Positions 1-64,000 of a stretch of 64,000 bases of DNA are shown here, piece by piece (within the stretch, counting starts at the first letter, position 1; every line of letters starts with the position of its first letter). Made by a program: the position numbers and the translations under genes. Source of the DNA: Candidatus Altiarchaeales archaeon (lineage in GTDB: Archaea > Altiarchaeota > Altiarchaeia > IMC4 > SCGC-AAA252-I15); the NCBI GenBank assembly GCA_014727915.1, contig WJMO01000005.1, positions 1 through 64,000 on the forward strand, read 5' to 3'. The notes under the pieces are model-generated. The model had not been told where the DNA came from, made no database searches, and worked only from the letters and a program-made list of their open reading frames with translations.

Positions 1-2130
1 GACGACGCTGACACCGGCGGTTCCGGATCCTACACCCTCTCGGACTACGGCTGGTATGGGTTGAATGGTAACATCACCAGTAACGCTTCAATAAACCATG
101 GTAATGTGCATATCACAGGTAATTTGAGCCAGGGGACTAGTAAGGTTTCGGGGGAGGGTAAGTCGGTTGCTCTTGGGAGTAACAACCTCGCGTCTGGGCA
201 GAATTCGGGTGTGTTGAGTGGTTACAGTAGCACTGCTTCTGCATATGAGTCTGTTGTTGTGGGGGGCTATGATAACACTGCCTCTGGTGATTACACTGTT
301 GTTGGCGGATACACTAACACTGCCAGCAACTATTATGCCATCGCCGCTGGAGGATCCTATAACATAGCTTCCGCGCAGTATTCTGGGGTTCTCGCAGGCT
401 ATAATAACCGGGCTTTTGGAGAGGCTTCCTTTGTCGGGGCTGGATACGAGAACAACGCCTCTGGCGATTACTCTGCTGTTGTGGGCGGCTATGATAACAC
501 TGCCTCCAACTCATATGCTTTTGTCGGCGCCGGCCTAAGCAACGCGGCCTCCGGAGATAAATCTTTTGTGGGTGGTGGAGACCATAACAACGCCTCTGGC
601 GTTTACTCTGCTGTTGTTGGCGGATACTATAACAACGCCCCAAAGGCTGGTGATTTTGTGGGTGGTGGACATTATAATGTTGCTGCTGGCGTTTATTCCG
701 GGATCGGCAGCGGAGAATATAACGCCGCATTCGGCACCTGGTCTTTCATCGGCGCCGGACAATCGAACACCGCCTCTGGCGATTATTCTGCTGTGGTCGG
801 CGGATCTACGAACAACGCCAGCGGCGGGTACTCTTTCGTCGGTGCAGGCTACGCCAACACCGCATACGCTGATTCATCTGTTGTCGGCGGCGGAGGATAC
901 AACGACGCGCTCGGACAATATTCGGTTGTCGTCGGTGGTTATTCAAATGAGGTTACAAACTCCTACAGTGCGATATTGGCCGGCTCCGACAATGAGGTTA
1001 ATGTGCAATACAGTTCCATTGCCGGCGGGTCTTATAACAACATCTCGAATGAACATTCCTTCCTCGGCGGCGGATTCCGTAATCTGTTGAATGGTTCTTA
1101 TGGTGTCCTAGGCGGCGGTTACGAAAATGACATAATAGGAGGTTACTACAATTTCATTGGTGGCGGCCAACACAACGAGGTAGTGCATGGGATGTACAGT
1201 TGCGTCACATGCGGTGCTGAGAACACTGCGTCCGGCGACTACGCAGCAATCGGCGGTGGATGGGACAACCTCGCCAACGGCACCTACAGCTTCGCAGCAG
1301 GCTACGGCGTCAACGTCTCCGGCCAGGCTTCGACAGGATTCGGCGAGCAGTCGCTTTCAGTGGGTGACTGGAGCTTCAGCGGCGGATACCGGGCCAACGC
1401 CACCGGAACAGCCGCGGTAGCCTTCGGATATGAGAGTAACTCGCTGGGTGAATACAGCGTCATCTCAGGAGGAAAGAACAACACAGTCGAAGATGGGGCG
1501 GACTACAGCGTCATAGGAGGCGGGACATTCAACAAAATACACCTCAACACCGTTTATGCATTCCTTGGAGGCGGTAATAATAACCAGATATTGGGTGGGT
1601 GGGGCTTCATAGGAAGCGGAGAATTAAATGAAATAGCGAGTGGATCTATATATGCTGGAGTAGCAAGCGGAAAAAACAACGTAATCAGCGGAAGTGGAGA
1701 CAGCTCGTTCATCGGCGGCGGAGATAATAACAGAATAACCAGCCACTTTGCAGCAATATCCGGCGGATACAATAACAACATAGACGGTGATTACGCAGCC
1801 ATACCTGGCGGGTACCAGTTGAACGCGTCAGGGTCTTACGCCTTTGCAACAGGGATAAACTCAATAGCCCACGGTGACTTCTCAGTAGCCATGGGTGAAG
1901 GTGTGCAAGCAAAGGGCAGCCACAACCTTGTGTTCGGCAAGAACACGGTGTTCACGGGCAACGATTTCTTCGTAGTGGGGTTCGAGGCCAACACCCCGAC
2001 GATGACCGTCAACGCCTCGGAAGTCCTGCTAGGAGACAACAAGGTCCTGTGCTTCGGAGACGACTGCGACCACTGCATGTACTGGGACGGCTCAACCTTC
2101 GTGTCAGAGGCGCCCTGCACAGTATCATAA
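1..2130 (+). CDS. Gly/Asn/Ser/Tyr-rich repeat surface protein (adhesin/fibre-like beta-solenoid), 5'-partial
   Basis: Frame 1 is open from base 1. Dozens of ~15-aa repeats of type ASGxYSxVxGGxxN; C-terminal Cys motif LCFGDDCDHCMYWDG. Confidence 0.75.
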   Translation, partial: DDADTGGSGSYTLSDYGWYGLNGNITSNASINHGNVHITGNLSQGTSKVSGEGKSVALGSNNLASGQNSGVLSGYSSTASAYESVVVGGYDNTASGDYTVVGGYTNTASNYYAIAAGGSYNIASAQYSGVLAGYNNRAFGEASFVGAGYENNASGDYSAVVGGYDNTASNSYAFVGAGLSNAASGDKSFVGGGDHNNASGVYSAVVGGYYNNAPKAGDFVGGGHYNVAAGVYSGIGSGEYNAAFGTWSFIGAGQSNTASGDYSAVVGGSTNNASGGYSFVGAGYANTAYADSSVVGGGGYNDALGQYSVVVGGYSNEVTNSYSAILAGSDNEVNVQYSSIAGGSYNNISNEHSFLGGGFRNLLNGSYGVLGGGYENDIIGGYYNFIGGGQHNEVVHGMYSCVTCGAENTASGDYAAIGGGWDNLANGTYSFAAGYGVNVSGQASTGFGEQSLSVGDWSFSGGYRANATGTAAVAFGYESNSLGEYSVISGGKNNTVEDGADYSVIGGGTFNKIHLNTVYAFLGGGNNNQILGGWGFIGSGELNEIASGSIYAGVASGKNNVISGSGDSSFIGGGDNNRITSHFAAISGGYNNNIDGDYAAIPGGYQLNASGSYAFATGINSIAHGDFSVAMGEGVQAKGSHNLVFGKNTVFTGNDFFVVGFEANTPTMTVNASEVLLGDNKVLCFGDDCDHCMYWDGSTFVSEAPCTVS
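190..1850 (+). repeat. Degenerate 45-nt coding tandem repeat
   Basis: Recurring units like aacgcctctggcgattactctgctgttgtgggcgg at ~454, ~589 and ~769 encode the 15-aa repeat. Confidence 0.75.
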
Positions 2131-2136
2131 TCGACC

Positions 2137-2586
2137 ATGGCTGAAAATAACGGCACAAACAAACTGATAATGACACTGGCCGTTGCATGCGCCCTCGTAA
2201 TAGCAGCCTACATGCTCGGACTCCTAGGAACCAAGGCAGGAGAACACCAGACAACACCCACCACCTTGGCAACAGTGGAAAGCACGCCAACCACTGTGAA
2301 GAGCACCCCAAACACTGTGAGAAGGCCAACGCCAACCCAGCCCGGGGTAACGACGACAACGCAGCCAGCACAACCCTGCCTGATAGAAGACAAGAAGGTG
2401 ACAGTGAATTCGGGGGAGATATGCGCCATACGCGACGGGGAAGTGGAACTGGACGAGCTCGAACTGCAAGAAGGCAGCACGCTCGTCATATCAAACGTCA
2501 ACCTAACGGTGAAGAAGGTAACGAAGGCGAAGTCCACGAAGATACTCTACCACCCCCCATACAGGGTCCTAGGCAACATACTATAA
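2137..2586 (+). CDS. Membrane-anchored protein with Thr/Pro-rich linker
   Basis: N-terminal hydrophobic helix, TTPTT linker, small beta-rich C-terminal domain; starts 6 nt after the upstream gene. Confidence 0.7.
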   Translation: MAENNGTNKLIMTLAVACALVIAAYMLGLLGTKAGEHQTTPTTLATVESTPTTVKSTPNTVRRPTPTQPGVTTTTQPAQPCLIEDKKVTVNSGEICAIRDGEVELDELELQEGSTLVISNVNLTVKKVTKAKSTKILYHPPYRVLGNIL

Positions 2587-2639
2587 AATAATCACACTTT
2601 TCTATAAACTATTTATAAAAAAATATAAATAATTGTAAA

Positions 2640-4301
2640 ATGGTTGGTGGTTGGTTCGGTAAGGCGGCGCCCATAGTCCTTGCGCTGGCAGCCCTGCTCT
2701 CATACAGCCAATTCTATTCCATCCAATACGCGGAATTCGACACCATAGCCAAGATAGTCACCTTCAAAGGCGGGCTGGAAGAACTACCAAGGATACTCAC
2801 CACCCCAGAACAACAGTATATGCTCACCACAACAAACTACCGCCCGGTAGCCTCCCTGATACTCTGGGCGATGCACCTACTATTCGGCCTTAACCTGACG
2901 CCTTACCACCTCCTGCTCTACCTCCTACACGCAGCTAACACGGTACTCGCCTACGCGCTCGCGGTGAAGCTCATAAAGGACAGGAGATACGCGTTCCTAG
3001 CCTCCCTCGTCTACGCCGTGCACCCCATCCACCTGCAGACAGTGATATTCATCTCCCGCCTCCCCGACATGCTAGTCGCGCTATCCTCGCTGCTGACCAT
3101 ACTCTCGCTGATGAAGTACGTGAAAAGCAGCGATGAAAGATACTATAAACTCTCAATACTAGCGTGTGGGTTGGGGATATTCAGCAAGGCATCCGGCGGC
3201 CTCATAGTGATATTGGCATTCCTCTACCTAACATTATACGATGGCGGATGGAGGAAGGCCTTGAAGAAGGTCATACCCCACACTGCCCTCTTCATGCTAT
3301 ACCTGCCGATGATGTACCTGGCTTTGGGGAGGATGGCGGGCTACTACGGCCTCCCGGACTCTGAATGGCACTTCGGACTCCTCAACTACATATTCGGCCT
3401 CGCCTACCCCACGAACTTCACGGACTACAGCCTATTCCAGATCGTATACAAGGCAGCTCTTCCACCGGCGCCTAACACAATACTGCTGCTTGCCTCCGCC
3501 GCGGCGCTCGCGCTCTCCATCAAAGCAGCTCTAAAGGACAGGACGGCGGCTTTCGCCCTCGCGTGGCTCCTCACATTCCTCGCGGCGTTCATGTCCCCCT
3601 ACGTGATAGTCAGCCCCTGGTACCTTTACACGCCGGCGATACCCTTCACCATCCTGACAGCATACGTCCTGAAGAGGTCCCTGGAGTCCAAGAACCATGC
3701 TAAAAAGCTCCCGGCAGCATTCATAGCGGTCATATGCGCGGGCCTCATATTCTACTCCCCCCTGCTCTCCGACTACCCGGAACCACGGCAGATGAGCCAG
3801 CTAATCGAGAGCCTCAACGACCACACCCTCGAAGCAGCAGTGAACATGCCGGTCCAGAGCAGCCTCTACCTCTTCAACTACCCTGATTACATGGTATACA
3901 CGGGGAAGGGATACCCCTACTCCCTGTTCATAGTAAGCGAAGCATCGCTCCAAGCCCTCCTAGACTATCACATGCCGGAGAAAGACCACAGGGTACACTC
4001 TGTAACGGCCGTTAGAATGCGATCCCAGATGGGCCAGCCGGCGTTCACGCTGAAGTCGGAGCAGAACTGCTACTTCCTAGCGACAAACCAAAACAGGCGC
4101 GCGGCAGAGCTCAGAATATCGGAACGATGGAATCTCAACAGACAGGGCATGGAGAGGATATCGGTTAAACAGCAGAAAACCCCGGAATCAGAGCACGTTA
4201 TGGTGACCTTCCCAGAGAAAACATACAAGAACACCTATCTTCTGGTGTACACCGGGGACAACATAGAAATCGCCGACCTAAGCATATACTGCACAGTATG
4301 A
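2640..4301 (+). CDS. GT-C fold membrane glycosyltransferase (PMT/ArnT/TMTC-like)
   Basis: Multiple TM helices, YRP motif, LHAAN and VHPIH motifs typical of GT-C enzymes. Confidence 0.7.
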   Translation: MVGGWFGKAAPIVLALAALLSYSQFYSIQYAEFDTIAKIVTFKGGLEELPRILTTPEQQYMLTTTNYRPVASLILWAMHLLFGLNLTPYHLLLYLLHAANTVLAYALAVKLIKDRRYAFLASLVYAVHPIHLQTVIFISRLPDMLVALSSLLTILSLMKYVKSSDERYYKLSILACGLGIFSKASGGLIVILAFLYLTLYDGGWRKALKKVIPHTALFMLYLPMMYLALGRMAGYYGLPDSEWHFGLLNYIFGLAYPTNFTDYSLFQIVYKAALPPAPNTILLLASAAALALSIKAALKDRTAAFALAWLLTFLAAFMSPYVIVSPWYLYTPAIPFTILTAYVLKRSLESKNHAKKLPAAFIAVICAGLIFYSPLLSDYPEPRQMSQLIESLNDHTLEAAVNMPVQSSLYLFNYPDYMVYTGKGYPYSLFIVSEASLQALLDYHMPEKDHRVHSVTAVRMRSQMGQPAFTLKSEQNCYFLATNQNRRAAELRISERWNLNRQGMERISVKQQKTPESEHVMVTFPEKTYKNTYLLVYTGDNIEIADLSIYCTV

Positions 4302-4333
4302 ATACTTTTCCACTGCTCTCTACCCTACTCTAC

Positions 4334-4341
4334 TTTTAAAG
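4334..4341 (+). promoter_or_regulatory. Putative TATA box for leader RNA/small ORF
   Basis: TTTTAAAG ~25 nt upstream of the start of a structured segment. Confidence 0.4.
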
Positions 4342-4357
4342 AGACGACAAAGTCTAG

Positions 4358-4443
4358 TATGCCCTGGGTGGTTGGCTGTAACAATCCAGGAATCAGAAAC
4401 CGTGAAATCCGGTTTTCAGAATCCACTTGGATCCCGGGGCATA
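4358..4443 (+). ncRNA. Candidate structured leader RNA
   Basis: Pairings TATGCCCTGGG/CCCGGGGCATA, ATCCAGG/CTTGGAT and GAAACCG/CGGTTTT around a T-loop-like TGAAATC. Confidence 0.45.
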
Positions 4444-4458
4444 GGAGGTGAACAAAAG

Positions 4459-4575
4459 ATGGAATACTGGACCCAATCAAAGGGAAGGACGGACATGGAC
4501 GCACCATACTCCAAGAGGGGTGGCGGGCGCAGGTACGTCTACAACCGGCTAGGATTCACACCCTCATTCGTGTAA
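4459..4575 (+). CDS. Small 38-aa protein MEYWTQSKGRTDMDAPYSKRGGGRRYVYNRLGFTPSFV
   Basis: Strong SD GGAGGTG (4444-4450) 8 nt before ATG 4459. Confidence 0.5.
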   Translation: MEYWTQSKGRTDMDAPYSKRGGGRRYVYNRLGFTPSFV

Positions 4576-4629
4576 GACCCCCCCTATGCCCCACTCCCTT
4601 CTTTAAACAAGGAATCCGTATGATATACG

Positions 4630-5739
4630 ATGAAAGCAGCCGAGATACTCCTGGACGACGAGACCCTCTTCCGGGACGAGGAGGTCTTCACACCCTCCTA
4701 TGTGCCCGAGGACTTCATACACCGGGACGACCAGCTCAAGGAGATATCACTATCATTGAAGCCAGGTCTCAGGGGTGTGAACCCAGTGAACACCCTAATA
4801 CACGGCCCCCCGGGAACAGGTAAGACAACGGCGGTAAAGCACATATTCAATGAGGTTAACAAGGTCTCCAACAAGCTCGTCACAGTATACGTGAACTGCG
4901 ACGACTACAACACCCGCTTCAGCATATTCAGCAGGATACACGAGGCCGTGTTCGGCACCGCGCCACCGGACACGGGAAAGCCGTTGAACGCGGTCAAAGA
5001 GAAGGTCTTCAGGAAGCTCCAGCGGGAGAACAAGTCCCTCGTCATAGCATTGGACGAGATAGACCAGCTCTTCCTCAACAAGACCATAGACAAGCTCCTA
5101 CTCGACCTGCTGAAGGCCCACACAACCTATGGCTACGACAAGATCGGGATCATCGGAGTCCTCATAGACGACTCCATAGTCTTGGGTTTGGACAGCAAAT
5201 CCAGCAGCGTATTCAACCCCGTGAAAGTCTACTTCCCACCGTACAGCACAGGGGAGGTGGAGGACATACTCTCAGCCAGGATAACCTACGGACTATATGA
5301 CGGCGTCCTATCCAAGGGCCTGTTCGAGTACGTGGTGGAGAAGACCGTCGATGCGGGCGACCTCCGCGTAGGCATAGACCTCATACGCAGGAGCGCATTG
5401 CTGGCTGAGCGGGACAGCTCTCGGAAGATCACATCAGACCATGTGGAACTCGCATATGAGCGGGAATCCAGGAGGGTGAACCTGGAAAGGATGATAAGGT
5501 CCATCGACGACGTTGAAAGGGCTTTATTGCGCATAATAGCCGACTCCAACGGAGAGGTTTCTGGTGTAATACAGGACAGGCTTCGGGAGGCCACCGGCAC
5601 TGGAGTCAAAAAATACAACCAGATGATAGGCAAACTCGAGCATATAGGGCTGATAGAGACCATCCCGGTCAAGGGACGGGGCCAGACCCGTGAGATACGC
5701 CTGAAAAACACAGTTGAAGACGTGCGGGAGCTGGTTTAG
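4630..5739 (+). CDS. cdc6: Orc1/Cdc6 replication initiation protein
   Basis: Walker A GPPGTGKT, Walker B IALDEID, GDLR sensor, C-terminal winged helix; TATA-like CTTTAAAC at ~4601. Confidence 0.95.
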   Translation: MKAAEILLDDETLFRDEEVFTPSYVPEDFIHRDDQLKEISLSLKPGLRGVNPVNTLIHGPPGTGKTTAVKHIFNEVNKVSNKLVTVYVNCDDYNTRFSIFSRIHEAVFGTAPPDTGKPLNAVKEKVFRKLQRENKSLVIALDEIDQLFLNKTIDKLLLDLLKAHTTYGYDKIGIIGVLIDDSIVLGLDSKSSSVFNPVKVYFPPYSTGEVEDILSARITYGLYDGVLSKGLFEYVVEKTVDAGDLRVGIDLIRRSALLAERDSSRKITSDHVELAYERESRRVNLERMIRSIDDVERALLRIIADSNGEVSGVIQDRLREATGTGVKKYNQMIGKLEHIGLIETIPVKGRGQTREIRLKNTVEDVRELV

Positions 5740-5784
5740 GCCGCTTTTATTACCCCTATTGTAATATGTTCACCGGTGATGTGA

Positions 5785-6426
5785 TTGCCACAGCCACATG
5801 TTACATTGACTTCTGCTATGAGCTTGGACGGCAGACTGGAGCCTGAAAGGCCTGACACCCTCCATAACCGCCTGGAAGAGTACAGGGTACAGGAGCTGCG
5901 CGGTAAGGTGGATGCCATAGTCACCAGCGGCGCAAGGGTCTCGGAGGAGAACCCCGAATTCCCAGTCAAGGATTCGATGGGCAAGGAGCCTGCCATAGTC
6001 ATAGTCGACAAGAACGCTGAACTGCCGCCCGAATCCGACGTCCTGAAGAACCAGTCCCGGAAGATGATCCTCGTGACCTCGAGGAAGGCCAACAGGAACA
6101 GGATAAAGCGCATCCAGGAGAAGCGCCCCGACATCGAGGTCATGGAATTGGGAGAGTTCGCAGTCAACCTCGAGGACATGCTCTGGGAGCTTCACAGGGC
6201 AGGTATAAGGAACCTCCTATTGGAAGGTGATGTGAGCCTTAACATGCGCATGCTGGACCACAACCTCGTGAACGAGATGTATCTCCTGGTAGCTCCATTG
6301 CTTTTGGGCGAGCAGGAGCCTTCGGCTTTCGACGGCAAGCTGGAGCGGAAGACCCACCTGCAGCTTGAGGGCATACTCCAGTTCGGAGACCATGTGGTGC
6401 TACACTACAACATAAGGAAACACTAG
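5785..6426 (+). CDS. RibD C-terminal (pyrimidine reductase/DHFR-fold) family protein
   Basis: MSLDG, LRGKVDAI, LLLEG, LVNE..L.VAP motifs; TTG start with GGTGAT SD. Confidence 0.8.
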   Translation: MPQPHVTLTSAMSLDGRLEPERPDTLHNRLEEYRVQELRGKVDAIVTSGARVSEENPEFPVKDSMGKEPAIVIVDKNAELPPESDVLKNQSRKMILVTSRKANRNRIKRIQEKRPDIEVMELGEFAVNLEDMLWELHRAGIRNLLLEGDVSLNMRMLDHNLVNEMYLLVAPLLLGEQEPSAFDGKLERKTHLQLEGILQFGDHVVLHYNIRKH

Positions 6427-7649
6427 CCCAACACCATCGCCGGCCAACCCATAATGTACAATACCACCATAACCGCGACTGCCGCCCCCACGACCCTGAC
6501 GACCTTCCGGTACACGCGGTTGAAGTCGCTTCCATAGTACTCGTTGGTGAGCACGAGACAGAGGTGGACGGGACTCATCATAACGCCCATGAAAGCCCCC
6601 ATGTACGCCACCATGAAGTTGCCGTAGTCTACGCCGGCGGACGCGATGAAGGCCATCAGCAGGGGGAACGTGGACCCCACCGCCGCCACAGTTATGCCCG
6701 TCAGCGCCCCCACTATGAAAGGGACCGTGAAGAGGATGAGGGGGGCTGGTATGCCCGCACCCTCGAAGAAGGACGGCAGCTCGTTGACGGCTCCGCTATC
6801 CTCTATCACCGACTTGAACACCATAACGCTCAATATCAGCAGTGTAAGGTTCAATGTTATCGTCTCCCTGAAGACCCTATGGCGGAATCCCCTGAAAAAA
6901 CCCGATTGGATGAAGACCACGGATAAAACAGCCAGCAAAACGAGCACGAGGTTGATGCCGAACACCAGGTTAGCCACTATCACCGCGGCTATCGGCCAGA
7001 TGCTCCCGACAAGCACTTTGAACCTGGCTAGGAAGTCGCCGTAACCTACATAATCTGATTTTTTCACGTGTCTTAGGAGCATGTACCATCCTCCCACGAT
7101 GGCTGCCAGGGTGAGGGGCCCGTTGGCTACCGCGATCTCGGCATAGGTTATGTCCAGGAGAGCAGCGCTCAGCACAACCGCAGGATAGAGCGGGAACATG
7201 TACTCCCAAACGTGCCGGAACCAGTAGTTTATCGCTGTCTTGGTGTTCGCGTCCACTCCCGCGTTTTCCGCCACCTCCCCCGCCAACGGGGCGGAGAGCA
7301 TCGCGCCCCCGGGCATGGGCATGAGGCCTATGAAGGCGGGTATGGACGCCAACACGACCCTAGTGTCGCCCAATATGTGCTGTATGCTCTCAACGGCCTT
7401 CTGGAGGTTTTCAGTGTGCTTCAGCACGTTCCCAAGCAGGGTGATGAGCCATACTATAGCCAGCAGATTGATGGTATCCAGTTCCGTCGCACCCTCGAAC
7501 ATGGAGTATGAGAGTCTTCCGGGTGTCATGCCGAATAGGAAGCCCAAGACCAGGCTTGCTGCAATCAGGGCGTAGCCCACGTTAAAGCCCCGCCTGATCA
7601 GCAACACCATCGCCGCGAACACGAAAAGTATCTTCGCCAACACGAGCAT
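6423..7649 (-). CDS. DUF401 family membrane transporter-like protein
   Basis: GLMPMPGGA, NYWFRHVWEY..PLYP and MMSPVHLC motifs; many TM helices. Confidence 0.85.
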   Translation of the reverse strand: MLVLAKILFVFAAMVLLIRRGFNVGYALIAASLVLGFLFGMTPGRLSYSMFEGATELDTINLLAIVWLITLLGNVLKHTENLQKAVESIQHILGDTRVVLASIPAFIGLMPMPGGAMLSAPLAGEVAENAGVDANTKTAINYWFRHVWEYMFPLYPAVVLSAALLDITYAEIAVANGPLTLAAIVGGWYMLLRHVKKSDYVGYGDFLARFKVLVGSIWPIAAVIVANLVFGINLVLVLLAVLSVVFIQSGFFRGFRHRVFRETITLNLTLLILSVMVFKSVIEDSGAVNELPSFFEGAGIPAPLILFTVPFIVGALTGITVAAVGSTFPLLMAFIASAGVDYGNFMVAYMGAFMGVMMSPVHLCLVLTNEYYGSDFNRVYRKVVRVVGAAVAVMVVLYIMGWPAMVLG

Positions 7650-7687
7650 GGCATAATATTCGCAGAGTATAAAATTAAAGGGATTAT

Positions 7688-8572
7688 TCAGAGGCTGAAC
7701 CCGAAGCTGCTGTCCCCGTCATCCTCGAACCTGCCAAGGTATGGGGAGTATGTGCTTACCCTGACCTCGCCCCCAGCGGTGAACTCCATTATCCTCAGAT
7801 AACCGTCGCCGCCGTTTTCCCTGCTCTGATAGTCCGAGAGCAGTTGTATCACCTCCCGGCTGCCTGCTCTGCTCTTGAGCATGCCTTCCCCGTGGACATG
7901 GCCGGAGAGGGCCATGAACACGTTCTCGTTAGGCTCTACCAGGCCCTCCCAGAGGTATTCCATGTCCCCGCAGGTGTGCACCTTCCTGTTCCCGTCCTCG
8001 TCCATGTAGGCGTGGGTGGCGACGACAGCCCTCCTGCCCCGATGTTCCGCTAGCACCCTGTTGCCCCATGTGATGGCTTCATCGCTGGGGCAGGCAGCGA
8101 GGCTCAATATGAGATAGTCCGTTCCCCCGGCTGTGAACAGGTGGTAGCTGTTCTCGTTGCCTGTGAAGTTACCATACCCTCCCATGGCCTCGAACCTTGA
8201 AGGCGGGAAGAAATTGTTGTAATGGACTGTGGGCATGTCATGGTTCCCGGGGAGGACGCTGTACCTCACCTTCCCGTCCAACAGCGACATGCTCTCGTTC
8301 GCGTTCAACCACTCTTCGAGGCTGCTGGCGTGCTGTACGATGTCGCCCAAGTGTATCACAAAAGCGATGTTCATTTCGTCCGCTTGGTCGGCGATCCAAC
8401 CGGTCTGGTTGGAGAATATCATCGGATGCTTCTCGCTGTAAAACTGGGTGTCGGGCAATACAACAATCGTGAACCGCTCCCCCTCGGCGGGTTCCGATGC
8501 CTCTCCCCTGTCTTGGATGAGGAAGGCGAAGCTAGCCAGTGCAACCGCAAAAACCACCAGAGCATATTTCAT
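7688..8572 (-). CDS. Secreted calcineurin-like metallophosphoesterase
   Basis: N-terminal signal/anchor; PDTQ, HLGD, GNHD, GHVH motifs. Confidence 0.85.
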   Translation of the reverse strand: MKYALVVFAVALASFAFLIQDRGEASEPAEGERFTIVVLPDTQFYSEKHPMIFSNQTGWIADQADEMNIAFVIHLGDIVQHASSLEEWLNANESMSLLDGKVRYSVLPGNHDMPTVHYNNFFPPSRFEAMGGYGNFTGNENSYHLFTAGGTDYLILSLAACPSDEAITWGNRVLAEHRGRRAVVATHAYMDEDGNRKVHTCGDMEYLWEGLVEPNENVFMALSGHVHGEGMLKSRAGSREVIQLLSDYQSRENGGDGYLRIMEFTAGGEVRVSTYSPYLGRFEDDGDSSFGFSL

Positions 8573-8578
8573 GGTATC

Positions 8579-9112
8579 TTATCTTCGGCCCATGACGATC
8601 TCATAGCCTGCTGACACCACAGTCAGAGCGAACAGGAACCCGTAGAAGGGGGTGAGAGCGTCCGCCACCATGTAGGCCGGGACGGGCTGGGTGTCGTTGG
8701 AATACCACATGAAAACGAAGAAGCCTATGAAGAAGTAGTTTATCATCCCTGTGAGGAGGAGGGTCAGGCTGTTGGATGCGAGCTTAGCCCTCCTGAACAC
8801 CTCCCTGTCCTGCTCGTCGAAGCTCAGCCTGATTATGTCCCTGTCTTTCCTCATCTTGGGTATGAGGTGGTTGTCCACGAACACCTTCATGGGTATGAGC
8901 AGCATTATCAGCTCCCCGTAGAACAAGACCATGCTCAACGTCACCGAGATTATTATCTGCGACAATGTCAGCTCCTTGAATGTGAAGATTATACCGTGCA
9001 AGACATACCCGACAGCGAAGAAGTTGATGAAGAGTATGGGGCCTAAAACCACCATCCTCTCGCTTTTCACGACCTCAAGCAGCACCCCAGAATAGCCTTT
9101 GGTGTTGAGCAT
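8579..9112 (-). CDS. Hypothetical membrane protein (~4 TM)
   Basis: Hydrophobic helices; co-oriented with and 6 nt from the next gene. Confidence 0.7.
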   Translation of the reverse strand: MLNTKGYSGVLLEVVKSERMVVLGPILFINFFAVGYVLHGIIFTFKELTLSQIIISVTLSMVLFYGELIMLLIPMKVFVDNHLIPKMRKDRDIIRLSFDEQDREVFRRAKLASNSLTLLLTGMINYFFIGFFVFMWYSNDTQPVPAYMVADALTPFYGFLFALTVVSAGYEIVMGRR

Positions 9113-9152
9113 CGTTAATTATCAGACCCAGACTTAAAAAGCCTGAATTACA

Positions 9153-9887
9153 TTGTTTCATATGCGTTTAATCTGCGTTTGCCTGCTGGTTTCATCCCTC
9201 GTTTCCGGGTGTCTCACCGTCCCCAAGGAAAATGTTGTCTGCAACACACCATACATCAGGTTCCAGGACGACTGCTGCCTTGACCGGAACGGGAACAGCA
9301 TATGCGACGCGGACGAGACCACCACAACACAGCCCAGGCCAACCACAACGACGGCCGCTCCAACCACGACCCTGCCCCCCACCACGACCACTTTACCGCC
9401 TACGACCACGACCCTGGCTCCCACCACCACTACTGTGCAGGCGACCACAACGACGGCCGCTCCAACCACGACCCTCCCCCAGCCGACGACCACCACCGAG
9501 CCTCCCGTATGCACTGAATCCGATGGCGGCATAGACGAGTGGGTGAAGGGCACCACAACACGCGGTATGGAGGCTGCAGTGGACAAGTGCGTCGGATCGG
9601 CGATACTCCACGAGTACTACTGCGGCGGTAACCGGATAGGGATGAAGCAGATAGACTGCACGACAGGCTGCGATGACGGGAGGTGCATAGGCTGCGAGGA
9701 CAGCGACGGCGGAGACAACCCCGAAGTCTACGGGGAGGTCAGGATGAGCAGCGAGTGGACTAAGGCAGACAAGTGCAGCAACATCGACGGGATAACGCTG
9801 CGGGAGTTCTTCTGCAAGTCTCACACTGAACTAGGTTACCGGGATGTGGTATGCCCCACATCATGCGCGGGCGACTACTGCCACTAG
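9153..9887 (+). CDS. Putative lipoprotein/surface protein with Cys-rich modules and Thr-rich stalk
   Basis: Lipobox-like LVSGC, CNTPY..CCLDRNGNSICD module, PTTTT stalk, two CxxSDGG...LxExxC repeats. Start may be ATG 9162. Confidence 0.75.
   Translation: MFHMRLICVCLLVSSLVSGCLTVPKENVVCNTPYIRFQDDCCLDRNGNSICDADETTTTQPRPTTTTAAPTTTLPPTTTTLPPTTTTLAPTTTTVQATTTTAAPTTTLPQPTTTTEPPVCTESDGGIDEWVKGTTTRGMEAAVDKCVGSAILHEYYCGGNRIGMKQIDCTTGCDDGRCIGCEDSDGGDNPEVYGEVRMSSEWTKADKCSNIDGITLREFFCKSHTELGYRDVVCPTSCAGDYCH
9342..9475 (+). repeat. Exact 32-bp direct repeat within Thr-rich stalk
   Basis: accacaacgacggccgctccaaccacgaccct at 9342-9373 and 9444-9475. Confidence 0.85.
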
Positions 9888-9888
9888 C

Positions 9889-10857
9889 TCAGAACCACTG
9901 GTTTAGCGATTGCTGGCTGTTCTCCTTGTAGGCTTTCTCCAGCTCCGAAGCCGCGCGTTTGACCCTATCAATGCTGAACTCGTGCCGGTTGGAGAGAAGC
10001 TCGACGAGGCCGTCTGTGTCGATGGCCTTCCAGCTTATCTCATAATCGTCGGTTGTAGGGTGCTCCAGGAATACCTCACGGACCTCCTCAAAGCCCACCT
10101 CATCCTCGAATTCCCCGACCCTACCCTCCAAAACAGCCTTCAAAGCCTTCTTGGGGCCTATCCCATGTATCCCCTCGTTGAAGTCCGTGCCCACAAGTAT
10201 GGCCAAGTCCACCAGCTGCTCCCTGCTGATGCCCAAACCCGCAAGCGCATCCTCCAATTCGATGAGTGAGAGCTCGAACTTCCCGCTCATCGTCAATCCC
10301 CGCACAATCCTCGGCGCGCCGAAGAGCAGGGCGTCATAGTCCTGGCTCCCGACAGCCCAGGCCTCACCGTCCAAGACCATCCTAGTGCACTGGGCCTCGC
10401 CCTCCGACGGCGCCTGAACATATGGGACTCCCATGCGGTCCAACAGTTCCTTGCTCTCGTCCAGCATCCCGTCGGTCAGCTTAGAAGTGCGCTTCGCATA
10501 CTTGAGAGCATCGTCGAAACGCCCTTCCTCCTTGGCTTTCGTCCATTCCCGCTCAGCCTCCCTCTTCCGCTCGCCCCTCGCCTTCAACGTCTTGTACTTG
10601 AGGTCTGGCGGTTTGCCGTCGAAGACGTAGATGGGCTTCACACCCAACCTCGCTAGGTTGGTGGTCCTGTAGAGCAGACCCGACAGGTGGGAGGTGACGT
10701 TACCCTGAGAGTCCATCAAAGGAGTTCCGTCATGCTGGCGGATGGAAGACAGGAACTGGTATATGGTGTTCAAAGCATCAACGGCTATGGTCTTCCCGGA
10801 CAGGTCGCCGTATCCTATCCTCTTCGAGGGGATTATGTCCTTCAGGTTAACGCCCAT
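9889..10857 (-). CDS. fen: Flap endonuclease 1
   Basis: MGV start, YQFLSSIR, APSEGEAQ, SQDYD, GTDFN, C-terminal PIP box QQSLNQWF. Confidence 0.97.
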   Translation of the reverse strand: MGVNLKDIIPSKRIGYGDLSGKTIAVDALNTIYQFLSSIRQHDGTPLMDSQGNVTSHLSGLLYRTTNLARLGVKPIYVFDGKPPDLKYKTLKARGERKREAEREWTKAKEEGRFDDALKYAKRTSKLTDGMLDESKELLDRMGVPYVQAPSEGEAQCTRMVLDGEAWAVGSQDYDALLFGAPRIVRGLTMSGKFELSLIELEDALAGLGISREQLVDLAILVGTDFNEGIHGIGPKKALKAVLEGRVGEFEDEVGFEEVREVFLEHPTTDDYEISWKAIDTDGLVELLSNRHEFSIDRVKRAASELEKAYKENSQQSLNQWF

Positions 10858-10861
10858 TTTC

Positions 10862-11743
10862 CTATTTGAAACCGTATAGCCTCCTGATCCACTCAGGAGC
10901 TATGACGTCCCTTATGATGATCGAGCCAGTGTGTATGTCGTCGTCGGAGCCTGAGATAACCACCTGGTTGTTATCAGCCACGTATATGCCGGAGCTGTTG
11001 GATTCCGTCAGCACGATCGCTGGCCCGATCCCCATGCAATCGTATGTCTCGTTGGTGCCGGTCCAGTTCTGCACCAGGTTGTGGAGGGGCTGAGTCCGGC
11101 ACTCCCCGCCGCTCTTTATGAAAGGGTATATGAAGAAGTCGTTGGCGTCCACGTCGCTCTGGTTCACCAGGCCGTCACCGTCCAAGTCCGCCTTCCTGCT
11201 CTGCACGAAGCTGAGGGCGCCCATGATCTCCGCGTACCCCCTGCCCCCTGCTGCTCCAACGTTCTCGTCCAATATGACGCTCATGCTCCCAGGCTCGCGG
11301 AAGAAGCTGTCCAAAAGCATGAAATTCGGGCATTCTATGCCGTCCCTGAGGCACGCGAACACATGGCACGCTTCCAGCAGCTCCTCCTCCGTCTTGCCCC
11401 TGATAACAGCGCTTTTGCCTCCGATGTACAGTCCGGTGCTGCCCTGCTCGATCTTTATCCGGTATCCCCTAATGTCCGGGTTGGATATGGCAGAAAGCTC
11501 GAACTTGCACGTCAGCTCCGCGGGCGTGACAGACTTGTTGTACAATGCGATGTGGGTCATGGACCTCAGCTTATCCAGCGGGATCTCCGAGACGACCTTA
11601 ACGCCGTACTCCACAGACTCATCGGTCGGCTTTGGCGTGAAATATGCGAGCGCGAAAAGTATCACAAGCAAGCCCGCTATTATCTTCACCAATGTGACTG
11701 CCTTACCCTCTGATCCCTCCTCGCCTGCTCCATCGGCGGCCAT
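10862..11743 (-). CDS. Hypothetical membrane-anchored protein
   Basis: N-terminal TM, DLDGDGLVNQSD Ca-binding-like loop, two similar G(L/I)Y...VI.G segments. Confidence 0.7.
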   Translation of the reverse strand: MAADGAGEEGSEGKAVTLVKIIAGLLVILFALAYFTPKPTDESVEYGVKVVSEIPLDKLRSMTHIALYNKSVTPAELTCKFELSAISNPDIRGYRIKIEQGSTGLYIGGKSAVIRGKTEEELLEACHVFACLRDGIECPNFMLLDSFFREPGSMSVILDENVGAAGGRGYAEIMGALSFVQSRKADLDGDGLVNQSDVDANDFFIYPFIKSGGECRTQPLHNLVQNWTGTNETYDCMGIGPAIVLTESNSSGIYVADNNQVVISGSDDDIHTGSIIIRDVIAPEWIRRLYGFK

Positions 11744-11773
11744 GGGTAATAATATGAAAGCTTATAATATAAC

Positions 11774-12349
11774 ATGAGCTTCGAAAGGCAGAAGAAAACC
11801 GCGTTGAACAACCTTGAAGCCTCCTTAAATGTCGGTGACGTGGACCCTGCTTTGAAGCCCCTATTGGAGGCTATCAACTCGTTCGACCGGTATTATAGCA
11901 CTTCCAGCTGCTCGGGCAGAGTTGCCTTGCTGCAGGACATAAAAGGCAAAGGAGAATGCAGATTCCTCGGCAAATGGCATCGTAGGGCGACTTCAGACGA
12001 GGTGCTTCGCGTTTTGAAGCCGTGTGACGGTGTGGTGTGGTTCAGGTATGAGTCTCCCATATTGCATGTGATAGCCAGGGACATAAAAGCCGCCTCAGAG
12101 TTGCTGAAAGCCTGCAGGTCAGCGGGTTTCAAGAGGTCTGGCATACAGTCCATGAAAGAGGAGAGGCTCATGGTGGAGGTGCTGAGCACTGAACGATTGG
12201 ACGCGCCGGTCATGGCTGACGGCATAACTCTGGTGTCGGATGAGTACATACGATATCTCGTAGGGCAGGCGAACCTGAAGTATGACCGGGGCAGTTCCAA
12301 ATTGGACAAGCTTCTTGAGTGTTTGAAATCCGTTCAGGCTGCCATCTGA
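11774..12349 (+). CDS. taw3: tRNA wybutosine-pathway methyltransferase TYW3/Taw3
   Basis: YSTSSCSGR, KWH, PILHV, GFKRSG, STERLDAP motifs. Confidence 0.92.
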   Translation: MSFERQKKTALNNLEASLNVGDVDPALKPLLEAINSFDRYYSTSSCSGRVALLQDIKGKGECRFLGKWHRRATSDEVLRVLKPCDGVVWFRYESPILHVIARDIKAASELLKACRSAGFKRSGIQSMKEERLMVEVLSTERLDAPVMADGITLVSDEYIRYLVGQANLKYDRGSSKLDKLLECLKSVQAAI

Positions 12350-13248
12350 TGTTCCGCGCCCTCGAAACGGCTGCCTGTCCTCCCGCCCCTGTCAGGGGGC
12401 CTGGGCTGCAGGTCGAAACCCTTCGCAACCCCATAGAGCACCCCCAGCAACAGCGCGGAGTCGACGCTCACCTTACGGTCCTTGACCAGCCTTGCGAGGT
12501 CGGGGCTGCCACGCACCTCCTCCATCAGCTCTTCAGCGTCATCGGGGTTTAATCCGAGATTGTGGGCAAGAGACGTGACCGCCAGGGAAACAGCCCTGTT
12601 GTCCTCCCGGTCGCCCATCCTCCTCTTTTCCATCCTCTCCCGGAGCCGGGTGTCATCCCGCTTCTGAGCCTTTTCCCTCGCCATCTTCCTGATCTTGTAG
12701 TCCATCAGGTAGAATGTGACATCCGCGGATAGCTTGAGAAGCTCCTCTATCCCGCTTCCCGTCCTAACGGCTTCCACCGCAGCCTCCTTTATCAGGTCCC
12801 TCTTCTCTTTGCTGCGTGTCACATGCCATAGGGCAGTAGCCTGCGCGAACTCGCTCTGGTCGTCTCCGAACTCCTTCTCCCGGAAGTTCTCAGCCTCTAT
12901 GTCCAACCCCCGGTGATACTGTTCAACCGCTTCGTTAACGTTTTTGGGATTCAGGGGCCCGCTCCTGGTCGCGACTTCGACCAGGTCCCCTATGAGGTCC
13001 CCGACGAACTCCCTCTGCTTGTCCTCCTTGAACAGGTTGTTCGTCATACGGAGCTTCCGGAGCGTCTGGCCTCTCCGCCGGTCGTCCATCAGACCCCATA
13101 CCTTCTGCGCCAAGCCCATGCGCTCCCTGTCCCAGCCCAGTAGGTGGAAGAACTCCTCAGAACCCTCCAAACCACCGTGCACCTGGGGCACCTTATCGCC
13201 CAAATCAACGTTAATGTCCCGTCCCCTGGCGGCAGTGGCGGTTTTCAT
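12334..13248 (-). CDS. Hypothetical charged helical protein
   Basis: 304-aa ORF with AT-rich upstream tract; no recognisable motif. Confidence 0.65.
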   Translation of the reverse strand: MKTATAARGRDINVDLGDKVPQVHGGLEGSEEFFHLLGWDRERMGLAQKVWGLMDDRRRGQTLRKLRMTNNLFKEDKQREFVGDLIGDLVEVATRSGPLNPKNVNEAVEQYHRGLDIEAENFREKEFGDDQSEFAQATALWHVTRSKEKRDLIKEAAVEAVRTGSGIEELLKLSADVTFYLMDYKIRKMAREKAQKRDDTRLRERMEKRRMGDREDNRAVSLAVTSLAHNLGLNPDDAEELMEEVRGSPDLARLVKDRKVSVDSALLLGVLYGVAKGFDLQPRPPDRGGRTGSRFEGAEHQMAA

Positions 13249-13380
13249 GATTATTTAAAAAATGGGCAGGATAGGTTTAAATAGCTGCTAAAAGCCCTTA
13301 TTTCATCACGTCATAGGAACCAAGTCATGCTTGAAAAACAGGTTAGGATTTAAAAGTGTTTAGGACCATAAATTGTAGCT

Positions 13381-14787
13381 ATGAATCCTGAGAACGTCCG
13401 CGAGGGGGTGTGGGAGTTCCGCGAGGAGGGGATGAACGTCCCCGCCAGGGTCATAGCCTCGGACAAGCTACTGCCAACCATCGAAGAAGGAGTGTTCAGG
13501 CAGATATCCAACGTAGCCAGACTCCCCGGAGTTAAGAACCCGGTTCTTGTGATGCCCGACGGCCACTTCGGATACGGGTTCCCCATAGGCGGCGTCGCCG
13601 CTTTCGACCTCGAGGAGGGGGTGATAAGCCCGGGCGGCGTCGGATACGACATAAACTGCGGAGTCCGGCTGATGTCCTCCAACCTAGTATGGGATGATGT
13701 GAAGGACAAGATTAAGGCACTCACCGACGACCTCTTCACATCCGTGCCATCCGGCCTTGGGAGCGAGAGCAGGCTCAGATACGGCAACAGGGAGCTGGAG
13801 GAAGTGTGTGTTGGAGGGGCGGGGTGGGCGGTCGAACAGGGGTTCGGCGTCGAGGAGGACCTCAACCACATCGAAGAGTCCGGCGCGATAGACGGGGCGG
13901 ACCCGTCGATGATAAGCGACCGAGCCAAGAAACGAGGGAGGCCACAGCTGGGAACCCTGGGCTCGGGAAACCACTTCCTCGAGATATCTAGGGTCGAGGA
14001 GATATTCGACGAGGGCATCGCAGGGAAGTTCGGGATAAGGGAGCCGGGCCAGGTGACAGTTATGGTCCACTGCGGTAGCAGGGGCCTCGGCTACCAGGTC
14101 GCCGACGAGTACATAAAGGTCATGTTAGACGCGTCTAGGAAGTACGGGATAGAACTCCCCGACAACGAGCTGGCGTGCGCTCCATTGGACAGCAGGGAGG
14201 CCGGGGATTATGTGAAGGCGATGTACTGTGCCGTGAACTATGCCTTCGCCAACCGCCAGTTCATAACCCACTGGGTCCGGGATGTCTTCAAAAAGCACAT
14301 CCCAGGCTCTGAATTGGGGCTTGTCTATGATGTCTGCCATAACATCGCCAAGTTCGAGGAGCACGGGGGCGAGGAGGTGTGCGTGCACCGCAAGGGCGCG
14401 ACCCGGGCTTTCGCAGCTGGCAGGACGGAACTGCCCTCAGACTACCGGGATGTCGGACAGCCGGTCCTAGTGCCGGGCGACATGGGAACCTCATCCTATG
14501 TGATGGTCGGCACCCAGACCGCGATGGAAGAGTCTTTCGGGTCAGTATGCCACGGCGCTGGCCGGGTGATGTCACGCTCCAAAGCCAAGAAGACTGTGAG
14601 AGGGGATGATGTCATGAAGGCTCTCGAGGCGGCTGGCGAGTGCGTCCGCTGCGCCAGCATGAGCGTATTAGCGGAAGAGCACAGCGAAGCCTACAAGGAC
14701 GTCACCGAAGTTGTGAAGAGCGTGGAACTCGCAGGACTCGGGAAGCTCGTCGCCAAGGTAGTGCCAATGGGAGTGGTAAAAGGATAG
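13381..14787 (+). CDS. rtcB: RNA-splicing ligase RtcB
   Basis: MPDGHFGYGFPIGG, GYDINCG, GNHFLE, HCGSRG, HRKGATRA, HGAGR; no intein. Confidence 0.97.
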   Translation: MNPENVREGVWEFREEGMNVPARVIASDKLLPTIEEGVFRQISNVARLPGVKNPVLVMPDGHFGYGFPIGGVAAFDLEEGVISPGGVGYDINCGVRLMSSNLVWDDVKDKIKALTDDLFTSVPSGLGSESRLRYGNRELEEVCVGGAGWAVEQGFGVEEDLNHIEESGAIDGADPSMISDRAKKRGRPQLGTLGSGNHFLEISRVEEIFDEGIAGKFGIREPGQVTVMVHCGSRGLGYQVADEYIKVMLDASRKYGIELPDNELACAPLDSREAGDYVKAMYCAVNYAFANRQFITHWVRDVFKKHIPGSELGLVYDVCHNIAKFEEHGGEEVCVHRKGATRAFAAGRTELPSDYRDVGQPVLVPGDMGTSSYVMVGTQTAMEESFGSVCHGAGRVMSRSKAKKTVRGDDVMKALEAAGECVRCASMSVLAEEHSEAYKDVTEVVKSVELAGLGKLVAKVVPMGVVKG

Positions 14788-14806
14788 GCAATCCTAGTTT
14801 GGGGTT

Positions 14807-15283
14807 TCAATCACGCTTCACATAATCCCCTGGCAGACCGAGTACCCTATAGGCTTCCTTCACATACGGCATGGCTTCGATCCCCTCCAGACTATCCGAG
14901 TCCTTGAGGAGCCTCTCATAAACGTCCAGAAGCCGAGCCATCTTGTCGCTCCCGAACACTTTGGGGCAGCGCAGGTCTACTGTCACCTCCTCACCGTCCT
15001 GGACTCCAAGGGCTTCCATATCCTGAACGCTTACTGTTGAGGCTTTCCTCCCATCGTCTCTGCTGAACCAGCCGATGATGCTGTAGTCCTCTCTAAGCCT
15101 GTTGGATAGGATCTGCACGGTCGAGGCAGGTCTAATGTGAAGCCCCTCTTTCTTCTCAAGTATGCAGCGGCGCTCGACAGGCGCAGTAAGATAACCTAAA
15201 TCGTCCGCCTCAACATCCTCTAGGGTGGGCAGGACTATCTTGGGCAGGTTTCCGGTACTCGCGCGCCTCCTCTGAGGGGTCAT
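14807..15283 (-). CDS. HPr-like phosphocarrier domain protein with extensions
   Basis: GLHIRPAS (HPr His15 motif) and ASTVSVQDMEALGVQDGEEVTV (Ser46 region). Confidence 0.65.
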   Translation of the reverse strand: MTPQRRRASTGNLPKIVLPTLEDVEADDLGYLTAPVERRCILEKKEGLHIRPASTVQILSNRLREDYSIIGWFSRDDGRKASTVSVQDMEALGVQDGEEVTVDLRCPKVFGSDKMARLLDVYERLLKDSDSLEGIEAMPYVKEAYRVLGLPGDYVKRD

Positions 15284-15351
15284 TTTCCTTCTGTGCTCCA
15301 GTAGGCTTTCATGCCGAAGCCCCGGTCACATTCGTTCGCTTACTTCGGCAT

Positions 15352-16380
15352 TCACTTCTCCTCTATGCTCTCGTCGACTTTCATGCCGAAGTGCCTTCCT
15401 CCTTCTTCCACGTGGGCCAGGAGCTTGTCGCCTTTCTTGACCTTGACCACAGATACTGCTTTGCCCTTCTCGTCTACTAGGTTGATGGTCTCAGCGTTCT
15501 GCAGGAGGCTCTTTATGACCTTACCCTCCTTCTCAGCTTCCACGAGTATGAGGGGGCGCTTCTCTATCTTCAACCTGCCGATTATCAGCGTTCGGGTGTT
15601 CCCGTCCTTGTTGACTGCGAGCACCTCATCCCCCGCCTTCAAGTCGCTGAGGTATTTGGTCTTACCCCCGGGGACCATGGTGTAGGCGTGCACGGGCCCC
15701 GCGTTCACCCGGAACGGCCTGCTCGCCACATACTCTGTCTCAAGGGTTTCGCTGTGGACGAGGAACAAACCGTTGCTCTGGCTGCCCACCAGCATCCCCT
15801 CCCCCAGGGCGAACATGCTCGCAGTGTCGACGCAGACCCGGTCTCCCATACCCACCTGCCTCACGTCAGTGACTGTGGCGGCCGACACCTCCACCTTCTC
15901 CTGGGATATGCTGTCGATGTAGTCCTTGATCCTGTTCAACGTCTTCCTGTCCGCTTCCACCAGCACGCCGTCGGCTCCCACCTCCAACGTCTCCAGCACG
16001 GTCTTCGCCTCCTCGAAGGAGTCCACCTCGACTATTATCCTGGCCTTCTCCTTCTGCAGTGCGGCGATGATGTTCTCCAAAGGTATGACCTTCCAGTCGG
16101 ACGCCCTGAAGACGACGTACTCGAAGGATTTCCCGGCTTTAACTACCTCCTGCTCGCTTTCCTTGTCCTTGATGACCGTGTAGGAGACGTCCTTGCCAAC
16201 TTTCAGGTCGGCCTTTTCACCGTCTGACACGACTCTGAGGCTGCCCAGCTGCCGTGTCTTATCCTCTTCGCCGGGGTTCACCCAGACGGTGCCGACACCG
16301 GATTCCAACGCGTTGGTGACCCGCTTCTTCCGGGTGTTCCAGTCGTCCTTGCCATCTGCCCTGACCCATAATTCCTTCAT
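15352..16380 (-). CDS. aroB': 3-dehydroquinate synthase II (archaeal AroB')
   Basis: DWKVIPLEN, GDRVCVDT, RPFRVNAG, LQNAETI, GRHFG. Confidence 0.95.
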   Translation of the reverse strand: MKELWVRADGKDDWNTRKKRVTNALESGVGTVWVNPGEEDKTRQLGSLRVVSDGEKADLKVGKDVSYTVIKDKESEQEVVKAGKSFEYVVFRASDWKVIPLENIIAALQKEKARIIVEVDSFEEAKTVLETLEVGADGVLVEADRKTLNRIKDYIDSISQEKVEVSAATVTDVRQVGMGDRVCVDTASMFALGEGMLVGSQSNGLFLVHSETLETEYVASRPFRVNAGPVHAYTMVPGGKTKYLSDLKAGDEVLAVNKDGNTRTLIIGRLKIEKRPLILVEAEKEGKVIKSLLQNAETINLVDEKGKAVSVVKVKKGDKLLAHVEEGGRHFGMKVDESIEEK

Positions 16381-17096
16381 TGGTCGTCACCCCCCAGGGC
16401 GAAGGAGGTGGCGTCCGGCTGGAGGATTATGCCGCCCGTCTTAATGGCGAAGGGGTGTATCTTAAGCGAGTGGTCCACGCCCCTCATCTTGCTGATGGTC
16501 AGGCAGCGCTCGAATGCGGACTTCAGCCTGGGTTTGAACAGGAATATGATGCCGTTGAACAGGTAGTCTGTGTGGGTGTATTCGACGTTGTCCACGCTGG
16601 TGGTATTCCTCTCTGATGTGACGAGCAATGTGACGTTCAACTCCCTCATCCTGACCATGAACTTCAGCAGGTTAGACCTGAGCGACATGGGATTGTCCTG
16701 GTGCATGTACTTGAACAGCGTCAGCGAGTCCAAGACCATCCTCTTTATGCCCTTCTCCTCCACCATCTTGCTGATGAACTCAGCGGACAGGACGGAACCC
16801 TTGAGTATCGGCTGCTCTAATAGGGTTACCAGCCCGTTCTCCTCAAGGTCTGAGAAGTCCATTCCCAGGCTGTTGGCGTAGTCTCTCATGTCCGACGCGT
16901 GCTCTTCGACTGTTATGTAGATGCCAGGCTCATTGTACTGTCGAGCTCCCTCGATTATGTACTGAAGGCACAATACCGACTTTCCCGTCCCCGGAGCCCC
17001 TGTTATCAGGCAGGAGCTTGAGGGCTTAAGACCACCGCCCAATATCCTGTCCAATCCCTTTATACCTGTTGGTATGGAATCCGCCATTTTACCCAC
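16377..17096 (-). CDS. KaiC/RAD55-like single-domain ATPase
   Basis: TGIKGLD, GAPGTGKS, EE, LDS, KMRG motifs. Confidence 0.88.
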   Translation of the reverse strand: MGKMADSIPTGIKGLDRILGGGLKPSSSCLITGAPGTGKSVLCLQYIIEGARQYNEPGIYITVEEHASDMRDYANSLGMDFSDLEENGLVTLLEQPILKGSVLSAEFISKMVEEKGIKRMVLDSLTLFKYMHQDNPMSLRSNLLKFMVRMRELNVTLLVTSERNTTSVDNVEYTHTDYLFNGIIFLFKPRLKSAFERCLTISKMRGVDHSLKIHPFAIKTGGIILQPDATSFALGGDDQ

Positions 17097-17127
17097 CTAA
17101 TTAATATGAAATCTCTTTTTATTTATT

Positions 17128-17505
17128 ATGTCCAAACTTAAAAGGTTGCTGTTCGGCTCTGAAGACGGGGAATACAAGCAGGTGATAGCCGTGAGGGCCG
17201 ATTTGAAGATGGGAAAGGGGAAATTAGCGGCTCAGGTCGCTCACGCAGCCGTTGAAGCGGCGGACAAGAGCAGGCACAAGAGCCAGTGGAAGGATGAGGG
17301 CCAGAGGAAGGTAGTCGTCAAAGTCTCAGGAGAGAAGGAGTTGCTTAGGGTCCTGGCGGAGGCCAGGGACTATGGTCTGCCAACGTCGCTTATAGAGGAT
17401 GCGGGGCACACGCAGCTGGAGCCAGGGACCAAGACGGCAGTGGGGGTCGGCCCAGCCCCGGAAGACGACGTGGACAAGATAACAGGCAAGCTGAAGTTGA
17501 TGTAG
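17128..17505 (+). CDS. pth2: Peptidyl-tRNA hydrolase Pth2
   Basis: KMGKGKLAAQVAHAA, GQRKVVVK, DAGHTQLEPGT. Confidence 0.96.
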   Translation: MSKLKRLLFGSEDGEYKQVIAVRADLKMGKGKLAAQVAHAAVEAADKSRHKSQWKDEGQRKVVVKVSGEKELLRVLAEARDYGLPTSLIEDAGHTQLEPGTKTAVGVGPAPEDDVDKITGKLKLM

Positions 17506-17506
17506 G

Positions 17507-18940
17507 ATGAGCGAGGCGGCGATTTCACTTAAGGACGATCCAACGGAGGTTGTGACGCGGTTCGCGCCCAACCCCAACGGGCCTCTCACGGTAGGTCACG
17601 TGCGGGGCGTGGTCGTGAACTACCATCTAACCAGGAAGTACGGGGGGCGGTTCATACTCCGATATGATGACACGGACCCGCGGACTAAGAAGCCGTTGAA
17701 GGAAGCCTACAAGTGGATAGTCGAAGACTGCGAGTGGCTTGGCTGCCCACCGGACGAGGTCGTCACCGCATCGGAGAACATGTTATCATACTATGAGATG
17801 GCCGAGAAGGTCCTGGAGTCAGGTGACGCTTATGTCTGCACATGCGAGCAGAGGGCGTTCAAGACCATGAAAGACCAGGGCATAGCATGCCAGTGCAGGG
17901 ATCTGGACGTCGAGGAGAACATGAGCCGTTGGAAGAGGATGTTCGATGACTTCCCGGAGGGCGGGGCGGTGCTCCGCGTGAAGACCGACATCAAACACCC
18001 CGACCCCGCGCTGAGGGACTGGGTGGGCTTCAGGATAGTCGACGAACCCCACCCGTTGACCGGCGACGAGTACAGGGTGTGGCCGCTCCTTGACTTTGAG
18101 AGCGCAGTCGAAGACCACGCCCGCGGAGTGACCCACATAATACGGGGGAAGGACCTGATGGACTCCGGGCTCAAGCAGAAGTACCTATACAAGCACCTGG
18201 GCTGGGACTATCCCGAGGTGATACTATGGGGTCGGATAAGGATCGAGGGCGTCGGAAAGTTCAGCAGCAGCAGGATGAGCGAGGAAATCGCCTCGGGCAA
18301 GTACGCCGGATGGGACGACCCTGCCCTGCCCACGCTGAGGGCGTTGAAGCGGAGGGGCATATCAGCCAAGACTTTGAGGGATTTCATGCTCTCCCTGGGC
18401 TTGCACGAGTCGGCGGTGAAGATCAGCATGGAGAACATCTACGCCGAAAACAGGAAGAACCTGGATGAGGCCACCAACCGCTATTTCTTCATCCCCGACC
18501 CTGTGAAGCTCTTCGTCGAGGGGATTCCCGGGAAGACGGTTAGGATGCCATTGCACCCCGGCTTCAAGCAGCGGGGCACCCGGGACTGGTGCATGCAGGA
18601 CGGCACATGCCTATACATCCCAGGGAAGGACGCGAAACTTTCCAAGGACGAGATTGTGAAGCTCATGGGCCTGCCATGCATAGCGGTTGATTCAGTAGGC
18701 GACGACGGTGTGAGGGCACATTATATGCCCGGCCAGCATAAGAAGACCCGGAAGATACAGTGCGTCCAAGACTTTATCGAATGCACCATACTGAAACCGG
18801 ACGGCGTGGACGAAGGATACTGCGAGCCGGAGGTTGAAAACCTCCAAGCAGGCACAATAGTCCAGTTCGAACGCTACGGATTCTGCAGGCTCGACAGCAA
18901 GGAAGGAGAACGCCTGACATTCGTCTACGGGCACAAGTGA
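17507..18940 (+). CDS. gltX: Glutamate--tRNA ligase (archaeal type)
   Basis: RFAPNPNGPLTVGH (HIGH), DDTDP, THIIRGKD, KFSSS (KMSKS), QFERYGF. Confidence 0.93.
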   Translation: MSEAAISLKDDPTEVVTRFAPNPNGPLTVGHVRGVVVNYHLTRKYGGRFILRYDDTDPRTKKPLKEAYKWIVEDCEWLGCPPDEVVTASENMLSYYEMAEKVLESGDAYVCTCEQRAFKTMKDQGIACQCRDLDVEENMSRWKRMFDDFPEGGAVLRVKTDIKHPDPALRDWVGFRIVDEPHPLTGDEYRVWPLLDFESAVEDHARGVTHIIRGKDLMDSGLKQKYLYKHLGWDYPEVILWGRIRIEGVGKFSSSRMSEEIASGKYAGWDDPALPTLRALKRRGISAKTLRDFMLSLGLHESAVKISMENIYAENRKNLDEATNRYFFIPDPVKLFVEGIPGKTVRMPLHPGFKQRGTRDWCMQDGTCLYIPGKDAKLSKDEIVKLMGLPCIAVDSVGDDGVRAHYMPGQHKKTRKIQCVQDFIECTILKPDGVDEGYCEPEVENLQAGTIVQFERYGFCRLDSKEGERLTFVYGHK

Positions 18941-19032
18941 AAGGACTACAAATAATTCAAAGAAAAACCAAAACAATTCAAACAAAAATCTGAAATATTT
19001 AAAAAAACATCCAAGATTGTCTTTTGACCGTG

Positions 19033-19950
19033 TTACGGTGGCGTGTGGTCGAACGCTACTAGCTGTCTGAAGTCGTCGTATCTTTTCTGTATGTCCTCTT
19101 GTGTTTTGTCTTTGACTCCGTTGGTGCTGAAGCCTTCGCAGACGTAGCTCGCTATCACGGACCCGCAGACGATGCTCTTCTTGATGTCCTCCGTTTTGAA
19201 GCTGCCGTGCTTGGCCAGGTGGCCGATGGTGCCTCCCGCGAAGCTGTCCCCCGCTCCCGTTGGGTCAACCACGTTTGGTATTGGGTATCCTGGCGCCGCG
19301 AAGAAGTCGTCCTGGTGGAAGAACAACGCCCCGTGCTCACCCTTCTTGATTATGACCTTGCTGTCCCCGATGTCGGAGAGCATCCTCCCCGCCTTTATCA
19401 GGTTCGGGGTTCCACAGTACTCCCTGGCCTCCCCGTCATTGATTATTATCCCCTCCACCCTCTCGAACACCTGGGTGAGTTCGTCCTTCTTGGACTCGAT
19501 CCAGTAGTTCATGGTGTCGCAGAGGCTCACCTCCGCCTTAACCTCATCCAACACCTCAAGCTGGAGTGTGGGGTCGATGTTGGCAAGGAACAGGTACTTG
19601 CACCCCTGATAGTCTTTGGGGACCTTCGGCTTGAAGGCCGCGAGAACGTTCAAGTCCGTCTTCAAGGTTTCGGCCGCGTTCATGTCATGCTCGTAACGCC
19701 CCTCCCAGTGGAACGTCTTACCCTCCGCCCTCTCAACGCCGGATGTGTCCACGCCTTTTCCCTGCAGGAATTTCAAGTGTTCCTCTGGGAAGTCCTCCCC
19801 GATGACACTGACGATCCCGGATTTCGTGAAAAAAGACGCTGCCAGGCTGAAATAGGTCCCGCTGCCCCCCAAGGCGTTCTCCACCCTCCCAAACGGTGTT
19901 TCAACAGTGTCCAAAGCGACGGTGCCCAGTGACACAAGCGGCAAGGCCAT
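19033..19950 (-). CDS. PfkB family sugar/nucleoside kinase
   Basis: GGS, DTMNYWI, DPTGAGDSFAGG signature. Confidence 0.92.
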   Translation of the reverse strand: MALPLVSLGTVALDTVETPFGRVENALGGSGTYFSLAASFFTKSGIVSVIGEDFPEEHLKFLQGKGVDTSGVERAEGKTFHWEGRYEHDMNAAETLKTDLNVLAAFKPKVPKDYQGCKYLFLANIDPTLQLEVLDEVKAEVSLCDTMNYWIESKKDELTQVFERVEGIIINDGEAREYCGTPNLIKAGRMLSDIGDSKVIIKKGEHGALFFHQDDFFAAPGYPIPNVVDPTGAGDSFAGGTIGHLAKHGSFKTEDIKKSIVCGSVIASYVCEGFSTNGVKDKTQEDIQKRYDDFRQLVAFDHTPP

Positions 19951-20008
19951 GAAGAATATTAGTATCCTCCTCCTTTTTATAGGGTTGTTTCCTAGTTAGT
20001 TAGGCTAA

Positions 20009-20107
20009 CCCCCCGGTACGCCCCCATATGGTGGGCGGCGGAGTGTTCCGCTAGGGGTGTTCTTAACTTGTGAACCGATGAAGTGAGTTTATGAGGTGAA
20101 GTAGAAA
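20009..20107 (+). promoter_or_regulatory. Structured 5' leader of rpl7ae
   Basis: Hairpins GCCCCCATATGGTGGGC and GCGGAGTGTTCCGC closed by CCCC/GGGG; TGA..GATGA motif; SD GAGGTGA. Confidence 0.4.
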
Positions 20108-20467
20108 ATGGGTTACGTGAAATTCGAGGTACCGGCCGACCTCCAGGAGAAGGCATTAGCAGCGTTGGAGAAGGCCAGGGACAGTGGGAAGACGAAGAAG
20201 GGCACTAACGAAGTGACGAAGGCCGTGGAGCGCGGCAACGCGAAGCTCGTGTTGGTCGGCGGGGACGTCGAGCCGCCCGAGATCGTGATGCACCTGCCGA
20301 TGCTCTGCGAAGAGAAGAAGATCGCATACCTTTACGTGCCGAAGGCCGAGATAGGCGAGGCAGTGGGCATACACGTGTCGACGGCTGCCGCGTGCATCAT
20401 CGAGGAAGGCAAGGCCAAGGACGATGTTGCGGACGTTGTCGAGAAGGTCAAAGAGTTGAAGAAGTAA
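20108..20467 (+). CDS. rpl7ae: 50S ribosomal protein L7Ae (eL8)
   Basis: [26 protein letters not shown]. Confidence 0.97.
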
Positions 20468-20468
20468 A

Positions 20469-20660
20469 ATGGTCGACGCGGAAGTTGTCAAGATAATCGG
20501 GCGCACCGGCATCTACGGCGAGGTCATGCAGGTAATGTGCAAGGTCTCCGACGGCGATAACAAGGGCCGGATAATCCGCAGGAACGTGCGCACGCCCGTG
20601 CGAGAAGGCGACATAATCGACTTGACAGAGACTGAAAGGGAGGCTAAGCCCCTGACCTGA
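20469..20660 (+). CDS. rps28e: 30S ribosomal protein S28e
   Basis: IGRTG..GEV.QV, RNV..PVREGDI, TEREA. Confidence 0.95.
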   Translation: MVDAEVVKIIGRTGIYGEVMQVMCKVSDGDNKGRIIRRNVRTPVREGDIIDLTETEREAKPLT

Positions 20661-20662
20661 AG

Positions 20663-21079
20663 ATGGACTGTAGTTTCTGCAGTGACAGGATCCCCAGGGG
20701 GACGGAGTACCTGTACGTCACTAGCAAGGGGAAGATCATGTACTTTTGCAGCAGCAAATGCCTGAAGAACCAGGTAAAGCTCAAGAGGAAGCCCCGGAAG
20801 GTCAAGTGGACCGAGACCTACAGGGAAGAGAAGCAGGGCAGGCTCAAGCTTCTAGGCCAGAAGAAGGAAGAACCCAGGAAGAAGCCAGAGCCTTCAAAGG
20901 AGCCGGAGCAGCCCGTGAAGAAGAAAGAGAAGAAAGCGAAGAAGGCTGCCAAGGAACGGTCAAAGCCCAAGGGCGAAGCGAAGAAGAAGGCTCCAGCGAA
21001 GGAGGAGCCGAAGGAAAAGAAGGGCGACAAGAAGGGAGGATCTAAGAAGAAGGTCAAGAAGAAGGCTGCCAAGAAATGA
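20663..21079 (+). CDS. rpl24e: 50S ribosomal protein L24e with Lys-rich tail
   Basis: CSFC...FCSSKC, KPRKVKWT. Confidence 0.95.
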   Translation: MDCSFCSDRIPRGTEYLYVTSKGKIMYFCSSKCLKNQVKLKRKPRKVKWTETYREEKQGRLKLLGQKKEEPRKKPEPSKEPEQPVKKKEKKAKKAAKERSKPKGEAKKKAPAKEEPKEKKGDKKGGSKKKVKKKAAKK

Positions 21080-21513
21080 AGACTCTCATAATCATAAGGC
21101 CTGACGCCGTTATCAGGGGTCTCGTCGGGGAGATAATAACCCGTTTCGAGAAGCATGGCATACGGATCGCGGGCCTTAAGATCATGCACTTGGCCAGGAA
21201 GCAGGCCGAAGAGCTTTACAAGCAGCATAAGGGCCAGCCCTTCTACGACCGCCTGATACAGAACATGACCGCCAACCCGTCGGTGTTCGTGGTCTTGGAC
21301 ACGGACGTCCTCGACCGTGAGAGCGCCATAGCCTTGGTGCGGAAGATCATAGGGGACACAGACCCTGCGAAGGCGGAGATGGGGACCATAAGGGGCGATT
21401 TCGGGTTGAGGATCGACCAGAACATAATACACGCATCCGACAGCAGGGAATCTGCTGAACGGGAGATACCGCTCTTCTTCAAGAAAGAGGAGCTTCAAAC
21501 GTACAAGGAATAA
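21076..21513 (+). CDS. ndk: Nucleoside diphosphate kinase
   Basis: GEII.RFE, GTIRGDFG, NIIHASDS. Confidence 0.95.
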   Translation: MKTLIIIRPDAVIRGLVGEIITRFEKHGIRIAGLKIMHLARKQAEELYKQHKGQPFYDRLIQNMTANPSVFVVLDTDVLDRESAIALVRKIIGDTDPAKAEMGTIRGDFGLRIDQNIIHASDSRESAEREIPLFFKKEELQTYKE

Positions 21514-21514
21514 A

Positions 21515-21928
21515 ATGGCAACAGTATATGATGTCCCAGCCGATGAGCTGATAAGGGAGACGGCAGCAGACCTGAAGGAGAACGTCAAGCTTGAGAGGCC
21601 TGAATGGGCTCTCTTTGTGAAGACGGGAACCAATAAGGGGCGCAAGCCGGACAGCATGGACTGGTGGTGGACGCGTGCTGCCTCGCTTCTAAGGCGGATA
21701 TACGTCCAAGGTCCTGTTGGAGTCCAGCGCCTTAGGTCATACTATGGGGGGAAGAAGAACAGGGGCCGGAAGAAGGGGGAGTTCCGCAGGTCAAGCGGCA
21801 AGGTTCTCAGGTCCATACTGAAGCAGCTTGACGAGGCCGGCCTCACGGAATCCGGGGCCAAGGGCAGGAAGATAACCTCTAAAGGCCAGTCTTACCTGGA
21901 CAAAATTTCCTCTAAAATATCCCAGTAA
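21515..21928 (+). CDS. rps19e: 30S ribosomal protein S19e
   Basis: TVYDVP, PEWALFVKTG, RAASLLR, GPVGV. Confidence 0.96.
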   Translation: MATVYDVPADELIRETAADLKENVKLERPEWALFVKTGTNKGRKPDSMDWWWTRAASLLRRIYVQGPVGVQRLRSYYGGKKNRGRKKGEFRRSSGKVLRSILKQLDEAGLTESGAKGRKITSKGQSYLDKISSKISQ

Positions 21929-21930
21929 AG

Positions 21931-22263
21931 ATGTCTGAACTGGATGAGCTTCGGCAGAAGAAGCTGCGCGAGCTCCAGATGGCCCAGCAGCAGAGGGGGC
22001 AGCAGCAGGCGGAGAACCAGCTGAGGGAGGAGGAGATAGAAAGGCAGATATCCATCATCATGAGGCAGATAATGTCCAGTGAAGCCCGTGAGCGCCTGTC
22101 CAACATAAAGTTAGCCAGGCCCGACTTCGCCCGCCAAGTGGAGATACTCCTGATACAGCTTTACCAGTCCGGGAGGCTGCGGTCTCTAAACGACGAGCAG
22201 TTAAAGGCGTTGCTAACCAAGCTGAGCTCCACCAAGAGAAAGACTAACATAACCTTCAAATAG
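21931..22263 (+). CDS. PDCD5-related DNA-binding protein
   Basis: ELDELRQKKLREL, EARERL.NIKLARP; usual neighbour of rps19e. Confidence 0.92.
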   Translation: MSELDELRQKKLRELQMAQQQRGQQQAENQLREEEIERQISIIMRQIMSSEARERLSNIKLARPDFARQVEILLIQLYQSGRLRSLNDEQLKALLTKLSSTKRKTNITFK

Positions 22264-22264
22264 G

Positions 22265-23404
22265 CTAAGCTCCGAGGTCCGGGAGGTCGTCGTCTTCTCC
22301 TCCTTCGCTGGAGCCTTCCAGTTCGTAGCCTAGCTCGTTCAGTATGTCGTCGTCCTTTATCTTGACCTCTCCTGACTTCTTCTTCGAGTAGGCTATGGCA
22401 GCCAGTAGTATGCAGACCCCGAGTATTATCAGGGCCCAGTCGCTCTTCTTGAACGGGCCTATGGTGTCCTTTTCAGCCTCCAGTATCTGCTGTTGCAGCT
22501 GTGTGACCGTTAGGCTGGCCTGGTTGAACTTGGACCTGAAGCTCTCCCTCTCGTCCGTAAGCTGTTCGACCTCCTGTTCCAGCTGGAGGGTCCTCAGCCT
22601 CAGCTCCTTTATCTTCAGCTGCAGGTCCGTTGTGCTGTTCGCTGAGGTGTAGTTCCTGTCGGATGCGAGCCCGAGCCATTCCACTATGTTTATGCCGAAG
22701 TTCTTGTTGTTGTACTGCTCCAGGTTCTCGTTGGATAGTATGTCCGCGTCGCTCAATGTGAAGACCAGCCCTCCCCCGAACTGGGATGCTGCCGCGACGC
22801 AGGGCATGCTTCCCGAGGCGAAGGATCCCGTGTCCGAGTAGGTGTCCGAGTTGCCGGTGACGATGCAGCTGCTCGTGCCTGAGAGGAACAGTCCGGAGCC
22901 CTGGTAGAAGCCTATCTTGCTCACTCCCCTCCTCAATGTGTTGCTGCTGGGGGCGTCAGTGAACCGGTCCAGGACGAAGGTGTTCCTGTCCTTCCCCGGT
23001 ATCTTGTCCGTGTTGTCTATGAGCGTTCCGCCGTCTATGGTGACCCCGAATGGTATGGTCAGCTGGTTCGCCGTCCCGCTGCCCCCTGCTCCGTTGATGA
23101 ACAGCCCCCGTCCCTTCTGCAGCACGAACCATATTATCGACGATATCTCCGTTGTCGACAGTTGCTTGTTGAGGTCTTGGACCACGAGTATGTCGTACGC
23201 TTCCAGCTTCTCCTTGGTCAGGCTTCCCTTCTCTATGGTCGCCACCTCAAAGCCTTTCTTCCGTAGTTCTCCCACGAATTTGCTGTATTCCTTTCCGATG
23301 CTGTACTTGGAATTCCCAACCTCATAGAATAGTATCTTCTTGGCTGATACCATGCCCGTGAGCAGGTATAATACCAGGAAAACCGCGACTGCCTTCTTGT
23401 TCAT
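22265..23404 (-). CDS. GldG/IFT52 (GIFT, DUF4350-like) domain surface protein with coiled coil and C-terminal TM
   Basis: Signal peptide, L..YDILV..EI..I..FV..G.GL pattern, heptad region, TM helix, acidic tail. Confidence 0.7.
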   Translation of the reverse strand: MNKKAVAVFLVLYLLTGMVSAKKILFYEVGNSKYSIGKEYSKFVGELRKKGFEVATIEKGSLTKEKLEAYDILVVQDLNKQLSTTEISSIIWFVLQKGRGLFINGAGGSGTANQLTIPFGVTIDGGTLIDNTDKIPGKDRNTFVLDRFTDAPSSNTLRRGVSKIGFYQGSGLFLSGTSSCIVTGNSDTYSDTGSFASGSMPCVAAASQFGGGLVFTLSDADILSNENLEQYNNKNFGINIVEWLGLASDRNYTSANSTTDLQLKIKELRLRTLQLEQEVEQLTDERESFRSKFNQASLTVTQLQQQILEAEKDTIGPFKKSDWALIILGVCILLAAIAYSKKKSGEVKIKDDDILNELGYELEGSSEGGEDDDLPDLGA

Positions 23405-23438
23405 CTCATTAAATTAGCTCTATAATCTTAAAAATCTA

Positions 23439-24110
23439 TTATCCGGTGTAAAATCCGAATTCTATGGCGTCTCCCGCCTCCAGTATGTAAGCCCGGCCCT
23501 CGGATATCCTTCCGAGGTTGAATATCCTACTGTCTCCGATCTTGTCCTCCGAACCGCCGGACTCGTGGATGTGGGAGCATAGGACGAGATTCGGCTGTTT
23601 TTCCTCTATATACTCTCTCAGGGCGGTGCTTCCCACGTGGGTTCCATCCGATATCTGGTCGCATCTTGTGTCCTTCGGCGGGAAGTGGCTCATCACTATC
23701 ACCTTGGAGCCTTCGTCCACTCCGCTGTGCAGCTGCTCCAATGCCTTTCCTATGTCCTCTTCGCTGTATTCGAAGGGCGTGTTGAACGGTGTCGGGTTGC
23801 TCCCCCCGAATCCTATGATGTCGGCGTCCGGGAGCTTTAAGACCGTGTTGTGCAGGTTCGCGTTCCTCTCCGACAGTATGTCGGTTGTCTCCCGCTGGTC
23901 GCAGTTCCCTGGTATGGCCTTAACGTCATAGTCCGAGAGGGTGTCCAGTATGGCTGTTATGTCTGCCCGGTTCTCCGCAGGGTCCTTGAAGCCCTTGCTG
24001 AAGTCCCCCAGGAGGAAAGCGTATCTTATGTCCTTGTCTGCGATGGAGTTCCTCAACCTGGTGACAGCTTCCAGGTCTCCGTGTATGTCTGCGATGCAAA
24101 CAGCCCTCAT
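23439..24110 (-). CDS. Metallophosphoesterase (Icc-related)
   Basis: DIHG, GD, PGNCD, HFPP, SHIHE. Confidence 0.9.
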   Translation of the reverse strand: MRAVCIADIHGDLEAVTRLRNSIADKDIRYAFLLGDFSKGFKDPAENRADITAILDTLSDYDVKAIPGNCDQRETTDILSERNANLHNTVLKLPDADIIGFGGSNPTPFNTPFEYSEEDIGKALEQLHSGVDEGSKVIVMSHFPPKDTRCDQISDGTHVGSTALREYIEEKQPNLVLCSHIHESGGSEDKIGDSRIFNLGRISEGRAYILEAGDAIEFGFYTG

Positions 24111-24148
24111 GGTATAAACTTAATACCCTGGTATTAAATACATATTCT

Positions 24149-24919
24149 ATGGATTCCGTCACCTTCCTGGGGACTGGGGGCGGCCGCTTTGTGCTGCTGA
24201 CTCAGAGGCGTTTCTCGGGGGGTTTGTGGCTGGAATTGGATGGTGTTCGCTTCATATTGGACCCTGGTCCCGGGGCGCTTGTCCGGGCGTTGCAGTTCGG
24301 CAAGGACCCTGGCCGCCTGGATTGTGTGCTGGCATCCCACAAGCACTTGGACCACTACAATGACGTGGAGGTCATGGTCGAGGCCATGACCCATGGCCTG
24401 AACCGGAGGAAAGGCTTGCTTGCCGTTCACGAGGGTGTTGTCGAGTATATTTCAGATTATCACTGGAATTCTGTGGAGACCATAGTGGTATCGGAGGGCG
24501 GCTCATTTGAAGTCGGGGATGTTCATGTGGATGCCATTCCGACGGTGAACCATGTGGGTGGTGTGGGCTTCAGGTTCGCATGCTCACGGGGCGTTGTAAC
24601 TTATTCAGGTGATACTGGCTACGACAAAAGGGTGGTTAGGCACTACGGGGGTTCGAGGGTTCTGGTGCTTAACACCATATTTGCGTCCGGAACCAGGTCT
24701 CCTACGCATTTGAACACGGATGATGCCGTGGAGATAGCATCCCAGGCCAAACCTGAACTTTTGATAATCAACCACTTCGGGGTGCGGATGCTCAGGGAAG
24801 GCCCTGAAAAGGAGGCGGAGAGGATAACGGAAGAGGCAGGTGTCAGGGTGGTTGCTTCGGCAGATGGCATGACAGTCGACCTGGAGGATTTGAGTATAAT
24901 GGGGCAGGGTGGTATTTAG
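24149..24919 (+). CDS. MBL-fold metallo-hydrolase
   Basis: FLGTGGGR, DPGPG, SHKHLDH, YSGDT, HFG. Confidence 0.9.
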   Translation: MDSVTFLGTGGGRFVLLTQRRFSGGLWLELDGVRFILDPGPGALVRALQFGKDPGRLDCVLASHKHLDHYNDVEVMVEAMTHGLNRRKGLLAVHEGVVEYISDYHWNSVETIVVSEGGSFEVGDVHVDAIPTVNHVGGVGFRFACSRGVVTYSGDTGYDKRVVRHYGGSRVLVLNTIFASGTRSPTHLNTDDAVEIASQAKPELLIINHFGVRMLREGPEKEAERITEEAGVRVVASADGMTVDLEDLSIMGQGGI

Positions 24920-26814
24920 TGGCCTTAAAGGTGTCGAACTTGGCGGGCTGGCTGAAGAGCAGAGAGGACCGCCTCATATACTATTATCTTCTGGCTCTCA
25001 CCATTTTGTTGCTTTTTGGTGTTCGGGGCATGCCATGGGTCAACGACGAACTAGCCTACCTGCTCTCAGTGGACTCCCTGTCCAAGACCGGCTCCCCACT
25101 CGTGGACAATGGCATATCCGATTTTAACGCGCCAGAGCTCGTATTGCATGGCACATTGGTTGTTGACGCCAACGGTAGGCGCATGCTGATGCCCTACCCC
25201 TCCATATTCTATCCCTACTTGGCCTTGCCGTTCTATCTATTGTTCAGCATACCTGGGCTGGTGCTGTTGAACCTGATGTCTTTCATTGCCTCCACATTCC
25301 TCGTCTACCATTTGAGCCTCAGGTTTTTCAACGCTTATGATGTCTCCTTGACTTCCGCAATAGTATATTCAGTACTCACCTACTCAGTGAAGTACTCTCT
25401 CGACATATGGCCTCATAGCCTGTCAGTCCTGGCGGTCCTGCTGTCATCCGCCCTTTTAATCCGGAATGGGGGCGGATCCGTGTTCGCAGCAGGCATGATA
25501 TCCGGTTTGGCAGTGGGGCTGAGATATCCTAATATCATATTCACCCTGGTCCTGGCAGCGTATCTCATACTGTCAAACAGGCCCCGACAGCTTCTTCTCT
25601 TCTCTGCGGGTGCAGCCATCCCACTCTCTATTTTACTGTGGGTCAACAACAGCCTTTATGGCACACCATTAAGGACGGGCTATATAGACTTTGCGGACAC
25701 GGAATACATATGCCAGCTTATGTTCATCCCGTTGGCGATACCTGTGGCCATACTATCTGCACTGGTGGTGAAGCGATACGTGGATGTTCCACTCCTCTAT
25801 CGCAGGCATGGTGGTGATATGAGACGGCTGCTGTTCGCTCTTCTGGTCTTGTCTCTTGTCCTGTTTGGAAACAGAATCATCTACTATCTGGGATTCTTCT
25901 TCTCGCTTGTTGTGGATTTTTCATTCAACCCCTACTATGATGAGTTTATATTCACAAGGGCGATACTCCAGTCTTCTCCCATACTAGTGCTGTCCTTTAT
26001 AGGGATTCACTTGATGATACGTGAGCGGACTAGAAGAGAATCCCTAATATTGCTCGTTTCGATACCTGCTGTGGAGATATTATTCTGTTGCGTTTTAGGG
26101 GTGTTTGGAAGCATGTCCCTTATGCGATACCTGCTGGAGTCGATACCCTACCTCTCGATTCTCTCGGCGTACGCTCTTCACCGGCTCCGTGCATACGTTC
26201 TTTCATGCCCGCAGATTTTCGCCCTTCTCTATGCGCCAGTAATACCCCTCATCATCGAGGCGGTCAACTTTGCAGCCTCCAAAAATCTCATATACTACAC
26301 ATATAAGGTGCCTATGTTACTGTCATTGTCGACTTTGATTGTCTACTATTATGGCATGGGAATCAAGAAGGTTATACTGCCCTATCTTCTCGTCTCCATA
26401 ATAGCCTATTCATTGGTTCTCAACATCACCTTCTTGTCATATAACGTCCTCCACAGGGAATACCTGCTGTCGGAGGCCCATGAGATATCAGAGATTATTC
26501 CTGATGGTTCTCTGGTCCTGCACTCTCGTTACGTGGGCCAGATGATCTATATACCTGCCAAAGTCCATAGGAACCTGGACATAGCCTTCTTGGAGCTGGG
26601 GAACAGGACATCGAACAAGGAGCTTGTGGATCACTACCTCGACAATGGCATTCAAGTTTATGTTGTACCCCCCCATAACAAGTCCGCAAGCTTCATTTAT
26701 GGCATGGTGAAACCCAATGAGGAGCCATATGTGCGGTGGATCCTCTCAGAGTACGAGATCAAAGAGGAAATAACCTTGATAAATGACCGATACCTATTCA
26801 GGATCGGCCGGTGA
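24919..26814 (+). CDS. GT-C fold membrane glycosyltransferase-like protein
   Basis: NDE motif after first TM, many TMs, RYP and MRYLL motifs; GTG start. Confidence 0.7.
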   Translation: MALKVSNLAGWLKSREDRLIYYYLLALTILLLFGVRGMPWVNDELAYLLSVDSLSKTGSPLVDNGISDFNAPELVLHGTLVVDANGRRMLMPYPSIFYPYLALPFYLLFSIPGLVLLNLMSFIASTFLVYHLSLRFFNAYDVSLTSAIVYSVLTYSVKYSLDIWPHSLSVLAVLLSSALLIRNGGGSVFAAGMISGLAVGLRYPNIIFTLVLAAYLILSNRPRQLLLFSAGAAIPLSILLWVNNSLYGTPLRTGYIDFADTEYICQLMFIPLAIPVAILSALVVKRYVDVPLLYRRHGGDMRRLLFALLVLSLVLFGNRIIYYLGFFFSLVVDFSFNPYYDEFIFTRAILQSSPILVLSFIGIHLMIRERTRRESLILLVSIPAVEILFCCVLGVFGSMSLMRYLLESIPYLSILSAYALHRLRAYVLSCPQIFALLYAPVIPLIIEAVNFAASKNLIYYTYKVPMLLSLSTLIVYYYGMGIKKVILPYLLVSIIAYSLVLNITFLSYNVLHREYLLSEAHEISEIIPDGSLVLHSRYVGQMIYIPAKVHRNLDIAFLELGNRTSNKELVDHYLDNGIQVYVVPPHNKSASFIYGMVKPNEEPYVRWILSEYEIKEEITLINDRYLFRIGR

Positions 26815-27694
26815 GTCTGTCCCTGGCTGACACCATGTTCTCCAGCTTCTTGTAAGCTACCTGTGGGTCGAGGTTTCTGAGGCCGCAGTCGGGGCTGAAG
26901 AACAGCCTGCTGGCGTCCATATGCTCCAGGGCCACGTTCATCCTCTCCTCTATCTCCTCGACGGTCTCTGCCCTGTTCAGGTCGCTCCTCACAACGCCAA
27001 CCCCGAGCTTCTGCTTGAACTTCACATCCTTCACGGTCTCCCAGAGTTGTGGGTTGGCTGCGAACTCATGCTCCAAAACCTCGACTTTGAAACCTGCGAG
27101 CTCCTTGAAAATCTCGCTGACGTCTCCGCAGACGTGCAGCATCCTCGGTTTTTTCACCCCTTTGAGAACGGTCTCGGTCAGCTTCCTCCCGTATTCTGGG
27201 TAGTCTACGGAGTAGAACGGCTCGTCAACCTGCACGTAGTCTACTATCCCGTCCAGCTCCTCAGCCTCCTTTGCCAGCCCACGGGCGTAGGAGAAGGCGA
27301 GGTCTTCTATGCTGTCATAGTAGCGGTTCACAGAGGACTTGGCCATCGTATACGGTCCTGTGATGATGCCCTTGACCTCCACACCCTCTGGAACAAGCTC
27401 CCTGACCTTCCTCTGGTCGTCGATTGTTGAAAGCCGAGAGTATTCTATCTCCTTGAGCACGGTTGGCCTGGTCTGTATGACGACGCCACTGAAGTTCCGC
27501 GCGAAGATGTTTATGAAATCCCCGCGTGTCTGCCCGTCGGAGATGATGTCCAAACCTGCGGCAACCTGCTCTTCAACGGCCTTGGACAGCGACTCCCCCA
27601 CTGCATCGGCTTTCGCGCCCTCATGGTAGGCTTTGGCGTATTTGACGCCGTCCAAGCGGATAGGATAGCTTCCGATGACGGTAGTGGGTATCAT
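26798..27694 (-). CDS. Core (single-barrel) methionine synthase, MetE C-terminal/MesA-like
   Basis: TTVIGSYP, SDGQ.R, KGIITGP.T, QVDEP, Zn ligands LHVCG and SPDCGL; only 298 aa. Confidence 0.9.
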   Translation of the reverse strand: MIPTTVIGSYPIRLDGVKYAKAYHEGAKADAVGESLSKAVEEQVAAGLDIISDGQTRGDFINIFARNFSGVVIQTRPTVLKEIEYSRLSTIDDQRKVRELVPEGVEVKGIITGPYTMAKSSVNRYYDSIEDLAFSYARGLAKEAEELDGIVDYVQVDEPFYSVDYPEYGRKLTETVLKGVKKPRMLHVCGDVSEIFKELAGFKVEVLEHEFAANPQLWETVKDVKFKQKLGVGVVRSDLNRAETVEEIEERMNVALEHMDASRLFFSPDCGLRNLDPQVAYKKLENMVSARDRLTGRS

Positions 27695-28626
27695 TCTAGC
27701 TTGAAGTATGGGTGGCTGTCTGAGACCTTTACCCCGAAGTAGTCTGCTGAGCCCTCGGCCACCAGCTTGTCTGCGAATGCGATGGATGGGAAGATACGGC
27801 CGTATGAGCTGATGGGCCCGTAGACGATGAAGTCCCCTGACATCAACGGGACCATGCTGTTGGCTGCCGCGTCGGCGCAGTCATAGGCTTCCTGGTGTTC
27901 CCTCCTGTGCTCTTTCATCCAACTCCAGCTCTCCAGGGTGTTGTGTATGGAGCATCCAACTGGCAGTCCGAACTGGTTCTTGAACACCGGTATGGCCCTG
28001 AGGGTCTCGGCGCTCATGCTACCGAAGGGTGTCGCGCCCGTGTCCAACAGGATGCCTTCCACTCCCGCGTCCCGGGCGAGGTCCAAAAGCCCAGTGTCTT
28101 TGACGCATACCATGCCCGCTCCTGAAGAGAGGATATCAGCTCGTCCGTCAACGCTCATGTCACGTGGGTTGTATCCCAGGACTATCGCTGCTGCGGGGGT
28201 GTGCTTCTCCAACGCCTTAATTTCGTCTTCTGTCACCCCCAGGTTTATGCTGTTGTATACTGTCCTGTCCAAAGCGCCTGCCTTGGCCAGCCACCCCAAT
28301 GCCGCAGCCCTTGTCTCCGCGTCGCTGCTGTCTATGCTGAAGGGCAGGTCCGTGGAGTCGAGCACGAGATTAAGCTCTTTTTCTATGTCCTTAGCGTCCT
28401 TGATGTAAACGTCTATCAAACCCGCTATGCCCGTCTCCCTGCTCAAACTCTCCTGGCCGACCACGTACTCCTTGGCTTTGGTCAGTGTTTTATCGTCGAG
28501 GGTCTTGAACTCCCTCCCATAGAATAATGTGCCGAACAAAACGGTCGGGTTCTCCCCAGGCTGACCCCCGAACCGGACCCCTCCCAACTCTACCACAGCC
28601 TGTTCTCTCATGAACGAGTGCATCAT
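27691..28626 (-). CDS. mtrH: Methyl-tetrahydropterin:corrinoid methyltransferase MtrH-like
   Basis: FGGQPGENPTVLFGTLFY, IDSS, YNSIN, GLPVGCSIHN, DFIVYGPI. Confidence 0.9.
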   Translation of the reverse strand: MMHSFMREQAVVELGGVRFGGQPGENPTVLFGTLFYGREFKTLDDKTLTKAKEYVVGQESLSRETGIAGLIDVYIKDAKDIEKELNLVLDSTDLPFSIDSSDAETRAAALGWLAKAGALDRTVYNSINLGVTEDEIKALEKHTPAAAIVLGYNPRDMSVDGRADILSSGAGMVCVKDTGLLDLARDAGVEGILLDTGATPFGSMSAETLRAIPVFKNQFGLPVGCSIHNTLESWSWMKEHRREHQEAYDCADAAANSMVPLMSGDFIVYGPISSYGRIFPSIAFADKLVAEGSADYFGVKVSDSHPYFKLE

Positions 28627-29204
28627 CCGGCCTCCGGCGCCGGCGATACGACGCCATACAGGTCAACATCCACCTTGGAGTGCAGGGCGTACTCGCTGTG
28701 GAAGACCTCCAAGACCCTGTCACTGGACACGGGCTCCAGCATCATAGCCTCGTCTAAGGGCCCAGGGCTCCTGCCGGTGCAGTCCTCAACAGCGTCCAAT
28801 ATGGCTTTCAACTCGCTGACCCCTATCAAGTCCACCACCTCGACCTGCTCCCTGAACCTCTTCAAACCATCGGCTGGGAGGTTCTCGATGAAGGGTATAG
28901 CGCTCTTCGCGCCTATCACCCTGTGATTGGAGTCCACGCCGTTACGGTGCAGGCAAATCAGGGCTTCCCCGCTCCTATGACCCCTGACTTCCGTCCCGCA
29001 CACTATTAGGAATCGTATGTTTCGGTTGGATATGACGTTGGCCACCACCTTCTCCACCCCGAGGTTCTCGGTCTTCATGCTACCGTACAATGCAACCTTG
29101 TCCAGGGGCAGGCTGAATTCCTCGCTTAGAGTGACGACAGCCACACAGGACATCCTGTCCCCTTCTGTGAACCGCCCACCCCACGGGTAAAGTCCATGGC
29201 ACAT
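28623..29204 (-). CDS. mtrA: Soluble MtrA-like corrinoid protein
   Basis: VAVVTL, KTENLGVEKVVANVISN.NIRFL, EVRGH (cobalt-ligating His), AIPFIENL; no C-terminal TM. Confidence 0.9.
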   Translation of the reverse strand: MCHGLYPWGGRFTEGDRMSCVAVVTLSEEFSLPLDKVALYGSMKTENLGVEKVVANVISNRNIRFLIVCGTEVRGHRSGEALICLHRNGVDSNHRVIGAKSAIPFIENLPADGLKRFREQVEVVDLIGVSELKAILDAVEDCTGRSPGPLDEAMMLEPVSSDRVLEVFHSEYALHSKVDVDLYGVVSPAPEAG

Positions 29205-29219
29205 GGTTGAATATTTAAC

Positions 29220-29624
29220 CTATCGTCTTATTAAACCGGCGTCCTCAAGGCTGACGGCTACTATCAATACGAGGCCGGTCACCGGCAGTAGCACCTCCTC
29301 CGTGTGGATGTAGATCATAACCAGGAACAATGCCGCAACCACCCTGTCACCCAGATAGTCAGCCCGCTCTCCCAACTCCGTCTCTGTTCCAGTGACCCTT
29401 GCCAGCGCCCCATCCATGAAATCCAACGTGAAGTATGTGAGTATCAGAACAGCGCTTAACGCCGGATTCCGGAACATCAGAAGAACGCCTGCGACCCCGC
29501 AGGGTATGGATGCTGCCGTGAGATGCAATGGCTTGACTCCCGTACTCCCGAGCAACCGCATCAGGGGTGCCAGCCACCTGTCGAGGAGGCTCAACTTGAA
29601 TCTCCTAAGCAGTCTGTACGGCAT
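29220..29624 (-). CDS. CDP-alcohol phosphatidyltransferase family protein (short)
   Basis: DFMDGALARVTGTETELGERADYLGD signature. Confidence 0.85.
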   Translation of the reverse strand: MPYRLLRRFKLSLLDRWLAPLMRLLGSTGVKPLHLTAASIPCGVAGVLLMFRNPALSAVLILTYFTLDFMDGALARVTGTETELGERADYLGDRVVAALFLVMIYIHTEEVLLPVTGLVLIVAVSLEDAGLIRR

Positions 29625-29651
29625 ATTATATAATATCTGGCAATAACTAAT

Positions 29652-30110
29652 ATGTTGGAATTCCTAAAACTCATAGTAAAAGACTATGGCCTGTTCGGGT
29701 TGTTGGTATCATCTTTCATGGGCTCGACCATATTCCTCCCCTTCTCGGTGGAGCTGACATTCCCCTTTCTCGTGAAGGCTGGGATGCCCCGCCTGGCAAT
29801 AATGTTCTTCGCAGCCTTGGGATCTCTCGGCGGAACGCTACTGAACTACTCGATAGGCAATAAGGGCATGAACTACGTCCTCAAATACACCAAACTGGAC
29901 GACGTCAACAGGGCCAAGAACCTGATGGACAGGTACGGTTGGGCGGGGTTGTTCATAGTGTTGGCCTTTCCCGTGCCGTTCCCCGTCGACCCTCTAACGC
30001 TTTTTTGCGGCGCAGCCAAGATGGAACCGAAGAGGTTCACAACCGTTGTTTTCACGGCAAAGCTGCTGAAATACGCCCTCACCTTGGGCGTGATCTCCAT
30101 AATCCTCTGA
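29652..30110 (+). CDS. YqaA/DedA (VTT domain) membrane protein
   Basis: LPFSVE, GSLGG..NY.IG, RYG, DP motifs. Confidence 0.85.
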   Translation: MLEFLKLIVKDYGLFGLLVSSFMGSTIFLPFSVELTFPFLVKAGMPRLAIMFFAALGSLGGTLLNYSIGNKGMNYVLKYTKLDDVNRAKNLMDRYGWAGLFIVLAFPVPFPVDPLTLFCGAAKMEPKRFTTVVFTAKLLKYALTLGVISIIL

Positions 30111-30150
30111 ACCGGCTTTAAATGGCGTTAATGCCAGTATTTAACCGAAG

Positions 30151-31917
30151 ATGCCTGTTGACCTGCCTGGCATAGACATCAAAGAGTATGGGGAGTTCAA
30201 GGCCATGGAGACCATGGGGAACGCCCTGGACCTGGTGGTCTCCAAGAAGATCGACACGAACCAGGCCTATAACCTAATATCCGTTGACTTGGACGAGCTG
30301 GCATGCATAACACGGGTCAGCCCTCAGAAGCTGCTGCAGGTACTCCTTAGGGAAGAGAAATACAATGCGCTGTTCGAGGGTATGCGGTCCCTCCTAAACC
30401 AGTCCTATGCGGGGGAGGTCGAACCCGATGTCCTTGAATCGCTCGTCCGCTCCACCTTCATACTCGACCGCCTGAAGGCATTGGCTAAGGAGTCTGGGAA
30501 ACCCCATAGGACTCTCTCTTTCCTAGCCTCTAAATTCAACGTGGAAGAGGAGGCTATAGCTCTCGTATCCCCCGGCACGGAATTCGTGGCTGAGGTGATG
30601 GACCGGCCGGAGAAGATAATAGAGGCTCTGAGGTTAACCCACAAGACATTTGGCATGGAATCCTCGGACATATACTCGGTTGCGATGGTGGCCACCACAG
30701 GCATGCTGGTCGGCGTCAGGGACTTTGAGGGCAGGCTCGCCGGAGTGGGAGAGTTCATATGCGACCGGAACGACAAATTCAACGTCTACAGGCTCTGTGT
30801 TTCCAAGGGCTTTGAGGGTCACCGGATATCAGAGACCATATTCAGGAAGGCGGTTGAACTCCACCCTGGCCGGACATTCTGGCTGACAGCCAGCGTTGAC
30901 GCCTCAGAACAGCTTATGATGTACTACGACAATGGATTCAAGATAGCCCGTCTTTTGAAGGACTACCTAGGTAGGGGAGTCCATCAGCTATACCTTGAAC
31001 GGAAGCCCGGGCAGGAAATTCTCATGGGCGGCCTGGAAGTAGAGGCTTCATTCAACCCTGACAGGGGCTCATACCTGATGGATGCGTCAGCCGACTTGGA
31101 CTTCGAGGACGTGCTGAATAACCACGGGTTCACCTTGGTGCAGTGGGATGTGGTCGGGGAGAGGATGTGGGTTCTTGAACGCGGTGACCTCCCGGCAACG
31201 GAGTCCAGGCGCATAAAGCTCCCGAAACCTTTTGGGAACCTGCACTTCGCCATTGCCGAATCCCCTTTGGACCTTGAAGCAACCTGCCTGGCGGAGAGGG
31301 AGATGTGGGGTGCGAAAGCCCTCAAAGAGAATGCAGTCTACCATATAGGCCACAGTGGCATGATACTCCTTGCAAAGGACGGGAACGGGGATATCGCAGC
31401 CGACTCCCCACTGGTCTTCGACGTAGAGGGCGGGATATACAGCCATGGCATCGGCGTTAAAGACGGCCTTGACAAGATCGAGGTTACAGACGCGGTGATG
31501 GCGTGCATAGAGGATATCGCCCGCCAGCTCGGCAAAACCACCGTGTGGACCACGGCGGAGACCGACAACCTACAGTGCGTCCTGGTAACCCTAAACAGGA
31601 GGGGATACTCTGGGAGGAAGATATACCTGAAATACTATGGCGTCGGCGAGAACAGGATGGTCATATCCAAAGACCTCGCAGGAGAACCGGCGGAAGAGCC
31701 AGAATGGATAGGTTCGCCGCTCATACGAGAGTACCGGGAATTCAAAGATAAACAGAGCCTCCTTGACACCTTCATGGTCAGCTCCCAGGACTACACACTT
31801 ATCGCTAAGATTCTCGAATCTGGCTACAGGGTATCCTATGCTGTAACGCCAGAAAAATATCTCGAGCACTATGGTTCCACAGTGAACCACCCATTATGCG
31901 TCCTGGTCCGGGACTAG
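30151..31917 (+). CDS. Tandem GNAT-domain protein
   Basis: Two homologous RimI-like units (LCVSKGFEGHRI...YYDNGF...KDYLG; HGIGV...RRGY...KYYG). Confidence 0.7.
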   Translation: MPVDLPGIDIKEYGEFKAMETMGNALDLVVSKKIDTNQAYNLISVDLDELACITRVSPQKLLQVLLREEKYNALFEGMRSLLNQSYAGEVEPDVLESLVRSTFILDRLKALAKESGKPHRTLSFLASKFNVEEEAIALVSPGTEFVAEVMDRPEKIIEALRLTHKTFGMESSDIYSVAMVATTGMLVGVRDFEGRLAGVGEFICDRNDKFNVYRLCVSKGFEGHRISETIFRKAVELHPGRTFWLTASVDASEQLMMYYDNGFKIARLLKDYLGRGVHQLYLERKPGQEILMGGLEVEASFNPDRGSYLMDASADLDFEDVLNNHGFTLVQWDVVGERMWVLERGDLPATESRRIKLPKPFGNLHFAIAESPLDLEATCLAEREMWGAKALKENAVYHIGHSGMILLAKDGNGDIAADSPLVFDVEGGIYSHGIGVKDGLDKIEVTDAVMACIEDIARQLGKTTVWTTAETDNLQCVLVTLNRRGYSGRKIYLKYYGVGENRMVISKDLAGEPAEEPEWIGSPLIREYREFKDKQSLLDTFMVSSQDYTLIAKILESGYRVSYAVTPEKYLEHYGSTVNHPLCVLVRD

Positions 31918-32660
31918 TCTTGCCTGCCCTGTTTTAGCTTGATTATCATATATGCCATGTCCTTTCCCGTCCTCTCATAGCCTCCGGGGTGGATTTTTAT
32001 GCTGGCATCATGTCTTTTATAGAATTTATGCGGCGGCGAATCTATGAGGGCTCTGCCGCTGAAGAACTCGTAGGCCCCGTCTTCGGGGAAATTCCCGCTC
32101 TCCAGCACCTCCACCAGACGGTCTAAGAGCAGATATGACAGCCGGTGCCCCCGGTGGTTCTCAACGACTGCAAGCCCCGCACCATAGAATGTGTTGCCTT
32201 TTCCATATCCTGGGTCTTCGGGGACTTTCTCAAGCGAGCTGAAGTATGGCTTCTCTATGGGTCCTCCGAAGAGGAAACCAACGAGTTCCTTGCCTCTCTC
32301 CAAAACCAGGACCATCGAACGCGGGTCTTCGAACATGTCTTTCACACTGTCCTCGGTGTACGTGTATGGGCCTCCAAACCTCCTTTCAAGCTCCATGAAG
32401 CTATCCTTTATCAAAGGCCAATCATCGGATCCCACGTCGCGTATGACCACCCACCCGAGGTTCTTGCCCATCGACCTTCCAAGACGGTCTACCATCCTGT
32501 CGGTCGCGTCCACGTCCAAACCCAACCCAGGGTCTGCCCATGATCTAAGAATCCCGTCGTTGGGTGGCATGTTCTTAGGCTCTAGCCATTGGATCTCCCG
32601 GCCTGCATCCAGGTCTGCAACCAAAAGACGACGCCTACCCTCTCCGTGTGAAGACCCCAT
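31914..32660 (-). CDS. GNAT family acetyltransferase
   Basis: LVGFLFG, LAVVENHRGHRLS (motif A), FYKRH. Confidence 0.8.
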   Translation of the reverse strand: MGSSHGEGRRRLLVADLDAGREIQWLEPKNMPPNDGILRSWADPGLGLDVDATDRMVDRLGRSMGKNLGWVVIRDVGSDDWPLIKDSFMELERRFGGPYTYTEDSVKDMFEDPRSMVLVLERGKELVGFLFGGPIEKPYFSSLEKVPEDPGYGKGNTFYGAGLAVVENHRGHRLSYLLLDRLVEVLESGNFPEDGAYEFFSGRALIDSPPHKFYKRHDASIKIHPGGYERTGKDMAYMIIKLKQGRQD

Positions 32661-32756
32661 ATGTTAAAAAATCATCCAATATTAAATTAAATACTTTGTC
32701 CAAGCCCAAGTGGCTGTTGGCTTGGGTGACCTTCTTCTCCGAGGCTGCAACCATAT

Positions 32757-32833
32757 AAAAAAACATGGAGAAACCAGATCAACTATCAGACAGACCAGGC
32801 GGTAGTATATGGTGGTTCTCCTCTTTTTTTTTT
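32757..32833. terminator. Possible bidirectional terminator downstream of tRNA
   Basis: Imperfect stem GGAGAAACCA/TGGTTCTCC flanked by an A-run and a T10 run. Confidence 0.35.
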
Positions 32834-32857
32834 AGGGTGTTGGTGAATGGGCTCAAG

Positions 32858-32931
32858 CGGACCCGCTGGGATTCGAACCCAGGTCCGGGGATCCGAAGTC
32901 CCCAAGGATATCCAGACTACCCTACGGGCCC
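32858..32931 (-). tRNA. tRNA-Arg(TCG)
   Basis: Reverse complement GGGCCCGTAGGGTAGTCTGGATATCCTTGGGGACTTCGGATCCCCGGACCTGGGTTCGAATCCCAGCGGGTCCG folds to a cloverleaf; anticodon loop CT-TCG-GA; no intron; CCA not encoded. Confidence 0.95.
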
Positions 32932-33000
32932 AATCGCTTTTTGTGTTTTATGATAAGGCTTAGGTTGATTAAAAGCATGTTCCTCTTCTTTCTCTTGTTT

Positions 33001-33348
33001 TTAGGGGTTTGTTATTCCGCAGGTTCCTATGGTAGTCATCGATATTATCCATATCGCGGATTGTACCAATATCAATCCGACAAACGCGTGTATTATTCCT
33101 GATTTTGCCGCTTTCCTCAGGGCGGGGTCTTCAGCGGACCCTATCCATTTCAGGCCTTGGATTGTCACCACCAGCACTGCGACCCCTCCTGAGATGGAAT
33201 ATAGCAGCCAGTGGATGTTGGAGAGCACGTTGCATATGACCTCTTTGGCGCTTTGGGCTCCGCTGCTCTGGGCCATTACGGCTCCGAGGTTCAGCATCAT
33301 TGCTATTGTGAAAATTCCCATCCCCCTAATCGCTTCCGCAGGCTTCAT
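33001..33348 (-). CDS. TrbC/VirB2-like pilin
   Basis: Signal peptide, then two hydrophobic helices separated by GLKWIGSAEDPALRKAAK; SD GGGTGAG before ATG 33348. Confidence 0.7.
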   Translation of the reverse strand: MKPAEAIRGMGIFTIAMMLNLGAVMAQSSGAQSAKEVICNVLSNIHWLLYSISGGVAVLVVTIQGLKWIGSAEDPALRKAAKSGIIHAFVGLILVQSAIWIISMTTIGTCGITNP

Positions 33349-33418
33349 ATACTCACCCAAACAACACACTTCATGTACATTGTTCCACTATCTTAGGGTG
33401 TTTTTGGGTTAATAAACC

Positions 33419-33838
33419 TTAAGGCTTCAATTTTTCGGCTTTATTCCTCTCTGGGTCACCGAGCAGGTCTCGGTTGTGCTCTTCCCTGGGCAGCTGATAA
33501 TAGAACATGTTCCTTATCACCGACATTAGGATCATCCCTGACATAAGCCCAAAACTCAGGCCTGCACCCATTTCACCCCCTAATAGGCTCTTAAGGTAAT
33601 GGGTCAGTGTCCTGGCTAATACTATGAACAACAGGGGGTTGACCATTGCAGCAGCTATCATGCCCTCTTCTAGGCCCAGCCTGCGAACATAGAACCTGTA
33701 GAGGGGGCTGGTGTCTTCGTTTATCCAATTGGGGAAACCGAATCCCCTGACCTTCCTGAAGCAGAGATAGGTGACGAGGACATCGCACCAGACCATCAAC
33801 GTTAATAAAAGATGTAGGAGGGTGTATTCCATCATCAA
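33419..33838 (-). CDS. Hypothetical membrane protein
   Basis: ~3 TM helices with D..T and E..P pattern (DUF5658-like). Confidence 0.6.
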   Translation of the reverse strand: MMMEYTLLHLLLTLMVWCDVLVTYLCFRKVRGFGFPNWINEDTSPLYRFYVRRLGLEEGMIAAAMVNPLLFIVLARTLTHYLKSLLGGEMGAGLSFGLMSGMILMSVIRNMFYYQLPREEHNRDLLGDPERNKAEKLKP

Positions 33839-33905
33839 CTGAATCCACTCCAGAATTAATAAATGACCAAGAACATTTTTTTCCCGTGATTCTCAATTCT
33901 TCATT

Positions 33906-35132
33906 ATGTCACTGTCAGATCCTGCCCGGGCGGTTCTGGAATCTAATGACGTAGACGGCTCTAGCACTCGTCCCAGCCCCCGCCTCTATCCCCACCAGTG
34001 GCTTTGGGACTCCTGTTTCATCGCAGTCGGCTACTCCCACTTCAACGTGTCCAGGGCCAAGCGGGAGATTTTAAGCGCTCTTGGGGGCCAGTGGGAGAAT
34101 GGCATGATACCCCATATAAGATTCAACCCTGAGGTGAGGGACTACTTCCCCTCGCCGGGTGATTGGGGTGTACCGGACGGGAAAATGACCTCCGGCATAA
34201 CCCAGCCGCCAATGCCGGCCATCGCAGCATGGGAGATATTCCGGCGAGACAGGGACCGTTCCTTCCTGGAGAAAGTGCATGGCAGCCTCTGCAGCTACCA
34301 CGAATACCTACACAGTGAACGAGGCGGAGAAGTCCTGTTCATAGTACACCCTTGGGAGAGCGGCATGGATAACTCCCCGATATTCGACAGCGCTTTGCAG
34401 AGGATTGAAGTCGATGACACGCTTGAATATTTGAGGATGGACCGAGACCTGGTGGATGAGGCTCAAAGGCCTGTGAAGGAGCACTATGACCGGTACATGC
34501 AACTGCTGAAGACTTTCCAGGAGTTTGAATACGACATTGGAGATATCAGGCGGAATTCTGACTTCATATTCGAGGATGTGCTTTTCAACTCCATATGGTC
34601 CCGTGCCAACCAAGACTTGGCGAGGATATGCAGGGAGGTCGGAGAGGATGGTGCGGAATATAGTGAATGGTGTGAAAGGACCAATGAGGAAATGGCCCGC
34701 CGGGAATTCAGATGCTACGACGCAAAATCAGAGGAGTATGTTGAAAAGCTGAGCTGCGCGGCCATAATGCCATTGTATGCCGACGCTGTTGAAAAAGACG
34801 ACCTGGCTGGTGTCCTGTCGTCGATTGACGCCCTAACCCTAGAGCACCCAATCTGCTCATATGGGCCCGGCCAGCCCGAGTTCGACCCTTCCTGCTACTG
34901 GCGCGGACCCGTATGGGTCAACATAAACTGGTTCCTCATAAGGGGCCTGCTGGACTACGGATTAAACGACCTGGCACGGGAAATCACAGGCAAGACGCTT
35001 AAGATGATAGGGGAAAACGGTTTCCGAGAATACTACAATCCGCTCTCAGGTGAAGGCTATGGTGGTGATAGGTTCAGCTGGACGGCAGCATTATGCATAG
35101 ATATCGAAAAGTCGATGGTGAACGGCATATGA
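33906..35132 (+). CDS. GH63/MGH1-like glycoside hydrolase
   Basis: YPHQWLWDSCF, SGITQPP, HPWESGMDNSP, YWRGPVW, EYYNP, FSWTAA. Confidence 0.9.
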   Translation: MSLSDPARAVLESNDVDGSSTRPSPRLYPHQWLWDSCFIAVGYSHFNVSRAKREILSALGGQWENGMIPHIRFNPEVRDYFPSPGDWGVPDGKMTSGITQPPMPAIAAWEIFRRDRDRSFLEKVHGSLCSYHEYLHSERGGEVLFIVHPWESGMDNSPIFDSALQRIEVDDTLEYLRMDRDLVDEAQRPVKEHYDRYMQLLKTFQEFEYDIGDIRRNSDFIFEDVLFNSIWSRANQDLARICREVGEDGAEYSEWCERTNEEMARREFRCYDAKSEEYVEKLSCAAIMPLYADAVEKDDLAGVLSSIDALTLEHPICSYGPGQPEFDPSCYWRGPVWVNINWFLIRGLLDYGLNDLAREITGKTLKMIGENGFREYYNPLSGEGYGGDRFSWTAALCIDIEKSMVNGI

Positions 35133-35168
35133 TTAAATATACCCAATGAGCCTAATATTATCCTGATA

Positions 35169-36185
35169 ATGCTTCCTATGCGATACTATGTTGCTCTGAT
35201 AATCGTGGTGGCATCTCTCATATTGTACTATGTCTCATGGCCTCTCGGTTTTTTGGAAGTTATTTCACCCCCGCCGGTGGCAGACCTCTTCATAAAAGAC
35301 CCTGGGAATCCCCTCGACCTTCCATACGGGCCTGCCTCTGGCTGTCTACACCCAGATGTTAAATACTTCCCTGAAGGACGATCCGGGTACAGGTTCTGGA
35401 TGTACTACACACCATGGCCCCCCGACTCTGCCGAATACCCATACCTCGCCCGTTCAAACGATACCGTCAATTTCACATCAGAAGATGTGGTGAACCCCCT
35501 GTTCACCCCTGGCACGCCTGGCAGCTGGGATGACAGCTACCTGGCCGACGTGGATGTTATGCTAGTGAACGACACCTGGATGATGTACTATGCCGGGTGC
35601 TCCTCGGATCAGTGCAGCATAGGCCTCGCGCTTTCTGGCGATGGCGTAAACTGGCGGAAATACCGTTCAAACCCCGTGATCCCTGAACCGTCAGTAGAGC
35701 CGACAGTCGTCCTGGCGGATGGATCGTACCACATGTGGTACTCATGCAACAAAAAATCCCTGATAGTCTCTGCACTATCCAAGATGAAAATAATCAAGAA
35801 CATGTTTGTCTGCTATGCAACCTCTGAGGATGGCATTAGCTGGGATAGACACGGGACCGTGGACATACCACCGACCTACTATAACATCCATGCGAACGTG
35901 GTCTTTGATGATGGAACCTTCCATATGATGAGGCGCGCCCGCGACGGCATCAGCCTAGCATACTACACTTCAGAGGACGGAATTGACTGGGAACTACAGG
36001 GTTACGTACTATCCCCCTCACCCGAAGAAAGGCAGATATATCGCTCGTCTCAGCTGGAGAGCCCTCTCTCAGACGACTGGGTCGAACTGGACGGCAGCAG
36101 AATAATCTATTACTCATACCTTAACTTCACCGAACCAGGTTTTAACACCCCGCGCATAGGACTCGCAATAGAGGATACAGTTTGA
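35169..36185 (+). CDS. Membrane-anchored five-bladed beta-propeller glycoside hydrolase-like protein
   Basis: N-terminal TM; repeated MYY/MWY...SxDGxxW blades. Confidence 0.75.
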   Translation: MLPMRYYVALIIVVASLILYYVSWPLGFLEVISPPPVADLFIKDPGNPLDLPYGPASGCLHPDVKYFPEGRSGYRFWMYYTPWPPDSAEYPYLARSNDTVNFTSEDVVNPLFTPGTPGSWDDSYLADVDVMLVNDTWMMYYAGCSSDQCSIGLALSGDGVNWRKYRSNPVIPEPSVEPTVVLADGSYHMWYSCNKKSLIVSALSKMKIIKNMFVCYATSEDGISWDRHGTVDIPPTYYNIHANVVFDDGTFHMMRRARDGISLAYYTSEDGIDWELQGYVLSPSPEERQIYRSSQLESPLSDDWVELDGSRIIYYSYLNFTEPGFNTPRIGLAIEDTV

Positions 36186-36233
36186 AACGTCTTTAATGTG
36201 TATCTTTTAACCGCCCAATACCAGAAATGATTC

Positions 36234-37088
36234 ATGACGGATCCCTCCTCGTCCATAGTTCCGGGGTTGGTGGATTTCATCTCACAGATGCCTTCGAAGG
36301 TCACATCCGGCGACCTGCTTGCGGTATCCCTTGTCCTGATATCCATCTACCTCCTGGTCTACTTGATAAACAAGCTCACCGGGCTGATAATATTCCTACT
36401 CAAGAAGGTATTCCTCCTGGTGATCGTCCTACTGGCATTCTACAGGTTCATGGAGGATTTCATGACGAAGGTGGGGGCTGAGGGCTTCACCCAAGACAAC
36501 CTAGTGCTCGGGGTGGCGGGCACATTTGTGGGTTTCATAGCCACTGCCATAGCACTCTACGCCGCCCTATCCTCGCTGAAGGACATACACATATCACGAA
36601 CCGATGGTAAGAAGAAAGAGGAAGAGGAGGTTGGAGCGGAGCCTGAAGAGGTCGAAAGCGAGAAGAAAGAGATGAAACCAGGCAAGGAAGACTCTGGGCT
36701 CGGATTAAGCAATCTGTTGTCTGTCCAATCGCTGAAGAGCGACCGCCACCTCGGCGCAGTATTGGCCTACCTGGTGATCGCCGAGTTCGGGGTGTTCTCA
36801 TCCAAGACCATGGCCGCCCCCACACCCGCGGTCGGAGTCGGGTTCTTCGCGGTCTTCATGGTGGCTGCGCTTTTCTTCATACGCCAGAGCTACAGCGACT
36901 ACATGAAGGGGCTCCGTCACCTGGGAGCAGCAATCCTATTCGGCGGAATCCTCTCCCTGATACTGGGGCACTTCTGGGGGGGCTATCCTCTCGAAAAGCT
37001 ACTGTCAACAGCCTATTTCGCAACCGACTCACTGGTAGCCCTTGTTACCGGGCTTTCAGTGAGCCTTTTCATGGGAAGCAGAAGCTAA
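36234..37088 (+). CDS. Hypothetical membrane protein
   Basis: ~7 TM helices with a charged central loop. Confidence 0.75.
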   Translation: MTDPSSSIVPGLVDFISQMPSKVTSGDLLAVSLVLISIYLLVYLINKLTGLIIFLLKKVFLLVIVLLAFYRFMEDFMTKVGAEGFTQDNLVLGVAGTFVGFIATAIALYAALSSLKDIHISRTDGKKKEEEEVGAEPEEVESEKKEMKPGKEDSGLGLSNLLSVQSLKSDRHLGAVLAYLVIAEFGVFSSKTMAAPTPAVGVGFFAVFMVAALFFIRQSYSDYMKGLRHLGAAILFGGILSLILGHFWGGYPLEKLLSTAYFATDSLVALVTGLSVSLFMGSRS

Positions 37089-37700
37089 AACCTTTTTATC
37101 CTCTTTGCTGAGCAGGCGGGCTTCCAACAGTATCAGCGGCAGGGACGCTATTACCGCAATCACGAAAAGGAAAACAGTCAGCGACATAATCCCCACCAGG
37201 ACGTTCAATCCCCCGACAGTCTTGAACAGCTTGTTATCCCGGGCTCTCCAGACCCCAACACCAAAGGCTAATGAGGTGATGCCCGAGACTATGGCGCCAA
37301 CAAGGTAGGATGCCATGTAGAAGGTGTTGGTGTGGCTGCTTCCCATCCAAAAAAGGAGTTCGCCGACTATCTCGAAACCCATGGCGATCATCGAGGACAA
37401 TACCGCCATTGCAGAAGCGTAACCCAGCAACCTGCTCTTGCACTCCAATCCCAACTTCATGAAACCTGTGATGGCAACCGAGTAGACGACGAAGGTCACA
37501 GGCGCGAACAACGCCATCAACAGCGAGAAATTCCTGTAAGCGTCCGGGGAGTCCCCCCTCTCATAGCTGACATAAAAAGACACTGGCAACAGTATAAGGT
37601 ACAATATAAACGTCAGATAGTATGCCCTGACGCTGACGCTGAACGGAAAATCCCGTAGCACCCCATCAACGTGCTTTCCGAACAGGCTGGAACCGCCCAT
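37056..37700 (-). CDS. Hypothetical membrane protein
   Basis: ~6 TM helices; converges on and overlaps the neighbouring gene end. Confidence 0.65.
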   Translation of the reverse strand: MGGSSLFGKHVDGVLRDFPFSVSVRAYYLTFILYLILLPVSFYVSYERGDSPDAYRNFSLLMALFAPVTFVVYSVAITGFMKLGLECKSRLLGYASAMAVLSSMIAMGFEIVGELLFWMGSSHTNTFYMASYLVGAIVSGITSLAFGVGVWRARDNKLFKTVGGLNVLVGIMSLTVFLFVIAVIASLPLILLEARLLSKEDKKVLASASHEKAH

Positions 37701-37737
37701 GATTTACTTCTCTCAATCCACGGTTAAAAAGCCAATT

Positions 37738-38103
37738 TCACCTGTTTTCTGTGCTGTCCAGTGGAACGCCACGATATGACATGATTCCCTCACATCCACT
37801 GCTTTCCCCCCTTATGAACTTTCTCGCTGCATCCTCGCCCAACTCCTTCATATCCGCCGACCGGAACAGCAGCTGGATTCCATGTACCGTGGGCTTTCCA
37901 CCTCTCATAACCTGCAACCCCAGGGAATCCAACCTCATGCCCTCCAAGTCCTCCTTCAAACAGTCTTCGGATGTTATCCAGAGGTCGCCGCCCATGCCAA
38001 GGCACACATAACCCTCCAAAACCCTTGAGTCCACGCCATAGTCTCTAGTCCAGGACTCTACTATCCTCTTCTTCTCCTTGCTGTTTAGTATCTTCAACAT
38101 CAT
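37738..38103 (-). CDS. NIP7/RsmF C-terminal-like accessory protein
   Basis: Start MMLKILNSKEKK overlaps the stop of the m5C MTase; LGL...KPTVHGIQL...A.KFIRGE pattern. Confidence 0.6.
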   Translation of the reverse strand: MMLKILNSKEKKRIVESWTRDYGVDSRVLEGYVCLGMGGDLWITSEDCLKEDLEGMRLDSLGLQVMRGGKPTVHGIQLLFRSADMKELGEDAARKFIRGESSGCEGIMSYRGVPLDSTENR

Positions 38104-38987
38104 CTTCTCAGCTTCGCCGCGAAAAAACCGCCCGTGTCGTTCTCGTGGGGGTATATGCGCACGCTGTTCTCCACCTCTGGACCATAACGTTTGCCCTTCC
38201 ATTCCAATAGTCCGTTCCTGCTCTTGAACTCCCCGCCTATGCCCTCACATGACAGGCCATGTTTCCTAATCGCATGGTCTACTACTGCCTCGTTCTCCTC
38301 CGGGCTGAACGTGCAGGTGCTATAGACCAGCACACCATCCTTCTTCAGAAAGCTTGCTGCAACATCCATGAGCTTCCTCTGAACACCAGCGCACCTTCTC
38401 ACATTACCCTCGCTCCAGGACTTCAACGCTTCCGGGTTCTCACGCAGCTGCCCCAAGTTGCTGCAGGGAGCATCCAACAGGACCCTATCGAACCGCATTT
38501 TGCTCCTGAACCGGGCCCCGTCCACGTTCGACACAACCGTGTTAACGACGCCCATCCGGTTCAAGTTGAACCGCAGCGTCTTCAAACGCTGACTGTCCAA
38601 CTCATTGGCGACGATACAACCCTCATTCTTCATCATCGCAGCCATCTGCGTGGTCTTGCTGCCAGGCGCAGCCGTCAGGTCTAGCACGCAATCGCATTCA
38701 ACAGGGTCCAGGACCTCGGCTGCCAGCATGCTCGCGCTCTCCTGCACGTAAAGCAGTCCCTGGAAGTGTTCTATCGAGTCCCCAACCCGCGCCTCCGTGT
38801 AGAATCCCGTGTGCGACCAGGGCACGGGCTCAGAATCGAAAACACTCGTCACATCGTCTATGGACGCCTTCAACGTGTTCACACGGTATGAAGTCCGCGG
38901 GGGCCTGCTGCAGGCCTCCGCAAACTCATCGTATTCCCCCTCCAGTTGAAGCCTCAATCTAGCCTCTAATACCCCGGGTATTTGCAT
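38100..38987 (-). CDS. RsmB/NOL1/NOP2 RNA m5C methyltransferase
   Basis: RVNTLK, QE.ASM, AAPGSKTTQ, LLDAPCS, YSTCT, ENE. Confidence 0.95.
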   Translation of the reverse strand: MQIPGVLEARLRLQLEGEYDEFAEACSRPPRTSYRVNTLKASIDDVTSVFDSEPVPWSHTGFYTEARVGDSIEHFQGLLYVQESASMLAAEVLDPVECDCVLDLTAAPGSKTTQMAAMMKNEGCIVANELDSQRLKTLRFNLNRMGVVNTVVSNVDGARFRSKMRFDRVLLDAPCSNLGQLRENPEALKSWSEGNVRRCAGVQRKLMDVAASFLKKDGVLVYSTCTFSPEENEAVVDHAIRKHGLSCEGIGGEFKSRNGLLEWKGKRYGPEVENSVRIYPHENDTGGFFAAKLRR

Positions 38988-39054
38988 TTTTATTGTCGTA
39001 TGTGAGTATAGTTAAGCCATAATTTCATTAAATATTGTTTAGAGAGTTTTTAGG

Positions 39055-39474
39055 ATGGAATACAAGGTTGTTGTTTCGGACTCCAAGACAGGGAAATCCT
39101 ACAATGTGGAGTTAAAGGACCAGGAAGCCAAGAAAATCAAGGGCTTGAAGATATCAGACAGCTTAGAAGGCGCGGTGGTCGGCCTCCCAGGGTACAAGCT
39201 CGAAGTGACAGGCGGAAGCGACAAAGGAGGCTTCCCCATGAAGAAGGGAGTGCACGGGGCAACCGCGCAGAAGATACTCATGGGCAAGGGCACAGGCTAC
39301 AGGGCCAAGACCGGAGACCGGGCCAGGAGGCGCATACACGGCGAGGAAGTCGGAGACAATGTGGTCCAGGTAAACACCAAAATAATCGAATACGGCAGCA
39401 AACCAGTGGATGAACTTCTAGGAAAACCAGCCGAGGAACCCGGAGAAGAGGAGAAAACCGAGGGGGGTGCCTGA
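39055..39474 (+). CDS. rps6e: 30S ribosomal protein S6e
   Basis: [20 protein letters not shown]. Confidence 0.96.
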
Positions 39475-39479
39475 TTCCC

Positions 39480-40679
39480 ATGCAGTCAGAGGTCAACATC
39501 GGTTTGGTGGGCCACGTAGACCATGGTAAGACAACCCTGACCAAAGCCCTCTCCGGCCGGTGGACCGACACCCACAGCGAGGAAATACGCAGGGGAATCT
39601 CCATAAGGCTCGGCTACGCCGACATAGACCTTTACCGGTGCGAATCCTGCCCAGAGCCCGACTGCTTCACAACAGACAAGAAATGCGGCAAATGCGGGGG
39701 AGAAGCCAAGCTAATGCGCAGGGTGTCATTCGTCGACGCCCCAGGCCACGAGACCCTAATGGCCACCATGCTGTCCGGAGCCGCCATAATGGACGGCGCC
39801 CTTCTGGTTATCGCAGCCAACGAGAAATGCCCCCAACCCCAGACAGCCGAGCACCTCACAGCACTGGACAGCCTCGGAATAAAGAACATCGTCATCGCCC
39901 AGAACAAAGTCGACCTCGTGGAGAGCGACCGTGCCAAGGAGAACTTCAAGGAGATAAAAGAGTTCATAAAAGGCACTTCACTGGAAGACGCTCCCATCAT
40001 ACCCATCGCAGCACACTACGGAGTGAACATGGACATACTCATACAGGCCATGGAGGAGTTCATCCCCACGCCCGAACGCGACAAGAAGCTGCCTGCCCGC
40101 ATGTACGTGGCCCGCTCGTTCGACATCAACAAGCCAGGCGTCGACGTAACCGAACTTTCCGGAGGCATACTAGGCGGGTCCCTGACACAGGGGGAGATAA
40201 AGGTCGGCGACGAGATAGAACTGAGTCCCGGCGTGAAGAAGAAGAACACCTACCGGCCCATAACCACCAAGGTGGTCAGCTTGAGCGCCGGCGGGGAGGA
40301 AACTGATGCGGTCGACCCCGGAGGGCTGATAGCGATAGGCACCGAATTGGACCCCTCCCTGACCAAGTCAGACAACCTGTCCGGGAATGTCGTCGGCAAG
40401 CCCGGCACGCTGCCTCCAGTCAGGGAATCCCTCAAGCTCGATGTCAAACTACTCGACCGGCTGATAGGATTCGAAGAGGACATCAAGCCAATAGCGAAGG
40501 GAGAGCCGTTGATGCTCAGCTGCGGCAGCGCCGTCACCGTCGGCGTAGTCCAGAACCCCGGCAAGGGCGAGCTAGCATTGAAGCTCCCCGTCTGCGCAGA
40601 TGAAGGGGACAAGGTCGCCCTATCAAGGCGTGTGGGCGCCCGCTGGCACCTCATCGGATACGGAGTCATCAAAGACTAA
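39480..40679 (+). CDS. eif2g: Translation initiation factor 2 gamma subunit
   Basis: [18 protein letters not shown], Zn knuckle, [19 protein letters not shown]. Confidence 0.97.
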
Positions 40680-40680
40680 A

Positions 40681-41055
40681 ATGGATGTTGTCCTGGACAC
40701 CAACTTCCTGCTACTCCCCCATCAGATGGGCGTGGACATATTCTCGGAGATAACCAGGGTCGTGTCCGAGGAGCATCGGCTGATGACGCTATCCCCCGTA
40801 CTGGCGGAGCTCAACAACCTCATAGGGCCTTCAGGAGACGGGGTCGCAGCCAAGGTCGGGATGCAGCTGCTCCTGGAAAAGAAGGTCTTCGTAGTCGGAG
40901 TCCCAGAGGCCAATGCGGACGAAGCGATAGTAAACTACGCAAGTGACAACAAGGCGATAGTCTGCACCAACGACGGGGGTCTGAAGTCACGACTGAAGAA
41001 GAAGCGGGTCAAGGTACTATGCCTGAAGGGCAAGGACCACCTAGGATTCGCATAA
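40681..41055 (+). CDS. PIN-domain protein (Fcf1/Utp24-like)
   Basis: LDTNFL, V..EL, ADEAI, TND; conserved position after eif2g. Confidence 0.9.
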   Translation: MDVVLDTNFLLLPHQMGVDIFSEITRVVSEEHRLMTLSPVLAELNNLIGPSGDGVAAKVGMQLLLEKKVFVVGVPEANADEAIVNYASDNKAIVCTNDGGLKSRLKKKRVKVLCLKGKDHLGFA

Positions 41056-41074
41056 TATTCTTTAAGGACTCTTA

Positions 41075-41941
41075 CTATTCGTGCCTTATTATCGTGCTCT
41101 CCTTGTCTAACGGGTTATCAACGAATTTTTGCAGTGTCATCCTGCCCTCGGCCACTTCACCGAGGTTGGCCAGCACCGGCAGCAGGTTGTTGTTGTAGAA
41201 CTGCTGTTTACCCATTGCAGTAGACCGTGTGCTATGGCCCGCTTTGAGGGCTGCTTTACCAGCTGCTTGTATCAGCTCTGGCTGAGCCAGTCCTTCACCG
41301 GGCTCCTTCAATCCCAGACTGTCGGCCCTGTCCCATATCCTCCTGCCCTCAACCCTGGCGTCCTCTATGATCTGGCCCAATGTCTTGTCGCAGTCGAAGC
41401 ACTCCCTGAATCTCATGTTGTTTCTGACATGCTCTGGAACAACATCCGCAAGTTTCATATTTTCCAGACTAGTAATCTGGCCTGGGATATGATTCCCTAG
41501 AACCGGGCTGTCCCGGCCTTGCTGCTCCAATGGCACGACCCTCATCGGCGTGGGCGTCAACCTGATCTCTTGCTCTGCGGGTGCCTGCGCACCATTTTCC
41601 AGTGGCCTTCCCTCGCACGTGAACCTGAGCTCGCCCGTGCTCTGAGCCACCTGCTTCATTAAATCCCTGTCTCCCCGCTTTAAAGCTGCCGCCGCCCTCT
41701 CCAACGCCCCCCTAACCTCCTTCATGTCCTCGCTTCTGCCTGTGCTGTCCCGAATAGCCAACAGCGAACTATGGCCGATCTGAGCTGCTTTGTTCGCAAG
41801 TCCCTTGCCCCTTATCTGCATCAGCCCGGGGTGAAGTTCCCCTGATTCGGATGTTAGGTCAACTTCTATGGTCGTCCTGCCACGTTCGTCCACGTTCTTG
41901 CTGACGCCTCTTATGTGCCTACGCTCCAGGGTGACTGCCAT
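41075..41941 (-). CDS. Hypothetical protein, paralogous N-terminal domain family
   Basis: N-terminus LERRHIRGVSKNVDERGRTTIEVDL resembles the three upstream ORFs. Confidence 0.7.
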   Translation of the reverse strand: MAVTLERRHIRGVSKNVDERGRTTIEVDLTSESGELHPGLMQIRGKGLANKAAQIGHSSLLAIRDSTGRSEDMKEVRGALERAAAALKRGDRDLMKQVAQSTGELRFTCEGRPLENGAQAPAEQEIRLTPTPMRVVPLEQQGRDSPVLGNHIPGQITSLENMKLADVVPEHVRNNMRFRECFDCDKTLGQIIEDARVEGRRIWDRADSLGLKEPGEGLAQPELIQAAGKAALKAGHSTRSTAMGKQQFYNNNLLPVLANLGEVAEGRMTLQKFVDNPLDKESTIIRHE

Positions 41942-41985
41942 AAAAGCATATGGGAATCGATCAGTTAATAAATAGGGACTTACTC

Positions 41986-43458
41986 CTATCCTTGCCTGTG
42001 GGTGCTGCCCGTGCTCAGCTGCATTCTTGTGAATCCGTCCAATATGGCCTTCGCTCTCCCCTGGTAGTGCTCTCTGGTGCCCGGGGGCAGGGCTTGTGTC
42101 AGCTCTCCCGTGTATCCTGCGAAACTCTCAGGGCTCATCTGCACCGCAACGGTCAGGTCCGCTATGGTCGGGGGCCCCATAACAGTGGAATTCAAAGCCC
42201 TATCAGATGGCGTATTCCTCACTCTCTCGGACGCGTACTTCAACGCCCGGGCGAAACACAACTCACCCGGCTCGCTAGCCTGTATCGTGGGATTTCCCTG
42301 CGGATAGGCTTGTTTCGCCCTCTCGGCCTGGCCGCGGAGGCACTCTCCCCTAACCCATCCTGCGACCTGGTTGACGTAGCGGGCGGCGTTCATGTAGGCG
42401 CTCCTCGCGGTAGCAACCTGCTTTTCATCAGCGGTGGCAGACGTCCGCCTGGCCATCTGGTCCATTGCCACTTGGCTCAGGTGCTCGTCGAGGGTCAGAC
42501 CCCTGCGCTGGGCTGCCCGGGTCATCTCAGATATCCTCTGCCCTATGTAGAGCTTGACGGCATTCGGGTTCTCAAGCTGGGGGTTGGACTTCAGGAACTC
42601 CGCGTCGGAGGCTGGGAACTCCCTGCCACACGCCGCCTCGGCGATGCGCGCGCTCTGCCTCATGATCTGAGCCTGGCTTCCGGGGTTTTCCATGTCGCTT
42701 CCCCGGTTGGGACAGTTCTTCATGTCAACCGTTAGAACGCCGAGCTTCACATCCGACTCCGCGTTTGGAGCGGCTGGTATGTTCTGCTGTACTGCCCCAG
42801 CAGCTGGGACGCTGCCTGTGACCGGCGGGGCCTGGACTTCACGAGCCCGCGGGGGTGCTGGGGCAGCTGGAGGTGTCGGGGGATATCCTACTCTCTGAGG
42901 TGCGACCTGCTCTGGCATGGTCTGCGGGGGCAACACGACCGGCGGCTGTTTTGTCTGCCGGACTACCGGCGGCGGCTCGACCTCCCCCTCCCTATGCCCC
43001 GGTGCCGGCGGCGGCTTTGGAGACTGCCTGATTCCCGTCCTTGGAAGGGGCGGAGGCCTGATGTTTCTGGTGGAGGTCGCAGGCTGGTCTGATGTCACCT
43101 CCCTACCTTCTGATATGAAGCTGAAAGCGTAGCATTTGTCTACTGCAGACTTCCTCTCAGGGTTTATGACTCCTCCTGTTCTGAGGTCGGCGAGGGCGTC
43201 CCCGAAGAAGCTCTGGACCTTAAGCTGAGTGTCCAAGTCTGGGGTGTCGGTCTCCCCCTGGACTTTCTTTATTGCGGACAGTCCTCTCTGCCCCATTGCC
43301 TCGATCTGCTGGTGGGTGCTGCCCGGGGGAACGACCTCCTCGTTTCCCGGCCTCAGATGCACGTATAGTGTGAGCTTCTCCTGCCTGTCGTGGCCGTGGT
43401 CTCCGACTTGGGCTTTGACGCTCTCTATGTGCTCCTCCCTAATCTGTTTTACGGCCAC
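41986..43458 (-). CDS. Hypothetical protein, paralogous N-terminal domain plus Pro-rich linker
   Basis: IREEHIESVKAQVG..KLTLYVHL domain, Pro-rich linker, helical C-terminal domain; GTG start. Confidence 0.7.
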   Translation of the reverse strand: MAVKQIREEHIESVKAQVGDHGHDRQEKLTLYVHLRPGNEEVVPPGSTHQQIEAMGQRGLSAIKKVQGETDTPDLDTQLKVQSFFGDALADLRTGGVINPERKSAVDKCYAFSFISEGREVTSDQPATSTRNIRPPPLPRTGIRQSPKPPPAPGHREGEVEPPPVVRQTKQPPVVLPPQTMPEQVAPQRVGYPPTPPAAPAPPRAREVQAPPVTGSVPAAGAVQQNIPAAPNAESDVKLGVLTVDMKNCPNRGSDMENPGSQAQIMRQSARIAEAACGREFPASDAEFLKSNPQLENPNAVKLYIGQRISEMTRAAQRRGLTLDEHLSQVAMDQMARRTSATADEKQVATARSAYMNAARYVNQVAGWVRGECLRGQAERAKQAYPQGNPTIQASEPGELCFARALKYASERVRNTPSDRALNSTVMGPPTIADLTVAVQMSPESFAGYTGELTQALPPGTREHYQGRAKAILDGFTRMQLSTGSTHRQG

Positions 43459-43753
43459 CTTCAGATTCTCCAGTATGCTGTCTCTTTATATTCTCAAGCA
43501 GCTTGCTCTTCTCGTCGAGGTCGTGTATTATCTCCTCGTCCAGCCTAACCTTGATGTTCTCCACGTTCTTGGCGCCGAGCTTCTCCAACACCTCCGACGC
43601 GGGCTTGCCCGACAGCTTCCTGAGGAACTCAACGGTGTCCTCGTCCAGTTTTTCAGGGTCAACGTCGACTGTGATGTTCAGCTTGCCGGTCTCAGGGTCA
43701 GTGGACACCACAACCTCCCGGATACCCTCCTTCCTGATCTCAGGCTCCATCAC
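43439..43753 (-). CDS. Small hypothetical protein, paralogous domain family
   Basis: IRKEGIREVVVSTDPETGKLNITVDV. Confidence 0.6.
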   Translation of the reverse strand: MMEPEIRKEGIREVVVSTDPETGKLNITVDVDPEKLDEDTVEFLRKLSGKPASEVLEKLGAKNVENIKVRLDEEIIHDLDEKSKLLENIKRQHTGESEGGRKTD

Positions 43754-43816
43754 ATATATACATTAAAAGAGGGGGTTATTTAATGGAATCCCCACACCCA
43801 AGGGCACAGTCTCCCG

Positions 43817-46093
43817 TCACATATCTGCCTTCTCTGTCGTGGCTGCTTTCTCAGCAGATTCAGTTACTGGTTGCTCTGCTCCGCCGGTCAGGCTGGCTAG
43901 CGTGTGTGCCACCACCCTCTGATGGTCTTCCTGTTCCATGGACTTGAGCCGGTCCGCGCCGAGGGCGCTCTGGTACACCATCCCGGCAATCAGCCGCGGA
44001 TCGTCCTTGCCGGTCTTTTCATCCGGGCCGAGCTCCAAGTAGCCTAGCATCTGCTCGGCGCCGAGCCCCAGGGACCGAAGACGTCCTGATATCTCGGCTC
44101 CAATCTGCTCTTGTGTCGCGCCGGCTGGGATGGGATGGGCCAACCTGTCCAGCAACCTCTCACGCTCACCCCCAGCTCCTGATTCCCCTCTCATTCTCCC
44201 GCTTATCTGGGCGAACATCTTTCCGTGTTCCGGCTCCCCCATGGACTCCAGCCTTTCATGTCCAAGGGCCCGGGTGTAAACAGCCCTGGCTATCATCCTA
44301 GGGTCGTCTGCCGGGTATTCCCCTGGTTTGGTGCAGGCTTCGAACTCCTCCGGGGTTATGCCCACGGCCTTCATCCTGTCGGATATCTCTGCGGCGACCT
44401 GCTCCGGCGGGACGTCTGGTTTAACAGGGGATCTTATCCTCTGCTCGATGCTCTGTCTTTCCCCCTCACCCTGCTCGGGAGGCTTGTGTCCCATCTTGTG
44501 AAGTATGTCGTTCACCATTCTGGCGTGTTCTTCACCGGTCATCCTGCCCTCACCGCCTTCCCCTCCGTTGACCCGTTCAGCGCCTAGTGACTGGAGGTAT
44601 ATAGCGTGCGCCCTGTAAAGCGGGTCATCGGGTCTCATGTTCTCGTCTGGCGGGGTCTGAACTGCTTCCAGGAACCTCTCGGATGTTATCCCCCCACCCT
44701 GCAACCTCGACCCTATCTCCGCGGCAATCTCGTCATTGGACGTTCCGGCGGGTATGGTCTCGGCCATGACCCTCTCCCTCATCCTCTCATCCATGGCTGT
44801 GGAGGGCCCGGCATCCTGTCTTGGAGGGCTTGCACCATCCGATGTTTCCCCTGCTGATCGCATGCCCCCCACCATCGCCAGCTCGTCCTCTGATACTATG
44901 CTCCCCAGCTCCCCATCGGTCAGGGCGCTCTCCTTCCTCCTTGCGGCTGCCCTGAGCCTCACCTCCCTATGGGCCTTCTGGTGGGGTCCCAGCCTGAAGC
45001 CCCTACCAGTATTCGGCGTGTACTCGTAGGGTTCCTCTATGAATTCGTTGCCCACCCTGAAGGTGAGGCTGTAGCTCTGGTCCATGCCGTTACGGTCGCC
45101 TGTGAACTCCCCCGACTTGTTCTTCGTGCCGTCGACTGCCGCGTTCAGGAAGTTCTGCGCCTCCAACTGGGTTTGCAGCTCGAAACCATGCGCCTTCTTC
45201 CTTATGGATTCCAATGAAGCCGGCCCAAGTTCTTCAAGCCGGTCGCTTGTCGGCTCCGGCCTTGGAACCATAGACTCACAACCCTCCCCTAACGTGACAT
45301 ACAATTTGACACCGGTCGGTGTCTTCTCGGCTTTGACCTCCTCTATGTCATCCGGCCTAATCGCGTCCGGGCCCCTAACAAAATCCCCTGGCTCTCCCGC
45401 CATAGGGGCTGCTACTGGACTCTCTGTTTTCGCCGTATTCACATCCCCGGTTGCAGTAGGGTCCCCGCCTGGAACAGCCCGTCTCTCAGCGGTCGCATCC
45501 TGACCTTCCGCTGAAGTTCTTACCTGCTGGTCTACGTCGCGCCTATCCTGCCTTTCCGATGTTGGCGCATCAGAAGTTGGGGTGCCGGGTCCTGGTGCGG
45601 TCGTAGCCTCTGGGTTAGCCGCTGGCCTCGGCGTCTCTGATGTTGCAGGTGCCGCCCTCTCGCCCTTTTCTGGTGGCATGTCCGCTGATTTCCCCCTTCT
45701 CTCGCCTCCTTTCTGCGCGGGCTGGGGCATGTCTCCTTCCACGAACTCGATCGTCTTGCACCCCTGGTCTATCAGGCCTGCCGTGATAAACGACAGGTCT
45801 CCAGTATCTCTTATCTCGTTGCCTGCCAGGTCGAGGAACTCCGCCGCCCTCTGCCTCTCATGCAAGCTCCTGTCTTTTGGGGATGTTCGGGCGTGTATTG
45901 CACTCAGCGAGTCCGCGCCGAGGTGTTCGAACCTGTCTGCCGGCCCCAAACCCGCGAACTCAGGACCCGGAGGAATAACACCCGCCTTCGGGTCCAGGTG
46001 AACGCGGATTGCCAGCTTACCATCCTCTCCCACTTCAGTGCGCACGCCCTTGATGTCCTCAGGCCTCAGCTGCTGGATCCTCTTGGCCATCAT
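43817..46093 (-). CDS. Hypothetical repeat protein (2x domain A, 3x domain B)
   Basis: Two copies of the family domain and three ~80-aa AEIxxR...DDP..A..Y..ALG.ER repeats. Confidence 0.8.
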   Translation of the reverse strand: MMAKRIQQLRPEDIKGVRTEVGEDGKLAIRVHLDPKAGVIPPGPEFAGLGPADRFEHLGADSLSAIHARTSPKDRSLHERQRAAEFLDLAGNEIRDTGDLSFITAGLIDQGCKTIEFVEGDMPQPAQKGGERRGKSADMPPEKGERAAPATSETPRPAANPEATTAPGPGTPTSDAPTSERQDRRDVDQQVRTSAEGQDATAERRAVPGGDPTATGDVNTAKTESPVAAPMAGEPGDFVRGPDAIRPDDIEEVKAEKTPTGVKLYVTLGEGCESMVPRPEPTSDRLEELGPASLESIRKKAHGFELQTQLEAQNFLNAAVDGTKNKSGEFTGDRNGMDQSYSLTFRVGNEFIEEPYEYTPNTGRGFRLGPHQKAHREVRLRAAARRKESALTDGELGSIVSEDELAMVGGMRSAGETSDGASPPRQDAGPSTAMDERMRERVMAETIPAGTSNDEIAAEIGSRLQGGGITSERFLEAVQTPPDENMRPDDPLYRAHAIYLQSLGAERVNGGEGGEGRMTGEEHARMVNDILHKMGHKPPEQGEGERQSIEQRIRSPVKPDVPPEQVAAEISDRMKAVGITPEEFEACTKPGEYPADDPRMIARAVYTRALGHERLESMGEPEHGKMFAQISGRMRGESGAGGERERLLDRLAHPIPAGATQEQIGAEISGRLRSLGLGAEQMLGYLELGPDEKTGKDDPRLIAGMVYQSALGADRLKSMEQEDHQRVVAHTLASLTGGAEQPVTESAEKAATTEKADM

Positions 46094-46300
46094 AGAAAAC
46101 TGGGAAACACACCCCTAAATACCGCATATTCAAAATTATTCAAAGAATTTTCAAAATAATCCTGACTTTTCCCCCTATAGTTGTTGTTTGCTGCTTTTAT
46201 ACCCTATTGGCGTAATATTATAGGTTTCAGATGCACCTGAGTCTGCCATTGCACTGGCAGAATGCAGGGAAGTATGTGAAGATCTGGGTGTGCAAATAAA

Positions 46301-46927
46301 ATGTACAAGATAGTTACAGTTGAGGACACGGTCAGGGTCCCGCCGGCTAGGTTCAGCGAAGACCTGGAGACCGTGATAACGCAGGAACTGGAGAACATGG
46401 TAGTCGGCAGGATAGACAAGAGCCTTGGAGTGGTGCTGGCTGTCACAGGCATCGACGAAGTCGGCGACGGGAAGATCATACTAGGCGACGGCGCAGTATA
46501 CTACAGCGCAAGATTCAAGATACTAGTCTACGAGCCAATGGTCAACGAGGTAGTCGAGGGCGAGGTCACTGAGGTCACGGAATTCGGCGTGTTCGTCGGG
46601 TTCGGCCCCATCGACGGGCTCATACACGTGTCCCAGATAACCGAGGACTTCATGAGCTACGACCAGAAGAACAGCTCGTTCGTGGGCCGGGAATCAAACA
46701 AGATACTCAAGGTAGCGGATGTCGTACAGGCCAGGATAGTCACGGTGAGCATGAAGTCCCGGGCCACGGAGTCGAAGATCGGATTGACGATGAGGCAGCC
46801 CTACCTGGGCAAGCTGGAGTGGATAGAGGACGACCGGAAGAAGCTCGAGGAGAAGATAAAGGCCGAAGACAACAAGGAAAAGGAGAAGGAAAAGAAGAAG
46901 GGCGGCAAGAAGGAGGGTGATAAATGA
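46301..46927 (+). CDS. rpoE1: DNA-directed RNA polymerase subunit E' (Rpo7)
   Basis: VRVPP, GDGAVY, S1 domain FGPIDGLIHVSQI, IGLTMRQPYLGKLEW. Confidence 0.97.
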   Translation: MYKIVTVEDTVRVPPARFSEDLETVITQELENMVVGRIDKSLGVVLAVTGIDEVGDGKIILGDGAVYYSARFKILVYEPMVNEVVEGEVTEVTEFGVFVGFGPIDGLIHVSQITEDFMSYDQKNSSFVGRESNKILKVADVVQARIVTVSMKSRATESKIGLTMRQPYLGKLEWIEDDRKKLEEKIKAEDNKEKEKEKKKGGKKEGDK

Positions 46928-47100
46928 GGGCCTGCAAGTCATGCATGCGGTTGAGCGAGGAGGAGCGCTGTCCAGTCTGCGGCTCCAACACGAGCCAGTA
47001 CTGGAGCGGCTACTTCGCAGTATTGGATCCTGAGACCTCACAGATAGCGAAGAAGATGGGCATAAAGTCCCCCGGCCAGTACGCGCTCAAGGTGAGGTAG
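46924..47100 (+). CDS. spt4: Transcription elongation factor Spt4 (RpoE'')
   Basis: My translation: MRACKSCMRLSEEERCPVCGSNTSQYWSGYFAVLDPETSQIAKKMGIKSPGQYALKVR (58 aa, absent from the ORF track). Confidence 0.95.
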   Translation: MRACKSCMRLSEEERCPVCGSNTSQYWSGYFAVLDPETSQIAKKMGIKSPGQYALKVR

Positions 47101-47105
47101 ATTGC

Positions 47106-47594
47106 ATGGAGTTGACGCCCCGGCTCAGGGAAGAGCTGAAGAAGCCCCTCGGCGACGTAGTGACGGAAACATCCAAGATTCCCGTTGACGCGCCGCTCAT
47201 ATGCGTCGGTGACACCGCATCGGACACGATGCTCTCAGCGGGCTACAAGCCCAAGCTCCTAGTCTATGACGGCAGGACCGGAAGGCACGAGATCGGCGTG
47301 TCGGAGACGATAAGCTCATACGATGCCGTGGAGCGAACCGTCGCTAACCCGCCCGGAAAGCTTGAGGAAGGCGTTTTCGAGCTGTTCAGGGAGGTCTTGG
47401 ATGGCGGTGGGCCTGGCAGGGTCTACGTCGAAGGCGAGGAGGATTTGACCGCGCTCGCGGCCATAAGGGAGGCTGCAGTCGGTTCGGTGGTCGTCTACGG
47501 GCAGCCGGGCGAGGGCCTGGTAGTCGTGGACGTCAACGAGAAAACGAAAAATAGGGTTAACAAGATAATCGAGGATATGGAAGATGGAAGTTGA
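47106..47594 (+). CDS. GTP-dependent dephospho-CoA kinase (DUF359)
   Basis: LKKPLG, VGD, NPPG, VEGEEDL, YGQPGEG. Confidence 0.92.
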   Translation: MELTPRLREELKKPLGDVVTETSKIPVDAPLICVGDTASDTMLSAGYKPKLLVYDGRTGRHEIGVSETISSYDAVERTVANPPGKLEEGVFELFREVLDGGGPGRVYVEGEEDLTALAAIREAAVGSVVVYGQPGEGLVVVDVNEKTKNRVNKIIEDMEDGS

Positions 47595-48090
47595 TATGAT
47601 CGAGGACAAGGAGAACCCCCTCCTAAACAGGAGGGAGATACGGTTTAAGGTGTCCTACCAGGGTCCGACCCCTGCCAGGCAGGATGTGCGGAGCAAGATA
47701 ATTGCGATGCTGAACTTGGACAAGGAACTCACCCTGTTGGACAAGCTGGATCCTCAGCAGGGGTCCCAGGTTGCGCTTGGATACCTTAAGTCCTACGGTG
47801 ACAAGGCTGCGATGTCCATAGAGCCGGAGTACCTGTTGAAGAGGAACTTCGAGGTCAAGGAGGAGCCGAAGGAAGACGGTGGCTCGCCTCCCTCAGGTGA
47901 TGATGGGGGCAGCCCGGACGGAGAGGGCGAAAGCGGCGGTGACAAGGCCGCGGCTGAGGGCGGAGACGCTAAGTCTGAGAAGTCTGGGGCAGGCAAGCCG
48001 GATGAGAAGGCGGAGAAGGATGATGAGAAAGGCGAGGATAAGGCTAAGGCAGGCTCTGAAGACGAGACCGGCCCTAAGGAGGGTGAGTGA
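47584..48090 (+). CDS. rps24e: 30S ribosomal protein S24e with long acidic tail
   Basis: [22 protein letters not shown]. Confidence 0.93.
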
Positions 48091-48323
48091 TGGCTAAAGG
48101 CAAGAAGAAACGCAGGGAAAGGGAGAGGAAGGAGAAGGTGCCCAAGAGGAAGAGCGCCAAGTGGAAGGTATATGATGTCTCAGGAGAGGCTGTTAAGAGG
48201 AGTCTGAAATCATGCCCCAAATGTGGTGACGGCGTTTTCCTAGCGGACCATAAGACGCGCATGACCTGCGGGAAATGCGGTTACACGGAGTTCACCCGAA
48301 AGGGAGAAGAGGAAGAAAAATAG
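48090..48323 (+). CDS. rps27ae: 30S ribosomal protein S27ae (eS31)
   Basis: [23 protein letters not shown]. Confidence 0.95.
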
Positions 48324-48358
48324 GAGCACTTAACTGCATTCACTCCCAATGTTTTCCA

Positions 48359-48907
48359 ATGAGGGTCGTGGGTTTGGACCTGGCCGGAAGCCCTAAGAAC
48401 AGCACAGGATTCTGCATTTTGGAGGTTGAGGGCGGGAAGACCGTCCATACCCGGCTGATACACTCTGACGAGGAGATACTGTCGGATGTCACGTCCGCTG
48501 ACCCGGACCTCGTGGCAGTTGACGCGCCCCTCATCTACGAGGGTGTGCGCAGGAACTGCGATGACCTGCTTCGCGAATATGGTGCCCTGCCCGTGACCTT
48601 GAAGGGCATGGAGGTTCTTGCAGAACGCGGGAGAAAGATCGCATCCGACCTGAAGCGATTGGGCCTGGATTATATCGAGGTTTTCCCTACTGCGTCCGCG
48701 AAGATACTGGGAGTATACAGCAAGAACGACTTCACACTCCAGAAGAACATGATGGCATTGGACCTGAAGGGGGACCTGAACACCAAGATACTATCAAGGG
48801 ACGAGTTGGACGCGGTCCTCGCCTCGTTGACGGGATTCCTCTATCTCCAGGGCCAGTCCGAGCCGGTCGGCGACGAAAACGGCCTCGTTCACATACCTCT
48901 CGTCTGA
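48359..48907 (+). CDS. DUF429 RNase H-like nuclease family protein
   Basis: VVGLDLAG, AVDAPL, IEVFP, DELDA. Confidence 0.85.
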   Translation: MRVVGLDLAGSPKNSTGFCILEVEGGKTVHTRLIHSDEEILSDVTSADPDLVAVDAPLIYEGVRRNCDDLLREYGALPVTLKGMEVLAERGRKIASDLKRLGLDYIEVFPTASAKILGVYSKNDFTLQKNMMALDLKGDLNTKILSRDELDAVLASLTGFLYLQGQSEPVGDENGLVHIPLV

Positions 48908-48943
48908 TGCTATAAAAGCGTCTAATACCATAGTTGAAACGTA

Positions 48944-50317
48944 ATGGGCGAATACGATTTCATCGTCGTGGGCGGGGGGCCGGCTGGAATGTTCGCCGCA
49001 TACGCCCTATCAGAAGCTGGAAGGAAGGTTCTGTTACTCGATGAGGGCAAGAACGTTTCAGACCGGCATTGTCCCATGGCCGAGTCTGGCGCATGCGTAA
49101 ACTGCAGGCCCTGCGATGTTATGACCGGACTGGGGGGTTCCGGGCTTTACAGTGATGGCACCCTGAACTTGAGGCCTGACATCGGCGGCGACCTCAGTCA
49201 GCTGACTGGCAGTGATGACCGGGCCTGGGAGCTGGTCGAACGTGTGGACGAGATATTCCTGCGTCATGGGGCTCCCGATAGGCTATACGGGGGGGACGAG
49301 GAGAAGATCGCCGAGTTGAAGAGGCGCTGTGCCTCTGACGACATCAAGTTCATAGACATACGTCAGCGTCACATAGGCACGGAGAACACTCCTGCGGTCA
49401 TCGAATCCATTGCGGAGCATCTGAGGGGTTCCGGAGTTGATATCATGGTGTCCACCAGGGTTGAGGACATCATAGTGGAGGATGGCCGGTGTGTCGGGGT
49501 CAAGACCGTCAAGGAAGAGTTCAGGGCTGGCGGCGTTCTACTGGCTCCTGGCAGAGTAGGGGCAAAGTGGGTTGATGAGCTGGTTGCTGAGCACGGTATA
49601 AAGGCTGTTTTCGGCCCTATCGACGTGGGGGTGAGGGTTGAGGTTCCAGCGTTGATAATGGAGTCCGTCATCGAGGTCAACCATGACCCTAAGTTCCACA
49701 TACGAACCCCAACATATGACGATTTTGTCCGTACATTCTGCACTAACCACCAAGGATGGGTTGTGAAGGAGAGCTATGATGGCCTGGTCGGAGTTAACGG
49801 GCATAGCATGCTCAAGGACATGTCTGGCAACACTAACTTCGCCTTCCTGGTGAGGGTGGCTTTGACTGAGCCAGTTGAGGACACGGTCGAATACGGCCGC
49901 GCGATAGCCGACCTGGCCACCACAATAGGGGGTGGGAAGCCGATACTACAGCGTCTCGGAGACCTCAGGCATGGCCGCAGGTCGCACCCCCATAACATCG
50001 CGGATAACCTGTTCGAGAACACGTTGAAGGATGTCACGCCCGGGGATGTTTCGATGGCGTTGCCTCACCGGATCGTCGAGGACATACTAGAGGGGTTGGA
50101 GAAGTTGAACGATGTGATACCTGGGGTGAACTCGGATTCCACATTGGTCTATGCCCCGGAGCTGAAGTTCTACAGCATGTGCGTGGAGGTAGGGTCCAGG
50201 ATGGACTCTAGCATCCCTGGATTGCACGTTGCAGGTGATGGGGTGGGGTTGAGCAGGGACATAGTTAATGCGGCTGCGACTGGTTTGCTGGCTGCTGAGG
50301 GAATGCTGCCACGATGA
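48944..50317 (+). CDS. FAD-dependent oxidoreductase
   Basis: GGGPAG, Cys cluster, [23 protein letters not shown]. Confidence 0.9.
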
Positions 50318-50823
50318 ACGCGTCCGTTTTGAGGCTGGGTCACAGGCACAGCAGGGACAAGCGCATCAGCACACATGTCGCGTTGACTGCCAGGGCGTTC
50401 GGCGCCTCCAGGATAGTCTATGATGGTCGTGCTGTTGATGTTAAGGAGAGCGTCGATGAGATAACCTCCTCATGGGGTGGTGACTTCAAGGTCGAGTTCA
50501 CGGAAGGCTACCGTGATTTCATCAACTCCTTCGAGGGCTTGAAGGTTCATCTCACAATGTATGGCCTGCCCCTGGATGATGTGGTGGCCGACTTCGGCCT
50601 TGAGGGGGATATTCTGGTTGTGGTCGGAGGTGCGAAGGTGCCTTCGGATGTGTTTGAGCTGGTGGACTACAACGTTGCAGTGGGTAATCAACCGCACTCG
50701 GAGGTCGCGGCTCTTGCAGTGTTCCTTGACCGCATATTCGGGGGTGGTGAGCTGGACAGGGACTTCAAGGGCAGGATGAGAATTGTCCCTCAGAACCGCG
50801 GGAAGAAAGTATTGGAGGGATAG
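50314..50823 (+). CDS. trm56: tRNA (cytidine(56)-2'-O)-methyltransferase
   Basis: [34 protein letters not shown]. Confidence 0.96.
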
Positions 50824-50828
50824 TCGAC

Positions 50829-53800
50829 TTATTCGTCTCCTCGGTCGTCGTCTTCGCTTCCCCCGGTTATGCCATAGTCTATCTGGCCTGACTCGTCTCG
50901 GTCTTCAAGCATGTCCTCCAACTGCCTTCCGACGCTCTTTGTGCGCTGCCTACCGAAACCTCCCATGTAGGTCATGTGTTCCTTGAGTGTTTGCATTCCT
51001 GCTCTGTCCTCACCCATCATCTCAGCGCCTAAATCCCCCACCTTCTCCTGGGCTGGGGATACGCCAGTCGAACCTGAGACTTCGCTATCTGGTGCTGCCT
51101 GGCTCGCCTGGGGTCCTGAACCCTCCTCGGTTTCTGATGGCTGTGCGGTTCCCGCATCTGCTGATGCGGTTGGCGCAGGCTCAGATGTCGGCGTTGGCTG
51201 CTGGCTCGCGTCCGGCTCTTGCGCAGGCTGTGATGTTGCGGTCGGCTGCTGGGTTGCATCAGGTTCTGGGGTTGATGGTGTGGTGTCAGGCTGTTGTGCG
51301 CTGGTCTCTGCCGCTTCGGGTTCCGGCGTCGTTGGCTGCTGTCCGTCGCCTGCTGCGGGTGCTCCCTGCTGGCTCTGGTCTGGCTGCGCCTCCGCCCCGC
51401 CCTCGGCTGCCTGGGCTTCGTTGGCTCTCATGTGGTTGAGTGTTGACTGTTTCAAAGCGTCGTTCTGGTCGGCGTTCATGCTCACCGCCTGGTCGTGTGT
51501 TAGGGCTCTCGTGTACGCTGTTGATGCGGTCTGCCCTCCGCTCCCGTATTCCGGGGCCTCGCCGGCTGGGGTGTCCACGAACTGTTGGAAGTCATCAGCG
51601 CTCACTCCCGCCTCTTGCATCTGCTGGGCCATCTCCGCCCCCTGCCGGTCTGTTTCAGCGTCTATCCTCGGATGGGGCCTCTGCTGCTGTTGTCCTCCGG
51701 TCCCCGCCTGTCCGCCCCGTCTGCTCTGGCTTCCGGTTGAACCTGCGGTCGTGGATGTTCCCCTACCATCCCTGCGCGCGCTGTATGCTGTCACAACGCT
51801 TTGGCCCGCGCCCCAGGCGCCGCGCACTCCCATCTTCCCAAGCCTCCATCCCAGGGGGAATGAGCTCAAACCCCCGGTCGCGGCGAACTTCAATGCTTCC
51901 ATGGGTGCGTGTATAAAAGCAATCTTGGCGGCTGCCACTCCCAGGTCCATGCCAATCCCTGCGGCTTTCCCTAGCACGAACCCTATCCTCGAGCTTGCCC
52001 TGTCCTGCCCCCTATAGCTTGTGACGGTATCGCGTATCCCCGTGGTTGACATGCCATCGAATACTCCGCTGAAGAACGTGCTCTCCCTTACGCCCCCCCT
52101 GACGGTGTTCAGCCCTTCCGATAGTTGTCCCGGGTCTGTTCCGAGCTTCCGAGCGGACAGTTGCATCTGCCGCTGTCTTATCTTGTTCAAAGTCGCCTCT
52201 CTTGTCGCCGGGTTCTGGAGGGCTGCGTTCACTCCCGCGGTCCCGGAGGGCATCATCGCGCCTCCCGGGTAGTCTGTGCGGCCGACGTCCTGGACGGCAT
52301 CCTGCCAGCTGGCTCCGCCTACGGCCTCCAGCAACTGGCTGTCGCTGGCGTTCCTCAGGTCTCCGACAGTGTTTATTCCTGCTTGCTGGAGGTTAGCCAC
52401 GGTCGTGTCGGAGTTAAGCCCCAGTGATTCCATGACCTCCCTGTTGTATCCGCTGTCTATCCCCAGGCCCTGGGCTGACTGCCCGATTGCCCTTCCAATA
52501 CCCGTCACTTCCATGACCTTGCTTACCGTGTAGGCCGATATTCCCAACCCCACCAGGGTCCCCGCTCCCATCCCTCCTATGCCTGCTATAGTGCCTATTA
52601 TGGCGAGCGCCTGGACTGTCATCGCCCATTTGCCGAGGCCCCATGCGGTCCCGATCACGCCCGCGCTTGCCATGGCTCCTAGGATGTTGCTTGCGACGTA
52701 TGATAGGCCTGCTCCTACGTTGTATATGCCCATTATGGACTTGCCAACAAGAGTCTCCGACCTGTAGAATGGTGTTTTCGGCTGCTGGGAGGCTGTGCTT
52801 GGCTGACTGCTTGGCCCGCCAGTGGTCTCTCCTAATCCCCTGCCTAGTCCGAAGCCCCATCCCCCGACCCATCTTCCGAAGGACCAGAGCCCGCTTCCAA
52901 CACCGAACATCCGCCCCTGGCGTGCGAACCATTTGCCCCACCTCTGCCTTCTCGCTGCTGTCCTCTTCTGATACCTCTCCGCAAAGCCTTTCATGCCTGG
53001 CATCTTGGAGAGCACCCTACTTGCTTTAGCTCTCTGGCCTACCCTAGCCCTTCTTGATATGGACTTCAATTCGCTGGTTCCCAGGCCGCCCTGCTCTGCC
53101 TCGTCACCTCCCATGAACATCTTTGAGATGTTCCGGCCCACGAATGACCCGCTCATGCCGATCGCACCCAACGCACCCGCATTATAGGACCACTTGGCCG
53201 CTCTCAAAAGGCTTCTCCCTATCATGTTCCCTGTCTTGGGCAGGGCTCCTCCTATGCCCATGCCTATGAACATGCCCAGCGGACCCCCAGCCAACGCGCC
53301 GATGGCTCCGCCTATAACCATTCCCATACCGCGTTTTCTGACCTGTCCCACACCCCACATGGCAGCCTTCTGCACGTGCTTACCAAATCCTAGCCCTACT
53401 CCCATGCCTATCGCAAGCCCGAGGGGGCCTCCCAGGGCGAGTCCGATGCCGGCTGATATGGCGATGCCCATCGCCCGGTGACCCAGGTATCCTCCGACGG
53501 CCACTCCCGCTCTCTTAGCCCATCCCGCGCCATAGTATGCGCCAAGTCCGATGCCGTATCCGGCCCATCCCAGCCCGTAACCGGCATAGTATGCTCCTTT
53601 GCCTGCGAGCCACGCGCCCTTGCCGGCCAGCCACAGTCCAGCGCCAGCAGCCATTCCCGCCACACCGATCAATGCTCCCAGACCGTATCCTCTCCCCAGC
53701 AGTCCTACGCTCCCTCTCATCAGAGAACCTCCCAGTCCGCTCAGACCCTTCGTAGCAGCCCAGCCTATGCCCATACCCAATCCCTTTAGTCCTGCCCAAC

Positions 53801-55160
53801 CGTATGACAGGGCACCGCTGCCAAGCTTACCTGCTGCGCCGCTGACAGTCTTCCAAGCCTGCCCAACCCGTCCTTGCTCCCATCTCTTAGCAGTCTGGCT
53901 CCACTTCCGCCTCCTCTCCGATGGCCTCTTACCCGGTTTCTTGCCGCTTTTAGGCCCTCCCGGCCGTTTTTTCATCTTCTTCCCGAGCCTTGATATGCTT
54001 CCCACCCCTGCTGACAGTCCGGCGGCGACCACGGCTTCCGCGCTCTGAGCCTGCATCATCTGCCCCGCCCCGACCATTGCAACACCTGCGAAGCCGGGGG
54101 TCAGCTGCCCCGCCCCAGATAGTATTGCCCCTATCATCGCAAGCGCTCCTGTGACTATCAAGGGGGAGATGATTATCATGCACATCAGGGAGATGGCCGC
54201 GAAAACGGTGAAATTCGACTCTACGGTCGGCCGGGCCTCCATCACTATCCCCGTTATCAGCACCCACATTGCCATGACGACATTCACCATAGCCCATGTA
54301 AGGCTGTACTTCAGGAACGTGCGCCCTATGCTCTTGGTGAAGTCCCACAGGTACAGGAGGCAGGTCAGAGGCATCATTATCGCCATCAGATGGATTATTG
54401 TATATCTCAACATGATCATCGTCACCGCCAGCAGGCCTACTATCTGACCGCAGCAGAAGGAGAAAAGATAGGCCTTGTTGTCCTTGCCTATCCCCTTGTA
54501 CGAGGATGCTATGCTCTTCCCAAAGTCCGGGCTGGTTGTGACCTGCTGGTATAGGCCGTCGATCCTGTTATAGCAGTGGTCCGGCACATCATATACTTCC
54601 GCGCATGTAAGCGGGGGCGGCCCGGGGTTGGCTATGGGCGGGGGGTCCTTCATTATCACGCCGCCTATCAGGCTGACCGTGATCTGGTATGAGATGTCAA
54701 TGAGCATCTGGTAGAAGTAAGGGGAGAAGGGCACTATGATAAGTGCGAGCAGCAGCCTCTGGAGCTGCGCCTTTGCGGCCGCTCTCTCTCCCGGGCTGTT
54801 GGAGAATATCATCATCTTTATGGCGGTTATGAGTATTGCGAATATGACCAGGGGCATGATCCACCGCATCACCATCCCGGCCATTAACAGCGTGTTGCCC
54901 TGGTTTATGACGGGCCTTCCAAGGGTTTCATTGCTTAGGCTCCAGGGTATGAGGTTTATCAAGAGGGCGGAGTCCCCCATGAAAGTATGCAATATGAACG
55001 CGTAGAAGTCTATGACCAGATTGGAGAACCATTCGCTAACCCCCTTTATCACGTCTCCTGAGATGGCTGCGGCACTCTGTGAAAAAACCAGTATCAACAG
55101 TATTGCTGACGCAGCTTTAGCCTTCTTCGCAGAATAAACCGTCTCTAAGGATGTTTTCAT
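50829..55160 (-). CDS. Large VirB6/TrbL-like polytopic membrane protein with Gly-rich and acidic C-terminal extensions
   Basis: N-terminal ~370 aa with about 7-8 TMs, including SPGERAAAKAQLQRLLLALII and MPLT.LLY...TK..G..F; then Gly zippers, an HhH-like motif and a Q/P/E/T-rich tail. Confidence 0.65.
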   Translation of the reverse strand: MKTSLETVYSAKKAKAASAILLILVFSQSAAAISGDVIKGVSEWFSNLVIDFYAFILHTFMGDSALLINLIPWSLSNETLGRPVINQGNTLLMAGMVMRWIMPLVIFAILITAIKMMIFSNSPGERAAAKAQLQRLLLALIIVPFSPYFYQMLIDISYQITVSLIGGVIMKDPPPIANPGPPPLTCAEVYDVPDHCYNRIDGLYQQVTTSPDFGKSIASSYKGIGKDNKAYLFSFCCGQIVGLLAVTMIMLRYTIIHLMAIMMPLTCLLYLWDFTKSIGRTFLKYSLTWAMVNVVMAMWVLITGIVMEARPTVESNFTVFAAISLMCMIIISPLIVTGALAMIGAILSGAGQLTPGFAGVAMVGAGQMMQAQSAEAVVAAGLSAGVGSISRLGKKMKKRPGGPKSGKKPGKRPSERRRKWSQTAKRWEQGRVGQAWKTVSGAAGKLGSGALSYGWAGLKGLGMGIGWAATKGLSGLGGSLMRGSVGLLGRGYGLGALIGVAGMAAGAGLWLAGKGAWLAGKGAYYAGYGLGWAGYGIGLGAYYGAGWAKRAGVAVGGYLGHRAMGIAISAGIGLALGGPLGLAIGMGVGLGFGKHVQKAAMWGVGQVRKRGMGMVIGGAIGALAGGPLGMFIGMGIGGALPKTGNMIGRSLLRAAKWSYNAGALGAIGMSGSFVGRNISKMFMGGDEAEQGGLGTSELKSISRRARVGQRAKASRVLSKMPGMKGFAERYQKRTAARRQRWGKWFARQGRMFGVGSGLWSFGRWVGGWGFGLGRGLGETTGGPSSQPSTASQQPKTPFYRSETLVGKSIMGIYNVGAGLSYVASNILGAMASAGVIGTAWGLGKWAMTVQALAIIGTIAGIGGMGAGTLVGLGISAYTVSKVMEVTGIGRAIGQSAQGLGIDSGYNREVMESLGLNSDTTVANLQQAGINTVGDLRNASDSQLLEAVGGASWQDAVQDVGRTDYPGGAMMPSGTAGVNAALQNPATREATLNKIRQRQMQLSARKLGTDPGQLSEGLNTVRGGVRESTFFSGVFDGMSTTGIRDTVTSYRGQDRASSRIGFVLGKAAGIGMDLGVAAAKIAFIHAPMEALKFAATGGLSSFPLGWRLGKMGVRGAWGAGQSVVTAYSARRDGRGTSTTAGSTGSQSRRGGQAGTGGQQQQRPHPRIDAETDRQGAEMAQQMQEAGVSADDFQQFVDTPAGEAPEYGSGGQTASTAYTRALTHDQAVSMNADQNDALKQSTLNHMRANEAQAAEGGAEAQPDQSQQGAPAAGDGQQPTTPEPEAAETSAQQPDTTPSTPEPDATQQPTATSQPAQEPDASQQPTPTSEPAPTASADAGTAQPSETEEGSGPQASQAAPDSEVSGSTGVSPAQEKVGDLGAEMMGEDRAGMQTLKEHMTYMGGFGRQRTKSVGRQLEDMLEDRDESGQIDYGITGGSEDDDRGDE

Positions 55161-55210
55161 GGCGGCAGCCCAGTAAAAATATGGGTTCCAAACTATTTAA
55201 TTATAATATA

Positions 55211-58200
55211 CTATGCCTTACCGTCGAATTCGTCCCTTGCCTTCGCGAAGTCCAGGGCCTTCCCACTGAAGAACCTGTAGGACATTACAGCCGCGAAGGC
55301 TATCAGCAACACCCACAGGTTGTCCATCAGGTAATCGCAGAATTCCGGGGGCTTGTCCACTGGGACGGTGTCCACGAACGGGACTGACCTCTTGAAACCA
55401 TGGTCGTCGTGGCAGGTTATGACTGCCGTGATCAGCCGGTCCACGGGGAACATTATCTCCTCGTTAAGGTCGTACCATCCAGTGTATTCTATGTACGGGT
55501 GCTGGAACTGTATGTAGAAGTGCTTGCAGTATGGGTCGTACCCGTCTTCTGAGCTCTGGTTCGTGCATACGTTAAGCACTGCCGGCCATACCTTTATTAT
55601 CCTGGAGTTCTCGTTGAAGTCCGATTCCAGGTAGAACTCTTCAGGCGGGGGCTTGTTGACCCTCACCGTAAGGCCTCCGCTTCCGGCTCCGTGTTGTGCT
55701 CCGTCGGGGCAGATGGGAGCGTCTCCGAAGGCGGGGAAGTCCTGGCTCTGGAAGGGGGTGTAGACTTCAATGTCGGTGAATCCTAGCTCGTACTCTGTGA
55801 GCGAGTTGCTGTCTAGTATGAGCGTGTACGACTGTGGCGCAATGCCCTTCGGCTCGCATTCTTTGAGGTATTCTATATTGCATTTGCTCTCTCCGAAGTT
55901 CCATTTGTACCTGAACTGGAAGTGGTCCAGCCAGTAGGCTTTGAACTCCTCCTCGGCGCAGTGGTTCCTGTACTTGCTGGGCACTCCCTCGCATGGGACC
56001 AGCCCAGACAGAACCCACTTGTTCAGGTCCTTGCAGGTCTCGTTGTCGATGGGGTAGAGGTTTTCGAACTCCTCCTTGTATTCGCAGTCGCACCTGCCCC
56101 CCTCGCATACCAGATCCGCTATCTGGTTGCACATTGGCGGGCAGTCCTGGATAGAAGAGCACTGGTAGTCGACGTCCCTCCACTCTTCGCTGTCGCAGTA
56201 TAGCGCGTACCTCACATACGCTTTGCCTATGGGCTTGCTCTTCTTCAGGAATCTCACGTTGGTCCACTCGTCAACCCTCCAGTTGTCGTCGTCCAGGCCA
56301 CGCTCAACATCCTGCATCCTCCAGTAAAGCGCTGCGAAGTCGTAGTAGTGCGGTTCGTCCTCGTGGAAGTTCCTTAGCAGGCCGATGTTGGAGGATATCT
56401 CGTATATGTAGTTGTAGCATTCAGCACGGCCCTTGTCAACAAGCCATAGGGGGTGCTTCCAGGTGTACTGTGAGCCGTATGCGCTGAACTGGTCTATGAA
56501 GAAGTGGCTCTTCTTGGATGGGTTGTACGTCCACCTGACATACAGTGGGTCGCTTGTCTCGTATTCCAAGTCTATCTCCTGGCCTGGCGGGGTCAACCGG
56601 GTCTTGTAGCATTCCTTGGCCAGGTCGAGGAGCCTTGCGTTCTCCTCGGTGACCTCCTTCCAGTCCTGGGGAAGTGTCGACTGCAACGCGGTCCCGTCAT
56701 GCCAGGGGTAGTACTTCTTCGGCGTGAAGTCCATCATAAGGTATTGTTCGTAAGCGTCTTCTATGGTTAGTGTGAACCCGTCGAATAGGTCGTATACGAA
56801 TCTTCCGGGGCTCCTTGTCGACTCCTCGTCCACGGCTTTGAAGTTCAGGTAGGCGAAGGCCCAGTTCTCGTTGCTGCTGTCCTCGTGTCCGTGCTGTATC
56901 GTCCCGTTCACCTTTATCACCGCCTCGGAGTTCCCCGAGTCTATGGGGTTCTCCACCCTCAGATGGTCTCCGTAGTCGTCAGCCCATATCCTCGAATAGT
57001 CCTTCATCTTCTCGTAGACTATCTCCCACTCGCACGGTCCCTTGTCCTTCGTAACCAGGTAGTCTGCGAGGTTTACGCTGTCGTGGTGCCAGCACCCCCA
57101 GCAGGTGTAGTCGCACCTGCAGTCGTGGTAGTAGTAGCATTCCAGCTCTATGGGCACCCCGTTGCATGTGGTCCAGTAGGTGCACTCGCACCACGAGTGC
57201 GCGGGCGGGTTGTCGTTATCCCACTGGAAGGGTATGGGGTCCTGGGTGTATGGGGTCCTGGGCTGGTTGCCCCGGCAACAGCAGGGCGGCGTGAAGTCCC
57301 CGGCGTACACTTCATTGTGGGTAACGAACCATTCCGTCTCGCATGTTATGTCGTTGACTATGATCTCCTCCCACTGCTCCCACCTGTAGCTGATGACCTT
57401 CTCCTCGAGCCTGCTGCAACCCTGCCAACCGCACTGTTTGACCAGCAGCTCCCGTTTCATCTCGTTTATTACGCTGTACTTGAGCCCCACGTTCAGGTAC
57501 CTGGTCTCCGGGCTCAGCTGCACCTCCTGCTTGTCCTCGTGCATGACCGAAGCAGGCGCCGGCGGCTTCTCGGTCAGCAGGTTGTCCTTTCCATATAACT
57601 TGTTGCTTGTCTTGGCCTTGCTGAAAGATTGCACGTCAACTACGCCGTGGTTCTCGTCGTATTCCGTTACCATGATGTCCATCTGGGCGAACGGCTCCTG
57701 CCCGGGGTTTCTCGGGTATGTGTGAACCTCTTTCCTCTGCATCCTACCGCATGATTTCGGGATGTGGGCTGCGGCGTCGACGGCGTAGGGGTCCACTGGC
57801 ATTCCATCGACTACCTTCCCTCCTGTGAATCCTCCATGCCCTGACATGACCACGTTGCACTGGTGCGCTCCACCGGACACGTCAGACCTCTTGCACGTTG
57901 TTGGTTCCATCGAGTTGCAGGTCCCTGGCATGCAACCCATGCATCCTCCGTCGACCTCCCCTCCGCCTGCCATGTCGCATCCTTTGATCCCATCCTCCTT
58001 GTCCCAGTCGCCTCTCATCGCCCGCCCGCAGTTGCACTCCTCTGATATGCACTCCAGCGTCCGGCCGTCCGGCCCGTTGAGGAACGACTTGTACGGTTTC
58101 ACGGTGGCGTCTATGCCCCAGAAGTCGCCGTTGCAGACCGGCAGCGGCTCCCCATACTGGTACTGGTCTCCGAAGTTCCGGGCCTCGAACCATATGGGGC

Positions 58201-61200
58201 TCTCCGGGCACCTGTACGGCTCCGAAGCTACGCAGTAGGTGCAGTACTCGGGGCCTTTGCCCGTGGCGCAGCCGTCGGGTGGCTTTCCCCCGCCGCTGAA
58301 CAGCCAGCGATCGTCCTCATACCACGAGTCCTGGCCCCTGCACGTGGCCTCCCAACCCGCTGCCTCGCTGCAGTTCGGTATCATGAATCCTGCCCCCGAG
58401 TATATCCAGACCGGCTCATCCCCGCTCCTCGTCCACGTCTGAGACCATTCCTCCTGGTCTTCAACGTCCTTCGGCTTGCAGTCCCTCCCAGTCCACGTCC
58501 AGTTCTCCTTGCAGCAGGCTGTCTCGCTGCTTGGGGGTGTGCTGCTGTGTATGTTGCCGGTGCATATGAGGTCCGTGTCCGGGAGGCATTCGTCGTCGTC
58601 TTCGCATGGGCCCTCCTCCTCCTCGCACCATTGTCCGGTCTCATCATGCTTCATCCAGCACCATGTCCTCTCCTCTATGCCTCCGCTGCTCTGGTCTTTG
58701 ACGCCTATCGTATCGTACATCTCGACGAAACGAACTGCCTCTCCCGTCGGGAGGCAGCACTCGTGCGTGAGGTCCCATTCGGTTTCGCTGGGGCAGCAGT
58801 GGCCCTCCTGGAACCTGTCTATGCCCTTAGCATGGGCTGTTATGTTGTTCGCGCTGCAGTGCAGGTACTTTATCTGCGGGTCCTCCGGGGGTATCCTGTA
58901 GTGGGCGCAGTCGCTGCTCGTCTGGCAGACCCCGCCCATCCCCTCCAACCACTTGCCCCTCGCCTCTTCCGGGCATTCTTCAATATCCTGGTAGCAGAGC
59001 TCGTTCTCTTCGAACCTGCAGCAGTCGTCTATGTAGTGGGTTCCCGCAGGGCAGCAGAACTTGCTCCCCCCCTCGTATGATTCCACGCACTTCAAACCCT
59101 GGATGCAGTCCTCGTCTTCCCTGCAAGGCCCCTCGTGGACGTTCAGCAGCCCGCAATCGTACCTGCCTGGCAGAGTGTAAGCGCAGTTCGGCTCCATGTC
59201 CTCCGGGTATCCTACGTCGGTCGTCAGGAAGCTCAGCTCGGGGACGATCTTGAAAACCTTCGCCCACACGCTGTCCACGTTGAACTGCCTGTAGTACATG
59301 AGGTCGTAGTTGAAGCAGAGGTCCGGGCAGACGGTGTGCTTGTTGCATGCGAGGCACGGGTCGTGGCGTTTGCTCCCCGGACGATCCCACTCATCCCTTG
59401 TCTCCGCCTGCGGGCACTCTCCCCCGCTGCTGGTCTCGAAGGCGCAGTAGCCCGGCCGACTGCAGTAGAAGTCCTCGTCTATGGAGTCGTTGCGCTTCCA
59501 GTACCTGTCCCGCACAGTGTCGCCGTCCGGGAACACTCCCGGCATGGTTCCAGTGTACTCCGCGTACTCGTCGAAGAAACCAGCTCCGTGGACGTAACCG
59601 TATTTCTCAAGCTGGTCGTTGCAGTTCCTTCCATGGAAGTGCGTGGGCGGATAGTGGCTGTAGTTGTATCCTGCGGACTTGTTCTCGTCCCATACCACCC
59701 TGACCCCCCCGTATCCGCAGTAGCCCTGGCTGGCGACGGACTGGCTGTGGTCTGAGGTGTAGGGTGTGCACTGCCACCCTCCCATGTCGATGTTGTCCCC
59801 GTTCTCGAACATCTGCTGGCACTGTTCCGGGGGGTCGTAGCTGACCCAGCCTTCTCCCATGTCACAGCCTGCGGGCCCCACATTGCATGTCACCTCGACA
59901 CCTCCAACTTCGCATGTGTTGTCCGGCGGGCAGTTCGGGCACGGGCACGGCAGGGTCTCCCTCCTGTTGCAGGTAGCCCACCTGCAGTAGTATTCGACGC
60001 AGCTCTGGTCCGCGCAGGGCATGATCCATACCTCCCAGTCCGTCCACGCCCCTCCTGGGCCTGGGTTGTAGAGGTGCATCCAAAAGGGAGGCTGCTTCCA
60101 CTCTATCTCCCTGACAAAGTATGCCGTGACGTTGGTTATGATGGACTCGACCGCCTTCTGAACCACTGTTTCATCCGGCAGCCCGTTCTCGAAGTCGTAT
60201 TTCTCGTCGTATATGCCGTCCTGCCGGTGGTATGCCGGGTTATCGGCTGCCGCATCGTCGTCGAGGTCCAGGTATCCGTAGTAGTCTGCCTGCTTCTCCC
60301 AGTAACCGCACTTTGCTATTGGGGTCGGGTCGAAGGGGTTTCCCGCGTTATAGTGTATGGAGGCTATGGCCGACCCTAGGCTGCAGGTGGAGAACCCGCT
60401 CCAGCAGTTGTCGCAACCCCATATCCTCTCGATCGTGTCGTCATTCCACCACATCAGCCCCATGCCGACGGTCTCTATCTCGTATATGTGCTGGCTGGGC
60501 CTCATGAGCTGGTAGTATTCGAGGCCCTTGTTGGCTCCGAACCTGGAGACCTCGAAGGCCGAGATGTAAGTGCCTGGCTCGTCGTAGAACTTGCCCTCGT
60601 CTCGCATTGCGTACGTGCAGTTCCCAAAACCGCCTATGCCTATCAGCTCACTGTACGTTTCCTCTATCTTCTGGTATGGCCCCAGGTTGAACGTCTTGCA
60701 CCTCCCCCTCGCGCGTGTCTCCCCCATGCTGTCGCATATCCGGGACAGTATGTAGTCTGTGTGGTACTCTTCCTCGTTGAATACTCTTAGCTTGTTGATG
60801 TAGTCGCTGTCGTCCACGCCCAATACCTGGTATTCGCCCCCGACTAGCACATAGTCCCCGAATGTGCTTTCCTTCGGGTCTGTCAGCAGGGGCAGCCGCC
60901 GGTAGTTGACGTGCTTTGTCCTGACCCTGGTCGCGACACCCGCGGAGACCAGATCCTCGCAGTTTGGGTCGGCACCCCAGTCTATGCTGTCCCCGTCTAT
61001 CTTCCCGCAGGTGTATTCGCCGTTGTTCTTGACCCTGATGAACCTTAGGAAGCAGTTTAGCAGGTCCTTCGGGGCGCCACCCGCTATCAGAGGGTCCAGG
61101 TTCTTGTCGTATACTTCACTGTAGCATATGTCCTCCCCGTCCTCCTCGTAGCAGTCCAATACCAGCCTGCCTTTGTCGTCAACCAACACCTCAGCGTAGT

Positions 61201-61936
61201 ATAGCTCTTCCGAGTCCTCGTATCCGCAGCTGTACGACGGCCACCTGTAGTCTCCCTGAACGGTGTTCGGGTAGGGGTGGCATTCCTCATACCCTACCTT
61301 TGGGACGCAGTCCTCGCCGGTGTCCTCGTCAACATACCAGTATTCGCATGTGTTGGGCACGCATGTGTTGGGGTCGATCATCCTGTACTCGTCGTCCCTC
61401 AGCTCGAAGTATAATCTGGGGCCGGGGCTCGATCCCCTGCAGTAGTCGTCCTCCTGCCCTCCGCCAGCAGTCCCTATGACCTGGCCCATCTTGACCACCT
61501 CATCGTGTTCTGCAGACCTTGACTGCAGGTGCCCGTAGAATGCAGTGTACTTGCCATCCAAGGACTCCAGCTCTATAGCGCATCCCAGATAGTAGTCGAA
61601 GCCGCTCTCGTCAGTCTCGTTGAACCACTTGACTGTCCCGTCGAAGGCTGCGTACACGGGGTCCCCGTCGGCGGCGTACATGTCGAATCCGAAGTGGCCG
61701 TCCTGTACTTCACCCTCTCCCGAGACGCAAAGTGAAAGCAGAGCGCCCTCAGGTGCCTGAGTCGAATCCACAGGCCAGTCCATCTCGTAGGTGTCCCTGC
61801 AGTAGTGGCAGCATTTGTCGTTGAAGGCGTCGTTTTCCTCCTGTGCGGAGGTGCAGAGGCGGGCGGAGACGGTTTGCGAGTGCAAGATCAGAAGCAAAGA
61901 CGCGATTAGAACTGCCCTGCCACTCCACCCTTTCAT
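55211..61936 (-). CDS. Giant Cys-rich cell-surface protein with N-terminal M23-like domain
   Basis: Signal peptide; HFGFD..A..G.PVYAAFDGTV, YGHL, V..GQVIG..G (M23); YNAG motif; many Cys modules; C-terminal TM anchor. Confidence 0.8.
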   Translation of the reverse strand: MKGWSGRAVLIASLLLILHSQTVSARLCTSAQEENDAFNDKCCHYCRDTYEMDWPVDSTQAPEGALLSLCVSGEGEVQDGHFGFDMYAADGDPVYAAFDGTVKWFNETDESGFDYYLGCAIELESLDGKYTAFYGHLQSRSAEHDEVVKMGQVIGTAGGGQEDDYCRGSSPGPRLYFELRDDEYRMIDPNTCVPNTCEYWYVDEDTGEDCVPKVGYEECHPYPNTVQGDYRWPSYSCGYEDSEELYYAEVLVDDKGRLVLDCYEEDGEDICYSEVYDKNLDPLIAGGAPKDLLNCFLRFIRVKNNGEYTCGKIDGDSIDWGADPNCEDLVSAGVATRVRTKHVNYRRLPLLTDPKESTFGDYVLVGGEYQVLGVDDSDYINKLRVFNEEEYHTDYILSRICDSMGETRARGRCKTFNLGPYQKIEETYSELIGIGGFGNCTYAMRDEGKFYDEPGTYISAFEVSRFGANKGLEYYQLMRPSQHIYEIETVGMGLMWWNDDTIERIWGCDNCWSGFSTCSLGSAIASIHYNAGNPFDPTPIAKCGYWEKQADYYGYLDLDDDAAADNPAYHRQDGIYDEKYDFENGLPDETVVQKAVESIITNVTAYFVREIEWKQPPFWMHLYNPGPGGAWTDWEVWIMPCADQSCVEYYCRWATCNRRETLPCPCPNCPPDNTCEVGGVEVTCNVGPAGCDMGEGWVSYDPPEQCQQMFENGDNIDMGGWQCTPYTSDHSQSVASQGYCGYGGVRVVWDENKSAGYNYSHYPPTHFHGRNCNDQLEKYGYVHGAGFFDEYAEYTGTMPGVFPDGDTVRDRYWKRNDSIDEDFYCSRPGYCAFETSSGGECPQAETRDEWDRPGSKRHDPCLACNKHTVCPDLCFNYDLMYYRQFNVDSVWAKVFKIVPELSFLTTDVGYPEDMEPNCAYTLPGRYDCGLLNVHEGPCREDEDCIQGLKCVESYEGGSKFCCPAGTHYIDDCCRFEENELCYQDIEECPEEARGKWLEGMGGVCQTSSDCAHYRIPPEDPQIKYLHCSANNITAHAKGIDRFQEGHCCPSETEWDLTHECCLPTGEAVRFVEMYDTIGVKDQSSGGIEERTWCWMKHDETGQWCEEEEGPCEDDDECLPDTDLICTGNIHSSTPPSSETACCKENWTWTGRDCKPKDVEDQEEWSQTWTRSGDEPVWIYSGAGFMIPNCSEAAGWEATCRGQDSWYEDDRWLFSGGGKPPDGCATGKGPEYCTYCVASEPYRCPESPIWFEARNFGDQYQYGEPLPVCNGDFWGIDATVKPYKSFLNGPDGRTLECISEECNCGRAMRGDWDKEDGIKGCDMAGGGEVDGGCMGCMPGTCNSMEPTTCKRSDVSGGAHQCNVVMSGHGGFTGGKVVDGMPVDPYAVDAAAHIPKSCGRMQRKEVHTYPRNPGQEPFAQMDIMVTEYDENHGVVDVQSFSKAKTSNKLYGKDNLLTEKPPAPASVMHEDKQEVQLSPETRYLNVGLKYSVINEMKRELLVKQCGWQGCSRLEEKVISYRWEQWEEIIVNDITCETEWFVTHNEVYAGDFTPPCCCRGNQPRTPYTQDPIPFQWDNDNPPAHSWCECTYWTTCNGVPIELECYYYHDCRCDYTCWGCWHHDSVNLADYLVTKDKGPCEWEIVYEKMKDYSRIWADDYGDHLRVENPIDSGNSEAVIKVNGTIQHGHEDSSNENWAFAYLNFKAVDEESTRSPGRFVYDLFDGFTLTIEDAYEQYLMMDFTPKKYYPWHDGTALQSTLPQDWKEVTEENARLLDLAKECYKTRLTPPGQEIDLEYETSDPLYVRWTYNPSKKSHFFIDQFSAYGSQYTWKHPLWLVDKGRAECYNYIYEISSNIGLLRNFHEDEPHYYDFAALYWRMQDVERGLDDDNWRVDEWTNVRFLKKSKPIGKAYVRYALYCDSEEWRDVDYQCSSIQDCPPMCNQIADLVCEGGRCDCEYKEEFENLYPIDNETCKDLNKWVLSGLVPCEGVPSKYRNHCAEEEFKAYWLDHFQFRYKWNFGESKCNIEYLKECEPKGIAPQSYTLILDSNSLTEYELGFTDIEVYTPFQSQDFPAFGDAPICPDGAQHGAGSGGLTVRVNKPPPEEFYLESDFNENSRIIKVWPAVLNVCTNQSSEDGYDPYCKHFYIQFQHPYIEYTGWYDLNEEIMFPVDRLITAVITCHDDHGFKRSVPFVDTVPVDKPPEFCDYLMDNLWVLLIAFAAVMSYRFFSGKALDFAKARDEFDGKA

Positions 61937-61965
61937 ATCGAGTAAACTATTAATAATTAATATTA

Positions 61966-63042
61966 TTATAAGCGTTGCTCACCTGTCAGGGCGAAAAAGA
62001 CCGTGGCGTCGGCGAGGCTGTCCTGTGTTATGTAACCCAAAAGTTTGTTCCTGTCCGAGACCAGCACCAGTGTCTTGCCCAACAGCAGCTTCAATGATTC
62101 GTCAACCCTCAGGTCCCCGTCCAAGACAAGGAAGTCCAATCCATCCTCCTCCCCTATCCTGGACTCCGGGTCGACCTTCTTCAATGCTCTGATGTCCAGC
62201 ACACCCCTCATCACACCGTCGGAGTCCACCTTCACATATAGGTTCTCACCCCTTCGGAACGTTGTGTTCAGGAACTCCCTCCACGTAAGCCCATCATTGA
62301 CGTACCTTATGTCCTGGACTGCGATATCCCGCAGCCTAGCCCCCTTCAAAGCCCGTCTAAGGCTGATATACTTCAGCTCGCTCCCGCCCGCCAGGTAGAG
62401 GAGGCCTCCTATGGCAATCCACCATATGTTCCACGATAGCAGTCCCAAGAAGGCTATGGTGAGGAATATGAACTGGCCTACCGCGGTCGCTATCCTCGTC
62501 GCCCGCGTGTAGTCCATCCACAAAGCCAACGTGCTCCTGAACACCCTCCCCCCGTCCATGGGGAACGCTGGCAGCATGTTGAACGCGCCAAGTATGAGAT
62601 TGAGGGAGACGATGATGCTCACGATCCCAGAGAGGCTGTCCATGGCGAAGCTACCATCCACGATGCCCGAGGTCACCTCGTCATATCCTATGAAGTCCAG
62701 GTTCAACGCGAATATCAGTAACAACCCGACTGCAGCCAGCATGAAGTTGAACATTGGGCCCACGACGGCCACCCTCAGCTCGACCACAGGGTCGTCCGGC
62801 AACTCTATGCTCGCGACTCCGCCGATGGGCAGGAGGGTTATCTTCGGCACCTTCACCCCGTGCATCATCGCAGTGAGGGAGTGCACGAGCTCATGAGCCA
62901 GGACGATGGTGAATATCAGAGAGAAGAACAGGAAACCCTGGATGCCCAATCCAACTAGGATGAACATGAACCACACTATGAATAGCAGGTGCAGCTCGAT
63001 GGATATGCCCTTTACCTTGAATATGCTGTAAGACCAGCGCAT
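61966..63042 (-). CDS. Site-2 protease (M50) with degenerate CBS-like C-terminus
   Basis: HELVH, LLPIGGVA, GP..N, FNMLPAFPMDGGR. Confidence 0.93.
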   Translation of the reverse strand: MRWSYSIFKVKGISIELHLLFIVWFMFILVGLGIQGFLFFSLIFTIVLAHELVHSLTAMMHGVKVPKITLLPIGGVASIELPDDPVVELRVAVVGPMFNFMLAAVGLLLIFALNLDFIGYDEVTSGIVDGSFAMDSLSGIVSIIVSLNLILGAFNMLPAFPMDGGRVFRSTLALWMDYTRATRIATAVGQFIFLTIAFLGLLSWNIWWIAIGGLLYLAGGSELKYISLRRALKGARLRDIAVQDIRYVNDGLTWREFLNTTFRRGENLYVKVDSDGVMRGVLDIRALKKVDPESRIGEEDGLDFLVLDGDLRVDESLKLLLGKTLVLVSDRNKLLGYITQDSLADATVFFALTGEQRL

Positions 63043-63049
63043 GTTGCCT

Positions 63050-63538
63050 CTAACCCCTCTGTATGGCGGTCGCTCCGGTTCGGGCGATCTCCTTTATGCC
63101 CAGCGTCCTCATGATGCTCAGGAACGCGTTTATCTTGTTAGTATCTCCGATTATCTCGACAGACAGCGTCTTCGGGCTGACATCCACGATGTTGCCCCTG
63201 AATACGTCAGCGTACTGTATGACCTGAGCCTTCTGCTTCTCAGATGGCGTGTTCACCTTTACGATGCACAGCTCCCTCATAACCGCGTTATCGGGTGATA
63301 TGTCCGTGACCCTTATGACGTTCACGAGCTTGTTCATCTGCTTGTTTATCTGCTCCAGCACACGGTCGTCGCCGCGGGTTACAATGGTCATCCTCGCGAT
63401 GTCCGGATGGTCGGTGGCGCCGACGGTGATGCTCTCTATGTTGAACTTCCGCCTCGCGAACAAAGACGCTATCCTCTGCAGGACTCCCGGCTTATGCTCC
63501 ACCAAAGCAGTGAACACGTGAACTCTCTCCTCGCTCAT
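63050..63538 (-). CDS. ilvH: Acetolactate synthase small (regulatory) subunit
   Basis: KPGVLQRIASLFARRKFNIESITVG, REL..VKV, EIARTG. Confidence 0.95.
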   Translation of the reverse strand: MSEERVHVFTALVEHKPGVLQRIASLFARRKFNIESITVGATDHPDIARMTIVTRGDDRVLEQINKQMNKLVNVIRVTDISPDNAVMRELCIVKVNTPSEKQKAQVIQYADVFRGNIVDVSPKTLSVEIIGDTNKINAFLSIMRTLGIKEIARTGATAIQRG

Positions 63539-63603
63539 ACTATGCCCTCCTGACTTGCTAGTATTTATAGACGTTTCTATTATAAAGACTACTTACCTGC
63601 AAA

Positions 63604-64000
63604 ATGGCTGACGGAGACTATCCTGAACCGGGGGAGCTGGTTATCGGCACTGTCAAGAGCATATTCAACCAGGGCGCCTTCATAGACCTGGACGAGTACA
63701 CCGGCCGAAGGGGCATGCTGCACCTGTCCGAGATAAGCCTGAAATGGGTGCGGAACATCCGGGACTACGTGAAAGAGGGGCAGAAGGTTGTTGTGGTAGT
63801 CCTGAGGATAGACCCCAAAAGGGGCCACATCGACCTGTCTCTTCGGAGGGTGAATGACTCCCAGAGGAAGCAGAAGCTGCAGCAGGTAAAGCAGAAGCAG
63901 AGGGCGTTGAAGCTTTTGGAGCTGATGGCGTCGGAGCTGAAGCTGAAGCCAGAATCCGTCACCAAGAAGCTGTCGAACACGCTTTCAGAATATGACTCCC
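63604..64000 (+). CDS. eif2a: Translation initiation factor 2 alpha subunit, 3'-partial
   Basis: My translation: MADGDYPEPGELVIGTVKSIFNQGAFIDLDEY...HLSEISLKWVRNIRDYVKEGQKVV...KRGHIDLSLRRV; runs off the window. Confidence 0.95.
   Translation, partial: MADGDYPEPGELVIGTVKSIFNQGAFIDLDEYTGRRGMLHLSEISLKWVRNIRDYVKEGQKVVVVVLRIDPKRGHIDLSLRRVNDSQRKQKLQQVKQKQRALKLLELMASELKLKPESVTKKLSNTLSEYDS

What the first reader, a model, noticed from the sequence alone, without database searches (positions are those of the whole stretch)
26798..29204. mtrA-like/mtrH/core-MetE operon: a probable soluble three-part corrinoid methionine synthase
Seen: three genes coupled by ATGA overlaps (28623-28626, 27691-27694). MtrA keeps the cobalt-ligand His (EVRGH) but has no membrane anchor; no mtrBCDEFG nearby; MetE is single-barrel with Zn ligands and lacks the folate-binding N-terminal barrel. 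Known: MtrH moves methyl from methyl-H4MPT to the MtrA corrinoid, and core methionine synthases such as methanogen MesA use methyl-corrinoids rather than folate. Inference: methyl-pterin -> MtrH -> MtrA-cobamide -> Mes -> homocysteine, a MetH analogue built from methanogenesis parts and uncoupled from Na+ pumping. This gives a biosynthetic explanation for orphan mtrAH genes.
Basis: partly seen in the sequence, partly recalled or inferred. Interest (0 to 1): 0.78.

Follow-up and report, generated by a model that had tools for sequence, protein, structure and literature searches.

The report
Soluble corrinoid methionine synthase operon
Three overlapping genes in a non-methanogenic archaeon probably pass a methyl group from a methyl-pterin through a soluble vitamin-B12 protein to homocysteine, which would explain why many archaea that make no methane keep two "methanogenesis" genes.

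Summary
Three minus-strand genes, joined by ATGA overlaps, encode a soluble MtrA homologue, an MtrH and a single-barrel MetE-type methionine synthase ("Mes").

The MtrA homologue keeps the cobalt-ligand histidine. Mes keeps all zinc and homocysteine ligands. The genome is probably an Altiarchaeota member and is 90.6% complete. No McrA, MtrB-G, CdhD, MetH, MesC-type or second MetE-type gene was found in it. It does have MTHFR, FolD and SAH hydrolase.

The gene order mtrA-mtrH-mes recurs in 62 of 80 related public loci from Altiarchaeota and Thermoplasmatota. It also recurs in 38 of 48 MtrA-bearing genomes in an even sample of 251 Thermoplasmatota. The cluster never co-occurred with MetH or with full or split MetE. 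MTHFR often sits upstream and a small DUF4346 protein downstream.

Best reading (about 0.7): methyl-pterin (probably folate) → MtrH → MtrA-cobamide → Mes → methionine, a MetH analogue built from other parts.

Two limits apply. Price and Arkin already predicted a MesA–MtrA link and noted that the genes are adjacent "in a few genomes". A second kind of orphan MtrA/MtrH in sister genera has no Mes.

All evidence is comparative; nothing biochemical was shown.

The parts
28623..29204 (-). Soluble MtrA-like corrinoid protein (193 aa). The cobalamin domain spans about residues 10-155. A C-terminal tail of about 35 residues carries the conserved motif A-L-H-S-x-V-x-V-D-L-Y-G.
   Evidence: PF04208 E 4.8e-53. 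5LAA E 2.6e-44. No TM helix. AF2 model: core pLDDT above 90, tail 46-65. Tail motif found by regex in 62 of 69 MtrA ORFs of related loci; at least four of those matches lie outside the tail.
28977..28979 (-). Codon of His76, the predicted lower axial cobalt ligand (EVRGH).
   Evidence: Aligns with His84 of 5LAA. Invariant in 23 of 23 sequences of alignment A1, as is E46, the equivalent of Glu54. Ligand roles taken from PMC4915002.
27691..28626 (-). MtrH-type methyl-pterin:corrinoid methyltransferase (311 aa).
   Evidence: PF02007 E 1.2e-72 and a weak PF00809 pterin-binding hit. TIGR01114 259.8 bits (cut-off 271.4). MtgA model 156 bits.
26798..27694 (-). Core (single-barrel) MetE-type methionine synthase, MesA-like (298 aa).
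   Evidence: PF01717 E 1.5e-37 over residues 2-290. NF002119 249.7 bits, cut-off 258. Groups with MesA-type proteins in the tree.
26885..27136 (-). Stretch holding the zinc ligands H187 (27134-27136), C189 (27128-27130), E210 (27065-27067) and C270 (26885-26887). The homocysteine-binding S9, Q55 and D157 lie upstream of it in the same gene.
   Evidence: In the 44-sequence alignment A2, S9, D157, C189, E210 and C270 are invariant, and Q55 and H187 are at least 90% conserved. Residue roles taken from PMC7857596.
28623..28626 (-). ATGA overlap: mtrA stop and mtrH start.
27691..27694 (-). ATGA overlap: mtrH stop and mes start.
29220..29624 (-). Upstream short CDP-alcohol phosphatidyltransferase-like gene (134 aa), 15 nt from mtrA. 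It may be co-transcribed. It is syntenic only within Altiarchaeota relatives and is context rather than part of the pathway.
   Evidence: PF01066 E 1.3e-11. Present upstream in L011-L015, L017, L018 and L024-L026, L028; absent in the Thermoplasmatota loci.

Best explanation
The three genes encode a cytoplasmic, three-protein, cobamide-dependent methionine synthase.

1. MtrH takes the methyl group of an N5-methyl-pterin. The pterin is made by the genome's MTHFR and is most likely a methyl-tetrahydrofolate-type carrier. MtrH puts the methyl on Co(I) of the cobamide held, His76-on, by the soluble MtrA homologue.
2. Methyl-Co(III)-MtrA then docks on the single-barrel Mes.
3. A zinc-activated homocysteine thiolate in Mes takes the methyl, giving methionine and regenerating Co(I).

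The system does the job of MetH with non-MetH parts, and it is uncoupled from the membrane Na+ pump of methanogens.

A small DUF4346 protein encoded elsewhere in this genome is probably a fourth, accessory component.

What is shown: gene content, ligand conservation, operon conservation and the exclusive distribution. What is inferred: every chemical step, the identity of the pterin and the physical contacts.
For: **Anatomy**
- Three translationally coupled genes.
- MtrA keeps His76 (= His84) and E46 (= Glu54) and has no TM helix.
- Mes keeps the zinc ligands H187, C189, E210, C270 and the homocysteine-binding S9, Q55, D157. Gln at the Glu484 position is the MesA/MesC signature described in PMC7857596.

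**Conservation**
- Of the 80 best genome-contig loci, 59 have a tight and 3 a loose mtrA-mtrH-mes arrangement. Twelve are cut off by the locus end. Six have room but lack Mes, and two of those six are methanogen/ANME-type.
- In 251 evenly drawn Thermoplasmatota genomes (at least 80% complete), 48 have MtrA. In 38 of these a PF01717 gene starts downstream on the same strand: 995-1085 nt in 37 genomes and 3426 nt in one.

**Pathway neighbours**
- An MTHFR gene lies directly upstream of mtrA in 17 of the 74 loci clustered.
- A small PF14251 (DUF4346) gene lies directly after mes in 49 of 74.
- DUF4346 is fused to the C-terminus of an MtrA domain in 3 of 3 long homologues.

**Exclusive distribution**
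- Among 41 relatives, the 10 genomes with this cluster have no other PF01717 gene. The 11 genomes with full or split MetE have neither MtrA nor MtrH.
- In the Thermoplasmatota sample, MetH (13 of 251) overlaps none of the 48 MtrA-bearing genomes and none of the 83 PF01717-bearing genomes.

**Own genome**
- Exactly one MtrA, one MtrH and one PF01717 gene.
- No match to McrA, MtrE, CdhD, Met_synt_B12 or a MesC-type model.
- All six B12-binding domains belong to radical SAM proteins.
- MTHFR, FolD and SAH hydrolase are present, so methyl-pterin and homocysteine are both available.

**Family placement**
- The best NCBIfam model is NF002119, which scores 364.7 bits on the Methanospirillum hungatei MesA-type protein.
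- In the tree, cluster-linked Mes sits with MesA-type proteins in a clade with SH-aLRT 99, apart from MetE and split MetE.
Against: - There is no biochemical or expression evidence of any kind.
- The window's Mes misses the NF002119 cut-off (249.7 against 258). It is only 30% identical to the M. hungatei protein and 37% to the Hydrothermarchaeota MesA-type protein. That is below the roughly 40% that Price et al. used to define MesA.
- CobS (PF02654) was not found, so the source of cobamide is not shown. The genome is 90.6% complete, so each 'not found' is provisional.
- No reductive-reactivation component was recognised.
- Not all soluble MtrA/MtrH come with Mes. Sister genera (G009, G011, G015, G017, G019, G022) carry another MtrA/MtrH type, with DUF4346 next to mtrH where located, and no clear PF01717 gene (G022: one weak match, E 5.7e-4). 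L060, L064 and L071 have MtrA alone, and L062 has MtrA-MtrH without Mes within 5 kb.
- In this genome MTHFR and DUF4346 are unlinked.
- MesB, MesC and MesD reference sequences were not in the tree.
Confidence: 0.72

Rival explanations
1. The cluster is a catabolic or energy-metabolism methyltransferase: a soluble methyl-tetrahydrofolate:coenzyme M (or other thiol) methyltransferase, as Speth and Orphan proposed for mtrAH of the Lake Pavin Methanomassiliicoccales. The Mes-like protein would act as the MtaA-like thiol methylase.
For: PMC6147122 (passages read) proposes this for an mtrAH pair with the same 'unusual C-terminal extension' on MtrA. Mes gives weak hits to the MtaA, methylcobamide:CoM methyltransferase and URO-D models. 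Some loci with the cluster are labelled Methanomassiliicoccales (L070, L096).
Against: No McrA was found in this genome. Most cluster-bearing records carry Thermoplasmata/Thermoplasmatota labels that name no methanogenic order, and the SG8-5 lineage (L029) is described as non-methanogenic. [quoted passage not shown] Its MetE/MesA-type scores are far higher than its MtaA-type scores (249.7 against 32-37 bits). The cluster is mutually exclusive with MetE and MetH. PMC6147122 never mentions the adjacent metE-like gene (0 occurrences of 'methionine' or 'metE').
Confidence: 0.06
2. MtrA and MtrH mainly run the other way. They funnel methyl groups from an unidentified methylated substrate, via MtrA, into the pterin pool, as suggested for orphan MtrAH in general. 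Mes merely taps methyl-MtrA as a side branch.
For: PMC9635834 reports the hypothesis that orphan MtrAH feed methyl groups into the Wood-Ljungdahl pathway. A second MtrA/MtrH type without Mes exists in sister genera, so MtrAH can have a role without Mes.
Against: No substrate-specific MT1 methyltransferase is conserved in the 74 clustered neighbourhoods. The conserved neighbours are MTHFR, which supplies methyl-pterin, and DUF4346. No CdhD was found here, and SG8-5 is reported to lack the Wood-Ljungdahl pathway. The tight 1:1:1 coupling and the exclusivity with other methionine synthases point to Mes as the purpose of the cluster.
Confidence: 0.12
3. Mes works alone or with another donor, and its adjacency to mtrAH is inherited synteny without a functional link.
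For: Characterised core synthases use free methylcobalamin in vitro (PMC7005905, PMC7857596). The complex prediction gave no verdict, so no contact has been shown.
Against: The gene order holds between proteins only 35-50% identical and across two phyla, with start/stop overlaps. The KM for free methylcobalamin is reported as far above physiological levels (PMC7005905). No CoFeSP and no non-radical-SAM B12-binding (PF02310) protein was found in the genome.
Confidence: 0.05

Closest known systems
MesA, the core methionine synthase of methanogens (methylcobalamin:homocysteine methyltransferase; Price et al. 2021 PMC7857596; Price and Arkin 2024 PMC11378808)
   Same: Single MetE-type barrel of about 300 aa. 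Same zinc ligands, and the same Ser/Gln/Asp homocysteine site. Best-scoring NCBIfam model (NF002119). Same clade in the tree. MtrA was already predicted as its methyl donor, and the two genes were noted as adjacent 'in a few genomes'.
   Different: A sister group rather than a clear member: 30-37% identity and 250-279 bits against 362-365 for MesA-type proteins. It occurs in organisms without Mcr or membrane Mtr, whereas MesA was described as restricted to methanogens. It has its own dedicated soluble MtrA and MtrH in one operon.
MetH, the cobalamin-dependent methionine synthase
   Same: Same overall chemistry and module logic: pterin-binding barrel, then corrinoid carrier, then zinc and homocysteine barrel. 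MtrH is distantly related to the MetH pterin-binding domain (weak PF00809 hit).
   Different: Three separate proteins. The corrinoid carrier has the MtrA fold and binds cobalamin in a different mode (PMC4915002). The homocysteine module is MetE-type. No SAM-dependent reactivation domain was found (PF02965 absent).
MtrA-H, the Na+-translocating methyl-H4MPT:CoM methyltransferase of methanogens
   Same: MtrA and MtrH are homologous (about 52-54% and 32-35% identity to the subunits in L098 and L101). The first half-reaction is presumed to be the same.
   Different: No MtrB-G, no membrane anchor and no CoM/Mcr context. The methyl acceptor is homocysteine through Mes. The pterin is probably a folate.
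Cytoplasmic MtrA homologues and the MtxXAH genes of methanogens (PMC4915002, PMC12978539)
   Same: Soluble MtrA-like and MtrH-like pairs of unknown function.
   Different: Those occur in methanogens and, in the passages read, are not reported next to a methionine synthase. No MtxA or MtxH reference sequences were available to compare.
CoP-MtrH-metE cluster of 'Ca. Methanomethylicus' and the mesB-acsCD operon (PMC7886697, PMC7857596)
   Same: A core MetE homologue placed beside a corrinoid protein and/or a pterin methyltransferase. An anabolic role was suggested.
   Different: The corrinoid protein there is of the MtbC/MttC type or is CoFeSP, not MtrA.

Membership tests
MesA (Price et al. 2021) | Single catalytic MetE barrel without the N-terminal folate-binding domain, and no split-MetE partner gene | tested here: met
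   PF01717 covers residues 2-290 of 298 aa. There is only one PF01717 match in the genome, although the same model does detect the N-terminal halves of split MetE in relatives.
MesA (Price et al. 2021) | Zinc ligands His-x-Cys, Glu, Cys, and a homocysteine site of Ser, Gln (in place of Glu484) and Asp | tested here: met
   H187, C189, E210, C270 and S9, Q55, D157 are invariant or at least 90% conserved in 44 sequences. Roles taken from PMC7857596.
MesA (Price et al. 2021) | About 40% identity or more to the characterised Methanothermobacter enzyme; equivalog score | tested here: not met
   The characterised sequence was not at hand. By proxy: 30% identity to the M. hungatei protein and 37% to the Hydrothermarchaeota protein, which score 364.7 and 361.5 bits on NF002119. 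The window's Mes scores 249.7 against a cut-off of 258.
MesA (Price et al. 2021) | Found only in methanogens | tested here: not met
   No McrA or MtrE was found in a 90.6%-complete genome.
MesA (Price et al. 2021) | Methylcobamide:homocysteine methyltransferase activity | not testable with these tools
   Needs an enzyme assay.
MtrA (PF04208) | MtrA fold with the cobalt-ligand His84 and its hydrogen-bond partner Glu54 | tested here: met
   179.8 bits against a cut-off of 25. 5LAA E 2.6e-44, with H76 and E46 aligned to those residues.
MtrA as a subunit of the MtrA-H complex (TIGR01111) | C-terminal transmembrane anchor and an MtrB-G context | tested here: not met
   165.2 bits against a cut-off of 249.15. 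No TM helix, and no MtrB-G hits in the genome.
MtrH (PF02007 / TIGR01114) | MtrH pterin-binding barrel | tested here: met
   PF02007 scores 245 bits against a cut-off of 22.8. The equivalog TIGR01114 is narrowly missed (259.8 against 271.4), so substrate identity with methanogen MtrH is not implied.
MetH | B12-binding domain PF02310/PF02607, reactivation domain PF02965 | tested here: not met
   No PF02965 match. All six PF02310 hits are radical SAM proteins. The system is an analogue of MetH, not a member.
Split MetE | Adjacent gene for the N-terminal MetE-like half | tested here: not met
   The neighbours are mtrH and a convergent membrane-protein gene. Split pairs do occur in relatives that lack the cluster.

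The most novel reading that the evidence does not exclude
The cluster is one face of a four-part, self-contained cytoplasmic methionine synthase: MTHFR-fed MtrH, tail-bearing soluble MtrA, MesA-like Mes, and the uncharacterised DUF4346 protein acting as a cap, docking or reactivation factor. On this reading it is the sole methionine synthase of roughly a sixth of Thermoplasmatota and of many Altiarchaeota. The 'orphan mtrAH' of the Lake Pavin Methanomassiliicoccales and of SG8-5 would then be biosynthetic, not catabolic. The methanogens' Na+-pumping Mtr and this biosynthetic module would share a soluble MtrAH ancestor.
Probability: 0.3. Interest if true: 0.78.

Novelty: new variant of a known kind. 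Interest (0 to 1): 0.62.

Why it matters
Orphan mtrA/mtrH genes in non-methanogens have been read as remnants of methanogenesis, or as parts of speculative methylotrophic or aceticlastic pathways. Recent papers call their role unknown or unclear.

A conserved operon that ties them to a methionine synthase gives a simple biosynthetic explanation for one large class of them. It would change metabolic reconstructions of Thermoplasmatota and Altiarchaeota genomes.

It also supplies the missing genomic link for the published prediction that MesA-type enzymes take methyl groups from MtrA. It offers a soluble, three- or four-protein system in which that prediction can be tested directly in vitro or in E. 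coli, without a membrane complex.

Finally, it points to DUF4346 as a partner of MtrA/MtrH modules. DUF4346 has a confident predicted fold, no solved relative was found for it, and no paper in the library searched mentions it.

Tried and rejected
- **Complex prediction.** MtrA (alignment A1) with Mes (alignment A2) scored 0.00 against a mark of 0.32. The verdict was 'no answer' and the controls were not run. This is not evidence either way.
- **Expression.** The look-up of sequencing runs on window 26700-29700 listed no run: none was listed and no RNA holder was listed.
- **Fused forms.** A search for long proteins containing Mes found none, which is weak evidence. The same search with MtrA found only MtrA-DUF4346 fusions.
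- **DUF4346 function.** The AF2 model (pLDDT 90) had no PDB match at E ≤ 0.001. The ESM Atlas gave only other DUF4346 clusters at 0.81. No paper holds 'DUF4346'.
- **Context of methanogen MesA.** In L106 the neighbours are an aspartyl-tRNA synthetase-like gene and an HTH protein, which is uninformative.
- **Promoter/terminator scan.** Matches were at chance level, and the scan targets bacterial signals.
- **Split MetH or another corrinoid protein.** Considered and rejected: all six B12-binding hits are radical SAM enzymes.
- **Split MetE.** Considered and rejected: no partner gene.
- **Methionine demethylation (reverse direction).** Considered and rejected on thermodynamic grounds. This rests on established knowledge and was not tested.
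- **Not done.** MesB, MesC and MesD reference sequences could not be obtained from the tools, so the tree holds only MesA-type, split MetE and MetE. No MtrA or MtrH tree was built. The search of protein representatives and a metagenome scan were not used. Supplementary files of papers were not opened. The supplementary figures of PMC7886697, PMC9635834 and the preprint 10.1101/2020.03.09.984617 may show neighbourhoods or MtrH trees that bear on novelty.

The novelty claim rests on searches, and on passages read.

Full report
**What is there**

On the minus strand of the window lie three ORFs: 28623-29204 (193 aa), 27691-28626 (311 aa) and 26798-27694 (298 aa). The sequence shows that each stop codon overlaps the next start in an ATGA, at 28623-28626 and 27691-27694.

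Pfam assigns them to MtrA (PF04208, E 4.8e-53), MtrH (PF02007, E 1.2e-72) and the catalytic domain of cobalamin-independent methionine synthase (PF01717, E 1.5e-37, residues 2-290).

A short CDP-alcohol phosphatidyltransferase-like gene ends 15 nt upstream of mtrA. A convergent gene for a 631-aa membrane protein overlaps the 3' end of mes, so the unit ends there.

**The three proteins**

*The MtrA homologue.* It aligns with the solved MtrA 5LAA at E 2.6e-44. His76 (EVRGH) falls on His84 and Glu46 on Glu54. These are the cobalt ligand and its hydrogen-bond partner according to PMC4915002 (passages read). Both are invariant in 23 homologues.

It has no transmembrane helix: the best 19-residue hydropathy window scores 1.36, against 2.6-2.7 for canonical MtrA. 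In place of the anchor it carries a tail of about 35 residues with a conserved motif (A-L-H-S-x-Φ-x-Φ-D-x-Y/W-G, His175 invariant). A regex found this motif in 62 of 69 MtrA ORFs of related loci; at least four of those matches lie outside the tail, and a variant form (FHKDLL-DP-L) is missed.

In an AlphaFold model the core is confident and the tail is not (pLDDT 46-65). That fits a docking peptide, but this is inference. Speth and Orphan had noted an 'unusual C-terminal extension' on such an MtrA (PMC6147122).

*Mes.* It is a single barrel. In an alignment of 44 sequences S9, D157, C189, E210 and C270 are invariant, and Q55 and H187 are at least 90% conserved. These are the zinc and homocysteine ligands listed in PMC7857596. 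They include the Gln at the Glu484 position that the paper gives as typical of MesA and MesC.

**The genome**

The window is contig C12:1-64000 of a 1.81-Mb assembly in 13 contigs, 90.6% complete. The closest homologues carry 'Candidatus Altiarchaeota' labels.

| Feature | Result |
|---|---|
| MtrA, MtrH, PF01717 | exactly one match each |
| McrA | no match |
| MtrE | no match |
| CdhD | no match |
| MetH reactivation domain | no match |
| Mch | no match |
| MesC-type model NF004712 | only a weak 18.8-bit match, to mes itself; the model does ring in Methanosarcina acetivorans |
| ORFs of two canonical mtr operons | hit the genome only at this mtrA and mtrH |
| B12-binding domains | six, all in radical SAM proteins |
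| MTHFR | present |
| FolD | present |
| SAH hydrolase | present |
| CobS | not found |

So homocysteine is produced and a methyl-pterin can be made, probably on a folate-type carrier. No other known methionine synthase was detected. Each absence is provisional at this level of completeness.

**Conservation**

A pattern scan of one genome per species returned 578 relatives of MtrA, of which the best 80 loci were kept. They break down as follows:

- 59 have mtrA-mtrH-mes tightly collinear.
- 3 have them loosely collinear.
- 12 are cut off by the end of the locus before the question can be answered. Four of these are methanogen-type or other canonical-type mtr loci.
- 3 have MtrA alone with room to spare (L060, L064, L071).
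- 3 have MtrA and MtrH but no Mes (L062, the Methanophagales locus L101, and L103).

The records are labelled Altiarchaeota, Proteinoplasmatales SG8-5, Thermoplasmata or Thermoplasmatales, Methanomassiliicoccales, and halophilic Thermoplasmatota. Proteins in these clusters are often only 35-50% identical to those of the window.

A denominator-based check used 251 Thermoplasmatota genomes, drawn evenly, each at least 80% complete:

- 48 have MtrA.
- In 38 of these a PF01717 match begins downstream on the same strand: 995-1085 nt in 37 genomes and 3426 nt in one. This is the size of mtrH.
- 4 have both genes, but on different contigs.
- 6 carry a different, longer MtrA type without a strong PF01717 match.

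**Extra components**

I clustered the ORFs of 74 loci. A small PF14251 (PterinBD-DUF4346) gene lies directly after mes in 49 of them. An MTHFR gene lies directly before mtrA in 17. In the window's genome both exist but are unlinked (C12:265709-266026 and C12:120525-121373).

DUF4346 is also encoded next to mtrH in six genomes of sister genera that carry a second MtrA/MtrH type. It is fused to the C-terminus of an MtrA domain in all three long MtrA homologues found. Its model is confident (pLDDT 90) but matches no solved fold at E ≤ 0.001. No paper in the library mentions it.

MTHFR next to the cluster is the strongest single hint about the direction of methyl flow.

**Distribution against other methionine synthases**

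Among 41 relatives of the window's genome:

- The 10 genomes with the cluster (G000-G004, G010, G012, G013, G018, G020) have only this core Mes.
- The 11 genomes with full-length or split MetE (G005-G007, G014, G024, G025, G033, G034, G036-G038) have neither MtrA nor MtrH.
- G016 lacks all three genes.

In the Thermoplasmatota sample, MetH occurs in 13 of 251 genomes. None of these is among the 48 MtrA-bearing genomes or the 83 PF01717-bearing genomes. Related genomes are not independent, so this is a pattern and not a statistic. Still, it is what non-orthologous replacement of one essential enzyme looks like.

MTHFR is present in 39 of the 41 relatives.

**Which Mes family**

| Protein | NF002119 score (cut-off 258) |
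|---|---|
| Window's Mes | 249.7 |
| Four other cluster-linked Mes | 251.7-278.8 |
| Methanospirillum hungatei protein | 364.7 |
| Hydrothermarchaeota protein | 361.5 |

Identity of the window's Mes to the last two proteins is 30% and 37%.

A quick maximum-likelihood tree of 50 rows puts the 28 cluster-linked Mes together (SH-aLRT 87). They sit inside a clade (SH-aLRT 99) with the two MesA-type proteins and one long-branched Hydrothermarchaeota paralogue. Split-MetE catalytic halves and MetE C-terminal domains fall outside it.

The tree used only half of the Thermoplasmatota rows of A2 and has no MesB, MesC or MesD. The best PDB relative by sequence is 3RPD, a MesD, at E 6.1e-21. I therefore call the protein MesA-like, a sister group, and not MesA.

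**Mechanism and rivals**

The best-supported reading is: methylene-pterin → (MTHFR) → methyl-pterin → (MtrH) → CH3-Co(III)-MtrA → (Mes, zinc-thiolate) → methionine. I give it about 0.72.

- *Soluble methyl-folate:CoM methyltransferase* (PMC6147122). This fits poorly: no Mcr was found here, the homocysteine site is conserved, and the cluster is exclusive with MetE and MetH.
- *MtrAH mainly imports methyl groups from another substrate*. This cannot be excluded, because a second Mes-less MtrA/MtrH type exists. However, no substrate methyltransferase is conserved nearby.
- *Pure synteny*. This is unlikely given the evolutionary depth of the conservation.

**Open points**

- the source of cobamide (no CobS found);
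- the reactivation of oxidised cobalt;
- the roles of DUF4346 and the MtrA tail;
- the identity of the pterin.

**What is known already**

- PMC7857596 (abstract and sections read) defined MesA, stated that it occurs only in methanogens, and predicted MtrA as its donor.
- PMC11378808 (one passage read) adds that genomes with MesA homologues nearly always have MtrA, and that 'in a few genomes' the genes lie close together on the same strand.
- PMC7886697 (passages) noted a corrinoid-protein/MtrH pair beside a metE homologue in 'Ca. Methanomethylicus' and raised an anabolic role.
- The preprint 10.1101/2020.03.09.984617 calls the SG8-5 mtrAH of unknown function.
- PMC9635834 calls the role of orphan MtrAH unclear.
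- PMC6147122 interprets such genes catabolically and does not mention methionine.

In seven searches I found no description of a soluble mtrA-mtrH-mes operon in non-methanogens, of its MTHFR and DUF4346 neighbours, or of its exclusivity with MetE and MetH. Supplements were closed, and subscription journals are not in the library.

**Verdict**

It is a new variant of a known kind. It extends a published prediction to a dedicated soluble system in non-methanogens, and it gives a testable biosynthetic role to a large class of orphan mtrAH genes, though not to all of them.

Noticed in passing
G000:C12:265709-266026 (outside the window; L144:3207-3527, minus strand); also directly after mes in 49 of 74 related loci: A small stand-alone PF14251 (PterinBD-DUF4346) protein of about 106 aa travels with MtrH/MtrA modules. 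It is fused to the C-terminus of an MtrA domain in three 370-386 aa proteins (P0121-P0123). The AF2 model is confident (pLDDT 90: three strands, two helices). There was no PDB fold match at E ≤ 0.001, and no paper in the library searched mentions it.
   Followed up: partly
window 28623-28730 (C-terminal tail of the MtrA homologue): A conserved C-terminal motif (A-L-H-S-x-Φ-x-Φ-D-x-Y/W-G, His175 invariant in alignment A1) replaces the membrane anchor of canonical MtrA. It is duplicated in a subgroup that lacks adjacent mtrH and mes (P0059, P0118, L060, L071). It has low pLDDT in the isolated model. Its function is unknown.
   Followed up: partly
L146 (G019:C45), L147 and L148 (G011), sister genera of the window's genome: A second kind of orphan MtrA/MtrH. 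MtrH is followed by a small DUF4346 gene (an IS200-type transposase gene lies between them in G019). MtrA is encoded alone elsewhere. No PF01717 gene was found in these two genomes. How these genomes make methionine was not examined.
   Followed up: partly
Mes tree: The Altiarchaeota cluster-linked Mes nest inside the Thermoplasmatota ones, next to L041 and L070. This hints that the cluster moved between the two phyla. It was not tested with a species tree or an AU test.
   Followed up: no
window 24919-26814 (+) and 30151-31917 (+): A 631-aa multi-pass membrane protein converges on mes. It has only a weak hit to the LA_3751/LA_3752 putative glycosyltransferase family (57.5 bits, cut-off 200). 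Nearby is a 588-aa ORF with no Pfam or NCBIfam match.
   Followed up: no
window 32857-32931 (-): tRNA-Arg (anticodon TCG), the only RNA gene that ARAGORN and Rfam found in the window.
   Followed up: yes
G000, six loci (L004-L009): Six B12-binding radical SAM genes occur in a 1.8-Mb genome in which CobS was not found. This suggests dependence on imported cobamide.
   Followed up: partly

Follow-up and report, generated by a model that had tools for sequence, protein, structure and literature searches.

A helical module is shared by two loci in the 64-kb window (the whole stretch of Candidatus Altiarchaeales archaeon DNA that we analysed), where it occurs three times in the soluble protein P0001 and once in the long tail of P0002, a membrane protein whose N-terminal domain is, with moderate support, VirB6-like. 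The sharing is real, and exactly these two proteins have the module. Judging from the sequences, a functional link between the loci, by way of a docking module or a common binding partner, is plausible; a purely historical duplication of the domain is its strong rival. Two further observations are new: four tandem genes, headed by P0001, have a second orphan domain in common at the N-terminus (the N-domain), and both this block and the tail module are missing in three syntenic relatives. The coordinates of all features are collected in Table 1.

Table 1. Features of the two loci and their surroundings, numbered from the first nucleotide of the window.
Feature	Position	Strand	Description
P0005	41075..41941	-	288 aa: N-domain (41597-41941) and C-terminal part; without module
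P0004	41986..43458	-	490 aa: N-domain (43099-43455), Pro-rich linker, helical C-terminal part; without module
P0011	43439..43753	-	104-aa ORF, barely more than one N-domain; match ~43520-43741
P0001	43817..46093	-	758 aa, soluble, net charge about -36
Module R3 in P0001	43871..44161	-	aa 645-741
Module R2 in P0001	44177..44455	-	aa 547-639; copy used for folding
Module R1 in P0001	44492..44773	-	aa 441-534; Gly/Glu-rich insertion ahead of last helix
N-domain copy 2, P0001	45035..45373	-	second orphan domain
N-domain copy 1, P0001	45731..46078	-	second orphan domain, about 115 aa
Housekeeping block between loci	46301..50823	+	Rpo7-like, DUF359, S24e, DUF429, FAD oxidoreductase, aTrm56; syntenic in relatives
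P0002	50829..55160	-	1443 aa
Module copy, P0002 tail	51411..51689	-	aa 1158-1250; low-complexity linkers on both sides
VirB6-like membrane domain of P0002	53928..55160	-	aa 1-411, including pilin-like hairpin aa 98-148
P0003	55211..61936	-	2241 aa; signal peptide, M23 peptidase domain aa 80-183, very Cys-rich

An earlier note on this DNA had described three repeats in the 758-aa protein and one in the 1443-aa protein. The peptides that it quoted are present in the sequence and its repeat coordinates fall within ~30 nt of our profile boundaries; the domain exists as described, with a length nearer 90-95 aa than the ~80 aa first given. For the homology test, the HMM was trained on the three P0001 repeats and the P0002 copy was left out. 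This HMM scores P0002 aa 1167-1245 at 23.1 bits, with 79 of 98 profile positions covered in register, and none of 1000 shuffles of the whole protein exceeds 5.9 bits. Comparison of the tail copy with shuffled controls had been set beforehand as the refuting test, and the real score stands far above the shuffles: the piece from aa 1151 to 1260 reaches 29.9 bits, with 0 of 1000 shuffles above 6.6 bits. When the 1.81-Mb genome was searched in six frames (23,511 ORFs of 40 aa or more), P0002 was the sole non-self match at E < 0.01 (E 5.3e-5; next E 0.8), and BLASTP aligns P0001 with P0002 at E 0.003 (30% identity across 64 aa).

The P0001 repeats are 33-38% identical to one another and 18-24% identical to the P0002 copy, which forms their outgroup, and we found no DNA-level similarity between module copies. 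Eight columns are invariant across the four copies (A, E, G, E, A, Y, L and M). Every copy is acidic, with a pI of 4.5-5.4 and a net charge between -3 and -8; a surface that binds proteins would fit this, and nucleic-acid binding is disfavoured. When we looked for further weak copies, scores were at or below shuffle level in P0003, P0004 and P0005, as well as in the four genome paralogs of P0002 and three ortholog tails.

The module is predicted to fold as a bundle of four to five helices spanning ~90 aa. From an alignment of the four paralogous rows, AF2 returned five models of R2 with pLDDT 83.5, 82.3, 64.9, 61.4 and 51.7, two of them confident; the best (mean pLDDT 83.5, pTM 0.71) has predicted helices at residues 3-8, 17-30, 35-40, 52-71 and 74-88. 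Foldseek with the R2 model found nothing at E<=0.001 (best E 2.4), and a wide VIA-align search reached a best Z of 5.4, with generic helical bundles.

That the domain is unrecognised, as the earlier note had it, is borne out by sequence searches, which place it in no described family. On the whole of P0001 and P0002, Pfam gives no family at E<=0.1 and NCBIfam none; PHROGs have no match on the module, and the lone match of R2, R3 and the P0002 copy, each searched singly at E<=5, is an irrelevant one to Histone_HNS_N (E 0.065). Against PDB sequences the module profile best matches RecX (3dfg_A, E 0.031 across 49 positions), which is not significant. We dropped RecX-like three-helix repeats as a candidate, since Pfam RecX does not match and the fold searches give no support; RecX is not among the best 50 VIA-align matches for the module model. 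A search of 1.84 billion representative proteins yielded no full-length relative of the module; three weak matches there (P0007-P0009) cover the first 25-33 positions only and are short motifs of the 'GITPEQ / MGITPxxY' type in unrelated repeat proteins, not the module. Look-ups of P0001 aa 547-745 and of P0005 in the ESM Atlas gave no usable feature match, and the Atlas structure matches have TM < 0.4 on low-confidence models; MazG-like and ArdC-like ones stay below the acceptance threshold, and no family is named. We likewise found no relative in viral contigs with profiles of the module and the N-domain, or in metagenome contigs with P0001. Current collections contain P0001 a single time (one member, one contig), and a search of sequencing runs with its gene gave no match, RNA data included.

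P0001 had been described as an orphan repeat protein. The repeats are there, and the description is incomplete: P0001 is followed in its operon by three paralogous genes, and all four have another domain in common. Its layout is N-domain, linker, N-domain, linker and three modules, and the block as a whole is modular, with a constant N-domain and variable C-terminal parts. None of P0001, P0004, P0005 and P0011 contains a TM-like segment (19-aa hydropathy at most 0.97), P0001 is without a signal peptide, and all four genes are ORFans.

P0002 begins with a signal/anchor sequence, followed by the VirB6-like polytopic domain; Gly-rich hydrophobic segments lead on to the module, after which come a stretch rich in Pro, Thr and Gln and, at the C-terminus, a conserved motif. 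The name VirB6-like, taken from the earlier note, has moderate support as far as the N-terminal membrane domain goes, from the ranking in fold searches, from weak Pfam matches in the family and from the position of paralogs beside a VirB4-type ATPase and PrgI; P0002 itself has no match to Pfam TrbL (PF04610) at E<=0.1, and one of eight P0002 family members does (E 6.2e-4). The domain is polytopic and helical, its hydrophobic segments (aa 89-124, 127-170, 229-274, 285-313 and 312-353) coinciding with long helices in the AF2 model. Foldseek with the model of aa 1-411 (pLDDT 65, moderate) places TrwI/VirB6 chains at ranks 1-7, the best being 7o3v_J (prob 0.99, TM by target 0.47) at an E of 0.082, above 0.001. 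In VIA-align DotA leads (Z 9.2, 223 aligned, rmsd 5.2), followed by TrwI (Z 8.1, 233/261 aligned, rmsd 5.7), in a Z range of 8-9 that is common for helical models, and a sequence comparison of the domain with PDB chains gave no match. The pilin-like hairpin matches Pfam T4SS_pilin weakly in P0002 and in 7 of 8 family members, and small stand-alone ORFs in the genome match the same profile positions.

Of 40 relatives, 38 were found to have the P0002 N-terminal domain, and the genome contains five paralogs. Two of these, on contig C3, have as neighbours a TraG/VirB4-type P-loop ATPase (E 4e-26) and a protein of the PrgI family (E 6e-9). Matches to the VirB4-type ATPase family PF19044 above the cut-off lie at C3:65481-66386 and C3:200928-201740, and the genome's VirB4-type ATPase spans C3:64827-67130; there is no such match in the window, and P0002 has no VirB4 neighbour. 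Tails in the P0002 family diverge fast, even within-genus orthologs being barely alignable. Those of the other four paralogs have no detectable similarity to other proteins of the genome, and those of three orthologs (G001, G002 and G013) gave self matches only against their own genomes, in a single-sequence search that would miss the P0001-P0002 pair too.

The relatives are 40 genomes labelled Altiarchaeota, and synteny was compared in three of them. Neither the module nor P0001 was found in any of the 40. The two loci are separate transcription units lying ~4.7 kb apart in a 1.8-Mb genome, with the plus-strand housekeeping genes between them, as reported before. The four-gene block (5 kb) is absent from all three syntenic relatives, in which PIN_9 and the Rpo7-like gene adjoin, and the tails of the three P0002 orthologs are without the module. 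P0002 and its conserved upstream neighbour P0003, which by eye has a hydrophobic stretch near the C-terminus of its translation, form a chromosomal pair found at the same place in 3/3 syntenic relatives examined.

It had been proposed that the two loci belong to one system and that the domain may be a cytoplasmic docking module; neither is established. In those relatives the insertion with the P0001 block is missing and the ortholog tails lack the module, so that the closeness of the loci could reflect local duplication as well as function. The reading we prefer, to which we give somewhat less than an even chance, is that the module is a protein-protein interaction unit coupling P0001 to P0002, whether the modules associate with one another or both proteins bind to one common third partner. 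In that case P0001 would serve as an adaptor, regulator or substrate of a channel-like apparatus, and the link may extend to its three tandem paralogs via the N-domain. The four soluble genes would have arrived, or survived, in this lineage only, and only here would the P0002 tail carry the module. Consistent with coupling are the homology and predicted fold of the module, its acidity, the T4SS-like context of the P0002 family and the co-restriction of module and P0001 to one genome, at loci so near each other. Against it count the separate transcription units, the lack of a VirB4-type ATPase in the window and the small share of confident R2 models, two of five.

The module may instead have passed from one fast-evolving gene to another nearby, through local duplication or recombination, its copies later diverging and now doing unrelated jobs or serving as structured spacers. 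We regard this purely historical account as a serious possibility, though on balance doubtful. Short-range duplication is the simplest source for a domain in genes this close, the module is missing from ortholog tails that are otherwise barely alignable, the P0002 copy is the outgroup, and the tails of the other four paralogs are without a detectable match in the genome's other proteins. Given how fast the tails diverge, retained similarity could be recent history and not selection for a common partner. However, with DNA similarity gone, all four copies still have their core residues in common and a fold that is predicted with confidence, which implies purifying selection on each copy, and P0001 retains three tandem copies.

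It is improbable, in our judgement, that the block is the remnant of an unsampled plasmid or virus, with the module copies of P0001 as a decoy or hijacking device whose acidic array competes for the partner of the tail. Its insertion between two genes that are neighbours in 3/3 syntenic relatives would fit, as would four ORFan genes of modular architecture and a G+C of 0.60 versus about 0.55-0.56 in the flanks. The P0002 tail is equally raised in G+C, however, so the composition of the block may merely mirror amino-acid content. The block also has no integrase and no tRNA at its borders, direct repeats in its flanks are limited to short, chance-like matches, PHROGs give no notable match, and the viral contigs match neither domain profile.

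Between the VirB6-like domain and the module lie four or five hydrophobic segments (candidates at aa 491-513, 563-593, 612-640 and 845-876, with a marginal one at 1059-1077), so sequence alone does not fix the membrane side of the module. Five segments, an odd count, would place it outside, and the neighbour P0003 is huge, secreted and Cys-rich with an M23 peptidase domain; the P0002 tail could thus end outside the cell, with P0001 exported by the apparatus and a role in surface assembly or cell-cell contact. We think this quite improbable, as P0001 has neither a signal peptide nor a hydrophobic segment and the module is nearly Cys-free, whereas the clearly extracellular P0003 is Cys-rich. A strongly basic stretch directly after the VirB6-like domain also suggests that the tail starts in the cytoplasm, a reading based on the positive-inside rule. 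Chance or compositional resemblance, in which no domain is truly shared, could draw on the 18-24% identity of the P0002 copy and the modest BLASTP value, and is rejected with near certainty by the shuffle controls (0/2000 within 16 bits of the real score) and the single genome-wide ORF match aligned in register.

Turning back to coupling through the module, a similar kind of mechanism may exist in TcpH of Clostridium perfringens pCW3, which reportedly joins a VirB6-like N-terminal membrane domain to a large C-terminal domain contacting other transfer proteins. TrwI/VirB6 of plasmid R388 and DotA of Legionella Dot/Icm are solved T4SS inner-membrane channel components, polytopic and helical like the first 411 aa of P0002, and none carries the module. 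Archaeal CedA/TedA, which are VirB6-like and work with the pilins CedA1/TedC, belong to a chromosomal T4SS-derived apparatus, and P0002 has its own pilin-like hairpin; the available parts of their descriptions mention no 1000-aa tails, and the likeness is by description and not by sequence. Rickettsiales carry several VirB6-domain paralogs per genome (RvhB6a-e), as here: the five RvhB6 proteins measure 674-1154 aa around a VirB6/TrbL domain of about 413 aa, according to the portion consulted of PMC2653234, and Anaplasma VirB6-4, with a very long divergent extension, 4322 aa, according to that of PMC7648143. Unlike P0002, these bacterial proteins are recognised as TrbL/VirB6 by sequence searches, and the same portions report no extension that shares a module with a neighbouring soluble protein. 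We met no T4SS-like system in Altiarchaeota in a limited literature search and do not claim its absence from print.

We also consider, as an unlikely but specific elaboration, that the acidic module might be a recognition tag by which an archaeal chromosomal T4SS-like channel recruits lineage-specific soluble proteins, with P0001 as a trivalent adaptor and the constant N-domain marking cargo or accessory factors. If so, the tag would offer a first way into how a T4SS-like apparatus of archaea recruits its substrates or partners. If the module couples soluble proteins to the VirB6-like tail, P0001 and P0002 would be a concrete pair for partner or substrate choice in such machines, and a use would be shown for the long hypervariable tails of multi-paralog VirB6 proteins, about which the same question stands for the Rickettsiales paralogs. 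One uncultured genome is so far the only source of the module, the N-domain and all four soluble genes. This is a severe limit, as it gives no comparative leverage, for example on co-occurrence, and the finding may prove an isolated case. A more useful lead may lie in the wider pattern: throughout the family, a VirB6-like protein and a giant Cys-rich protein with an M23 peptidase domain are encoded as a pair at one fixed place on the chromosome.

The earlier note had proposed that P0001, an orphan repeat protein carrying three copies of an unrecognised module of ~80 aa, and the tail of P0002, a VirB6-like protein with one copy, share a domain. This observation is confirmed, and is here extended: P0001 shares a further domain with its gene neighbours, and these four genes form a block that is inserted relative to syntenic relatives. 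A profile built solely from the three P0001 repeats matches P0002 at aa 1167-1245 with 23.1 bits, over positions 17-95 of its 98. Shuffled controls fall far below this score: 1000 shuffles of whole P0002 stayed at or below 5.9 bits and 1000 shuffles of its tail piece at or below 6.6 bits, which leaves the P0002 copy clear of all 2000. The outcome that the earlier note had named as refuting, an alignment that does not beat shuffles, clearly did not occur. Among 23,511 six-frame ORFs from the whole genome, P0002 is the sole non-self match (E 5.3e-5; runner-up 0.8). Together, the shuffles and the genome-wide search exclude chance resemblance, and the four module copies are homologous.

Positions of the features discussed (window coordinates unless a protein, contig or locus is named)
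Feature	Position	Strand	Description
P0001	43817-46093	minus	758 aa
Module repeats of P0001	aa 441-534, 547-639, 645-741		alignment identity 33-38%
P0011	43439-43753	minus	104 aa
P0004	41986-43458	minus	490 aa
P0005	41075-41941	minus	288 aa
Four-gene block (P0005, P0004, P0011, P0001)	41075-46093	minus	tandem, each starting with an N-domain of ~115 aa
P0002	50829-55160	minus	1443 aa
P0002 aa 920-948	52317-52403	minus	sub-threshold helix-hairpin-helix matches
P0002 aa 1384-1424	50889-51011	minus	extreme C-terminal motif
P0003	55211-61936	minus	2241 aa, upstream of P0002, Cys-rich
P0002/P0003 pair	50829-61936	minus	loci in relatives: L022, L023/L024, L025/L026
tRNA	32858-32931	minus	Rfam match
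C3 locus L016	G000:C3:63211-76866		two paralogs, 399-aa charged protein, PrgI-like protein, VirB4/TraG-type ATPase, 127-aa pilin-like ORF
L017	G000:C12:243853-252920		second locus with paralogs of the VirB6-like domain
C12 paralog with repeats in its tail	G000:C12:248556-252920; L017:7557-11921	minus	

AF2 modelling of repeat 2 with the four-row alignment gave a mean pLDDT of 83.5 and a pTM of 0.71, with only two of five models confident, and places helices at 3-8, 17-30, 35-40, 52-71 and 74-88. Foldseek of this model against the PDB returned nothing at E ≤ 0.001, an exhaustive VIA-align search reached a top Z of 5.4 with generic helical bundles, and the best PDB-sequence match of the profile, RecX, is not significant (E 0.031). 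The four copies have acidic pI values of 4.5-5.4 and whole P0001 has a net charge of about -36; we infer that this small helical module binds proteins rather than nucleic acids. A search of 1.84 billion representative proteins with the four-copy profile finds five at E ≤ 0.001, two of which are P0001 and P0002; the other three match the first 25-33 positions only, through short repeated motifs, and were rejected. Neither the module nor P0001 was found in any of 40 relatives (same genus, family and order; completeness 57-97%). P0001 matches only itself in a 5.8-billion-cluster collection (one member, one contig), and no relative was found in the viral and metagenome contigs searched. Within the collections searched, the module is confined to P0001 and P0002, and it is a new sequence family known from one genome only. 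In P0008, a 2068-aa ankyrin-repeat protein from the representative library, a short motif, A-E-x-x-L-x-x-M-G-I-T-P-x-x-Y, precedes each ankyrin block; its resemblance to the module's first two helices probably stems from a common helix-turn-helix packing motif rather than from homology.

P0001 had been described as an orphan repeat protein. It matches no Pfam, NCBIfam or PHROG family, but it does not stand alone. A second orphan domain, the N-domain, occupies its first 121 aa and aa 240-354, and is found again at the start of each of the three genes that follow on this strand. Using a profile from the two P0001 copies only, a genome-wide search recovers P0004 (E 5.9e-11), P0011 (E 2.6e-4) and P0005 (E 6.2e-3). 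The N-domain was found neither in any of the 40 relatives nor in any of 60 further genomes from the phylum, and has no match in the PDB. The four block proteins are soluble, none having a hydrophobic segment, and their genes are spaced in an operon-like manner (gaps of 63 and 44 nt, one 20-nt overlap). The sole Rfam match of the window at the gathering threshold, a tRNA, lies away from the block borders.

The interpretation in the earlier note, that both loci belong to one system with the domain as a possible cytoplasmic docking module, is partly supported. On the favoured reading, which is possible rather than probable, the module ties P0001 to the P0002 tail by a putative protein–protein contact, which could be copy-to-copy or run via a common partner; the link may extend to the paralogs of P0001 through the shared N-domain. 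The main rival, which we consider only somewhat less likely, is that local duplication between neighbouring fast-evolving genes left the shared module as a mere trace. Six housekeeping genes on the plus strand separate P0001 from P0002. In codon register the copies show 40-52% nucleotide identity, and blastn finds no significant match among them. Of the four, the copy in P0002 has diverged furthest (18-24% amino-acid identity). The duplication is therefore old or fast-diverged, not a recent gene conversion.

The window is the initial 64 kb of a 511-kb contig in a 1.81-Mb genome of 13 contigs, and its archaeal nature is evident from eIF2-gamma, Rpo7-like, S24e and aTrm56 genes. Synteny was compared in three relatives with long enough contigs, G001 from the same genus and G002 and G013 from the same family, the other orthologs lying on short contigs. 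All three keep the order RsmB, eIF2-gamma, PIN_9, Rpo7-like, DUF359, S24e, DUF429, FAD oxidoreductase, Trm56, P0002 ortholog, P0003 ortholog, M50, ALS small subunit. Since PIN_9 adjoins the Rpo7-like gene in all three, where the 5-kb four-gene block is missing, this genome is the only one of the four compared that has the block. With the module profile, the tails of the three orthologs and of the other four paralogs score below shuffle level; thus, only this lineage has the block and the tail module. The ortholog in G001 (1036 aa) has the membrane domain in common with P0002 (42% identity); also conserved are a segment near P0002 aa 1032-1110 and, with the motif QLE-x-MLEDRDES, the final ~40 aa, while the module-bearing stretch aligns only nominally. 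A mobile-element decoy is an improbable reading, and an extracellular role is less probable still. The block is an insertion relative to these relatives. As a pair conserved on the chromosome, P0002 and P0003 are no recent mobile insertion. In all three relatives the pair lies between Trm56 and the M50 peptidase, and a VirB4-type ATPase is not found in the vicinity. P0003 is odd in itself, an archaeal secreted protein of huge size that carries an M23 (peptidoglycan-type) peptidase domain at its N-terminal end (aa 80-183, E 8.7e-14).

Whole P0002 matches no Pfam or NCBIfam family, and no VirB4-type ATPase lies within the window. The family of its first ~411 aa is present in 38 of 40 relatives, mostly in several copies, and five times in this genome, where the tails measure about 290-1170 aa. 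On contig C3, two paralogs are lined up with a protein of the PrgI family (E 6.1e-9) and with a P-loop ATPase of TraG/VirB4 type (PF19044 E 4.1e-26, AAA_10, DUF87), and the locus resembles a compact set of T4SS-like genes. Scanned as isolated domains, seven of eight family members weakly match Pfam T4SS_pilin (P0002 aa 1-430: E 0.0018, 18.7 bits, below the 26.6-bit cut-off) and one of eight matches TrbL/VirB6 (E 6.2e-4). Small stand-alone ORFs also match the hairpin positions of the family profile, which fits the homology reported between the N-terminus of the archaeal VirB6-like CedA and its pilin (PMC9905601). The AF2 model of P0002 aa 1-430 is moderate (pLDDT 65.1 overall, 80-90 in core helices). 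TrwI/VirB6 chains take Foldseek ranks 1-7 (best E 0.082, prob 0.99), and in a Foldseek-independent search DotA (Z 9.2) and TrwI/VirB6 (Z 8.1, 233/261 residues) outrank all else; the family profile finds nothing among PDB sequences. Fold ranks, weak Pfam matches and paralog neighbours make 'VirB6-like', the name P0002 had been given, a reasonable working label, not demonstrated membership, within a T4SS-like family context.

In the P0002 tail, a strongly basic stretch follows the VirB6-like domain and precedes candidate hydrophobic segments at aa 491-513, 563-593, 612-640, 845-876 and, marginally, 1059-1077, a count of four or five that allows either side of the membrane for the module. Non-significant matches at aa 920-948 (IMS_HHH_1 E 0.019, RNA_pol_A_CTD E 0.03, HHH_5 E 0.2) hint at a candidate DNA-binding element; the sole PHROG match, phrog_34844 (E 0.006, aa 918-966), lies off the module. 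The extreme C-terminal motif ..TY.GG..R.....QLE.MLEDRDES is kept in the same-genus ortholog, the remaining tail being almost unalignable, and is a candidate for the tail's truly conserved contact site. By eye, a C12 paralog tail has its own internal repeats of ~50-60 aa, of the type W-N-S-L/D..Q..Y.., unrelated to the module by profile. Tails in the VirB6-like family seem to consist of private helical repeats. Multiple VirB6 paralogs whose extensions are long and divergent have their nearest described counterpart in the rvh system of Rickettsiales, for which five RvhB6 proteins of 674-1154 aa are reported (PMC2653234); Anaplasma VirB6-4 is likewise reported to have a very long C-terminal extension (PMC7648143). 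P0002 belongs to a system of this known kind, in which VirB6-like proteins carry long and variable tails.
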